This document shows positions 1-43,542 of a stretch of DNA of 43,542 nucleotides, piece after piece. Origin of the DNA: Planctomycetia bacterium (lineage in GTDB: Bacteria > Planctomycetota > Planctomycetia > Pirellulales > UBA1268); contig JBKDUV010000188.1 of NCBI GenBank assembly GCA_046339335.1, positions 1-43,542 of the forward strand, given 5' to 3'. Under the pieces are notes generated by a model, which was given only the letters and a program-made list of their open reading frames with translations, was not told where the DNA came from and searched no databases. Position numbers and translations under genes: made by a program. Positions within the stretch are counted from its first letter, which is position 1, and every line of letters begins with the position of its first letter.

Positions 1-2236
1 TCTTCCTTGACGAAATCGAGGATGCTGCGCCGGCCATCGGCCGCGTCGCGACTGCCGCCCGACGGAGTGAACAACCGCTGGAACACGCCCCGTGTTTCAC
101 CGGCGAAGTCCGCTTCGCCGTGGACGTCAGCGTGAGCACGCTGGCGTGCGTCAGCAGGCCGCCGCGGCCGGCCGGCCCGACCGAGACGCGGACGAACTCG
201 TCCTCCGGAATCGGCGCGCCGGGGTCGGCCGGCGCGCCGGCAGGCGCACCGGCCGGATCGCGCAGTGGATTCCCCTTCGTGTCGCGGATGTTGTAGTGCT
301 CGGCGAGACGGCGGTCGAGGAAGCTGAAGTCGCAGTCGAGCAGCGTGAAGATGCTCATGTCGTCGCGGATCACGGTCCGCGCCAAGAGCAGCGTCTCGTG
401 CCGCATCGACGCCCGCAGGTCATGCCATTGATTCCGGACCCTGGCGTCGGTGATCTTGAACCTCGGGAAGGTTGCGGGATCGGCCTCGAAGGTCGCCAGC
501 TCGTCCAGCTTCAGCCACTGTGCGACGAAGTTCTCGACGAGACGCTGCGCCCGAGGGTCGGCGAGCATCCGCTCGACCTGGGCCGGTATCACCTGTCGCA
601 ACTGCCTCCTGTCGGCGAGGGCGCAGAGCTCATCGTCGGGCAGCGAACTCCAGAGGAAATACGACAGACGCGCGGCCAGTGCATGGTCGTCGATCGGCTC
701 CGGCCCCGCCGTCGCGGAGGGCGTGGCCGGTTCGACGCGAAACAGGAATTTGGGCGAACAGATCGCGGCCTGCATGCCGCGGGCGACGGCCGTCTCCCAG
801 GGCGTGCGGCCGACCTCCGCGAACTCGAGGATCGTATCGCCGTGCTCCGCCGCCCGGTCGAGCCCGATCGCCAGCTGCACCTGCGCCACGAACTCCTCTT
901 TCGTGACGAACGTGGGTGACCCCCGGGCCAGCGACCGCACGCCCTTGAGGACGTCTTCGGGCAGGCTCTTGGCCGCGGCCAGTTTCTTCCAATCGGCTTC
1001 CTGGAGCCGATACCGCGGGGTCTGCGCCTCCGTGCGGACGATCCGCAGCAGACGCTCCACTTCCTCGGGCTGCGGGGGTCGGCGATAGGCGCGGCGGGCG
1101 AACCGTTCGATCACATGCCGGGATTTTTCCTCTCCCGCCAGTCCCTCCGGAGCAGCCAACAGGGCCGCCTGCATGAGGGGCCGGAGCGGCCCGATCCGAT
1201 CCAGGTGATGCACGATGACGCCGCTGCGCTCGGCCGGATCGGCCGACTCCTGCGCCGCCGCGCTCAGCCCCGGAAACCGCAGCTGCACGCGGGCCGTTTT
1301 GGCTGCCAGCCGCACGGTGGCCGAATGGTCCTGCGGGGTGTCGCCGCATGCACCCGCAAGCACGACCGCGCCGTCCACGAGCAGCTCGAAGGCCGGAGCG
1401 TCTTCCGCGACGCAGTGGCCCTGCAGGCGGACGACGATCTGATACTCCCCGAGGCTCGGGACATCCACCACCGCCCCGATGGACTCCGGCCCGCTGCACA
1501 GCCGGGCGCCGGCGGGCAGCTGGGGCGCACGGAACTTGGTGTCGATCGGCTCGCCAGCGGCGTTCCGTGCGAGCCGCCCTTGCTTGTCGAGGTGTCGCAT
1601 TGTGACTTCCGGTCGCAACGCCGTTCCGGTCCCGATTCGGGACCGTGCCGGGGACGAGGGCGGACCGCCGACGATCGCCTGCTTCATGATCAGATCCGCA
1701 GCCTCGATGAAGGCGTCCATGTGCACCGGCGAAATCTCCAGGGCATCGGCGATGTTGTCGAAGCCTTCCGAGACGTTGTCGGCCGGCAAAAGGTCGTCGA
1801 GCGGGATCATGACGCCGAGCAGGTCACGAATGGTCGCGAGATACTCGTATCGACTCAGCCGGCGCATCACGACCCGCCCGGGGTCGGGGGTGCCCGATCG
1901 GGCGTGCCGCGCGAAAACCTCCTTCACGGCCGCGGTGAACCGGCCGACGTCTTCGGCCGCCGGCCGCGGCTCGTCGCCGGGCGGCATCTCCCCACTGGCG
2001 ACCTTCTCCAGCACCTTCGTCCACGACCGATGCTGCGCCAGGATCGCAGCGTCCGTCGTGAAGCCCTGCAGCGCCAGGCCCGCAGCGGGCTCCTCGACGC
2101 CATGGCAGCCGACGCAGTGCCGGGTCACGAACGGCAGGATCACGCCGGTGACGTCCGCGGCATCGCCACCGCGACCAGCCGATGCGCAGGCGGCGACGAT
2201 GATCGCCACGACGGCAACGCGGAAGATTCGGCCCAT
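1..2236 (-). CDS. DUF1587/DUF1592/DUF1588-family planctomycete protein with N-terminal c-type haem motif; C-terminal end lies beyond the window start
   Basis: The minus frame is open from ATG (2236) to position 1, so it is absent from the ORF track. My translation gives MGRIFRVAVVAIIVAAC (signal-like), RHCVGCHG (CxxCH), RRLSRYEYLATIRDLLG, LAARLSYFLWSSLPDDEL, ENFVAQWL and GGLLTHASVLTLTS..RTSPVK, which are hallmark motifs of this family. The track ORFs listed here are R/P/A-rich off-frame artefacts. Confidence 0.8.
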   Translation of the reverse strand, partial: MGRIFRVAVVAIIVAACASAGRGGDAADVTGVILPFVTRHCVGCHGVEEPAAGLALQGFTTDAAILAQHRSWTKVLEKVASGEMPPGDEPRPAAEDVGRFTAAVKEVFARHARSGTPDPGRVVMRRLSRYEYLATIRDLLGVMIPLDDLLPADNVSEGFDNIADALEISPVHMDAFIEAADLIMKQAIVGGPPSSPARSRIGTGTALRPEVTMRHLDKQGRLARNAAGEPIDTKFRAPQLPAGARLCSGPESIGAVVDVPSLGEYQIVVRLQGHCVAEDAPAFELLVDGAVVLAGACGDTPQDHSATVRLAAKTARVQLRFPGLSAAAQESADPAERSGVIVHHLDRIGPLRPLMQAALLAAPEGLAGEEKSRHVIERFARRAYRRPPQPEEVERLLRIVRTEAQTPRYRLQEADWKKLAAAKSLPEDVLKGVRSLARGSPTFVTKEEFVAQVQLAIGLDRAAEHGDTILEFAEVGRTPWETAVARGMQAAICSPKFLFRVEPATPSATAGPEPIDDHALAARLSYFLWSSLPDDELCALADRRQLRQVIPAQVERMLADPRAQRLVENFVAQWLKLDELATFEADPATFPRFKITDARVRNQWHDLRASMRHETLLLARTVIRDDMSIFTLLDCDFSFLDRRLAEHYNIRDTKGNPLRDPAGAPAGAPADPGAPIPEDEFVRVSVGPAGRGGLLTHASVLTLTSTAKRTSPVKHGACSSGCSLRRAAVATRPMAGAASSISSRK

Positions 2237-2513
2237 GCACCCCTCGGTTTTGGATCGGATCGTCGTTTCCTGCCGGCCGGCTGAAGTTCCCAGGATACAG
2301 CAAGACGGAAACCGGTCCGCAAGCTCCTTTCCGGACCCCGAAAACGTCCTGCTCGCCCGCCATCGGGCGGTGCCGGACGCTTTTCACGCGATGCTGGAAA
2401 ATTTTTCTGTCTGCCCGGGAGCGAATCGGTACTTGGATGGTGAACACGCATGAGCCGACGCCGTCGGCGGCGGGTTCGAATCCAAGAACGAGTCCAGGAA
2501 CGAGTCCAAGCAC

Positions 2514-2532
2514 GTGTCCCGAAACGGGACAC
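2514..2532 (+). promoter_or_regulatory. 5'-leader hairpin just upstream of the Shine-Dalgarno of the small Lys/Ala-rich protein gene
   Basis: Perfect 8-bp stem GTGTCCCG/CGGGACAC with an AAA loop, ending 8 nt before AAGGAG (2540-2545). It is preceded by a 12-nt tandem direct repeat GAACGAGTCCA (2486-2496 and 2498-2508). Confidence 0.3.
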
Positions 2533-2553
2533 GACAGAAAAGGAGCGATGATC

Positions 2554-2931
2554 ATGAAGATGTTTCGTATGGTCGTGGCGCTGGCGGTGATGGCGGCGAT
2601 GGCGGCCGCGATGGGAGATGCCCGGGCGGCGGCGAAGACGGACCGGCAGGCCGACGCGGCAGGCATGGAAAAGCAGCCGGCCGAGGCCGCCACCAAGACC
2701 GCCACCAAGACCGCGGCCAAGACCGCGGCCAAAACGGCCTCGCGGCCGACTGCAGCGACGGGTTCGGCCAAGTCCTCGGCCAAGTCGTCCGCAAAGTCTT
2801 CCGACAAGGCTACCGCGAAGACCGGTGAGGCGTCCGCCGCCACGAAGGCCAAACGGACGCGGAAGGTGGTCGAGGGCGACAAGCCGCTCGAAGCCGGCAA
2901 GAATACGCGGTCGCGGAAAAAGGCCGCCTGA
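2554..2931 (+). CDS. small secreted Lys/Ala/Thr/Ser-rich low-complexity protein with 4-residue periodic repeats
   Basis: In-frame part of ORF 2437..2931. AAGGAG lies 8 nt before ATG 2554 (ATG 2548 is only 2 nt from the SD). Signal peptide MKMFRMVVALAVMAAMAAAMGDARA. (TKTA)x4 and (SAKS)x3-4 are encoded by 12-nt DNA repeats, with GC-rich third codon positions. Confidence 0.6.
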   Translation: MKMFRMVVALAVMAAMAAAMGDARAAAKTDRQADAAGMEKQPAEAATKTATKTAAKTAAKTASRPTAATGSAKSSAKSSAKSSDKATAKTGEASAATKAKRTRKVVEGDKPLEAGKNTRSRKKAA

Positions 2932-2939
2932 CACGACCG

Positions 2940-2975
2940 CTGCCCGCGGGTCATCCCCCGGAGACCCGCGGGCAG
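2940..2975 (+). terminator. GC-rich hairpin after the small repeat-protein gene (terminator-like)
   Basis: 11-bp perfect inverted repeat CTGCCCGCGGG / CCCGCGGGCAG with a 14-nt loop, starting 9 nt after stop 2929-2931. It is followed by TCTCGGGTTTCC, which is only a weak U-tract. Confidence 0.5.
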
Positions 2976-3033
2976 TCTCGGGTTTCCGCCCGCGGCCACA
3001 CCCCCAACGCACCCTCCGAACACCGCTCGCTGC

Positions 3034-3573
3034 ATGAACGACCCGTCGCTTATCAAGGACATGCTCCGCCACCAGGGGGACTTCATGGCCTACCTGATGG
3101 CGATGGTCCGCGACCTCGACGCCGCCGAGGAGATTTTTCAGAACGCGGCCGTCGTGGTCATGCAGCATGCAACCGCCAGCGCGGGCCCGATCCGCGATTT
3201 CCGCGCCTGGGCGAAGGAGATCGTGCGCCGGCAGGCGCTCAACTACATTCGCGCCAAAAGCCGGGCCGCACGTTGTCCGCCAACCGAGCCGGAACTCCTC
3301 GAGCAGATCGACGTCGCCTTCGATGAAGACTCCACCGACGCGGACCGGAGACAGCGGGAACTCGACGCGCTCCGGGAGTGCGCCGGCCGATTGCCCGAAG
3401 TGCAGCGCCGGATGGTCGCGATGCGGTACGAGGGCCGCGCCTCGTTCGACACGATCGGCACCGCGTTGGGGAGGACCGGCGCCGCCGTGCAGCGGGCCCT
3501 GTCGCGGACCAGGAGGATGCTTCACGACTGCGTGCAATCCAAGCTGACTCGATCCTCGGGAGTGGCACGATGA
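3034..3573 (+). CDS. ECF-type RNA polymerase sigma-70 family factor
   Basis: 179 aa. Sigma region 2-like N-terminal half. Region 4 HTH is RRMVAMRYEGRASFDTIGTALGRTGAAVQRALSRTRRML. The stop overlaps the next start (ATGA at 3570-3573). Confidence 0.9.
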   Translation: MNDPSLIKDMLRHQGDFMAYLMAMVRDLDAAEEIFQNAAVVVMQHATASAGPIRDFRAWAKEIVRRQALNYIRAKSRAARCPPTEPELLEQIDVAFDEDSTDADRRQRELDALRECAGRLPEVQRRMVAMRYEGRASFDTIGTALGRTGAAVQRALSRTRRMLHDCVQSKLTRSSGVAR

Positions 3574-4196
3574 ACGCGGACGGTGCCGGGCCGCCGGATC
3601 GGGAACTCGACGACCTGATCGTGCAGCACCTCGACGGCGGCCTCGATGCGGCCGGCCAGCGGCGGCTCGCCGCGCTCCTCGCCGCGTCGGCAGATGCCCG
3701 GCGCACGCTCGCCGGCTACCTGCGGCAGGAAGGGGCGACACTGCGACTGGCCAGCGCCGGTCTGCTGGGCGCCGGCGGCAGAGACGCGGCCGAAGACATG
3801 CGGTCGGGTGCGGTGGCCGATGCGACACGCGCGCGACCGGCCCCTCACCATCCGGTCGCGGCCGACGCAGGCAGGCCAGCGGCCAACTGGTCGCGGCCCG
3901 CTTTTGCGGCCATCGCGGCCGGACTCCTCATGGCCGCCTTTCTCGTGCGGATGCTGCCCGGCATCCGCGGCCCGGACACGCCCGATGCAGAGTTCGACCG
4001 CGTCGCCGACACCTGGCTCGCGGTGCAGCGGGCCGCTACGGCCGACCCGCCGGTGCCGCTGGCCGCATCGGTCACCGGCCCCGCTGACGGCGACGGTGAC
4101 GGCGTCGATGAGCCCGGCGGCACCCACCCGCCGCGCTGGCTCGTGGCCGCGCTGGCGGACGACGCCGCACATTCAGGAACACCGGACGAAGGCTGA
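3570..4196 (+). CDS. putative anti-sigma factor (single-pass membrane protein)
   Basis: ATG 3570 is in frame within ORF 3378..4196 and translationally coupled to the sigma gene. The N-terminus LDDLIVQHLDGGLDAAGQRRLAALLAASADARRTLAGYL resembles planctomycete anti-sigma N-domains. One TM segment, FAAIAAGLLMAAFLVRML. Confidence 0.7.
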   Translation: MNADGAGPPDRELDDLIVQHLDGGLDAAGQRRLAALLAASADARRTLAGYLRQEGATLRLASAGLLGAGGRDAAEDMRSGAVADATRARPAPHHPVAADAGRPAANWSRPAFAAIAAGLLMAAFLVRMLPGIRGPDTPDAEFDRVADTWLAVQRAATADPPVPLAASVTGPADGDGDGVDEPGGTHPPRWLVAALADDAAHSGTPDEG

Positions 4197-4247
4197 GGCA
4201 GAAGAGGCTCGAGCGGGCGGCAAACGAGTGCGGGAAAGGAACGAGGA

Positions 4248-4895
4248 ATGCATTTCACACGTGTCGCGGGCATTGCAATCGCATGGGTGCTGATCACGAT
4301 CGCGGGCCGGGGTCGGCCGGCCGCGGTCGCCGGAGCGGAACAACCCGTCGCGGAGCCGGCGGCGCGGACCGGCGGCGCCGAGAAGCCGGTGGCGGCCGGC
4401 CGGCAGCCTGGGGTTTCAGCCGCGACCGATCCCACCCGCGCGGAGCGGGTCCGAACCTTCGTCCGCGAGTATCAGCCCGAGTTGGCCGATCTGCTCGACC
4501 GACTGCAGGACCGCAAGCCCGACGAGTACGCCGCGGCACTGGCGGACCTCGACAAGACCGTGCTTGCGCTCGCGGCCAGCAAGGCGAAGGACGAACGGCT
4601 CCACGCGATCGAACTCCGCGTCTGGCAGGCCCGCACGCGGATCGATCTGCTGGTCGCCCGCTGGATGACCGGCTCCAAGAAGAACCGGGCGAAACTCGAG
4701 CCCCAACTGCGGGAAGCGCTCGCCGCCGAGATCGACGCCCGCGCGGAACACCTCGCCTACCGCAAGCAGCGGTCGGCGGCCTGGTATGATCGTCAGATCG
4801 CGAGGCTGCGCGACACCCGGGATGATCTCGTCGCCGAGCGTCTCGACGACCTGCTCGCCGAGCCGGGTCGCAAGCGGAAGCCGGCCGGCAGGTGA
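4248..4895 (+). CDS. hypothetical secreted or membrane-anchored helical protein, third gene of the ECF operon
   Basis: 215-aa ORF with hydrophobic N-terminus VAGIAIAWVLITIAG, followed by a charged, helix-prone sequence (E/R/A/L/D rich). No family recognised. Confidence 0.6.
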   Translation: MHFTRVAGIAIAWVLITIAGRGRPAAVAGAEQPVAEPAARTGGAEKPVAAGRQPGVSAATDPTRAERVRTFVREYQPELADLLDRLQDRKPDEYAAALADLDKTVLALAASKAKDERLHAIELRVWQARTRIDLLVARWMTGSKKNRAKLEPQLREALAAEIDARAEHLAYRKQRSAAWYDRQIARLRDTRDDLVAERLDDLLAEPGRKRKPAGR

Positions 4896-5782
4896 GCGAT
4901 GCGGGGGCCGGCCGGAGCGTCCGCGCCGGCGACGGCGAGCGTTCGGAGGCACTGGTGACGGTCGAACTTGCGTGCAACGACACGGGGTCGGGAGAGCCGC
5001 TCGTGATCCTCCACGGCCTGCTCGGGGCCAAGCGAAACTGGGCCACCGTTGCCAAGGCACTGGCAGGGCAGCGTCGCGTGCTCTGGGCCGACCTGCGAAA
5101 CCACGGCTCGAGCCCCTGGGACGACGCCCATACCTACCCCGACATGGCCGCAGACGTGGCCCGGCTGGTCGAGACGCGGATCGGCGGCCCGGCCACGGTC
5201 CTGGGCCACAGCATGGGGGGCAAGGTGGCGATGCTGCTCGCCCTGACGCGGCCCGAACGCGTGGCCCGGCTCGTCGTCGTCGATATCGCGCCGACGGTGT
5301 CACAGCGGGCGCCGCGCGACTTCCTGGCAGCGATGCGCGGCGTGCCGCTGGCGGCGTGCCGCACCCGGGCCGAAGCCGACGCGGCCCTCGCGCAGTCCGT
5401 CGCCGACCCGGCCGTCCGCGGATTTCTCATGCAGAACGTGGCCAACGGCCCCGATGGGCTGTCGTGGGGTGTGAACCTCGACGCGCTCGAACGCCATTTC
5501 GAGTCGATTCGCGGGTTTCCCACGATTCCCCACGGACGCGCGTATTCCGGGCCCACGCTCTTCATTGCGGGAGGCCGGTCCGACTACATCCGTCCCGAGC
5601 ACGCGGCCGAGATCGACCGGCTTTTTCCCCGGGCTACGACCGAGACTCTGCCCGCTGCCGGGCACTGGGTGCATGCCGACGCCCCCGCGGAGTTTGTCGC
5701 GATCGTGGAGCGGTTTCTGGCGACGACCGCGGCCTATACTGGCCGCCATGAATCAGACCCGCTGCCCCATCTGCCAGGGTGA
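4892..5782 (+). CDS. alpha/beta hydrolase (YbfF/ABHD11-like esterase)
   Basis: PLVILHGLLG oxyanion region, GHSMGG nucleophile elbow and C-terminal GHWVHAD histidine. The start is uncertain: GTG 4892 overlapping the upstream stop, or GTG 4955. The last ~12 codons have poor third-position GC and overlap the next ORF. Confidence 0.85.
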   Translation: MSDAGAGRSVRAGDGERSEALVTVELACNDTGSGEPLVILHGLLGAKRNWATVAKALAGQRRVLWADLRNHGSSPWDDAHTYPDMAADVARLVETRIGGPATVLGHSMGGKVAMLLALTRPERVARLVVVDIAPTVSQRAPRDFLAAMRGVPLAACRTRAEADAALAQSVADPAVRGFLMQNVANGPDGLSWGVNLDALERHFESIRGFPTIPHGRAYSGPTLFIAGGRSDYIRPEHAAEIDRLFPRATTETLPAAGHWVHADAPAEFVAIVERFLATTAAYTGRHESDPLPHLPG

Positions 5783-5933
5783 GACGCACGAGATCCGCGC
5801 CAAGCTCGTCTGCCGGACCTGCGGGGCGATCCTCGAGACGTGCTGCGAAGGGGGACCGATGGGCCGCGGCTGCGACCAGCCCCCGGTGCCACCGTCAGAA
5901 CCGGCACCTTCGGACGTCGGCGAACGACGCTGA
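5748..5933 (+). CDS. small zinc-ribbon protein (61 aa)
   Basis: In-frame ATG inside ORF 5565..5933: MNQTRCPICQGETHEIRAKLVCRTCGAILETCCEGG, with two CxxC pairs 13 residues apart. The first ~35 codons have almost exclusively G/C at position 3, whereas the overlapping hydrolase frame does not. Confidence 0.55.
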   Translation: MNQTRCPICQGETHEIRAKLVCRTCGAILETCCEGGPMGRGCDQPPVPPSEPAPSDVGERR

Positions 5934-6108
5934 GTTTTTCGATCGGCAAAGCACGATCTTCTGACGAGAGTTTGCCGGCGGCGCAAACCCTCCCGGTCGC
6001 GGGAACTCAACGGATGGGTTCCTGGCCGGGCGGGATACGGCCGCCGGTGGCCTCTGCCGGGCGCACCGCGGGGAATCCATCGACTGGGGATGGTTTCACG
6101 CGGCGCCT

Positions 6109-6134
6109 GGAACACGTGTTCCCAAAAGGTCGAG
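6109..6134 (+). promoter_or_regulatory. perfect 14-nt palindrome GGAACACGTGTTCC containing an ECF-like -35 (GGAAC), with TCGAG 16 nt downstream
   Basis: GGAAC at 6109-6113, a 16-nt spacer, then TCGAG at 6130-6134. GGAGG is at 6151-6155 and the GTG start at 6161. This geometry fits an ECF-type promoter with a short leader. The consensus for this sigma factor is unknown. Confidence 0.3.
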
Positions 6135-6160
6135 AGTTCCCTTTCCCTCTGGAGGTTTCC

Positions 6161-7609
6161 GTGAAGAAGCGATTGACGTTCAAGTTCCTGCCGTGGGTGG
6201 CGGCTGCCGGCGTGTGCGTCGGCGGTGCGTTCGTCCGCGGCGAAGAGCCGGCCGTGCCGAAGGCGGACGGGTCCGTGCTGGTCAACGGTGGCGATGCCGC
6301 GGCTGCGGCTCCCTCCGCCGCACCGGCCGCCGATGCCGCCGGCATGCGGACGGTGAAGCGCTGGAAGATGGTGCCCGAGGTCCGCGAGATCGAGGTCACC
6401 GAGTGGGGGACCGAGGTCCGCGAGCGTTCCTTCCAGGTCACGAAGAAAGTGCCCCGGATCGAGGAGCGGACGCGGAACTTCACGGTCATGGTGCCGGAGA
6501 AGCGGACGAAGACGGTCGACTACACCGTCAACGTCACCGTTCCGGAAACCAAGACCGTGGAGTACAAGGTCAACGTGCCCTACACCGAGCAGGTCGAGAA
6601 GTCCTACACGGTGATGGTGCCCGTCAAGGAGGAGAAGACGCGGACGTGGAAGGTGAACGTGCCCTACACCGAGCAGGTCGAGAAGACCTACACGGTGATG
6701 GTGCCGGTCAAGGAGGAGCGGACGGCCACCTACAAGGTGAACGTGCCGTACACCGAGCAGATCCAGCAGTCGTTCCAGGTGCAGGTCCCGTACTTCGAGG
6801 AGATGACGGGCTTCCGCACGGTCTCGAAGCGCGTGCCGGTCAAGGGCACGAAGACCGTGACCTGCCGGGGCGGACACTGGGTGACCGAGGCCAAGGAGAT
6901 TTCCGCCAACGGCAAGTATGACGCCGCCGGCAATCCCTGCTGCCCGAAGGTCGTCTGCTGCCGCAAGTGGGTGCCGACGTGCGAGACCAAGGAGATCGAG
7001 GTCACCACGTGGAAGACCGAGTGCGAGCAGGTCCCCTTCACCTACAAGGTGAAGAAGTTCCGCTGCGAAGAGCGGAGCCGGACGGTGTGCGTCGCCAAGA
7101 GCCGGTGCGAGGAGCGGACCCGCTCATTCTGTGTCACGAAGATGGTTCCGGAGACCCGGACCAAGACCATCTGCGTGCACAAGAGCCGGTGCGAGGAGCG
7201 GTCGGCGAACTACTGCGTCACCAAGATGGTTCCGGAGACCCGGACCAAGACGGTGTGCGTGGCGAAGAGCCGCTGCGAGACGCGGACCCGTGAGATCACG
7301 GTGAACCGGTGCGTGGCCGAGAAGCGGTCGAAGGAAGTCTGCTACACGGTGAACGTGCCGGTGCAGAAGTCCGAGACCTACAGCGTGTGCGTCAGCGACA
7401 ACGTCTGCGAGACGAAGACCGAGTCGTATGTCGTCCGCGTGCCCAAGAAGGTCACCAAGAAGGTCTGCACCACGGCGAAGCGTTGCGTCGAGGAGCAGGT
7501 TCCGGCCTGCGACGCCGGTGACGCCTGCGGCAACGGCGGTGCGGCCGGTGGCAAGGGTGGCTGCGGCAAGTCCCACAAGGGCCTGCTGGGCTGCAAGAAG
7601 GGCTGCTGA
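6161..7609 (+). CDS. secreted YTV-repeat / Cys-rich repeat protein (planctomycete-specific repeat family)
   Basis: GTG start 6 nt after GGAGG, in frame within ORF 5840..7609. Signal peptide KKRLTFKFLPWVAAAGVCVGGAFVRG. Repeated (K)VNVPYTEQVEK(S/T)YTVMVPVKEE units are followed by repeated KSRCEER..CVTKMVPETRTKT.CV units. The tail is Gly/Cys/Lys-rich: CGNGGAAGGKGGCGKSHKGLLGCKKGC. Confidence 0.85.
   Translation: MKKRLTFKFLPWVAAAGVCVGGAFVRGEEPAVPKADGSVLVNGGDAAAAAPSAAPAADAAGMRTVKRWKMVPEVREIEVTEWGTEVRERSFQVTKKVPRIEERTRNFTVMVPEKRTKTVDYTVNVTVPETKTVEYKVNVPYTEQVEKSYTVMVPVKEEKTRTWKVNVPYTEQVEKTYTVMVPVKEERTATYKVNVPYTEQIQQSFQVQVPYFEEMTGFRTVSKRVPVKGTKTVTCRGGHWVTEAKEISANGKYDAAGNPCCPKVVCCRKWVPTCETKEIEVTTWKTECEQVPFTYKVKKFRCEERSRTVCVAKSRCEERTRSFCVTKMVPETRTKTICVHKSRCEERSANYCVTKMVPETRTKTVCVAKSRCETRTREITVNRCVAEKRSKEVCYTVNVPVQKSETYSVCVSDNVCETKTESYVVRVPKKVTKKVCTTAKRCVEEQVPACDAGDACGNGGAAGGKGGCGKSHKGLLGCKKGC
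6566..6817 (+). repeat. three tandem 84-nt (28-codon) coding repeats, Cys-free YTV units
   Basis: AAGGT(C/G)AACGTGCC(C/G)TACACCGAGCAG recurs at 6566, 6650 and 6734 (period exactly 84 nt). The third unit is diverged. Confidence 0.85.
7097..7348 (+). repeat. three tandem 84-nt (28-codon) coding repeats, Cys-rich units
   Basis: AAGAGCCG(G/C)TGCGAG recurs at 7097, 7181 and 7265 (period 84 nt). The first two units also share GTCAC(G/C)AAGATGGTTCCGGAGACCCGGACCAAGAC. The third unit is diverged. Confidence 0.85.
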
Positions 7610-7617
7610 TCGGGGTT

Positions 7618-7638
7618 CCGCCGGCCGCGGGCCGGCGG
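7618..7638 (+). terminator. GC-rich hairpin after the YTV gene
   Basis: CCGCCGGCC GCG GGCCGGCGG, a 9-bp perfect stem, 9 nt after stop 7607-7609. No U-tract. Confidence 0.35.
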
Positions 7639-7748
7639 GATGACGCGTGAGCACAAGCGGCGGGTCGGGCGAACAGGGTCGCCCGGCCCGCCGTCGCGCG
7701 CGGCCCGGTGATTCGCGGCCGGCGTTGAGCCGCCGGCCGCCGTCGGCG

Positions 7749-8675
7749 ATGATGACTGGCTTGCCACCTCGGACACCGCCGGCCGCCGTGAACATCGGAT
7801 ACCTGCACGCCGCGGCGGCCTTCATCCTCTGGGGCGTGCTTCCGATCTACTGGAAGCACCTCGGCGCCGTGCCTGCCGCGCAGTTGGTGGCCCATCGGGT
7901 GATCTGGTCGATCGCCGTGCTCGTGCCGGTCGTCTGGCTGACCGGCGGCGGCCGGGGCATCCGGGCGGCGTTCGCCACGCCCCGTGTCCTCGTGCGCCAG
8001 GCCATCGCGGCGGCCTTCGTCTCGGCCAACTGGCTGGGCTTCGTCTGGGCCGTGACCCACGACCGGATGATCGAGAGCAGCCTCGGATATTTTCTCAACC
8101 CGCTGCTCAGCGTGCTCCTCGGCGTGTTCGTGCTCGGAGAACGGCTGCGGCCCGCCCAGTGGCTCGCCATCGCCGTCGCCGCCGGGGGTGTCGCCTGGCT
8201 GGCGGCCCAGTACCACCACTTTCCCTGGATCGCCCTGTACCTCGCCGGAACGTTCTGCCTTTACGGCCTCGCCAAGAAGCAGACGTCGCTCGGCCCCCTC
8301 GCCTCGCTGACCGTCGAGACGCTCCTCCTGCTCCTCCCGGCCGCCGCCTTCCTCGCCGCCGAACACGTCATGGGGCGGGGCGCGTTCGGAACGCTCGGCG
8401 GACGGGACGATCTGCTCATCACCCTGTCGGGCGTGATCACCGCCGTACCGTTGCTCTGCTTCGCGTCGGCGGCCCGGCGGATCCCGCTGTCCGCCGTCGG
8501 ACTGATGCAGTACCTCGGCCCCTCGATCCAGTTCCTGCTCGGCCTATTCGTCTACGGCGAGCCCTTCGACGCCGGCAAGCTCACGGGGTTCGCCATCGTC
8601 TGGACGGCGCTGGCCATCTACGCGGCCGACGGGCTCGGCCGACTGTCGGCCGCGGTCCGCCGCAGGGCCGCATAG
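7749..8675 (+). CDS. rarD: EamA/RarD family transporter
   Basis: In-frame ATG in ORF 7647..8675. About 10 predicted TM segments. FILWGVLPIYWK, GYFLNPLLSVLLGVFVLGERL and MQYLGPSIQFLLGLFVYGE match the RarD pattern. Confidence 0.85.
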   Translation: MMTGLPPRTPPAAVNIGYLHAAAAFILWGVLPIYWKHLGAVPAAQLVAHRVIWSIAVLVPVVWLTGGGRGIRAAFATPRVLVRQAIAAAFVSANWLGFVWAVTHDRMIESSLGYFLNPLLSVLLGVFVLGERLRPAQWLAIAVAAGGVAWLAAQYHHFPWIALYLAGTFCLYGLAKKQTSLGPLASLTVETLLLLLPAAAFLAAEHVMGRGAFGTLGGRDDLLITLSGVITAVPLLCFASAARRIPLSAVGLMQYLGPSIQFLLGLFVYGEPFDAGKLTGFAIVWTALAIYAADGLGRLSAAVRRRAA

Positions 8676-8945
8676 CCCCAGTAGTCGTCCGGAGAGAGTG
8701 GTTCCTCGATCCACTTCAGGCCGTGCTCGTGTGCGGCCGCGGCGCAGCACAGTGCGGCGATGTCGCCGAGTGGACTGTCGAAGCTCACCGACGCCGCCAT
8801 GCCCAAGGCCCGCCAGCAGGGCGCACAGCCAGCGAACGGCGGCGGCCACGCCCACCCGCAGGCCGACCTCGCTCCCCAGGAGGTCGGTGACCTGGGTGGG
8901 CAGGGAGAAGACGACCCCGTAGACGCTCATCTGGATGAGCAGATA
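8618..8945 (-). pseudogene. probable remnant of an enolase-superfamily (mandelate racemase/muconate lactonizing enzyme-like) gene
   Basis: ORF 8618..8806 encodes ..DIAALCCAAAAHEHGLKWIEEPLSPDDYWGYAAL, which contains the WIEEP..PDD motif. The continuation upstream sits in a different frame (ORF 8544..8930). Only about 100 codons remain of a normally ~370-aa enzyme, and the fragment overlaps the rarD 3' end. Confidence 0.35.
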
Positions 8946-9197
8946 CTACCGGGAGGTTATTCATGACGGCTGCACCGGGTTGCGTGCGACTGATCATGGC
9001 TCGGAGTTGTCGAGCGGAGGTTTGCCGGCACCGAGGTCTTTGCCAAATCGTTGCCGACCGCGGCGCCGCCGGCATGGCCGCTGACGGTGCGATGCAGACG
9101 CACGGTCGCAAACCCGCCGCCGCCGTCCCGGTAGCAGCACGGGCAGCGGATATCGGCCCTGCACGGGTCGTGAACGTCGTCAGCAACAGGCCGGCCA

Positions 9198-11090
9198 TCA
9201 GTCCGCGATCCGCCGCAGCGCGACCTCGATCTCGCCGTCGTTGTCGGCCAGCCCCGTCCAGTCGTCGGCGCAGCGCAGGAACAGCTGCCCGTCAGCGGCG
9301 GCCACGAAGGTCTTCTCGGCACCCACGGCAAACGGCTCCTGGAGGACGAACTCCGCGTCCCGGAAGACGGCGGCCGTGAGCCGGCCGCGGCCCCCGTCGC
9401 CTCCGTCGGCCGTCACCGGTTCCCCGGCGGCGGCCGTCCGCCACGTGCCGGTCGCGGCCAGCGCGTACGTCGCCCCCCGCTCCACCCGCAGGCCGCTCCC
9501 CTGCCAGCCGGCCCGGGCCTTGATCGTGACGCCGACGCGGCCGGCACCGTCCTTGAGCGGCCGAAACCGGGCCTGCCACGGCCAGGCCGCGAGATCGGCC
9601 CGGTAGCCGTTGCCGACGGTCCGCAGAAACTGGTCGTACTCGAAGGAGATCTCGCGGGCCACGGGACCGTAGACCGACTCGAACGACACGCCGGGCCGCT
9701 CCTCCATCAGCGCGATCGCCAGGGGCCGGAAGCGGTCGTCGTAGTTGGGGTTGTTGGCGAGGAGATGGCACAGCGCCCAGCGCCAGGCGTAGTCCTGCCA
9801 CGTGCCGGCGGGCGTCTGCCCGGGGACGGCGATCTCCAAGAGCCCGCGCTTGGGATTCGCCCGCTGCAGATAGGCCATGACCGCCGGATGGATGTCGACG
9901 GCCTGCTCGCCGTCCTGCCAGTAGTTGGCCATCTCCGCAAATCCCTCCGCGAGCCACGTCGGCCCCGTCGAGCCGAACATCATGTGGCAAAAGCCGTGGG
10001 CGGATTCGTGCTGGATCACGCCATGGTCGGCGCACGAATAGAGCATCGCGCGGCGCTGGCCGCCGAGCCGGGAGTTGACACACACGCCAGCCCGCTCGCG
10101 GATCTTGGCGATCCCGGCGGGTTCGGCGATCGCGCCGGGAGGGAACGCGGAGAGGTCGTGCACGACGAAGCCCTCGACCACGCCGGCGGGCTTGCGGGCG
10201 AAATACCGTTCCAGGAGCCCCGCCATGCGTTCCAGCTTGTCGAGGATGATCTTCGCCTCACGGTCGGAGACGTCGCTGAGGAAGGCGAAGTGGGGGGAAC
10301 GGATGAGCCGCGGCTCGCGCTTCGGCTCATCCGCCAGGCCACGGTACTTGTTCTCGAGCTTCTCGTCGGGTCGTTCGCGGACCGCACCGCCGGCCGCCGA
10401 TTCGACGACGAGTTTCCGTGCCACGACGTCGCCGGTGTCGAGTCGGATCGCCTCCAGGCTCACGACTCTGGCACCGGGATCGATCCGCTTCGGATCGCTG
10501 CTTTCCAGTCGCGCGGTCGCCTCCTCCGCCACCTTGAAGGCGAAGGTCGTCTTGCGGGCGTAGGGGCGGTCCTCCGGCACCTGGACGACCAGTCGTCCCT
10601 TGCCGGCCTGCTTGATCGGTGCCACGACCATGCACCGGGCGAACTCGGCGGCAGTCGCCGGCTTCGCCGCCGGCGTGATGCCGATGGGGGCACCCGCCGC
10701 GTCGATGAGCGTGACCGCCGTCACCGCGCCGTCGGTCCGCCCCTGCCCGTTGATCAGGCCCTCGAACCGCACGACCTGTCCCGGCTTGAGCTGCGGGATG
10801 TCGAAGCCGCCGCTGATCCGCACCTCGGTCGTCATCCCCAGCAGCCGGCCGTCGGCCAGTTGCACGCCCTGCTCGTCCTTCCGCTGCAGCCGGAGATCGA
10901 GCATGTCTCCACGGTCGGTCCGCACGGTCAGGCGGCCGCTGGCAGCCGCCTCGACGATGCCGGCAGACTGGATCTGCTCGCGAACGGTCACCTGGCCGGC
11001 GGCTCCCGCAGCGAGCCCCACCGCGAGCAGCGGCACGAGGATGACTCGGAGGGCCCCCTGCGGTCCGCCGCCATGCCCGGAACGCGTCAT
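9198..11090 (-). CDS. secreted DUF1570-like putative zinc metallopeptidase (HExxH) with C-terminal beta-rich lectin-like domain
   Basis: In-frame ATG 11090 gives signal peptide MTRSGHGGGPQGALRVILVPLLAVGLAAGAAG. The motif VIQHESAHGF..GPTWLAEGFAEMANYW (HExxH plus downstream E) is present. The C-terminal ~130 aa is Gly/Ala/Thr/Trp-rich and beta-like. Confidence 0.75.
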   Translation of the reverse strand: MTRSGHGGGPQGALRVILVPLLAVGLAAGAAGQVTVREQIQSAGIVEAAASGRLTVRTDRGDMLDLRLQRKDEQGVQLADGRLLGMTTEVRISGGFDIPQLKPGQVVRFEGLINGQGRTDGAVTAVTLIDAAGAPIGITPAAKPATAAEFARCMVVAPIKQAGKGRLVVQVPEDRPYARKTTFAFKVAEEATARLESSDPKRIDPGARVVSLEAIRLDTGDVVARKLVVESAAGGAVRERPDEKLENKYRGLADEPKREPRLIRSPHFAFLSDVSDREAKIILDKLERMAGLLERYFARKPAGVVEGFVVHDLSAFPPGAIAEPAGIAKIRERAGVCVNSRLGGQRRAMLYSCADHGVIQHESAHGFCHMMFGSTGPTWLAEGFAEMANYWQDGEQAVDIHPAVMAYLQRANPKRGLLEIAVPGQTPAGTWQDYAWRWALCHLLANNPNYDDRFRPLAIALMEERPGVSFESVYGPVAREISFEYDQFLRTVGNGYRADLAAWPWQARFRPLKDGAGRVGVTIKARAGWQGSGLRVERGATYALAATGTWRTAAAGEPVTADGGDGGRGRLTAAVFRDAEFVLQEPFAVGAEKTFVAAADGQLFLRCADDWTGLADNDGEIEVALRRIAD

Positions 11091-11181
11091 CGCCAGTCCC
11101 TCGGTATCATGCCTGTCGCATCCCACCGTCACTTTTGATGCTACGCGATTCTCCCGGCCCGAGCCAGCGGCAGCCCGCGTC

Positions 11182-11649
11182 ATGAACCACTGGTTGATCA
11201 AGAGCGAGCCCGACGTGTTCTCGATCCAGGACCTCGCCCGGGCCCGCGGCCGGACGACGGGCTGGGAAGGCGTCCGCAACTACCAGGCCCGCAACCTGCT
11301 GCGCAGCATGCAGAAGGGCGATCTGGCGATCTTCTACCACTCGAACGCCGCACCGCCCGCCGCGGTCGGCATCGTCACGGTGGTGCGCGAGGCCTATCCC
11401 GATAAGAGCGCCTGGGATCCGGGGAGCGACTATCACGACCCCAAGGCGCGACCCGACAACCCAGTCTGGTCGATGGTGGACGTGAAACTCGTCGAGATCT
11501 TTCCGCGGCCGCTGCCTCTCGACGAGTTGCGCGGCACGCCGGCGCTCGAGGGCATGGAGCTTCTCCGACGCGGCAGCCGGCTCTCCGTGCAGCCGGTCAC
11601 GGCCGCCGAGTTCCGCACCCTCCAGCGGCTCGCCGCCCGCAAGGCCTGA
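11182..11649 (+). CDS. EVE (PUA-like) domain protein
   Basis: MNHWLIKSEPDVFSIQDL..WEGVRNYQARNLLRSMQKGDLAIFYHSN.. is the classic EVE/DUF55 signature. In-frame ATG within ORF 10600..11649. Confidence 0.85.
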   Translation: MNHWLIKSEPDVFSIQDLARARGRTTGWEGVRNYQARNLLRSMQKGDLAIFYHSNAAPPAAVGIVTVVREAYPDKSAWDPGSDYHDPKARPDNPVWSMVDVKLVEIFPRPLPLDELRGTPALEGMELLRRGSRLSVQPVTAAEFRTLQRLAARKA

Positions 11650-11653
11650 ACCG

Positions 11654-12895
11654 ATGCCCGAGGCCGGCCCGACCTGCCGTCGCGACGAGCCGGCCATCCC
11701 CGCAGGCCCGGGACCGGCGGCCGGCCCACTTCCCGACGCCCTCAACTGGATCGCCGGAGAGATCGACGCCCTCCGGGCGGCCGGCCTGGAGCGACCGCAC
11801 CGCGTCCGCAGCGGCCGGCAGGGCCGCATGGTGACGCTCGACGGCCGCACGCTCCTCAACTTCGGGTCGAACGACTACCTCGGCTACGCCGCCGACGTCC
11901 GTCTGGCGAAGGCGGCTGCGAAGGCGTCCTGTGCCGAGGGTTTCGGCGCCGGTGCCAGCCCGCTCGTCAGCGGCCACTCCCGGGCCCATGAAGACCTCGA
12001 GCGGAGAATCGCGGCACTCCTCGACGTCGGCGCCGCCCTCGTCTTTCCCAGCGGCTTCGCCGCCAACGCCGCCACGCTCGCGGCGCTCGCCGGCCCGGAC
12101 GACTTCATCGCCAGCGACGCCCGCAACCACGCGAGCATCATCGACGGCTGCCGGCTCGCCCGGGCCAAGGTCGGCATTTATCCGCACCGCGACATGGCGG
12201 CACTCGACCGACTGCTCGCCGCGGCGACCGGGGCGCGGCGCCGGATCGTCGTCAGCGACACGCTGTTTTCCATGGACGGGTCACGGGCACCGCTCGCCGA
12301 CCTCTGCGGCCTCGCGCGGCGCCACGCGGCGATCCTCGTCGTCGACGAAGCCCATGCGACGGGGCTGTTCGGCGCCGGCGGCAGCGGCCTCGTCGAGGAG
12401 GCGGGCTGCGCCGACGGCGTCCACGTCCGTATCGGCACGCTCTCGAAGGCGATCGGTGCCGCCGGCGGCTTCGTGGCCGGCCACCCGGACCTCGTCCACT
12501 GGCTCAGACACGCGGCCCGCGCCTGGATCTTCTCCACGGCCCACCCCCCGGCGGTCGCGGCGGCGGCGGCCCGGGGGCTCGCGCTTGTGACCGCGGAGCC
12601 CGACCGCCGGCGCGAACTCGCCGCACGGGCCGCGGACTTCCGCGGCCTGCTCGCCGCTACAGGACTCGACACCGGCACGGCGGAGGCGCAGATCGTGCCC
12701 GTGATCGTCGGCGCGGCGGACGCGGCGGTGGCGGTCGCCACGGCCCTCGCCGCCGAGGGTTTTTTCGCGCCCGCGATTCGGCCGCCGAGCGTGCCAACGG
12801 GACTGAGCCTCGTGCGGGCGAGCGTCTGCTGGCACCACACAGCGGAGGATCTCACCCGGCTGGCCGCGGCACTTGCCCGGCACGCGGGTCGCTGA
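11654..12895 (+). CDS. bioF: 8-amino-7-oxononanoate synthase
   Basis: NFGSNDYLG, SGHSRAHEDLE, DEAHATG and GTLSKAIG (PLP lysine) are the alpha-oxoamine synthase pattern. Confidence 0.85.
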   Translation: MPEAGPTCRRDEPAIPAGPGPAAGPLPDALNWIAGEIDALRAAGLERPHRVRSGRQGRMVTLDGRTLLNFGSNDYLGYAADVRLAKAAAKASCAEGFGAGASPLVSGHSRAHEDLERRIAALLDVGAALVFPSGFAANAATLAALAGPDDFIASDARNHASIIDGCRLARAKVGIYPHRDMAALDRLLAAATGARRRIVVSDTLFSMDGSRAPLADLCGLARRHAAILVVDEAHATGLFGAGGSGLVEEAGCADGVHVRIGTLSKAIGAAGGFVAGHPDLVHWLRHAARAWIFSTAHPPAVAAAAARGLALVTAEPDRRRELAARAADFRGLLAATGLDTGTAEAQIVPVIVGAADAAVAVATALAAEGFFAPAIRPPSVPTGLSLVRASVCWHHTAEDLTRLAAALARHAGR

Positions 12896-12904
12896 GCGTG
12901 GTGT

Positions 12905-12924
12905 GCGTCGCATCTGCGCGACGC
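12905..12924 (+). terminator. short hairpin after bioF
   Basis: GCGTCGC ATCTGC GCGACGC, a 7-bp stem, 10 nt after the bioF stop. No U-tract. Confidence 0.25.
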
Positions 12925-13130
12925 TCCGGGACCTGGCGGGCTTGTCGCGGCGCTGGTGAACCGCAAGGTCGCCTTGCCGGGGAACCCGGCTTCCTGCCGG
13001 GCGTGCCTTCGCGGCGGTTGGATCGCCCCACCGGGCCGCCTGGATCGCGGCCGCGCGGCACGGAGCGGGACCCGGTGCTATGATGCGCACCCTGCCCCGA
13101 CAGAGCTTTCTCTCCACACGAGCCACACGC

Positions 13131-13886
13131 ATGCGGTCGTCATTCCCGCTCGTCGCCGGCCTCGTCGCCGGATTCGCGACGCTCCTCCCGCCCCCGCTCG
13201 GTGCCGGTGAGCCGATCCCGGCACCGGCCGAGTCTCCCGAACTGCGGCCGATCTTCAACGGCCGGGATCTCGAGGGCTGGGATGGTGATCCCCGGCTCTG
13301 GTCGGTCCGCGACGGCTTGATCCGCGGCGAGACGCCCGAGGCCGCGGCCTGCAAGGGCAACACCTTCCTCATCTGGAAGGGGGGCCGAACCCGCGACTTC
13401 GAACTCCGGCTTTCCTTCCGCTGCTCAGCCAGCAACAACTCCGGCATCCAGTACCGCTCGCGGCACATCACCGCAGGCAACCCTTCCAATCCTTGGGTCG
13501 TCCGCGGCTACCAGCACGAGGTGCGCAACGAGATCCACTACCCCAGGGTGGCCGGGTTCATCTACGACGAGGGGGGCACGCGGGGCGTGATGGCCGGCGT
13601 CGGCGAGACGGTGGTCTGGAACGCGACCGGCAAGCCGACCGTCACCACGACCGGGCCCGATCAGGCCGGCTTCGAGAAGCTCTTCCGACTCGACGACTGG
13701 AACGACGTCGTCATCCTCGCCGACGGGACCCGGATCCGGCATTTCCTCAACGGCGTCCAGGTGGTCGATTTCACCGACGACGATCCCGAACTCGCCCTGC
13801 GCGACGGCGTCCTCGCCCTCCAACTCCACGGCGGCAAGCCGATGTGGGTCGAGTTCCGCGGCATCCGCTTCCGCCCGCTGCGCTGA
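13131..13886 (+). CDS. secreted DUF1080 (3-keto-disaccharide hydrolase-like) domain protein
   Basis: IFNGRDLEGWDGDPRLWSVRDGLI, NSGIQYRS, GYQHEV and LQLHGG..VEFRGIRFRPL are typical DUF1080 motifs. The signal peptide starts at MRSSFPLVAGLVAGFA. An alternative upstream ATG exists at 13080. Confidence 0.8.
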   Translation: MRSSFPLVAGLVAGFATLLPPPLGAGEPIPAPAESPELRPIFNGRDLEGWDGDPRLWSVRDGLIRGETPEAAACKGNTFLIWKGGRTRDFELRLSFRCSASNNSGIQYRSRHITAGNPSNPWVVRGYQHEVRNEIHYPRVAGFIYDEGGTRGVMAGVGETVVWNATGKPTVTTTGPDQAGFEKLFRLDDWNDVVILADGTRIRHFLNGVQVVDFTDDDPELALRDGVLALQLHGGKPMWVEFRGIRFRPLR

Positions 13887-13890
13887 CCAG

Positions 13891-15309
13891 GTGCACACGG
13901 TCCCGCCGATGCCCGCCGCGACACACGCCGACGCCGCCGCACGCTGGTGCGTGATCGGCGCCGGGCCGTCGGGGCTCACGGCGCTGAAGAACCTGCGGGC
14001 GGCAGGCATCGACGCCGAATGCCTCGAACGGGAGGCGGGCATCGGCGGCAACTGGCTCTTCGGCGCCGCCACGTCGCGGGTGTTCGCCTCGACACGGCTC
14101 ATCTCCTCGAAGACGCTCACCGCCTACGTCGACCACCCGATGCCCCGCGACTGGCCCGCCTACCCGGACCACCGCCAGTGCCTCGACTACCTGCGCGGTT
14201 ATGCCGACCGCTTCGGCCTCGCGGCCCACGTTCGCACCGGAATTGTGGTCGAGACGATCGAACCGGCCGGCGGTCCCGGACGCGGCTGGCGGGTGCACGT
14301 CGCCGGCGGGCCGCCCCGCGACTACGCCGGGGTCGTCATCGCCAGCGGCCACAACCACGAGCCGCGTCGGCCGGAGATACCGGGCGGCTTCGCAGGCACG
14401 CTCCTGCACGCCGCCGAATACAAGTCGCCCGACCGGCCGGTGTCCATCGCCGGCCGGCGGGTGCTCGTGATCGGCGGCGGCAACTCCGCCTGCGACATCG
14501 CCGTCGAGTGCTCGCGGCACGCCGCCCGCACGGTGCATTCCACGCGCCGCGGCTATCACGTGGTGCCGCGCGAGATCCGTGGCCGGCCAGCCGACCTGCG
14601 GAACGAGCGGCTCCTCAAGCTCGGCCTGCCGCTCTGGCTGCGCCGGCTCGTCAGCCTGCGGGCCATCGACCGCGAGATCGGCCTCCCCTGGCGGCACGGC
14701 CTGCCCCGGCCCGATCACCGGCTCTGGGAGTCACATCCGATCGTCAACTCCGAACTCCTCGCCCAGATCGACGCCGGGGCGATCGTGCCGGCCGGCGACG
14801 TCCGGCAGTTCGCCGGCGATACGGTGGAGTTCGCCGACGGCAGCCGCAGCCCCTTCGACGTCGTCATCTGCGCCACCGGCTACCGGACGACGTTTCCGTT
14901 CATCGACACCCGGCTTCTCGGCGCGAATTCGCCGGGAGAACTGCCCCGGCTGTTCATGAACGTCCTGCACGGGTCGCGGGACGACATCGCCGTCGTCGGC
15001 CTGATCCAGCCCGACAGCGGCCAGTGGGGCCTCACCGACCTGCAGTCACGGCTCGTGGCCCGGATGGCGGTGGCAGCGGCCCGATCGCCGCGGGCCGCGG
15101 CCTGGCTCTACGCCGCGCGGCAGCGGCCGGCACCGCAGCCCGCGATCCGCTACCTCGACTCGCCGCGGCACACTCTCGAGGTCGAGCATTTTTCCTACCA
15201 GCGCCGGCTGGAGCGGCTCATCGCCGCGCTCGACCGCCGGCTGAGACACGACTGCGACCGCCACGCGCCCGCGGGGCCAAGGGCACAAGTCGCGGGCCGC
15301 GGGCGCTGA
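13891..15309 (+). CDS. flavin-containing monooxygenase / FAD- and NAD(P)-binding oxidoreductase
   Basis: VIGAGPSGL (FAD GxGxxG), VLVIGGGNSACD (NADPH GxGxxG) and ICATGY motifs. Start is GTG 13891 or ATG 13909. Confidence 0.85.
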   Translation: MHTVPPMPAATHADAAARWCVIGAGPSGLTALKNLRAAGIDAECLEREAGIGGNWLFGAATSRVFASTRLISSKTLTAYVDHPMPRDWPAYPDHRQCLDYLRGYADRFGLAAHVRTGIVVETIEPAGGPGRGWRVHVAGGPPRDYAGVVIASGHNHEPRRPEIPGGFAGTLLHAAEYKSPDRPVSIAGRRVLVIGGGNSACDIAVECSRHAARTVHSTRRGYHVVPREIRGRPADLRNERLLKLGLPLWLRRLVSLRAIDREIGLPWRHGLPRPDHRLWESHPIVNSELLAQIDAGAIVPAGDVRQFAGDTVEFADGSRSPFDVVICATGYRTTFPFIDTRLLGANSPGELPRLFMNVLHGSRDDIAVVGLIQPDSGQWGLTDLQSRLVARMAVAAARSPRAAAWLYAARQRPAPQPAIRYLDSPRHTLEVEHFSYQRRLERLIAALDRRLRHDCDRHAPAGPRAQVAGRGR

Positions 15310-15314
15310 TGCGA

Positions 15315-15752
15315 TCACCCCGGGCCACCGCCTGGCTCGGCCGGCAAGCCCGCTGACACGTGCGTCGCCACGCCATGCGGCTCCAACTGGAAGATCTGCA
15401 CCATCGTGCCGCTGGTGAAGGCGTGGACGATCGCACCCGTCGCCGGCTCGACCACGACGGCCGCCTCCCGCACCCTGCGGCCGGTGAGCCGCTGAATCTC
15501 CTTGCGCAACTCGTCGGACGACACCGAGAACAGCGCCCGATGGTACTGCTCCACCTTGGCGGCCCCCCGTTCCGTTCGGGCGAGAATCTTCTCGGCGGGC
15601 GTCAACGCTTCGTGGAGCGTCAACACCACCGTTTCCTCGCTGGCGATCACCGTCACGGCCTTCGGCGTGTGGCCCGTCCGCTCCGCCTGCAGCGCGAGCG
15701 CGATCTGGGCCAGTTCCTGCGAGAAATCACTCGATTTGCCTTCGTCGCCCAT
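15315..15752 (-). CDS. DUF2294 domain protein
   Basis: In-frame ATG 15752 in ORF 15315..15863. The core ..TGHTPKAVTVIASEETVVLTLHEALTPAEKILARTERGAAKVEQYHRALF..LRKEIQRLTGRRV.. matches the DUF2294 pattern. Confidence 0.7.
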   Translation of the reverse strand: MGDEGKSSDFSQELAQIALALQAERTGHTPKAVTVIASEETVVLTLHEALTPAEKILARTERGAAKVEQYHRALFSVSSDELRKEIQRLTGRRVREAAVVVEPATGAIVHAFTSGTMVQIFQLEPHGVATHVSAGLPAEPGGGPG

Positions 15753-15887
15753 GAACGCGGTTCCTCCTGGCGGCCGTGACCCGATTCTCGGCGACGGCTT
15801 CGGAAGCCACTGTAGCAGCACCGCACCCGGGAGTGGCCAACTTTGTCGTCGCCTGCCGGACACGCATCCCCGGGTACGCTGGTGCGC

Positions 15888-16817
15888 TCACGCTTCCGCC
15901 GGGTCCCGTCCCCGGCTGAATACATGCGGCGTCATCCCCGTCAAGCCGCGAAACACCCGCGTGAAATGGCTCTGCGAGCAGAACCCGAGGTCGAGCGACA
16001 CTTGGGCAAGCGGCGTCCGTGCGGTTCTCAGCAGCACAAGGGCCAGACCGACACGTCGCCGATTCATGAAGCGATTGAGGCTCAAGCCGGTGGACTGGTG
16101 GAATTTCCGGGCAAAGTGGCTGGGCGACAGCCCAAAGCCACTGCTGACCTGCTCCAGCGACGCGTGGAGCGCGAGGAACGCGTCCAGGCGCTCGACGACT
16201 TGCCGCATGACGCATGGCGTGAACACGCTCCGGTCCTTTGTCCAGTCGGGCGGCCTGCCGCCGACGATGACGCTTAGCCGAATCACGATCTGCCGGGCCG
16301 CTATTTCGTCACCGATGTCTTCCGACACGTGCCGGCATCCGCTGCCTCTCGCGAGCCGCAGCAGACACGCCTGCAGCACGGCGTCCCGAAACACAGGCGT
16401 GGCATGAGCCTCGTTCACCGGACGCAGTCCGTCCGACACATGGATGTCGCGCACATCCTTGTCGGGCAGAAGGATCGCGTAGGCGTGATAGCCCGCGCTG
16501 GCGGTGATGGCCATGCGATGCGTGGTGTCGTCGCGGGGATAGAAACCGACGTCACCCACGGTCGACTGAAACAGCAGGTCGCCGGCCTGTGCGTTCCACG
16601 CGATGCGTGCATCCCCGGAAGTGGTGAGCAGGAGCCGGTGGGTGACGTACCGGTCCTCGAAGAGTGCGAAGACGCAGGGCGGCCGGATCACGATCCAATG
16701 CGCGAGCCACGAGTAGTGTGGGTACGGCGATAACGTCGCTCCGTCCATGGCCGCCCCGACGCACGTTCGGGCCGTGGTGAGCCAAACGCTCCCCCACGCC
16801 ACCTCCGGCAGAAGCAT
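15888..16817 (-). CDS. AraC family transcriptional regulator
   Basis: C-terminal double HTH ..LEQVSSGFGLSPSHFARKFHQSTGLSLNRFMNRRRV..AQVSLDLGFCSQSHFTRVFRGLTGMTP. The N-terminal ~170 aa is cupin-like. The start is uncertain (16817, 16877 or an internal Met). Confidence 0.8.
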   Translation of the reverse strand: MLLPEVAWGSVWLTTARTCVGAAMDGATLSPYPHYSWLAHWIVIRPPCVFALFEDRYVTHRLLLTTSGDARIAWNAQAGDLLFQSTVGDVGFYPRDDTTHRMAITASAGYHAYAILLPDKDVRDIHVSDGLRPVNEAHATPVFRDAVLQACLLRLARGSGCRHVSEDIGDEIAARQIVIRLSVIVGGRPPDWTKDRSVFTPCVMRQVVERLDAFLALHASLEQVSSGFGLSPSHFARKFHQSTGLSLNRFMNRRRVGLALVLLRTARTPLAQVSLDLGFCSQSHFTRVFRGLTGMTPHVFSRGRDPAEA

Positions 16818-16989
16818 AGCGGCTTTCCCGCCTCCCCGTGCGGGCCCCGGACGGGCATGACGCGCGCCTGGTGACAAAACAGCCCGGGTCCGCGCCCGTG
16901 CGGTGATAGATCACTCGCCACGACCACGGTACGGTTGTTCCCATGGCCGAGCATGATGCGTCGGCCGACCCTGCAATACGGAGGTTGCC

Positions 16990-17169
16990 ATGCCGACATC
17001 GAAGAAGTCCAACGCCGCCCGGGCTGCCATTTTCCTGCTCGCAGAGATCAAGGCTGCCGTGGAGGCGTTCGATCGGGGCGAGAAAAATGCCTTCGACGTC
17101 GTCGACGCCGTGCTGCATGCCGTGGCGGCATATCGGGCACCGGCCAAGCCCCCGCGCAAGGCGGCGTAG
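16990..17169 (+). CDS. small hypothetical protein (59 aa), below the ORF-track length cutoff
   Basis: GGAGG lies 6 nt upstream of ATG 16990. MPTSKKSNAARAAIFLLAEIKAAVEAFDRGEKNAFDVVDAVLHAVAAYRAPAKPPRKAA, with about 80 percent G/C at codon position 3. Divergent from the AraC gene. Confidence 0.5.
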   Translation: MPTSKKSNAARAAIFLLAEIKAAVEAFDRGEKNAFDVVDAVLHAVAAYRAPAKPPRKAA

Positions 17170-17282
17170 GCCACGGGCGACGGGTCCGCGCATCCGGTGG
17201 ACCGGTCATGCCGCCGCGGCCCGCGCGCCAGTGGACGATCGCCGTGCCAAGGCTGCTGGGGGGATTTCCGGAGGCCAGCGGC

Positions 17283-20200
17283 TCAGCGGGGCGGAAACGC
17301 GAACGGTGGCTGAGTGCCTGAAGTCGGCTGCGGCGGGAGCGCCGGTGCCTGGGGCAGTTGCGGTCCAGACCCTGCAGGCGGGTTGCCGAAGAGCGTCTCC
17401 AGCGAATCCAGACCGCGAGTCAGGCCCTCGCCGATCACCGCCTGCGCCGTGTTTTCCACGATCCGGCCCAGCACCACGTCGATTGATCCGGCGTCGAACT
17501 GCGGCCGATCGATCGTCCCCTTGAGCGGGATCGCCAGCGGCGTGCGTAAGAGCCGGGCGATCACCGGCGTCTGCCCGGCGATCTCCGCCCGCAGCGCCAC
17601 TTCGACCACCATCGCCAGGCTCCCGTCTTCCCCGACGCTCCCCCGGCTGCGGACGGTCAGGTCGCCCATGTCCATCACCAGCCCGTCGTGCCAGAGGCGG
17701 CGGTTCACGATCCTGACGCCGACCGGCTCGGGCCGCACGCGGAGCAGCACCGTCTTGTCCCCCACCGCGAACCGCGGGTCGATCGCCGCCCGCAGCTTGA
17801 CGAGCAGGTTCGCCAGCGGGCCGAGGGTCGCCGTCGGCGTCACCTCCAGCTCGTCGAAGACGACCTGCGCGGCCAGTTCGCCCGCGAACGGGTCGGCCAG
17901 CGGCAGGCGGGCACCCGCCATGTCGATGCTGGCGATGCCACGGGTGTGGGTGGCGTGCCCGAGGAGTGGTGAGAGCCAGGTCGTGAACCGGCCGCAGAGC
18001 GGCCCGGCAAGGGTCACGCGGTCAATCACCCGGCCGGCCGGCACGACGACCTCGGCGGCTTCCGGGCCGAGCCGCAGCCACGGCGCGCCGCGGAGCCGCC
18101 CGCCGGAGGCGGCGACGTCGAAGGGACCGAGGGACAGCTGGCCTTCGACGAGTCGGATGGCGACTTCTCCGGCGGCCAGCGTGAAGCCGCCGATGTCGGC
18201 ACCGCTCCAGGCGGTCGACGTGTCGAGCACCATGCCGCGCAGCCGATCCGCGCCGCTTGGACGCCGCATCGTCTTCACCGGCTGAACCACCCGCGCAACG
18301 GCATCCACCGGCCCGCCGTGGCCGCGGACGCCGGACAGCCAGTCCGCGGGCAGCGGGATCTGGTCGCCGTCCGGGTCCGGATCGCCGGCGGCAGGCGCCG
18401 GCGGCACGCCGAGCGGCAGCCGCAGGGCGAATGGTCGATTGCCTGCGCCTTCGATCCGCACCGTGCCGCCGGTCCAGGGGGCGATGAGACCGCTGATCCG
18501 ACCCCAGTCGTAGCCGGCACTGCCATCGATCGCGACCAGCCGCCGGCCGGACGAGGCCTCCACGCTTCCCCGCGCGGCGATGGCCAAGGTCGACGATTCG
18601 ACGGCGATGCGGTCGATCTGCATTCGGTCGGCGAGGGCACCGCTCGGTTCGCGTTGTCGGGAGACCTCGACCAGGACGCGGCCGCGCGGCTCGCTCCACA
18701 CCGGCTGCGGCGGCGCCGGCTCCCGGCCCGATAGCGGGCCGGCCGCCTTCGCGAGCACGAGCTGCGTCGCCGTCGCGTCGATGAGCAGGTTCGCGCCCGT
18801 GGCCCCATCGGCGAGCTCGACCATGCCGGCGACGTCGCCGCTCGGCTGCCAGCCCGGAGCGGTCCCTGCCGTCCCAACCCAGGCAGTGAGCCTGCCAAGA
18901 TGGACGCGGTACTGCACTTTGCCGCGGCACACGTCGAACAGATCGAACCGGCCCGCGTCGGCCGATCCGCGCGGCGCGGCCAGCGACAGGCCGCCGGTTC
19001 GCAGCGATACCGTGGTGGACAAGATCTCGCCGGCCGCGACGTCGAAACGGTTGGCACGCGGATGGTAGAAGCCGGCGGCACTGGCGGCGACCCGCGGCTC
19101 ACGGATGGTCGCCGCCCCCGCCCGCACGTTCAACTTCTCGAGTTCACAGGTGGCCCGCGTCACCTGCCAGGCCTCGCCGCGGGCCACAAGGCTCGCCGCC
19201 GACGCGATGCTGCCCGCCAGTTCGACTCCCTGCGCGGCGGCCGCGGGCAGCAGACCCGCGAACCGGGCGTGCCAGCGGGCGAGTTCGCCGTCGAGCCCGC
19301 ACTCGACGGTCACCGGCTCGGTGCCCGCCACGGCGCGGACCCATGGCCCGCGGGATTCGCCGCCGACCAGTCCGTCGAGCCCCACGATCAGGCCGCCGTC
19401 GAGCCGCGCGTGAAGGCGGTCGCGGTCCGCACTGACGTGCAGCCGGGCGTCGTTGACGACCGCCTCCGCACCCGTCAGCCGGACCGTTCCCTCGGCCTGG
19501 AGCGTGAGTTCCTCATCCCGCCAGAGCGGCCGACCGGGCAGGGCCACCTCCAGGGCCGACGCGACGCCCTGTGCCTTGACCAGCGCATCCGCCTGCCGGT
19601 CCGCGCGGCTCACCGTCACGCGGCCGCTCGACGTGCCGGCCAGCCGCGCCCCGCGCAGGTCGAGGAGCTCGGACGCCTCCGCCAGGAGTTTGTCGAAATC
19701 GAACGTCCAGGAGAGCGTCGCTGCCTGCGCATCACCGGCCAGCGAGACCTCGACGGCCCGCGACGAAAGCCTGGCATCCTCGATCCGCAGGCGAGCGCCG
19801 GCAGCCGGACCCCGGCGGCCGCGAATCCAGCCGCTGAAGGGCTCGTGCCAGCGCAGCGTGCGGTCGCTGACCGTGCCGGCCCGGGCCGCACCAGCGGCCG
19901 TGCCCACGACGCTCTGCACCGCGGCGAGATCACGGCTCGTGAGACGAAGTTCGAGGACGCGATCGTCGCCATCCGATCGGGACGTCGCCGCGAGGTGCAG
20001 CTGGCCATCGGTGACGCGGACGTCGGGCCTGACGGCCAGGCCGCCGGCCACCGCCCGCGACAGGGCGGCGAGATCGACGGCGGCCGCGACCGCGAAATCT
20101 TCTTCGACGAGGGCTTCGGCCCAGTCCCACGAGCCCGCGAGGGGCAGTCGAATCCGCCCCGACGCCTCGGCGCGAAACAGGGGCGAACTGACGGCGAGCG

Positions 20201-21290
20201 TCCGGACGACGAGGCGGTCGCCGACCAGGGAGCAGTCGATGGGGACGTCGCAGGTCTCGATGGTCGCCAGCGCCGCGTTCGTGGCCGCGTCACGGGCCGT
20301 CAGCGGCGCGACGGCGAGCGAGCCGACGATCCGGGTCTCGAGGTCGCCCGCCGCGATGTCGCAACGGATGTCGGCCAGGCCGTCGAGGCGGTGGGAAAGT
20401 CCGAACCTCGTCGCCAGCACTCCCGACCCGCCGAGCGGCAGCCGGTGGGCGGCGATCGCGATCCGCTGGCCGTTGTCGACGCCGGCCGGTGCGGCGACCG
20501 AAAAGCCTCCGGCACTGGCCAGCACCGCCGTGGCACCGGCGGCGACCGTGCCGCGGTCCCGCCGAGGCGCCTCGGCCTCGACCGCCGGTGACGGCCAATC
20601 GACCGCCGGTGACGCCGCGGCGGCCGCGGGTGCCGACGTGGCTACGGTGCCAGCGACCGGATTCGGCTCGGCGGCGGCCCGCACGAGCCGCCCCGCCACC
20701 GTCCAGCCCGCGCGGACCGCGGCGGCATCGCATCGTCCCGTCGCCGTCAGCCCCGCGATTCGCCAGACATCACCGCGCACGGTGTCGCGAACCTCGACCA
20801 TGCCATCGACGATTTCGAGTTCGCAGGCGGGCGTCGGCGCCGCCCCGGCCGGGGCCGGGGCCAGCCACGGCGCCAGGATGTCCTCGAGAGAACTGCCGCC
20901 GGCACGGACGTCCACGACCATCTCCGGGCCGATCAGCCGCACCGTTCCCAGATCGGCCGGATCGGCCGCCAGGGCGAGCAGGCCGCGGTCGACGACGAGC
21001 CGGGGCACGATCGCCGCCGCCCGGCCTTCCCGGTCGCGGAGCACGACGTCTCGATATTCGACACCCCCGAGCCAGCGCCACTGCGCCGCGCCGCTCGACA
21101 CGCTCCCGTTGATGCCAGCCAATGCCGCGACCAGCGGACGATCCCGGAGATCGGTGAGCACGGCGATCGTCGGAGCCACGCCGATCGCCGCGGCGGCCAC
21201 GACCAGCGCCGCCAGCGAGAACACCGCCCAGCGGCGCGGCCGCCGGCGGCCCGAACCGGCGTCCTCGAGTCGGGAACGTCTCCTCGTCAT
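17283..21290 (-). CDS. giant N-terminally anchored AsmA/TamB-like protein
   Basis: 1335 aa. N-terminal Arg-rich stretch plus TM segment WAVFSLAALVVAAAAIGVA. Long Ala/Gly/Val/Arg/Asp beta-rich body. The C-terminus ..DGLVMDMGDLTVRSRGSVGEDGSLAMVVEV..PLKGTIDRPQFD resembles AsmA/TamB C-terminal regions. The family call is tentative. Confidence 0.7.
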   Translation of the reverse strand: MTRRRSRLEDAGSGRRRPRRWAVFSLAALVVAAAAIGVAPTIAVLTDLRDRPLVAALAGINGSVSSGAAQWRWLGGVEYRDVVLRDREGRAAAIVPRLVVDRGLLALAADPADLGTVRLIGPEMVVDVRAGGSSLEDILAPWLAPAPAGAAPTPACELEIVDGMVEVRDTVRGDVWRIAGLTATGRCDAAAVRAGWTVAGRLVRAAAEPNPVAGTVATSAPAAAAASPAVDWPSPAVEAEAPRRDRGTVAAGATAVLASAGGFSVAAPAGVDNGQRIAIAAHRLPLGGSGVLATRFGLSHRLDGLADIRCDIAAGDLETRIVGSLAVAPLTARDAATNAALATIETCDVPIDCSLVGDRLVVRTLAVSSPLFRAEASGRIRLPLAGSWDWAEALVEEDFAVAAAVDLAALSRAVAGGLAVRPDVRVTDGQLHLAATSRSDGDDRVLELRLTSRDLAAVQSVVGTAAGAARAGTVSDRTLRWHEPFSGWIRGRRGPAAGARLRIEDARLSSRAVEVSLAGDAQAATLSWTFDFDKLLAEASELLDLRGARLAGTSSGRVTVSRADRQADALVKAQGVASALEVALPGRPLWRDEELTLQAEGTVRLTGAEAVVNDARLHVSADRDRLHARLDGGLIVGLDGLVGGESRGPWVRAVAGTEPVTVECGLDGELARWHARFAGLLPAAAAQGVELAGSIASAASLVARGEAWQVTRATCELEKLNVRAGAATIREPRVAASAAGFYHPRANRFDVAAGEILSTTVSLRTGGLSLAAPRGSADAGRFDLFDVCRGKVQYRVHLGRLTAWVGTAGTAPGWQPSGDVAGMVELADGATGANLLIDATATQLVLAKAAGPLSGREPAPPQPVWSEPRGRVLVEVSRQREPSGALADRMQIDRIAVESSTLAIAARGSVEASSGRRLVAIDGSAGYDWGRISGLIAPWTGGTVRIEGAGNRPFALRLPLGVPPAPAAGDPDPDGDQIPLPADWLSGVRGHGGPVDAVARVVQPVKTMRRPSGADRLRGMVLDTSTAWSGADIGGFTLAAGEVAIRLVEGQLSLGPFDVAASGGRLRGAPWLRLGPEAAEVVVPAGRVIDRVTLAGPLCGRFTTWLSPLLGHATHTRGIASIDMAGARLPLADPFAGELAAQVVFDELEVTPTATLGPLANLLVKLRAAIDPRFAVGDKTVLLRVRPEPVGVRIVNRRLWHDGLVMDMGDLTVRSRGSVGEDGSLAMVVEVALRAEIAGQTPVIARLLRTPLAIPLKGTIDRPQFDAGSIDVVLGRIVENTAQAVIGEGLTRGLDSLETLFGNPPAGSGPQLPQAPALPPQPTSGTQPPFAFPPR

Positions 21291-21315
21291 GGAGGCGGAG
21301 TATAGGTGCGGGCCT

Positions 21316-21981
21316 TCATCCGGCAGAAGGCGGGTTTGCCGCTTCGTTCAGCCGGGCGACCTCCTCAGCAGTGTCGACGTCGCGGAACGATTCGCCTTCC
21401 GGATCGGCCGCCGTCAGCGCCGCGGCGGGAAGGAAGTCGATCGCGGCGGTCGGTTCGGCGGCCAGTGTGGCCAGCAGGCTGCGGAGGTCGCGCCGGCCGG
21501 CGCAGAGATGCCGCTCGATCCTGGGCAGGAGCGTGAACGGCAACGCCGATGCCAATGGCTGCGGGTGGCCGTTCACCAGCGGCACGACCCAGGCCGGATG
21601 CTGCGTTCGCTGGCGGTCGAGGATCGCACGCACCACCGTCCGACGCAGGAGGGGCAGGTCGCACGAGGCGACGAACGCGGCCCCGAAGCCGGGGCCGAGA
21701 CGGTCGGCCGCCATGAGGCCATCGCGGACCGCGGCCAGCGGGCCCGCCCCGGGAAGCGCGTCGCGAACGACGAAGACGTCGGCCGGCAGCGGCGGCAGTT
21801 CCTGGCCCGGCGCGGCGACGACGACGACGCGGCCGGTCTCGGCCCCGACGGCCGCGATCACGATCTCCAGAAAGCTCCGCCCTCGAAACTGCACCGCCGC
21901 CTTGCCGCCCGGCGGCGCCGTGGCCCCCAGCCGCCGCCCCCTGCCGCCGGCGAGCACGATGCTGATCGCGTCGGGTCGCAT
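21316..21981 (-). CDS. mobA: molybdenum cofactor guanylyltransferase
   Basis: IVLAGGRGRRLG N-terminal motif, GAGPLAAVRDGL, and CDLPLL, as in MobA. Confidence 0.8.
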   Translation of the reverse strand: MRPDAISIVLAGGRGRRLGATAPPGGKAAVQFRGRSFLEIVIAAVGAETGRVVVVAAPGQELPPLPADVFVVRDALPGAGPLAAVRDGLMAADRLGPGFGAAFVASCDLPLLRRTVVRAILDRQRTQHPAWVVPLVNGHPQPLASALPFTLLPRIERHLCAGRRDLRSLLATLAAEPTAAIDFLPAAALTAADPEGESFRDVDTAEEVARLNEAANPPSAG

Positions 21982-22014
21982 TGCCGCAGGGCTCCAGACC
22001 GCTGGACCGGCGGG

Positions 22015-23238
22015 TCAGCCGGCGAGGAACCGCTCGATGCGGTCGAGACCGGCGTTCAGTTTCGCCTCCGCCGCGGCGAACGACATCCGCACGTGACCCT
22101 CCGCACCGAACGCACTGCCGGCCACGAGGGCGACGTGCTCCTGCTCCAGAAGTGCCTCGCACCATTGCATGCTCGTGGTGATGCCCCGGCTGCGTGCCCG
22201 GGCGAGCGGCTCACGGATGTCGAAGAAGGCATAGAACGCGCCGCCGATGTCGGGAATCCGCACGCCGGGCATGCGCCTGAGGCGGGCGGCCACCAGATCA
22301 CGCCGGGCCTGGAACGCGCCGAGCATCGTGCAGACGCAGTCCTGGGGACCGGTGAGCGCCGCCAGGGCCGCATGCTGGCTGACGCTGCAAGGATTGCTCG
22401 TCTCCTGGCTCTGCAGGTTGCCGATCGCCTTCGCGAGCGGCTCCGGGCAGATCGTCCAGCCGATCCGCCAGCCGGTCATGGAATAGGTCTTGCTGACGCC
22501 GGCCACGACCACCGTGCGGTCGGCGAGGCCGGGCCGCAGCGTGGGAAACGAAACCGACTGCCGGCCGTCGTAGACCAGCTGGTCGTAGATCTCGTCGGAG
22601 ATCACGGCCAGGTCGGCCTCCAGGGCGATGTCGGCCAGCGCACCGAGTTCCGCGGCCGAATAGACGACGCCGGTCGGATTGCTCGGCGAGCAGAGGAGGA
22701 GCATCCGCGTCCGCGGCGTGAGGGCGGTCCGCAGAGCATCGGGACGGAGCTTGAAGTCGTCGCCGATGTCGGTCTCGAGGAGCACCGGGCGGGCGCCGGC
22801 CAATTTGATGAGTTCCGCGTAACTGACCCAGTAGGGAGTCGGAACGATCACCTCGTCCCCCTCGTCGAGCAACGCCGTGAAGGCGTTGTGGAGCGAGTGC
22901 TTGGCGCCGTTGGATACGACGACCTGGGCCGGGGTCACCGGCAGGCCCGTCCGCCGGGCATGGTCCACCGCGATCGCCTTGCGGAGGTCGGGAATCCCGG
23001 CGGCGGGTGTGTATTTCGTCCGCCCGGCCCGGATCGCCGCCTCGGCGGCGCGGCAGATGTGGTCGGGGGTGGGGAAGTCGGGCTCCCCGACCGACAGGTC
23101 GATGACATCCGTGCCTGCCGCCGCCATGGCCTGGGCACGGGCCGCCATCGCCAGCGTGGCGGATGGCTCCAGGGCCGCCATGCGGCGGGCGGTTCGCAGG
23201 CTCCTCGACTCCCGCTTCTGTTCTCCGATCGCAGCCAT
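22015..23238 (-). CDS. class I pyridoxal-phosphate-dependent (aspartate-type) aminotransferase
   Basis: In-frame ATG 23238 in ORF 22015..23580. LSVGEPDFPTP, YTPAAGIPDLR, CSPSNPTG and GVSKTYSMTGWRIGW (PLP lysine) motifs. Confidence 0.9.
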   Translation of the reverse strand: MAAIGEQKRESRSLRTARRMAALEPSATLAMAARAQAMAAAGTDVIDLSVGEPDFPTPDHICRAAEAAIRAGRTKYTPAAGIPDLRKAIAVDHARRTGLPVTPAQVVVSNGAKHSLHNAFTALLDEGDEVIVPTPYWVSYAELIKLAGARPVLLETDIGDDFKLRPDALRTALTPRTRMLLLCSPSNPTGVVYSAAELGALADIALEADLAVISDEIYDQLVYDGRQSVSFPTLRPGLADRTVVVAGVSKTYSMTGWRIGWTICPEPLAKAIGNLQSQETSNPCSVSQHAALAALTGPQDCVCTMLGAFQARRDLVAARLRRMPGVRIPDIGGAFYAFFDIREPLARARSRGITTSMQWCEALLEQEHVALVAGSAFGAEGHVRMSFAAAEAKLNAGLDRIERFLAG

Positions 23239-23368
23239 GTGTGCCGTCAACTCCCTGCCGATTGCCCGTGCTGAGCGGGCCGCAGCCCGCGATCTTTTTC
23301 CTTTGGTCCGTGTGGAACCAATCTGTGGAATGATACCACGCCCGGTGCAGCGTCCGCGACGCACCAAG

Positions 23369-23421
23369 CTGACCGTCCCGCGCTCGACAGGCCGTGCCCG
23401 ACTGACCGTCCTGCGCTCGAC
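23369..23421. repeat. 20-nt direct repeat, two copies 33 nt apart, in the aminotransferase upstream region
   Basis: CTGACCGTCCCGCGCTCGAC (23369-23388) and CTGACCGTCCTGCGCTCGAC (23402-23421), 19 of 20 identical. Both are followed by a CGTGCC-containing segment. Confidence 0.7.
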
Positions 23422-23709
23422 CGTGCCGTCGACCCAATCGCGCAGCCGGTCGATGCGGCATGGTGGCGTGTGACGGTGGCGACGGTCACTCGCATGAACC
23501 GCCATCCGGCGCGGGACATTCGCAAAAAAAATCGTGAATGTCTCTTGACAGTTTTCAGTGCCATCCCTCACAACTCTCACATCGACGTCGAATGGAGACG
23601 AGGAATCGTGTCCGCGAGACGGCGAAACGTCGGCCGCTTCCCCCCACGAACACCCGGGGAATCGGCCGTGAGATGCTTATCCGGGTGTTCACGGGAAGGA
23701 GCCAGATCC

Positions 23710-23772
23710 ATGGCCAAGAAGAAGAAGAAGGCTGCCAAGAAGGTCGCCAAGAAGAAGAAGGGCCACGGCTGA
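23710..23772 (+). CDS. 20-codon poly-lysine mini-ORF (MAKKKKKAAKKVAKKKKGHG)
   Basis: GGAAGGAG (23694-23701) lies 8 nt before ATG 23710. 11 of 20 codons are Lys, all AAG. 19 of 20 sense codons end in G/C. A 10-bp hairpin (23648-23657 / 23681-23690) ends 3 nt before the SD. Confidence 0.45.
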   Translation: MAKKKKKAAKKVAKKKKGHG

Positions 23773-23970
23773 GCCATCCGTCGGAATGATCATTGACGGC
23801 TTCGGCCCGACCTGATCGCTCCGGCACGGCGAAACGACGTTTCGCCAGGAATGCTCCGCCCGGGTTCCCATGCGTGGGAGCCCGCAGTCCGTCTCGACGG
23901 CCTGCCCTTCGTTTCGAGCCCGTCACGCTTGCGTGACGCCAGCCCGGAACGTCCACGTTCAGACGAGAAA

Positions 23971-24013
23971 GGCCGGCCCGGGCCCTTGGGCGCCCGGGCC
24001 GGCCTGATTTTTT
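23971..24013 (+). terminator. strong Rho-independent terminator
   Basis: 13-bp perfect GC stem GGCCGGCCCGGGC / GCCCGGGCCGGCC with an 8-nt loop, then TGA and a run of six T (24008-24013). It lies 105 nt upstream of the rlmM-like start. Confidence 0.8.
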
Positions 24014-24117
24014 CGGTTTGTAGTCCGGGATGGCCCTCGGGGGGCACCCATGCGGCCCTCGCATGGCTCCCTCTGGCCCGGCCTTGCCCCCATTCCTGCC
24101 CCGATCATGATGGCGGC

Positions 24118-25176
24118 ATGACCGCTTCCCCGACCCGAGGATCTGCTCCAGCCGTCCGGGGCGACTTCCTCCTCGTCTCCTGCCAGGCGGGGTCCGAGGC
24201 AGAGGTGAAGGCACGTTTGCCGGATGTTCTCCCCGGCGCGGCCATCGGCGCCTGGCGGCGCGGCGTGGTGACGTTTCGACTGCCTTCTGAAAAAGATCCG
24301 CCGGACAATTTCTCCCCCGACATCGTCTTCGCCCGGTCCACGATCCGATCGTTCGGGCAGATCTCCGCGGCGACGGACGCCGAGCGGGTGGCGCTGGCCG
24401 CGGCGCGGGCCGGCGGGGGCGGCTGGGAAAACGTCCACGTCTGGAACCGTGACCCGCGGCTCGAAGGCGACCTGGCGGCGATCCGCACCGCTCTGCTGGC
24501 CGCCTGCGAACTGCCCACCGACCTGTCCGCCACGGCGGCACCCGGCCAGGTTGTCCTCGATTGCGTGATCGATGCGCCTGACCGCTGGTGGATCGGCTGG
24601 CATCGGGCTGCAGGGCCACCCGGCATCTGGCCGGGGGGCATCTATCCCGGGACGTTGCCCGCCGACAAGGTGTCGCGGGCTTGGCTCAAGCTCGACGAGG
24701 CGATTGCGACGTTTGAAATCGAGTTCAAACGCGGCGAACGGGCCTGCGAGATCGGCGCCGCGCCCGGCGGCTCCTGCCAGCGGCTCCTCGAAGCCGGACT
24801 GATGGTCGTGGGCATCGACCCGGCGGCGATCGATCCCCGCGTCGCCGGGCACGAGCGGTTCACGCACTGGCGGATGCGGTCGCGGGACGTGAAGCTTCGC
24901 GGCTACCGCGGCTTCGACTGGATCGTCTCCGACATGAATATCGACCCGGTCAGCACGCTCGAGGCGATCGAGAGGATCGTAACTGCGCCGGGCGTCCGGC
25001 CGCGTGGGATCATCGCCACGTTCAAGCTCCCCGACTGGTCGCGGGCGCGGGAGCTTTCCGGATGGCTCGGCCGGCTGCGCGACCTCGGGTTTCCGGCTCG
25101 GGCCCGGCAGATCTCCAGCGGAGGCCGCGAGGTGTGCGTCGTCGCACAAAAGGTGCCAGCCACCAAATCTGGGTAG
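24118..25176 (+). CDS. rlmM: RlmM-like 23S rRNA 2'-O-ribose methyltransferase (FtsJ-fold SAM methyltransferase with N-terminal THUMP-like region)
   Basis: In-frame ATG in ORF 23851..25176. [34 protein letters not shown] and GGREVCVV run parallel to the E. coli RlmM motifs (SRSTLKLEEA, DLGACPGGW, CDM, NLKLP, REEVTV). Confidence 0.75.
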
Positions 25177-25225
25177 TTTGGAGCATCGCGACTACGCAGC
25201 TTACCAGGATTTGGTGGCTGGCACC
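25152..25225. repeat. long inverted repeat (17 perfect bp, about 21 bp with one bulge) spanning the rlmM stop codon
   Basis: GGTGCCAGCCACCAAATCTGG (25152-25172, contains TAG 25174-25176 just after) pairs with CCAGGATTTGGTGGCTGGCACC (25204-25225). The loop is about 31 nt. No U-tract follows. Confidence 0.7.
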
Positions 25226-25294
25226 GGAGATTGAGATCAGCAAATCCTCGGCCGCGATGGCGGCCGCCCCTGGCAGCGGGTGCGCCGCTTTACT

Positions 25295-25309
25295 TGCAAT
25301 AGTTTTGCA
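25295..25309. promoter_or_regulatory. AT-rich palindrome TGCAA-N5-TTGCA upstream of the COG0523 gene (candidate Zur/Fur-family operator)
   Basis: TGCAATAGTTTTGCA sits in the only AT-rich patch of this intergenic region, 50 nt before ATG 25359. Confidence 0.3.
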
Positions 25310-25358
25310 CATAGGGCAGACTCTGGCGTTCACAGCCGCCGCCCCCGGAGTCCTGCGC

Positions 25359-26633
25359 ATGTCCCCGACCCATGATCCCGTCGACCGCCGCCTGCCCGTC
25401 ACCGTCCTCTCCGGCTTCCTCGGGGCCGGCAAGACGACGCTCCTCAATCACCTCCTCGCCAACCGCGCCGGCCTCCGCGTGGCGGTGATCGTCAACGACA
25501 TGAGCGCGGTCAACATCGACGCCCAGCTCGTCGACGGACCGCTGGCGGCGCCGGCCGCCCGCCTGAGCCGCACCGAGGAGAAACTCGTCGAGTTCTCCAA
25601 CGGCTGCATCTGCTGCACGCTGCGCGAGGACCTGCTCGAGGAAGTGGCCCGGCTCGCCCGCGAGGGGCGGTTCGACTACCTGCTCGTCGAGAGCACGGGG
25701 ATCTCCGAGCCGTTGCCGGTCGCCGAGACGTTCCCGTTCACCGACGAGCAGGGGGCGAGCCTGTCGACCCTCGCCCGGCTCGACACGCTCGTGACGGTCG
25801 TCGACGCGGCCAACTTCCTCGACGACTACTGCTCGCGGGACGAACTCCGCGAACGCGGCATCGGGCTCGACGCGAACGACTCCCGTGATCTCGTCCAGCT
25901 CCTCGTCGACCAGGTTGAATTCGCCAACGTGATCGTCGTCAACAAGACCGATCTCGCCCCGACCGAGGACGTCGCCTACCTGGAGGCGATCCTGCGGTCC
26001 CTGAACCCCGCGGCGGTCATCCTCCGCTCTGATCATGGCCGCGTGCCGGCGGCTGCGGTCCTCGGCACCGGGCTGTTCGACATGGCACATGCCGCCGCCC
26101 ATCCGGGTTGGCTGGCCGAGACCCCCGGGACGCACCGGCCGGAAACGGAGGAATACGGCATCTCCAGCCAGGTGTTCCGCGCCCGGCGGCCGCTGCATCC
26201 GGGCCGCTTCTGGGACCTGATCACCGGGCCCGTCTTCAAGGGCGTGATCCGCTCCAAGGGCGTGCTCTGGCTTGCGACCCGCTCCGACTGGGCCGGCATC
26301 TGGTCGAGCGCGGGAGTCGTGTCGAGCCTTCAGCCGGGTGGAGCCTGGCTGGCGACGGCCCCGCGGGAGGAATGGCCGGCGGGGATCGACGACGATGACC
26401 TGGCGGAAATCTGGGAGGAACCGTGGGGCGACCGACGGCAGGAACTCGTCGTCATCGGCGCCAAACTTGCCCCCGACCTGCTCGCGCACCTGGAACGCTG
26501 CTGCCTCACCGCTGTCGAGATGCGGGGCGGCCCCGACGCCTGGCTCGGCCTCGACGACCCGTTTCCGGCCTGGCGGATCGCTGCCGACGACGCGAGCAAC
26601 CTCACCGTCGCGGCGGACGACGCGACCACGTGA
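25359..26633 (+). CDS. COG0523 / CobW-family metallochaperone GTPase
   Basis: In-frame ATG in ORF 25062..26633. P-loop [12 protein letters not shown], metal motif [22 protein letters not shown] and a CobW_C-like C-terminal half. Confidence 0.9.
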
Positions 26634-26673
26634 TGGATGCCGCATGAACCGGCTGCCGGACGCTGCCGCGCCG

Positions 26674-27489
26674 TCAGTCGCTCGCGGCCCCGGACCAGAC
26701 ATCCGCCGCTGCCGTCAGGCTGCCGGCGCGGCAATGTTTCAGGCCGGCGGACGTGTCAAGCAGCAGGCCACCGTCGACGGCGATCCCACGGCAGATGCCG
26801 CGGTCGATCCGATCGCCGACGTAGAGCGTCACCTCGCAGCCGGTCAGGCCGCACAGCGGCCGGTAGCGGTCCGGCAAGATCGCGGGATCTCGGTCGAGGC
26901 CGGCGAGCAGGGCGAGCAGCCGGGGAATGAACCCCGCAAGGAGGGTTTCCCGGTCGAGCGGCCTGCCGATCAGGTCGGGAATCGTGACGACCCGCCGGGC
27001 GAGCGGCTCCGGTGCGTCGGCCGCGCTGCCGGCCGTGTTCACGCCGATGCCGAAGATGACCCGGCCCGTTCCGGTCGTCTCCACGAGGATGCCGGCGAGC
27101 TTTCCAGCACCCACGTAGACGTCGTTCGGCCAGCGGACCACCGTCACCACGTCGGGCACGAGGTCGCGGAGCGTCTCGACGAGGGCCACGCCGCAGGCCA
27201 GCGACCAGGTTGGCGGCGGGGCGACAGACGCGGCAGGGGCCGCGAGCACGAGGCTCACCGTCAGGCTGTCGGGGCTTTGCCACCAGCCCGCGCCGCGCCG
27301 GCCGCGGCCGTGCGTCTGCCGGTCGGCGATCACCGCCGCGGGCAGGGCCGCACCAGAGTCGGCGGCAATCTCCCGCGCCCGGATCATCGTCGACGCGACG
27401 ATCGCGTGCCGCTCGACCGTCGCCAGCGGCGGGCAGAGCCGTGACCGCAACGTGCCGGCGTCGATGGCTCCCTGCAAGGGATCCTGCAT
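26674..27489 (-). CDS. birA: biotin--[acetyl-CoA-carboxylase] ligase without an N-terminal HTH (group I)
   Basis: In-frame ATG 27489 in ORF 26674..27534. DRQTHGRGRRGAGWWS and KWPNDV-like RWPNDVYVGAGKLAGILVE motifs. The start lies 1 nt after the stop of the ATPase gene. Confidence 0.85.
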   Translation of the reverse strand: MQDPLQGAIDAGTLRSRLCPPLATVERHAIVASTMIRAREIAADSGAALPAAVIADRQTHGRGRRGAGWWQSPDSLTVSLVLAAPAASVAPPPTWSLACGVALVETLRDLVPDVVTVVRWPNDVYVGAGKLAGILVETTGTGRVIFGIGVNTAGSAADAPEPLARRVVTIPDLIGRPLDRETLLAGFIPRLLALLAGLDRDPAILPDRYRPLCGLTGCEVTLYVGDRIDRGICRGIAVDGGLLLDTSAGLKHCRAGSLTAAADVWSGAASD

Positions 27490-27490
27490 G

Positions 27491-29812
27491 TCAGTCGCTC
27501 CGCACCAGGGGCACGAACCGCAGCCGCAGGGCATTCGCCACGACCGACAGCGAGGACAGGCTCATGGCGGCGGCGGCGAGCATCGGGTCGAGCAGGAGGT
27601 GGGAAGAAATCGGGTACAGCACCCCCGCGGCGAGCGGGATCCCAAGCGCGTTGTAGCCGAATGCGAAGTACAGGTTCTGGCGGATGTTCCGCATCGTGGC
27701 TCGGCTGAGCATGACCGCCCTCTCGATGCCGCGCAGGTCTCCCGTGACGAGCGTGATGCCGGCCGATTCGATCGCCACGTCGCTGCCGGTGCCCATCGCG
27801 ATCCCGACGTCGGCCGCGGCCAGAGCCGGGCCGTCGTTGATCCCGTCCCCGGCCATTGCCACCCGACGGCCCGCGGCCCGCAGCGCCATGATGCGGTCGT
27901 GCTTGTCGGCCGGCCCGAGCCCCGCCTCGACGTCGTCGATGCCGAGTTGTCCGGCGACGCCACGGGCCGTACGCTCGTCGTCGCCGGTCAGCATCCGGAT
28001 TCGCAGGCCGAGCGCGTGCAGCCTGCGGATGGCCTCCGCGGTCGTCTCCTTGATCGGATCGGAGACGGCGAGCAGGCCGGCGTAACGGCCACCGATGGCG
28101 ACGTGGATCACGCTCCGGCCGAGCGCGGCGAGGTCCGCGGTCTTCGCGGCCGCGGCCGCGGCCGCCGGTTCCGCAGCGGCGGCGATCCATGCCGGCCGAC
28201 CGACGAGCACCGTCCGGCCCGCCACGCTTCCGCGCACGCCCGACCCGGGAACCGCCACGAAGTCGAGCACGAGCGGCGGCTTCAGGTCGCGATCCGCCGC
28301 GGCCGCCACGATCGCCCTGCCGAGCGGATGCTCGCTGTATCGCTCGAGACCCGCCGCCGTGGACAACAGGTCCGCGGCGGTAAATCCCTCCCCCGGAAGG
28401 CACTCGGTGACCACCGGCCGCCCCGCGGTCAGCGTGCCGGTCTTGTCGACGACGAGCGTGTCGACGCGTTCCAGCGCCTGAAGCACCTCGGCATTCCGCA
28501 CGAGCACGCCCTCCCGCGCGCCGCGGCCGATGCCGACCATGATCGACATCGGCGTGGCCAGTCCGAGGGCGCAGGGGCAGGCGATGATCAGCACGGCCAC
28601 CGCGTTGGCAAGCGCCAGGGCGGGAGACGGCCCGAGCAGCATCCAGACGACGAACGTGACAACCGCGCAGCCGAGCACGGCGGGCACGAAGGAGGCGGCC
28701 ACGCGGTCGGCCAGCTGCTGGATCGGGGCCCGGCTGCGCTGGGCGACGGCGACGAGGGCGATGATCCGGGCGAGCATGGTCTCCCGCCCGACCTTGTCGG
28801 CGACCATGAGGAACGAGCCTGCCTGATTGAGCGTGCCGCCGATCACCGTATCGCCCGCCTGCTTGCCGACAGGCAGCGGTTCGCCGGTGAGCATCGATTC
28901 CTCGATCGTGGTCCGCCCCTCGGCGACGTGGCCATCCACCGGCACCTGCTCGCCGGGGCGGACGCGGAGCATGTCGCCCACACGGACGTCGGCGAGGGGC
29001 TCGTCACTCTCGACGCCGTCCCGGACGACCCGGGCCTGCTGCGGGGCAAGCGCCACGAGTTCGCGGATCGCGGACCCCGTCTGGCGTCGAGCCCGCATCT
29101 CGAGAACCTGCCCGAGGAGCACGAGCGTGATGATCACCGCGGCCGCCTCGAAGAACAGCGGTGCCGAACCGTGCCGGTGCAGCTGCGGCGGCAACACCGC
29201 CGGCGCGACGACCGCGACGAGGCTCGCGGCGTACGCCGCGGCGGTGCCGAGGGCGACGAGGGAGAACATCGAGGGGCGGCCGGCCAGCAGCCCGCGGATG
29301 CCGCGATCGAAGCAGGGCCACCCCGCCCAGAACACGACCGGTGTCGCCAGCACGAGCTGCAGCCAGCCGTGGGCCGTGCCGCCGAGCCAGCGATCGACCG
29401 GCAGGCCGACCATCGGCAGCATCGCCAGCAGGAACACGGGCAGCGTCAGCACCGCTGCCCCTCCAAAGCGCCGGACCATGCTGCGGAGTTCAGCGTCGTC
29501 TCCGGCAGCGGCGGCGGCGACGTCCCTGGGCTCGAGGTCCATGCCGCAGTCGGGGCAGGCGCCGGGGCCGACCTGCTCGACCTCCGGGTGCATCGGACAC
29601 GTGTAGACGGCCTCCGGATCGGCGTCCGCCAGCGGTGCGGTTCGGCCCGACTGCCCGCCGCCACAGCAGCCGGCGGCCGGCGCGGCCGGCACGCCGTCCC
29701 GAAACTTCCGCCGGCACCCGGCGCAGCAGAAATAAAATGTCTCGCCGTCGCGGACCGCCGTGTGCGGCGTCGCTGCGGAGACGGTCATCCCGCAGATCGG
29801 ATCGGTTGGCAT
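27491..29812 (-). CDS. copA: Cu(I)-type P1B-ATPase with N-terminal TRASH/YHS-like and Cys4 metal-binding modules
   Basis: In-frame ATG 29812. [44 protein letters not shown] in TM6, DKTGT, YN-x4-P (GYNALGIP), MSLSS and [10 protein letters not shown]. Confidence 0.9.
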
Positions 29813-30106
29813 GGCTCGCGCGGAAAACGGTTGGGGAAAGCGGGGGTTTGATTCACAATGCGGTTCGACGCGCTGCTGGGCTCCGTCGCCCCTGGAAGCG
29901 GCGGACAACCACGCGGTTTTGCCTTGGCAGCGGGGACGGGCTGGCCTCTTCCGTTATCAATTTTCGGACCGGCCCGCCTCAACACTCGGCCATGCGACGG
30001 GACGGAGGCATACCCCGCCTTCTGTGGGCCCAAAGCCGTGCAGCGTTCCGCGGTTCGGGCCGGCGGCGATCCGTCGATCCTACCCGGCGTGCCACCGGGA
30101 TGCTGC

Positions 30107-30429
30107 ATGCCCGACTTTCGCCGCTGGGCGGCCTGCGCCATCGTGGCCGCACTGATCGGCTGGAGCATCGGGGGCGGTGCGGCCGCGACTGTGGTCGCGG
30201 GCTGCTCAGCTCGCCGCGGTCAAGGCGGAGAGCGAGCGGCAGTTCGAGGAGCTCATCCGTCGCCGGCTCGCGATGCCGATCGAGCAGCCGATGAATTTCC
30301 TGCGCAGGCGTCTTCCCGGTGGCGGCAGCTGTCTCTGCGCGGCCCGCCCCGCGGGCGGCCGGGCCGCTCGGCTTCGAGGCGCTGGGAAACCGTGTGCATG
30401 GCCGCGTCAGCGAGGCGTTCCGCGCCTGA
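30107..30429 (+). pseudogene. uncertain small gene whose coding signal jumps between three frames (possible frameshifted remnant)
   Basis: Frame 1, from ATG 30107: MPDFRRWAACAIVAALIGWSIGGGAAATVVAG, high GC3, then GC3 collapses near 30205. Frame 2: AQLAAVKAESERQFEELIRRRLAMPIEQPMNFL, high GC3. Frame 3, after about 30295: ..AAGPLGFEALGNRVHGRVSEAFRA, stop 30427-30429, high GC3. Confidence 0.3.
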
Positions 30430-30435
30430 CGGCGT

Positions 30436-31383
30436 TCACTGCTGCTGCTGCTCGCCGTCGGCCTCGTAGTGCACGGCGTGGATGACCGTGTGCACCGGGG
30501 CGTCGCGCGGCGCGAGGGCCGCGTGCCAGTCGAGCGACGGCAGCCGGTCGAGTGTCCGGGTCGCGACGCGGACCTCGATCTGCTCGGCGCCCGAGCCGAC
30601 GTAGGTGCCCTTGTTCGGCGGCACGTCGCTGAAGTCGCGGCCGACCGCCGTCTTCACGAACCCGCCGCCGATCGGGCAGCCGTTGGTGGGATCGAAGCCC
30701 GACCAGCCGATGTCCGGCAGCCAGACCTCGCACCAGGCGTGGCTCTGCGACTCCCGGTTGGGGCGGTGAATGTAGCCGCTGACGTAGCGGGCCGGCACGC
30801 CCCACGACCTGAGGATGGCGATCATGAGATGGGTGAAGTCCTGACAGACCCCCTTGCCGTGCGTGAGGATGTGGTCGATCGGCGACGAGGCGTCGGTCAC
30901 GTCGCGGGCATACTCGAACTGGCTGCGGATGTGCTCGGCCACCTGGCAGACCCAGATCCCGACCCGCGTCCGCGGCCGCGGCGCGACGGCGATGCGGACC
31001 GGCTCGAGCAGCGGCGTCCGCCGCACCGGCCCGCGCAGGGCGAGGGAGTCGAGCGTCTCCAGCGGCAGCTGCCACTCCAGCGGGCCCGACTCGGGAAACT
31101 CGGCCTGGCTGGCGACGGGCCCGATCGCGGAGTCCTCCGTCTCGACGACGCTCGCGGCGAGGATTCGCACCCGTGGCGGCGGGGCGAGGAGATTGAAATG
31201 GTGGACGACGTTGCCGAAGCCATCCCGATAGGTGGCCAGGGGATGCGCCAGGCCGGTCGAGATCCGGAACGAATGGCAGCGCTGACCGTGGTCACTGGCC
31301 GGCTCCATGCGCAGCTCGCAAAGCCACTCGCGGACCGGCTGGGCGTAGGAGAACGTCGTCTCGTGCTGGATCTCGAGGATCAT
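30436..31383 (-). CDS. transglutaminase-fold protein (Bact_transglu_N plus transglutaminase core)
   Basis: In-frame ATG 31383: MILEIQHETTFSYAQPV.. Catalytic-type triad context GKGVCQDFTHL (Cys), SHAWCEVW (His), GFDPTNG (Asp). Ends EQQQQ, encoded by (CAG)4. Confidence 0.9.
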   Translation of the reverse strand: MILEIQHETTFSYAQPVREWLCELRMEPASDHGQRCHSFRISTGLAHPLATYRDGFGNVVHHFNLLAPPPRVRILAASVVETEDSAIGPVASQAEFPESGPLEWQLPLETLDSLALRGPVRRTPLLEPVRIAVAPRPRTRVGIWVCQVAEHIRSQFEYARDVTDASSPIDHILTHGKGVCQDFTHLMIAILRSWGVPARYVSGYIHRPNRESQSHAWCEVWLPDIGWSGFDPTNGCPIGGGFVKTAVGRDFSDVPPNKGTYVGSGAEQIEVRVATRTLDRLPSLDWHAALAPRDAPVHTVIHAVHYEADGEQQQQ

Positions 31384-31420
31384 GGGCGCGGCCTCCCGGG
31401 CCGTGGCACGGGCCTTGTGG

Positions 31421-32371
31421 TCATTGGAGCGAGTACTGCTGCTGGAGAAGCTGCGCGATCCGGGCGCAGCGGGCCTGGGCGTCGCCGAGGAAGGCATGCA
31501 GCTGCTCCCCCTCGAGCGTCGCGGCATCGAGGTAGGCGAGTTCTCCGTGGAGCCGGCCGACGACCCGCGAGACGTCGTCGTCGCAGCGGTCGGCAGAACG
31601 GCCGCTGATCGCCGCCAGCGAGTGCATCGCCCGGCCGAGGCAGAACCGCACCGAGTGCGGGAAGTCGGCGTTGGCGAGGAGGAACTCGATGACCCGCTCC
31701 GGCTCGACGCGGCTGATGTACAGCCGCTGATAAGCCTCGTAGGCGGCACAGTTCTTCAGCACCGCGCCCCACTGCAGGTTGCTGATCGGCAGGTCGACCG
31801 TGCCCGATCGCTCGAGGAGGGAAAACTTGGCGTCGAGGATCCGCAGCGTCTTGTCGGCCCGCTCCAGGTAGCGGCCAAGCTGGATGAAGTGCCAGCCCTC
31901 GTCGTGGACGAGCGTCGCCTCGCTGGCGCCGGTGAACAGGAGCACGCCCGTCTGCATCTCCTCACAGAAGTCGTGGGGTGAATCGGCGGCGCGAAACTGC
32001 TGGGCGGCCTCGCCGAGCCGCCAGTGGAGCTTGTTGAGCTCGCCCCACATCTGCGGGCTGATCGAGCCGCGGACGCTGCGGGCGTTGTTGCGGGCCCGGT
32101 TCATGCAGCCCATCACGCTGCCCGGGTTGGCGGTGTCGACGAGCAGCCAGCGCTGCACGGCCGCCACCGGGTGCTCGCCCGGGCGGACTGGCGGGGGGGG
32201 CTGCCGCAGCAGGGCCACGAGCGCGTTCCACTCCAGTTCTACGGGATTGGCGAGGACGCCGTGGAGGTCGAGGTCGAGCTGGAACGTGACGTTCACCGCC
32301 CGGGCGACGTGGTCGGCCCGCTCCAGGTACCGGCTCATCCAGAACAGTGCGTCGGCGACCCGGCTCAGCAT
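31421..32371 (-). CDS. alpha-E domain protein (COG2307)
   Basis: [28 protein letters not shown] is the canonical alpha-E N-terminus. The start overlaps the upstream ATP-grasp stop by 7 nt. Confidence 0.9.
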
Positions 32372-33861
32372 GCTCCGCTCCGCTGGAACCGTTCCTCGGC
32401 CAGGACCCAGGTGTCCTTGCTGCCGCCCCCCTGCGAGCTGTTGACGACGAGGCTCCCCTTGGGAAGGGCGACGCGGGTCAGGCCACCGGGCGTGACCACG
32501 GTCCGCTCGCCGCAGAGGATGAAGGGCCGCAGGTCGACGTGCCGCCCCTCCAGCCGCCCGTCGACGAGCGTCGGATGGGTGGAGAGCTGAATCGTCGGCT
32601 GGGCGATGAAGTCGCGCGGGTCGGCCTTGATGAGCTCCCGGAACTCGTCCCGCTGGGCCTGCGTCGACGCCGGCCCGATCAGCATGCCGTAGCCTCCGGA
32701 CTCGTTGACCCGCTTGACGACGAGCGACTGGAGGTTGGCGAGGACGTGGTCCCGCTCCGCGGGGATCTCAGGGCGGAAGGTCTCGACGTTCTCCAGGATC
32801 GGATCCTGGTCGAGGTAGTAGCGGATCATCGCCGGCACGAACGGATAGATGCCCTTGTCGTCGGCGATGCCGGTGCCGATGCAGTTGGCGAGAGCCACGG
32901 TGCCGGCCCGGGAGGCGTTCACCAGGCCCGGCACGCCGAGAGCGCTGTCGTGGCGGAAGGTGAGCGGGTCGAGGAAGTCGTCGTCGATCCGCCGGTAGAT
33001 GACGTCCACCTGACGCGGGCCGCGGGTCGTCCGCATGAAAACCCGGTTGTTGTCGATGAACAGGTCGCGGCCCTCGACCAGCTCGATCCCCATCCGCTGG
33101 GCGAGGAAACTGTGCTCGAAGTAGGCCGAGTTGTACATGCCCGGGCTGAGGAGGACGGCGGTCGGCTGGTTGGAGGTCGCCGGCGCGATGTACTGCAGCA
33201 CGTCGAGCAGGGCGGCGGGATAATCGTCGTTGGGGAGGACGTCGTAGTCGTTGAACAGGGCGGGGAAGACCCGCTTGAGCACCTTCCGGTTCTGGAGCAT
33301 GTAGCTCACGCCACTCGGCGTCCGGGCGTTGTCCTCGAGGACGAGGTACCGTCCGTCGGCGTCGCGGATCAGGTCGGTGCCGCAGATGTGGACGTAGATC
33401 CGTCGCGGCACCTCGACGCCGACGAACTCCCGCCGGAAGAACGTTCCCTGGAGGACGAGCCAGGGCGGCACGACGCCGTCGCGAAGGATCCGCTGATCGT
33501 GATACACGTCGTGGAGGAACAGGTTCAGGGCCGTGACCCGCTGCACGAGGCCGGCCTCGATCTGCCGCCACTCGTAGGACGGGATGATCCGTGGCACCGG
33601 ATCCATCGGCCAGACCCGCTCGATCCCCTCCTCGGCCCGGTAGACGGTGAAGCCGACGCCGTCCTGCCGCATCGAGAGGTCGGTCATCGCCTTGCGCCGC
33701 CGCATGTCCTCGGCGTCGAGGCCGCGGAGCCGGTCGTACAGCGGCCGGTAGTGATCCCGCGGACCGCCCCGATCGGCGATCATTTCGTCGTAGGCGCGGC
33801 CGACCTCGTAGCCGGCGAACGGCCCGGCGGCGGAGTCGACGGCGGTTGCTGAAATTGACAT
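32365..33861 (-). CDS. circularly permuted type-2 ATP-grasp protein (COG2308)
   Basis: In-frame ATG 33861 in ORF 32365..33930. [62 protein letters not shown] and [19 protein letters not shown]. Confidence 0.9.
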
Positions 33862-33893
33862 CGGAACGATTGACTGCGCGTAAACCGAGCAGG

Positions 33894-33916
33894 GACTGCC
33901 CCGCTGGCGGGCAGTC
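33894..33916. promoter_or_regulatory. palindrome in the divergent ATP-grasp / Anbu control region
   Basis: GACTGCCC CGCTGGC GGGCAGTC (8-bp arms, 7-nt spacer), 33 nt from the ATP-grasp start and 125 nt from the Anbu start. Confidence 0.3.
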
Positions 33917-34040
33917 TTGCCTTTTGTCACAACTATCCTGTGCGGTTTTTGCGAGTAGTCTGGAACGGCGGACTTGGCGGACTCGCCTTACAGCAATCCG
34001 CGCGCCGAACCGGTCCGTCCAGGATATCCGGAGACCAACG

Positions 34041-34814
34041 ATGACCTATTGCGTCGGCATCCGCACCCACGAGGGGCTTGTGCTCGCCTCCGACTCGCGG
34101 ACGAACTCGGGGATCGACCAGGTCTGCGTCTGCCGCAAGATGCACAACTTCGCGGTGCCGGGGGAGCGGATGTTCACGATCCTCTCCAGTGGCAGCCTGT
34201 CGGTCACGCAGTCGGTCATGACCCGGCTGCAGCACGAGTTTCAAACCGGCTCGGGGCTGGCCGACGTGGCCACGATGTACGAGGCGGCCCGCTGCGTCGG
34301 CCGGCACGTCCGCGAGGTGGCGGCGCTCGACCGTGACTACCTGGAGCGGGACAACGTCGGCTTCGCCATCAACCTGATCGTCGGCGGCCAGATCCGCGGC
34401 GAGCCGCCGCAGCTCTACATGATCTACGCCCAGGGCAATCCGCTCCGGGCGACGCGGGCCTCGCCGTTCCTGCAGATCGGCGAGACGAAGTATGGCCGGC
34501 CGATCCTCGACCGCGGCGTCCGCTACGGCGCGACGACCCTCGACCAGGCGGTGAAGTACGCGCTCATCTCGCTCGACTCGACGATGCGGTCGAACGTGGC
34601 CGTTGGTCCGCCGATCGACCTGCTCGTCTACGGCGCCGACGAATTCGCCGTCCGCCGCTACCGCCGGCTGGCGGCCGACGATCCGGACCTCGTGGAGATT
34701 CGCGGCTGCTGGGAGCGGGAACTCCGCCGTGCCATCGGCCAGGTGCCGACGCTCGCCTTCCCGACGCCGGGACGGCCGGACGAGTTTTTCACGGTTGTCA
34801 CGGCGGACGACTGA
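34041..34814 (+). CDS. Anbu (ancestral beta subunit) proteasome-type Ntn-hydrolase homologue
   Basis: In-frame ATG 34041 preceded by GGAG. MTYCVGIRTHEGLVLASDSRTN.. places Thr directly after the initiator Met, with no propeptide. The ~257-aa length and GETKYGRPILDR match the proteasome beta fold pattern. Confidence 0.85.
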   Translation: MTYCVGIRTHEGLVLASDSRTNSGIDQVCVCRKMHNFAVPGERMFTILSSGSLSVTQSVMTRLQHEFQTGSGLADVATMYEAARCVGRHVREVAALDRDYLERDNVGFAINLIVGGQIRGEPPQLYMIYAQGNPLRATRASPFLQIGETKYGRPILDRGVRYGATTLDQAVKYALISLDSTMRSNVAVGPPIDLLVYGADEFAVRRYRRLAADDPDLVEIRGCWERELRRAIGQVPTLAFPTPGRPDEFFTVVTADD

Positions 34815-34921
34815 CCGTCCCGGCCGGCTTGCGGCCCGTCTGTCGCCACACGTACACTTCGTCTGATTCGCGAGATCCCCGGCCGGCTCTGCTGGCCGGG
34901 CACCGACAGGAGGTGACCGCC

Positions 34922-36211
34922 ATGCCTCGTCCCATGCCGCGTCGCGCGTGCAGTCCGGTCCTCGCGGCCATCATGCTGCCACTCCTCTCCGCCCCGTTGT
35001 GGGCTGCGGACCCGCCCGGCGCGGCACGGCCGGGCCGACTGACCATGACCACCCTCGAGCGGCCGGCCGACGAGGAGATCGAGCCGCGCCGCACTCCGCG
35101 GCCCGTCCAGCGGGGACCGAAGAGGCAGCCGGCGGCGGCACGGGGGGCGGGACTCGCTCCAGCGGCCGATCGTGCAGCCGCACCGGCCCCGGCGACGAAG
35201 GCGCAGGCCATCGGCAGGGGTGTCCAGTACCTCATCGGCAGCCAGCGGAACGACGGCGGCTGGAACTCCGGCGAGCATCCGATGGCCGCCGACCTGTCGA
35301 ACACCAGCATTGCCGGCCTCGCGGTGCTCCGCGCGGGCACGGCTGTCGCTGTGCGCGGTGAGGAGGAAGCCATGGAGCGGGCCGTGCGATTCGTCAACGG
35401 ACGTGTCGCGGCGTCGGCCGACGCGGAACTCTGGGCGCCGCGTCCCGACGTCGTCGATGGGACGGTGCAGCGCGACCTCGGTGTCGGCGTCGATGCCGTG
35501 CTCGCGGCGCTGTTTCTCGCCGAGTCGATCGAAACCGCCGAAGCGGACCACCAGGCCGCCACCGCGAAGAAGTCGCTGGACACGCTGATGCGGGTGATCA
35601 CGCGCAACGTGCGCGAACAGCCCAACGCATTCGCGGCGGGCGGCCAGGCGCTGACCCGGGGGCTCATCGCCCACGCGGTGGACAGGGCCACCCGCGTCGG
35701 CGTGGAGGCGGACGACGATCTCGTGCCCCTGATCACCGCCAACGGTCCGAAGAACATGGGGCTGTACGGGGATGCCGGCCGGGTCGGATGCCTGCACGTT
35801 GCCTGGCGACGCAGCGGCGGCGGCAGCAGCCATGCGTTCGCCCAAATCGCCGACGAAGCCGCATCCGCAGCCCCGGTGGCGGCGGGCCCCGTGGGCACCG
35901 CCCGTGAGCTGGAAGCGCTCGGGAAATCGCTCGTGAAACCGGTGCTCGCCAACCCTCGCAACCAGTGGCCGTACGGCGCCGGGGGAGAGGTGTTTTTGGC
36001 GCTCATGTTCCTCACCGCCATGCTCCAGGACACGAATGCCGACGCGGCCGCCGCCTGGACGGCCAGGGTCGATGCGCAACTGATCCAGACGCAGAACGCC
36101 CAGGGGAGCTGGACCGGCTCGTCGTGCATCAACAGCCGTGTCTTCTGCACGTCGTCCGCCCTGCTCGTCATGGTGCCGACGCGGGACGGCGCGGCGGTCG
36201 CCGGCCGCTGA
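34922..36211 (+). CDS. secreted prenyltransferase/squalene-oxidase-repeat (alpha/alpha-toroid) protein
   Basis: AGGAGG lies before ATG 34922 (in frame in ORF 34829..36211). Signal peptide PVLAAIMLPLLSAPLWA. QW-like motifs VQYLIGSQRNDGGWNSGE and LIQTQNAQGSWTGSS. Confidence 0.7.
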   Translation: MPRPMPRRACSPVLAAIMLPLLSAPLWAADPPGAARPGRLTMTTLERPADEEIEPRRTPRPVQRGPKRQPAAARGAGLAPAADRAAAPAPATKAQAIGRGVQYLIGSQRNDGGWNSGEHPMAADLSNTSIAGLAVLRAGTAVAVRGEEEAMERAVRFVNGRVAASADAELWAPRPDVVDGTVQRDLGVGVDAVLAALFLAESIETAEADHQAATAKKSLDTLMRVITRNVREQPNAFAAGGQALTRGLIAHAVDRATRVGVEADDDLVPLITANGPKNMGLYGDAGRVGCLHVAWRRSGGGSSHAFAQIADEAASAAPVAAGPVGTARELEALGKSLVKPVLANPRNQWPYGAGGEVFLALMFLTAMLQDTNADAAAAWTARVDAQLIQTQNAQGSWTGSSCINSRVFCTSSALLVMVPTRDGAAVAGR

Positions 36212-36241
36212 ATACCGCCGACCCGCGCCGGAAACCACCGA

Positions 36242-37447
36242 GTGCACAGCATGGTCCTGGCCCACTGTCTTCGCCGGGTCGTGGTCGCCGCCACGTGCGT
36301 CGCCGCGGTCGCGTCCAGCGCGGCCGACCCCGTCGCCTGGCGCCGGGCCGCCGACCGCGGCAGCGCATTCCTCGCGGCGCGGCAATCGGCCGACGGCGGC
36401 TGGCGTTCGGACACGTATGGGAATTTTCGTGGTGGTGACGCGATCACGCCGCTGGTGCTCGTCGCCCTCGACACCGCCACGCACCCCGGGCCCCATGCAG
36501 CGGGCTGCCGGTTTCTTGCGGAACTCGCCGATGATGCGGAGCGGATCGATCGGCTCGAGTATCCGGTCTACACGGCGGCCTTCGCGGTGCAGGTCTGCCT
36601 GCGGGACGAGCCGTCTCGCCGGTCGGCCATCCGCTGGGCCGACGTGCTGCGCGGGCAGCAGCTCGCCGCCGGGCTTGGCTGGGCAGAGACCGATCCGGAG
36701 TTCGGTGGCTGGGGCTATGCCACGGTCGAGCCCCGGAAACCATCCCCCGGCGCAGTCCGGCTGCCGACCCTCGACCCGAACCTGTCGGCCACAACGCTCG
36801 CCGTCACGGCGCTCCGCGCCGGGGGCGCCCGCGCGGACGATCCGGCCCTCCGGGCAGCGCTGAGGTTTTTCGAGCGTTGCCAGAACTTTCCCCGGGCTGA
36901 CGCCGCCGCCGACCCGGCCTTCGATGACGGCGGTTTCTGCTTCGCCGTCGGCGTTGCCGATCGCTCGAAGGCCGGTAGCGCCGGCGTCGATCGGCATGGC
37001 CGGATGCGGATGCGTTCCTACGGCAGCGCCACGGCCGACGGCCTCCGGGCCCTGCTCGCCTGCGGACTGCCCGCGGATCATCCACGGGTGGTCGCCGCCC
37101 GCGCCTGGCTGGAGCGGCACTTTGCCGCCGACGTCCATCCGGGCGCGTTTCCGCAGGAGCGGGCCGTGTTTCGTGACGGCTGTTTCTATTACTGGTGCTG
37201 GTCGGCGGCGACGACGCTCGAGGCCCTCGGGGCCGATCGCCTGCCAGGCTCTGCCGGACCGCTCGACTGGCGGCGTGCGGTCGCGGACGCTCTCGTCACG
37301 CGGCAGGCCGACGACGGCAGTTGGCAGAGCGCCCACGGGGCCGTCCGCGAGGACGATCCGCTCGTGGCCACGCCGCTGGCCCTGGCGGCGCTGCGGACGT
37401 GCTCGAACCGAACGCCTCGCCAGAACACTGCGGCGCCGCTGCGGTGA
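36242..37447 (+). CDS. secreted prenyltransferase/squalene-oxidase-repeat (alpha/alpha-toroid) protein, paralogous type
   Basis: Signal-like LRRVVVAATCVAAVASSA. FLAARQSADGGWRSD, FGGWGY, DDGGFCF and LVTRQADDGSWQS. Start is GTG 36242 or ATG 36251. Confidence 0.75.
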   Translation: MHSMVLAHCLRRVVVAATCVAAVASSAADPVAWRRAADRGSAFLAARQSADGGWRSDTYGNFRGGDAITPLVLVALDTATHPGPHAAGCRFLAELADDAERIDRLEYPVYTAAFAVQVCLRDEPSRRSAIRWADVLRGQQLAAGLGWAETDPEFGGWGYATVEPRKPSPGAVRLPTLDPNLSATTLAVTALRAGGARADDPALRAALRFFERCQNFPRADAAADPAFDDGGFCFAVGVADRSKAGSAGVDRHGRMRMRSYGSATADGLRALLACGLPADHPRVVAARAWLERHFAADVHPGAFPQERAVFRDGCFYYWCWSAATTLEALGADRLPGSAGPLDWRRAVADALVTRQADDGSWQSAHGAVREDDPLVATPLALAALRTCSNRTPRQNTAAPLR

Positions 37448-37565
37448 ATCCACCACCGATCGACCGCGACCGGCCCGGCCGCGCTGGCGGCTTGCGGGAG
37501 GGCGGAAAGCGGTCCAGAATGATTTGGTTCGGCGGACCGCGGAGCGACCGGGTCCGGCTGGCATA

Positions 37566-37655
37566 GGAGAGGTGGCAGAGCGGTCGAATGCGCGTCTTTG
37601 CTAAAGACGTGTCCGGTCAAAAGCTGGACCGCGGGTTCGAATCCCGCCCTCTCCG
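37566..37655 (+). tRNA. tRNA-Ser(GCU): tRNA-Ser (anticodon GCU), class II with long variable arm; CCA not encoded
   Basis: Acceptor stem GGAGAGG/CCTCTCC. Anticodon stem CGTCT/AGACG with loop TTGCTAA. Variable arm GTCCGGTCAAAAGCTGGAC. T-arm GCGGG TTCGAAT CCCGC. It closely parallels E. coli tRNA-Ser(GCU). Confidence 0.95.
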
Positions 37656-38188
37656 TTTGGTGAAGATGGTCGAGCACGCGATGAGCCCGAGAATCGCGGA
37701 TGCCCACACAATCGGTGTGAGGCTCCCTTTGGAAGCCAAGCAGCGGGAGCAGCGTCTTGCGATTCCGCAAGCAACTTGGGTGACTCGAACCCGACTTTAC
37801 TTAATGAATTGAAATACCAAAGATTCATCCTTGTCTGTGTGATTCGAGGAACCCTTGTTGTATCGTGGAAGCGTCTTGAAGTGCATGGTTTCAACGCCGT
37901 GGGGCCACCCAGAGGAACGGAGTGCGCCCCAAGGGCTACGGGGCCGATCAGCGACGGCGCGTAGGCCATCATTCCGGCCCTTCCTGGCGAGTTGATCTCG
38001 GCCGTGGAGCGGAGCCTTCCGCCTGCCCTGGCGGTACCGGCGCGGAGGCAGCCTCCGCTCAACCGTCAGCATGCCGTGGACACGTCCGAGGCCCGCCACT
38101 CACTTGGCGATCTCCGACCGCGAGACGGGTAAACCATTCACATGTGTTCGGGATTTTTCACTCGTTCATCGACCAAGGCCACAGGCTG

Positions 38189-39049
38189 ATGGATCGGTCT
38201 CCCATGGGCACCGAGACGGTCATCCGGCCCAGCACGGGCTGGTTCAACGTCGATCTTGCCGGCCTCTGGCGTTACCGAGACCTGCTTTGGTTGCTCGTAC
38301 ATCGCGACTTCGTCTCGAAGTACAAGCAGACGGTGCTCGGGCCGCTGTGGTTCGTCATTCAACCGCTGTTGACGACGCTCGTGTTCGCTGTGGTCTTTGG
38401 GAAGATCGCACATATCCCCACCGATGGCGCACCTCCGTTTCTGTTTTATCTCACGGGTCTGCTCGGTTGGAACTTCTTCGCCGGCACCTTCACGGCGACC
38501 TCAAACACACTCGCCGGAAACGCCGGAATCTTTGGCAAGGTGTATTTCCCGCGGCTCGTCGTGCCGCTCGCGACGGTGATCTCGGGATTCATCGCCATGG
38601 CGATCCAACTGGCCACGTTGCTGCCGATCTGGGCCTGGTATCGCTTCGGCTCCCCTGGCGGCGCCGCACTGCATCTCTCGTGGACGGTGCTGCTCTTACC
38701 GATCGTGCTCCTCCAGATCGCGATCCTGTCGTTCGGGGCCGGCCTCTGGATGTCGGCGCTGACGGCGAAATATCGGGACTTCGCCTTTCTGTCGTCCTTT
38801 CTCGTGCAACTCTGGATGTATGCAACGCCCGTCATCTATCCCTTTTCGGCGATTCCCGCCCGCTGGCGGTGGGTGGCCGCAATCAATCCGATGACCGTGC
38901 CCGTGGACGTCATCAAGTCCATGTTTCTCGGGCACGGGGCCGTCGCCCCGGCCCACGCCCTCCTTTCCACGGCAGTGACGCTGGCGATCCTGTTCGGTGG
39001 CCTGGCCATCTTTGGCAAGGTCGAGCGCACGTTCGTGGACACCGTCTGA
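38189..39049 (+). CDS. wzm: ABC-2 type polysaccharide export permease (Wzm/TagG/KpsM-like)
   Basis: In-frame ATG in ORF 37922..39049. LWRYRDLLWLLVHRDFVSKYKQTVLGPLWFVIQPLL is the classic ABC-2 N-terminal motif. Six hydrophobic segments. Confidence 0.9.
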   Translation: MDRSPMGTETVIRPSTGWFNVDLAGLWRYRDLLWLLVHRDFVSKYKQTVLGPLWFVIQPLLTTLVFAVVFGKIAHIPTDGAPPFLFYLTGLLGWNFFAGTFTATSNTLAGNAGIFGKVYFPRLVVPLATVISGFIAMAIQLATLLPIWAWYRFGSPGGAALHLSWTVLLLPIVLLQIAILSFGAGLWMSALTAKYRDFAFLSSFLVQLWMYATPVIYPFSAIPARWRWVAAINPMTVPVDVIKSMFLGHGAVAPAHALLSTAVTLAILFGGLAIFGKVERTFVDTV

Positions 39050-39057
39050 GCCTCTCC

Positions 39058-40293
39058 ATGACGATGCCCGTCATCCAGGCCCGTTCGCTCTCGAAGCGTT
39101 ACCGCCTGGGCATGCTCGGCGCGAGCACGCTCCGCGAAGAGATCCAGAACTGGTGGGGGCGGCTGCGGGGCCCGGCCGAACCGAACGCCACGAAGGGCGA
39201 CTACTGGGCACTGCGCGACGTGTCCTTCGACATCGATGAGGGGGAGGTCGTCGGGATCATCGGCAGGAACGGGGCCGGCAAGAGCACGCTGCTCAAGATC
39301 CTGAGCCGGATCACGGAGCCGACTACCGGGGAGGCCCGAATCCGCGGCCGTATGGCATCGCTGCTCGAAGTGGGCACCGGCTTTCATCCCGAGCTTTCCG
39401 GCCGCGAAAACATCTTCCTCAACGGCACGATTCTCGGCATGACGAAGGCCGAAGTAAGGGCGCGGTTCGAGGAAATCGTCGAGTTTTCCGGCATCCACAA
39501 GTTCATCGACACGCCTGTGAAGCGGTACAGTTCGGGGATGTACGTGCGGCTGGCCTTCGCCGTGGCGGCCCACCTGGATGCGGAAATTCTCATCGTGGAC
39601 GAGGTCTTGGCGGTCGGCGATGCGGAGTTCCAGAGCAAATGCCTTGGGAAAATGGGGCAAATCGCCGACGGGGGCCGGACGGTGCTGTTCGTCAGCCACA
39701 ATCCGCAGGCGCTGCAGCGACTGACCAGTCGCTGCGTGCTCTTGAACGCGGGCCACGTCGAGGCCGACGGCCCGACCAGCGAGGTGATCTCGCACTACAC
39801 CCGGGCCGGTCACTCCCTCCAATGCGAGTATGTCGCGGGTGATGGCGAGCGGATCGACGGCCGGGTTCGTCGGGCTGCCGTGCTGACGGCGGAGCCGGGT
39901 GGGGTCCACAAGTGGGGCCGCGCATTGACGTTCGAGTTCGAGATCGAGGTCGCACGCCCGAGTACGGGTCACTGTTTCACGTTCCAGATCCTGGATGAGG
40001 CCAAGAACGCAATCTGCCACTTCTCGTCACTCAATCCCGGGTCGAACTGGGGCACGGCGGCCGGAATGTACCGTCTCCGATGCACGCTGCCGCGGTGCCG
40101 GCTCTTCATGGGCGACTTCACGGTGACGACATATCTTGCCGATCGGGCCGTCAACGAGATGCTGGAAACGCTCCACGATCTGTGCAAGTTCCGCGTCGAG
40201 ATGGGCGACGTCGACCGCCGGCATTACGACTGGCGGAAGGGCGATTGTGCATACCTAGAGGACCACGAGTGGGCTCCGCCCGCGCCGGCCTGA
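39058..40293 (+). CDS. wzt: polysaccharide-export ABC ATPase (Wzt/TagH-like) with ~165-aa C-terminal extension
   Basis: In-frame ATG in ORF 38071..40293. Walker A GRNGAGKST, signature YSSGM, Walker B ILIVDE and H-loop FVSHN. The beta-rich tail after ~residue 245 is compatible with a Wzt_C carbohydrate-binding module. Confidence 0.9.
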   Translation: MTMPVIQARSLSKRYRLGMLGASTLREEIQNWWGRLRGPAEPNATKGDYWALRDVSFDIDEGEVVGIIGRNGAGKSTLLKILSRITEPTTGEARIRGRMASLLEVGTGFHPELSGRENIFLNGTILGMTKAEVRARFEEIVEFSGIHKFIDTPVKRYSSGMYVRLAFAVAAHLDAEILIVDEVLAVGDAEFQSKCLGKMGQIADGGRTVLFVSHNPQALQRLTSRCVLLNAGHVEADGPTSEVISHYTRAGHSLQCEYVAGDGERIDGRVRRAAVLTAEPGGVHKWGRALTFEFEIEVARPSTGHCFTFQILDEAKNAICHFSSLNPGSNWGTAAGMYRLRCTLPRCRLFMGDFTVTTYLADRAVNEMLETLHDLCKFRVEMGDVDRRHYDWRKGDCAYLEDHEWAPPAPA

Positions 40294-40430
40294 CGCCGCC
40301 CCCGGCCCGCACCGGGCTTTGGTGCATCGACGGCTCGTCCCGTCGCTCCACCGATCGTCGGGAGCGGACGGCTGACGGTGCTCTCGACCCGTCCGCGGAG
40401 TGATTCGCGGCCGCTCGCAGAAGCAAAATC

Positions 40431-41336
40431 ATGTCCGGTGAGAAACCCACGTTCGGCTGCGGGATCTGCGGGCGGAGCTGCCGGCCGCTCCGCCGGCGCG
40501 CTCCGGACGAGCTTGCGGGGGCCTATCAGACGTACTTCGGGAAGTCGCTGCCCTGCGAAATCGTCGCCAGGTATTTCACCGTTCCGAACGTCGAATTCCA
40601 CTGCTCTGCGTGCGACATGCGCTGGTATGGACCGGGGAGCCTGGGCGACGGTGATTTCTACGGGACGCTCGGTCACATGTTCGATTGGTACTACGCTCCG
40701 GACAGCTGGGACAAGCAGGCAGCCCTGGCTCACATCACGGCGCGCAAGGCCGCGACGGTCGTCGACGTCGGATGCGGAGACGGAGCGTTTCTCGCCTGCC
40801 TTCGTGCGCGGAACATCACTGCCATCGGAATCGACATCAACCGCCAGGCCGTCGAGGCCGGCCGCGCCCGCGGACTTGATGTATTTCTCCCCGACGATTC
40901 ACCGGTGCGGTCGTGCGACGTGCTCTGCCTGTTCCAGACGATCGAGCATCTGGACCGGCCCATCCAAGCGTTGCAGGATCAGATCGCTCGGTACGCGCCG
41001 CGCGAGTTGCTCGTGAGCGCACCGACCTTCCGCTCACTGCTCGGCTACTCCTCGGACCCGCTTGCCTGGCCCCCGCACCACCGGTCGGCGTGGTCGCGGC
41101 GTGGATTCGAGTCGCTGGCCCGGAAACTCGGCCTTCGCCTGCGGGCAGTCTGGTACGAGGGTCTTACGATCGAATCCTACCGCGACATCTCGGGACGAGA
41201 ACCACAAGGGCGGATCGCAGGGCTGCCTGCCCCGGATGGTCGTCTCGGTCGCATGGCCTTTCACTGTGCGCGGCATCTCGGCCGTGATTGGGCGTCACGA
41301 CGGCATTCGATCCTGGTGTCACTGGGCCGACCGTGA
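40431..41336 (+). CDS. class I SAM-dependent methyltransferase with N-terminal Cys4 zinc-ribbon-like segment
   Basis: CGICG..28..CSACD, then motif I VVDVGCGDGAF and CLFQTIEHL (post-II/III). Confidence 0.8.
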   Translation: MSGEKPTFGCGICGRSCRPLRRRAPDELAGAYQTYFGKSLPCEIVARYFTVPNVEFHCSACDMRWYGPGSLGDGDFYGTLGHMFDWYYAPDSWDKQAALAHITARKAATVVDVGCGDGAFLACLRARNITAIGIDINRQAVEAGRARGLDVFLPDDSPVRSCDVLCLFQTIEHLDRPIQALQDQIARYAPRELLVSAPTFRSLLGYSSDPLAWPPHHRSAWSRRGFESLARKLGLRLRAVWYEGLTIESYRDISGREPQGRIAGLPAPDGRLGRMAFHCARHLGRDWASRRHSILVSLGRP

Positions 41337-41344
41337 CCCAACGC

Positions 41345-42004
41345 ATGATTGGAAACACCGGAATGAGCGGCGCGGCCAAGCCACCGGTGATGTCGTGGGG
41401 TGCGCGCCGGGTGCTTGGCCGGCTTCGCCGTCTGCTCTTTCCGCCTCCGCCGGAACCGACGGTCGGCGTCCACGAGCGGCCGCCCTTCACGCTGACTCAA
41501 GGAAGCGTGCAGCCGGACGAAGCCGTGTTCCTCAAGCGGCTTGTCGAACTCGCGAACGGTCTGGACGGCCCGATCATCGAAGTCGGCGCGTTGTTCGGGA
41601 TGACGACGATTCGGCTGGCCCAGTGGAAGCGCCCCGGCAAGCCGCTTCTGGCAGTCGATAACTTCGCCTGGAATCCTCTGCAACTCACCCCCGCCGAGCA
41701 CCTCGAGCTCACCCGCGGCGTCCTCGGCTACCTGCTCGCGATCGGGGAGGTGAGCATCGTTCAGCAAGGGAAAAACGAATTCTATGAGTCCTACTCCGGC
41801 CCACCGCCGGCCCTCGTGTTCCTCGACGCAATCCATACCTACGAGGAGACGAAACTGGACATCGAGTGGGCGCTGCGGGCCGGTGCACAACTGATTTCCG
41901 GCCACGACTACTCGCCGGATTTCCCCGGAGTCGTCCAGGCCGTGGAGGAATGCGGCGGCCTGCGGGAGAGAGGGGGCACCGTGTGGCTCCTCAGTCGACC
42001 ATGA
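41345..42004 (+). CDS. class I SAM-dependent methyltransferase (Methyltransf_24-like)
   Basis: PIIEVGALFGMTTIRLA (motif I), VFLDAIHTYEETKLDIEWAL and ISGHDY. The start is uncertain (ATG 41345 or 41363; ORF track 41288). The stop overlaps the next start (ATGA). Confidence 0.7.
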   Translation: MIGNTGMSGAAKPPVMSWGARRVLGRLRRLLFPPPPEPTVGVHERPPFTLTQGSVQPDEAVFLKRLVELANGLDGPIIEVGALFGMTTIRLAQWKRPGKPLLAVDNFAWNPLQLTPAEHLELTRGVLGYLLAIGEVSIVQQGKNEFYESYSGPPPALVFLDAIHTYEETKLDIEWALRAGAQLISGHDYSPDFPGVVQAVEECGGLRERGGTVWLLSRP

Positions 42005-43251
42005 GCGACCACACCGCGGACGTGTCGGCGGCGTCAGGCTGCGGGCGACCGCCCCGGCTGCTGCAGATCATCCCAACGCCTGGTCGCGGCGGCTGCGAGG
42101 AATACGCGCTCGCCGTTGCCCGGGAGGGCATACGGCGCGGCTGGTCGCTGGCCGCCGCCTTCACGCTCCTTGAAGGCACGGAGTCACTTGCTGCCGATTA
42201 CGAAGCGGCCGGCGCGAGCGTCCATGCTGCCGACTTGGTGCCCCCCGGCGAAACCCCGCACCACCCGCGGGTCTTCCTCCCACGGTTGTGGCGAACACGT
42301 CGGTTGTTTCGACGGTTCAAGCCGACGATCGTACAAATCGTCCTGCCATGGCCCACGTTCGGACTGGGGCCGATTCTCGCGGCCGCAGTCGGTCGCGTGC
42401 CGACGCAAGTCGTTTTCCAACTCGCCGCGGACTCGTGCAGCCGCATCAGTCCGCGGGTGAGCCGGCTGTACCGCTGGGCAAAGTCGACGGGGCAGCGGTG
42501 GGTCGCCGTGTCCGACCAGAACCGCCGGCTCCTTGCCGACATCTTCGGTCTGCCTCCGGAATCACTCGACCTCATTTACAACGGCACGGACCACGCCCCC
42601 GCCACGGCAAGTCGAGAGGCGACACGGGCCGAATTGTTCGCCGCGCTCGGATGGCCCGCGGACACGACGCTCGTCCTCTCCATTGGCCGGCTCGCACCGC
42701 AGAAAGGTTTCGACCTTCTCGCCCGGATCGCGCCCGCCGTTCTGCAAACGCATCCCCGGGTCCGTTTCGTGGTGGCAGGCGAAGGGCCGCAGCGCGAAGA
42801 ACTCCAGGAACTCGTGCACCGCCACGGGATTCACGCACAGTTTGCACTGCTCGGCCACCGCGCTGACGTTGCGGCACTGCTGCGGGCTGCCGACGTCTTC
42901 GTCCTCCCGAGTCGTTATGAGGGCCACTCCTTCGCCCTCATCGAGGCGATGAGCGCGGGGCTTCCGATCGTCGCGTCGGATGCGAGCGGCATCCCGGAAG
43001 CCGTCACCGATGGACATTCCGGCATGCTGTTCCCGTCTGAGGATCTATCCGCACTGCTCGTCGCCCTGCGCCAAACGCTGGATCAGGAGACTCATTGGCA
43101 CATGATCGGCGCCGCAGCGATGCAGGCAGCGGAACGATTCTGCCGCACGCGAATGCTCGACGAAACATTCGCCCTGTTCTCCGACATGGCCGCCACGACA
43201 CCTCGATCGACACCGGCACCACGACGACGCACCACCGACGACCGCGCGTGA
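42001..43251 (+). CDS. GT4-family (GT-B, Glycos_transf_1) glycosyltransferase
   Basis: In-frame ATG 42001 in ORF 41866..43251. GRLAPQKGFDLL, VVAGEGPQREEL, FVLPSRYEGHSFALIEAMSAGLPIVASD..G..E (E-x7-E region). Confidence 0.85.
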   Translation: MSDHTADVSAASGCGRPPRLLQIIPTPGRGGCEEYALAVAREGIRRGWSLAAAFTLLEGTESLAADYEAAGASVHAADLVPPGETPHHPRVFLPRLWRTRRLFRRFKPTIVQIVLPWPTFGLGPILAAAVGRVPTQVVFQLAADSCSRISPRVSRLYRWAKSTGQRWVAVSDQNRRLLADIFGLPPESLDLIYNGTDHAPATASREATRAELFAALGWPADTTLVLSIGRLAPQKGFDLLARIAPAVLQTHPRVRFVVAGEGPQREELQELVHRHGIHAQFALLGHRADVAALLRAADVFVLPSRYEGHSFALIEAMSAGLPIVASDASGIPEAVTDGHSGMLFPSEDLSALLVALRQTLDQETHWHMIGAAAMQAAERFCRTRMLDETFALFSDMAATTPRSTPAPRRRTTDDRA

Positions 43252-43542
43252 CGCGGCTGATACCGTCGTCCTGCGGGCGGACGGCCCCTCTTCTGCCGCT
43301 CTGGAAACCGCTGATGGATCGCCAGGAGAGCCTCGCTGGTTTGCTGGCCGGTCCCTTTCTTATACGGCGCCCACTGGATCCTCGCGCCCCAAACGATCCT
43401 GCTATTGACGCTTGAAAAAAAGATTCATGGCCGATGGGCCGGGTGGCCGATACCCCATGCATGCCATACAGCGGAAAACGAAAAGACGCGGAAACGCGCA
43501 GGCTGAAAGCCATGGAGTTACTGGACTCTGGGAAATCCCAGA

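Follow-up and report, generated by a model that had tools for sequence, protein, structure and literature searches.

Is a bacterial proteasome homologue (Anbu) that lies divergently from its partner genes, across a shared intergenic region, a variant of the known system or its ordinary form, and what might the DNA between the two units do? The locus considered here is an ordinary representative of the bacterial Anbu gene set known from earlier work, and it is the regulatory layout of this known system that appears modestly interesting when read from the sequence and its relatives. The stretch of DNA that was analysed, referred to below as the window, has a length of 43,542 nucleotides. Its host is a freshwater, uncultured Planctomycetia bacterium, probably of the Pirellulales.

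The Anbu gene set and its family assignments

The four open reading frames that an initial annotation had placed at this locus are all present, as follows:

30436–31383, minus strand: transglutaminase-fold Cys enzyme, 315 aa (Pfam Bact_transglu_N 1e-18, Transglut_core 1.1e-23)
31421–32371, minus strand: Alpha-E protein, 316 aa (Pfam Alpha-E 1.4e-87, residues 1–313)
32365–33861, minus strand: circularly permuted ATP-grasp amidoligase, 498 aa (Pfam CP_ATPgrasp_2 2.5e-164, CP_ATPgrasp_1 2.7e-147)
34041–34814, plus strand: Anbu, a proteasome-like Ntn hydrolase, 257 aa, Anbu-1-like and without propeptide (phmmer against PDB)

Profile searches confirm the families proposed for the three minus-strand products, and the assignment of Anbu is borne out by its PDB matches. 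The ATP-grasp protein also matches PDB entry 3n6x (2.3e-165) and the transglutaminase-fold enzyme matches 3isr, a ‘putative cysteine protease’ (1.5e-13); a search for a solved homologue of the Alpha-E protein, whose translation contains two copies of the YLER(A) motif, found none. The Cys, His and Asp contexts claimed for the transglutaminase-fold enzyme (GVCQDF, HAWCEV and FDPT) are all read in its translation, and the claimed 7-nt overlap between the ATP-grasp and Alpha-E genes is read directly in the sequence (ATGCTGA; minus strand ...GCATGCTGA...), the Alpha-E ATG occupying 32371–32369 and the ATP-grasp stop codon TGA 32367–32365. A GTG at 33930 would be an alternative start of the open ATP-grasp frame and would give a protein of 521 aa, and both starts are used by gene callers; the start at 33861 is preferred because an ATG stands at the corresponding position in close relatives (L007–L009).

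The Anbu translation, which begins MTYCVG, matches 5loy, 5nyw, 5nyj, 5nyf and 5lox over residues 2–239 (phmmer, 3.5e-70 to 1.5e-58), and the best of these, 5loy, is a designed Anbu-1 consensus protein (PMC5666114). The suggestion that Thr becomes residue 1 upon removal of Met, with no propeptide, holds up: the catalytic set Thr1/Asp17/Lys32 is present, and comparison across 25 relatives finds M1, T2, D18 and K33 invariant. The accompanying statement that the tag, substrates and physiological role of the system are unresolved agrees with a 2021 review, according to which Anbu has no known function (PMC8665760).

Gene layout among relatives

Anbu forms its own unit on the strand opposite to the ATP-grasp, Alpha-E and transglutaminase genes, an arrangement that the initial annotation had singled out as a departure from the usual operon. 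This distinction did not survive a survey of related Anbu genes in 80 species-level genomes, which provided 69 informative loci. The exact 3+1 divergent layout is found in 24 of these loci (24 of the 80 genomes), Anbu diverges from another transglutaminase-like gene in 29 more, and a contiguous co-directional four-gene operon occurs in only five of the 80 genomes. The divergent layout is the norm for Planctomycetia/Pirellulales relatives and not peculiar to the window. Valas and Bourne likewise note that the operon of the other three genes sometimes does not include Anbu (PMC3235984). Linkage of the four genes is itself conserved, since the 24 loci sharing the 3+1 adjacency belong to different species, with Anbu identities of 60–94%, a spacer of ~140–410 nt and differences in both flanks; the three-gene cassette is absent within 10 kb of Anbu in 28 of the 69 informative loci.

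The two proteins encoded downstream of Anbu had been read as secreted toroids, and this description finds some echo in N termini that look signal-peptide-like by eye and in weak toroid matches. All squalene-cyclase (toroid repeat) matches of the first protein fall under the Pfam gathering score, and the second scores 28.4 bits against a gathering score of 26.2 with SQHop_cyclase_N, without a significant stretch, and remains below it with SQHop_cyclase_C. The association with Anbu, however, did not recur: no homologue of either protein was found within 10 kb of Anbu in the 80 relatives, in which the genes after Anbu are unrelated and often convergent, so that the link looks incidental.

Anatomy of the shared intergenic region

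The spacer between the two units (33862–34040, 179 nt) contains the following elements:

33875–33891, no strand assigned: dyad site 2, read on the minus strand as TGCTCGGTTTACGCGCA, with two core mismatches here
33897–33913, no strand assigned: dyad site 1, TGCC-N9-GGCA, a pattern match at the core of an 8-bp-arm palindrome
33956–33961, plus strand: conserved hexamer TAGTCT (TAnnnT), candidate -10 of a separate Anbu promoter
33992–34007, minus strand: sigma-54-type -24/-12 element CGGCGCGCGGATTGCT, a pattern match with orthologues in relatives

The sigma-54-type element, with its GG at 34006–34005 and its GC at 33994–33993, is directed towards ATP-grasp, and 35 nt separate it from the Anbu ATG; the transcript of the ATP-grasp operon would be expected to begin on the minus strand at about 33981. 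By themselves, one loose sigma-54 match and one TGCC-N9-GGCA match in 43.5 kb are at chance level, and their significance derives solely from conservation in relatives. With a position weight matrix built from a remembered consensus and not a curated set, each of the 33 divergent-layout loci examined was found to have an orthologous element upstream of Anbu, oriented towards ATP-grasp and with a score of 10 bits or more, the background rate being 0.065 per 450 nt. It is the best match in 32 of the 33; in L012 the best match sits 174 nt from the ATG, and the element at the usual place comes second at 10.4 bits. Of the 33 top matches, 28 (29 with the second match of L012) place the -24 G at 12–52 nt from the Anbu ATG, and an alignment whose mean column identity is 40% shows no variation in the GG and TTGC columns. 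The element of the window scores towards the lower end of the set (10.1 bits, with C at -26 and G at -22). Planctomycetia possess predicted sigma-54 regulons, and COG3484 is enriched in those predicted for Proteobacteria (PMC12316311); no rpoN or NtrC-like gene was found within the window, and their presence in the genome is assumed from literature on the class. From this conservation we infer a sigma-54 promoter for the ATP-grasp operon beside the Anbu start codon.

The palindrome noted in the initial annotation (GACTGCCC-N7-GGGCAGTC, 33894–33916) and the shared region that contains it are real, but their anatomy is more specific than had been described, the palindrome being the proximal of two dyads downstream from the sigma-54 promoter. 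From the -12 GC it is 88 bp downstream to the centre of site 1, and a further 22 bp to that of site 2; in relatives TGCCCGGTTTnCGCGCA follows exactly 22 bp after site 1, with tandem dyads at approximately +97–100 and +119–122. In 30 of the 33 divergent-layout loci examined, a dyad whose core has no more than one mismatch is present at +65 to +144, mostly +86 to +124. In the Isosphaeraceae (L041, Tautonia sociabilis, and L074, Tundrisphaera) the dyads are found upstream of the promoter instead, at -98 and -129/-130. The dyads are not a coding feature, as shown by stop codons in frame between them and the start of ATP-grasp in L013, L016, L022 and L031. A metagenome scan for two dyads followed by TGGC-N7-TTGC returned 104 usable matches, with a dyad consensus of TGCCCA-N5-TGGGCA and a first gene encoding PII/glnK in 11, amtB in 10 and urtA in 6. 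The occurrence of the same signature ahead of these three genes points to an NtrC-type enhancer, and the palindrome is most likely a nitrogen-regulator (NtrC-type) binding site for the sigma-54 promoter. An enhancer downstream of such a promoter is uncommon, and the promoter of Anbu could be regulated by the dyads in addition or instead. The hexamer, conserved across relatives as TAGTCT or TAGGCT, is a weak candidate for the -10 of an Anbu promoter and could alternatively belong to a DNA-bending block located between the dyads and the sigma-54 promoter; TTGACG precedes it by 16 nt in the L011–L022 subgroup but is absent in the window. A sigma-70 consensus scan found nothing.

Proposed mechanism and rival explanations

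The joint explanation considered best, and held to be probable, is that of a regular member of the Anbu set organized as two units, with a cassette driven by sigma-54 and NtrC and a role under nitrogen limitation. ATP-grasp, Alpha-E and transglutaminase would constitute one operon read from a sigma-54 promoter inside the 5' region of Anbu, and an NtrC-type enhancer-binding protein on the two 17-bp dyads would activate this promoter from the leader, ~90–110 bp downstream. Anbu would be read in the opposite direction from its own putative promoter, left of or overlapping the sigma-54 promoter, so that the two units would start head-on, overlap at their 5' ends and possibly interfere with one another. 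The physiological setting would most likely be nitrogen limitation, under which the induced ligase cassette may build or modify peptides via ATP-dependent amide bonds, the Cys enzyme may transfer or hydrolyse the ligase products, and Anbu may hydrolyse the products that result. The predicted NtrC/sigma-54 control agrees with findings in Pseudomonas, since the P. putida Anbu operon PP_2685–2688 is induced by nitrogen limitation, an effect attributed to NtrB/NtrC (PMC7801951; PMC3235984, note added in proof); a related transglutaminase cluster of B. cenocepacia depends on sigma-54 and NtrC (PMC5491218). The biochemical part of the model is conjecture, because published attempts found Anbu to lack peptidase activity and the operon proteins to form no stable complex (PMC6376114).

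That last result, obtained for Anbu and its operon proteins in Yersinia, is also consistent with a possible, if unlikely, scenario in which Anbu works independently of the ligase cassette, the cassette acts alone as in genomes without Anbu, and their adjacency is a relic. The separate transcription unit of Anbu in the window and the 28 informative loci without a nearby cassette fit this scenario, as does the rise of PP_2685 in nitrogen-limited P. putida, which is far below that of PP_2686–2688 (PMC7801951, table). However, most cassette-less loci still pair Anbu with a transglutaminase-like gene, the 3+1 adjacency, spacer included, has outlasted changing flanks in 24 genomes, and the sigma-54 promoter stays 12–52 nt from the Anbu start in nearly all of these, which is hard to explain without selection on the pair.

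Two further alternatives concern the dyads themselves. It is distinctly doubtful that they bind a regulator mainly of a sigma-70-type Anbu promoter, the sigma-54 element being independent or served by sites elsewhere: the dyad-to-sigma-54 distance is narrow (mostly 86–124 bp) whereas the distance to the ATP-grasp start is variable, and the upstream counterpart in the Isosphaeraceae has no adjacent Anbu gene. Such a role would nevertheless suit the position of the dyads ~45–80 bp upstream of TAGTCT, usual for an activator or an NtrC-type sigma-70 repressor; some NtrC proteins do regulate sigma-70 promoters (PMC10274813), and the role is compatible with one at the sigma-54 promoter, the two not being mutually exclusive. 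It is very improbable that the palindrome acts in RNA, whether as a stem-loop of the ATP-grasp leader (an attenuator or stability element) or as an intrinsic terminator of the plus strand. A terminator scan flags 33892–33918 with a T-rich tail on that strand, but there is no upstream plus-strand gene to be ended and relatives do not conserve the T run. In the predicted fold of the 120-nt leader (-37.3 kcal/mol, z = -1.83), which 10 of 200 shuffles match or beat, the palindrome forms an 8-bp hairpin; outside the core, the arms are extended by different but still complementary bases in the window and in L007, yet in relatives only the outer 4–5 positions (TGCC..GGCA) are symmetric, leaving a weak stem and a 7–9 nt loop. 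Moreover, the Isosphaeraceae dyads, being upstream of the promoter, would not be transcribed, the same dyads precede the glnK, amtB and urtA promoters, and the spacer is without any Rfam match.

Comparison with known systems

The canonical Anbu operon of Proteobacteria (P. aeruginosa PA1733 locus, P. putida PP_2685–2688, Yersinia bercovieri) comprises the same four families, and shares with the window the order of ATP-grasp, Alpha-E and transglutaminase, the Thr1/Asp17/Lys32 set of a propeptide-free Anbu, and an Anbu-1-like S1 pocket; the predicted control by sigma-54/NtrC is in line with what is reported for P. putida, induction by nitrogen limitation. In contrast, Anbu of the window is a separate unit on the other strand, the NtrC-type dyads are found on the downstream side of the promoter, and in the S1 pocket residue 30 is Cys (clade-invariant) rather than Phe and residue 48 is Ser rather than Thr.

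Two of the closest parallels concern the promoter. Enterobacterial glnAp2 is a sigma-54 promoter with two NtrC dyads ~110 and 140 bp upstream, and resembles the window in its -24 GG/-12 GC and two 17-bp dyads (TGC-N11-GCA), as well as the Isosphaeraceae loci in the placement of dyads 98 and 129–130 bp upstream of the -12; the dyads of the window and its clade are instead on the transcribed side, 22 bp apart, with a half-site of TGCCC and not TGCACC. A natural downstream enhancer within a divergent gene pair is found in the flagellar sigma-54 promoters of Caulobacter, where ftr enhancers lie downstream of the start in the divergent units flaN/flbG, although regulator (FlbD), regulon and phylum differ, so that this comparison is one of architecture only.

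The Pup-proteasome of Actinobacteria (PafA ligase, Dop, 20S) likewise sets an ATP-dependent amide ligase beside a Thr hydrolase of the proteasome family, and it was this parallel that led to the proposal that the Anbu set acts in tagging. The window differs from it in containing neither a Pup-like tag gene nor an AAA unfoldase, and its ligase is a circularly permuted ATP-grasp and not a glutamine-synthetase-like fold; a further difference is the open split ring formed by Anbu (PMC8665760).

The four genes and their families

The genes that the initial annotation had grouped as an Anbu gene set were found as four ORFs at the coordinates it gave, lying side by side, and a profile-HMM search assigned all four to their families. 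They and the two genes that follow Anbu are arranged as follows.

30436–31383, minus strand: transglutaminase-like Cys enzyme (Bact_transglu_N, PF08379, 68.2 bits, and Transglut_core, PF01841, 84 bits, both above cut-offs)
31421–32371, minus strand: Alpha-E protein (PF04168; Pfam 1.4e-87, 294.5 bits, profile 1–293 of 294, matched from residue 1)
32365–33861, minus strand: CP ATP-grasp protein (PF14403/PF04174; Pfam 2.5e-164, 547 bits against a cut-off of 32, profile 1–374 of 374)
34041–34814, plus strand: Anbu (weak Pfam Proteasome match; PDB Anbu sequences at 3.5e-70 to 1.5e-58)
34829–36211 and 36242–37447, plus strand: two toroid-repeat proteins with signal-peptide-like N termini (weak squalene-cyclase repeat matches)

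Among PDB sequences the ATP-grasp protein matches 3n6x at 2.3e-165 and the transglutaminase protein is closest to 3isr, a 'putative cysteine protease', while a comparison of the Alpha-E protein with PDB sequences returned no solved relative; the translation of the latter carries the conserved ER motif twice (RYLERAD and RYLERADK). The Cys, His and Asp contexts picked out earlier in the transglutaminase-like enzyme (GVCQDF, HAWCEV and FDPT) fall inside the core-domain match or at its edge, and by analogy with the family these residues would play catalytic roles. The 7 nt shared by the end of the ATP-grasp gene and the start of the Alpha-E gene were read directly as ATGCTGA. Some pipelines also call a 203-aa ORF (29858–30469, plus strand) overlapping the transglutaminase 3' end by 34 nt on the opposite strand; it has no Pfam match on record and is probably spurious.

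The weak Pfam Proteasome score of the 34041–34814 product does not reflect the identity of this protein, which strongly matches five distinct PDB Anbu sequences (query residues 2–239, chain residues 1–240), a near full-length similarity that includes the C-terminal extension. Absence of a propeptide, as originally proposed, is borne out by a translation that begins MTYCVG, with Thr directly after the initiator Met, and that aligns from residue 1 of the mature PDB chains. The Thr1/Asp/Lys set is likewise in place, since D18 (in SDSRTN) and K33 (in RKMH), Met-numbered, align with the solved Anbu structures; M1 and T2, as well as D18 and K33, are invariant in 25 relatives. Two Anbu types have been distinguished by their S1 pockets, amphiphilic in Anbu-1 (T20, F30, T48, L52, S55) and basic, with Arg residues, in Anbu-2 (PMC5666114). 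Alignment to the Anbu-1 consensus (5loy) gives T20, C30, S48, L52 and T55 for the window's protein, in which the Arg residues noted in Anbu-2 are all absent, and it is classed as Anbu-1-like with two substitutions; it thereby differs from the basic Anbu-2 pocket that had been reported as typical of planctomycetes (PMC5666114). An identical Anbu protein is encoded on contigs of several freshwater metagenomes, and the nearest genomes by Anbu are MAGs labelled Planctomycetia or Pirellulales.

Gene layout across relatives

Gene order was surveyed at 80 species-level genome loci encoding an Anbu 57–94% identical to that of the window, with partner genes located by tblastn (handles of the form L008 denote such fetched loci). 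Eleven of the 80 had too little upstream sequence and were left out, leaving 69 informative loci.

Gene layouts at the 69 informative loci (TGase2, a second, shorter transglutaminase-like gene distinct from that of the cassette)
Transglutaminase, Alpha-E and ATP-grasp on one strand, Anbu divergent and adjacent (layout of the window): 24/69
Same layout with TGase2 between ATP-grasp and Anbu: 6/69
Contiguous co-directional four-gene operon: 5/69
Co-directional cassette separated from Anbu by a convergent TGase2: 5/69
Anbu first, ahead of the cassette: 1/69
TGase2 alone beside Anbu, divergent: 18/69
TGase2 alone beside Anbu, co-directional: 3/69
No partner gene detected: 7/69

Linkage of the four genes, with Anbu divergent, is thus conserved in 24 of the informative relative loci, and metagenome contigs from two relatives, with genes called independently, repeat the 3+1 layout between different flanking genes. 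Because of these counts and gene calls, the divergent layout, initially regarded as a departure from the usual operon, is seen to be the standard arrangement in the window's part of the Anbu family and the ordinary state in its clade. Two MAGs labelled 'uncultured Chitinophagaceae' (L008 and L024) share the layout and encode an Anbu 72–91% identical to the window's; their bin labels look wrong.

In many genomes, among them those of Acidobacteriota, Methylomirabilota/Rokubacteria and Tepidisphaerales, TGase2 is the divergent gene immediately upstream of Anbu, as in L032:8958–9944 (minus strand; PF01841 at 1.9e-21) and its equivalents in L034, L040, L043, L044, L051, L052, L055, L064, L067, L072, L076, L078, L079, L081, L082, L085 and L086. 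The three-gene cassette is often absent from the vicinity of such pairs, and TGase2 may accompany this Anbu subfamily more constantly than any other gene.

The two toroid-repeat proteins downstream of Anbu are on its strand, with no terminator-like site between, and had been named initially as one of two departures from the usual operon. Their squalene-cyclase repeat matches fall below or barely at the Pfam cut-off, none with a significant stretch. Since tblastn found no homologue (E <1e-3) within 10 kb of Anbu in any of the 80 relatives, a linkage was rejected and the adjacency is treated as incidental. Elsewhere in the window, planctomycete-specific PSD/PSCyt domains are present, and a tRNA-Ser (anticodon GCT; 37566–37655, plus strand) was called by ARAGORN and Rfam (58 bits). 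Two long minus-strand ORFs, 17283–21290 (1335 aa) and 9198–11279 (693 aa), have coding-like GC3 of 0.87 and 0.89 and match no Pfam family at E <=0.001. Between 38000 and 42000 the GC content falls from about 0.70 to 0.64–0.66, and genes for an ABC-2 permease, a Wzt-type ATPase, a methyltransferase and a glycosyltransferase look like a polysaccharide export cluster.

A predicted sigma-54 promoter against the Anbu start codon

The spacer between the ATP-grasp and Anbu genes is 179 nt long, and when it is aligned across relatives three elements prove to be conserved. One of them, immediately before the Anbu ATG, reads WGCAA-N4-CGYGCCA on the plus strand, the reverse complement of TGGCACG-N4-TTGCW, which is the sigma-54 consensus. 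The following features were located in the window's spacer.

34007–33992, minus strand: putative sigma-54 −24/−12 element CGGCGCGCGGATTGCT, a pattern match among the weaker copies
33956–33961: conserved hexamer TAGTCT or TAGGCT, candidate −10 for Anbu
33897–33913: dyad site 1, the 17-bp TGCC-N9-GGCA, the core of the palindrome noted initially
33875–33891: dyad site 2, with two core mismatches in the window

Scored with a weight matrix made from the consensus sequence, all 33 divergent-layout loci examined have an element that reaches 10 bits or more in the orientation of the ATP-grasp gene, against a background of 0.065 matches per 450 nt in all fetched DNA. It is the best match in 32 of the 33, and in L012 the second match, at 10.4 bits, occupies the usual place. 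In an alignment with columns 40% identical on average, its GG, C and TTGC columns show no variation, and the −24 G of the best match is 12–52 nt from the Anbu ATG in 28/33 loci. The same element precedes the ATP-grasp gene in Isosphaeraceae whose cassette is co-directional with Anbu (11.1–12.2 bits in L041, L068 and L074, and a weaker 7.9 bits in L070). GG/GC spacing, orientation towards the gene and conservation at an orthologous place are all as expected of a sigma-54 promoter, and argue for such a promoter driving the cassette. Neither rpoN nor a cognate activator gene was found within the 43.5-kb window; sigma-54 regulons have been predicted in Planctomycetia (PMC12316311). A plus-strand sigma-54 promoter serving Anbu was rejected, the best scores on that strand of the same regions being mostly 3–7 bits with no conserved position.

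Proposed NtrC-type dyads and a probable link to nitrogen control

The palindrome described initially is present as GACTGCCC-N7-GGGCAGTC (33894–33916). The idea of a shared control region that contains it stands in a refined form, as a predicted sigma-54 promoter accompanied by NtrC-type dyads. In divergent-layout loci the centre of dyad 1 is usually 97–100 bp downstream of the −12 GC (range 65–144). For the window and the three relatives nearest to it the distance is 86–88 bp. Most divergent-layout loci have a second dyad, with consensus TGCCCGGTTTnCGCGCA, exactly 22 bp beyond the first. Tandem dyads some 70–150 bp from a promoter are as would be expected of enhancer sites, but here they would lie on its downstream side.

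Several other accounts of these repeats were weighed. The palindrome was rejected as a plus-strand terminator, since it would have no upstream plus-strand gene to serve and its T run is not conserved. An RNA hairpin or riboswitch was rejected on a folding z of −1.83, equalled in 10 of 200 shuffles, and on symmetry that in relatives is limited to the outer four or five positions; a search for Rfam families in the spacer gave no match. A place for the dyads in an N-terminal extension of the ATP-grasp protein was ruled out by in-frame stops between them and its start in L013, L016, L022 and L031; in four other loci the dyads come within the first 20 codons. Copies of TGCC-N9-GGCA inside the ATP-grasp coding sequences of several loci were set apart as a conserved coding motif and not as sites. 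The distance from dyad to promoter is narrow while that to the ATP-grasp start varies, and in L041 (Tautonia sociabilis) and L074 (Tundrisphaera) the dyads, 31 bp apart, are centred 98–99 and 129–130 bp upstream of the −12 GC, the classical place of an enhancer. The limited symmetry, the narrow promoter distance together with the stops, and these upstream dyads argue that the repeats are protein-binding sites tied to the promoter rather than RNA or coding elements.

The nature of the binding protein is suggested by a metagenome scan for a dyad, 5–14 nt, a dyad, 68–98 nt and TGGC-N7-TTGC, from which the 104 hits with at least 250 nt of downstream sequence were used. The first gene after the signature encodes a PII protein in 11/104, an ammonium transporter in 10/104 and urea-binding UrtA in 6/104, with an ammonium transporter second, behind PII, in 6 further hits; the dyad consensus at these promoters is TGCCCA-N5-TGGGCA. 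Since the scan places the signature before such genes, the dyad is read as an NtrC-type site, the predicted enhancer of nitrogen-scavenging sigma-54 promoters. Published data are in line with this reading: in P. putida, nitrogen limitation induces the Anbu operon PP_2685-2688, an effect attributed to NtrB/NtrC (PMC3235984, PMC7801951), a related transglutaminase cluster of B. cenocepacia needs sigma-54 and NtrC (PMC5491218), and COG3484 is over-represented in the sigma-54 regulons predicted for Proteobacteria (PMC12316311). For the window's gene set, the conserved −24/−12 element and the NtrC-type dyads suggest, at the level of sequence, that it may be induced under nitrogen limitation through NtrC and sigma-54.

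Related sites were seen elsewhere. On metagenome contigs, the two-dyad and sigma-54 signature also precedes a MoxR-like AAA ATPase (PF07726, 4.4e-62; L096, L101, L103, L122 and L178), a NifA-like activator (L197) and Lon protease (L126). In an uncultured 'delta proteobacterium' MAG, adjoining its TGase2-Anbu pair, a strong sigma-54 element (14.8 bits; L032:7301–7470, plus strand), accompanied by perfect dyads at both −117 and −147, stands before an ORF for which Pfam gave no match at E up to 1. The extra sites of this kind in L032 and L065, examined for a regulon, are followed by ORFs with no Pfam match or an uninformative one. In L087 the gene immediately after the transglutaminase, on its strand, encodes a glutaminase with STAS and cNMP-binding domains (2425–4275, minus strand), which adds another hint of a tie to nitrogen.

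Predicted head-on geometry of the two units

With the −24 element only 12–52 nt away from the Anbu start codon, a promoter for Anbu must overlap the putative sigma-54 promoter or lie to its left, and the cassette and Anbu units would therefore start head-on with overlapping 5' ends. No sigma-70 consensus promoter was found in 30200–35000, and TTGACG-N16-TAGTCT was discarded as an Anbu promoter, its spacing being kept in the L011–L022 subgroup alone and not in that of the window. The TAGTCT/TAGGCT block could instead be a bending site between promoter and enhancer.

A fuller and rather doubtful scenario is that in this clade the nitrogen-controlled sigma-54 promoter came to lie within the 5' region of Anbu and its NtrC-type enhancer on the side that is transcribed, so that cassette and Anbu start head-on from overlapping promoters and either interfere or are timed differently. 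If so, ligase and transglutaminase might, for example, be on in nitrogen starvation and Anbu before or after it, and Anbu would be active in another phase from the tagging enzymes, not together with them.

Function and relation to known systems

The Anbu gene set is among the few widespread proteasome-family systems without a known substrate or role, and it is for this reason that natural variation in its wiring offers a clue. In the Yersinia operon, the ATP-grasp protein liberates phosphate from ATP, while for several Anbu proteins no peptidase activity and no stable complex with other operon proteins were found (PMC6376114); Pa-Anbu binds proteasome inhibitors, and a protease role was favoured by the authors (PMC5666114). 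Anbu function was still listed as unknown in a 2021 survey (PMC8665760). To this biochemistry the analysis of the window adds nothing past the literature. As a working model, the set may be a nitrogen-limitation module of three steps, in which ligase and Alpha-E would make amide-linked products, the Cys enzyme would transfer or cleave them, and Anbu would hydrolyse the peptides; it is to the regulatory half of this model that the present comparison lends support.

What the analysis usefully adds is the spacer's anatomy, a conserved putative sigma-54 promoter set against the Anbu start codon with NtrC-type dyads, the palindrome included, on what would be its transcribed side. The survey extends the nitrogen-type sigma-54/NtrC signature of the cassette to a second phylum and shows that much of the family does not co-transcribe Anbu with the ligase cassette; in one clade the enhancer would lie downstream of the promoter and the units start head-on. 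All four families of the canonical Anbu operon are shared by the window; that operon, however, is a single co-directional unit of set order, whereas in the window Anbu is encoded on the strand opposite to the cassette and lies upstream of ATP-grasp. That Anbu sometimes lies outside the operon of the other three genes had been observed before by Valas and Bourne (PMC3235984), and the window's four-gene system is an already known one, its layout typical of the lineage and in no way special among its relatives.
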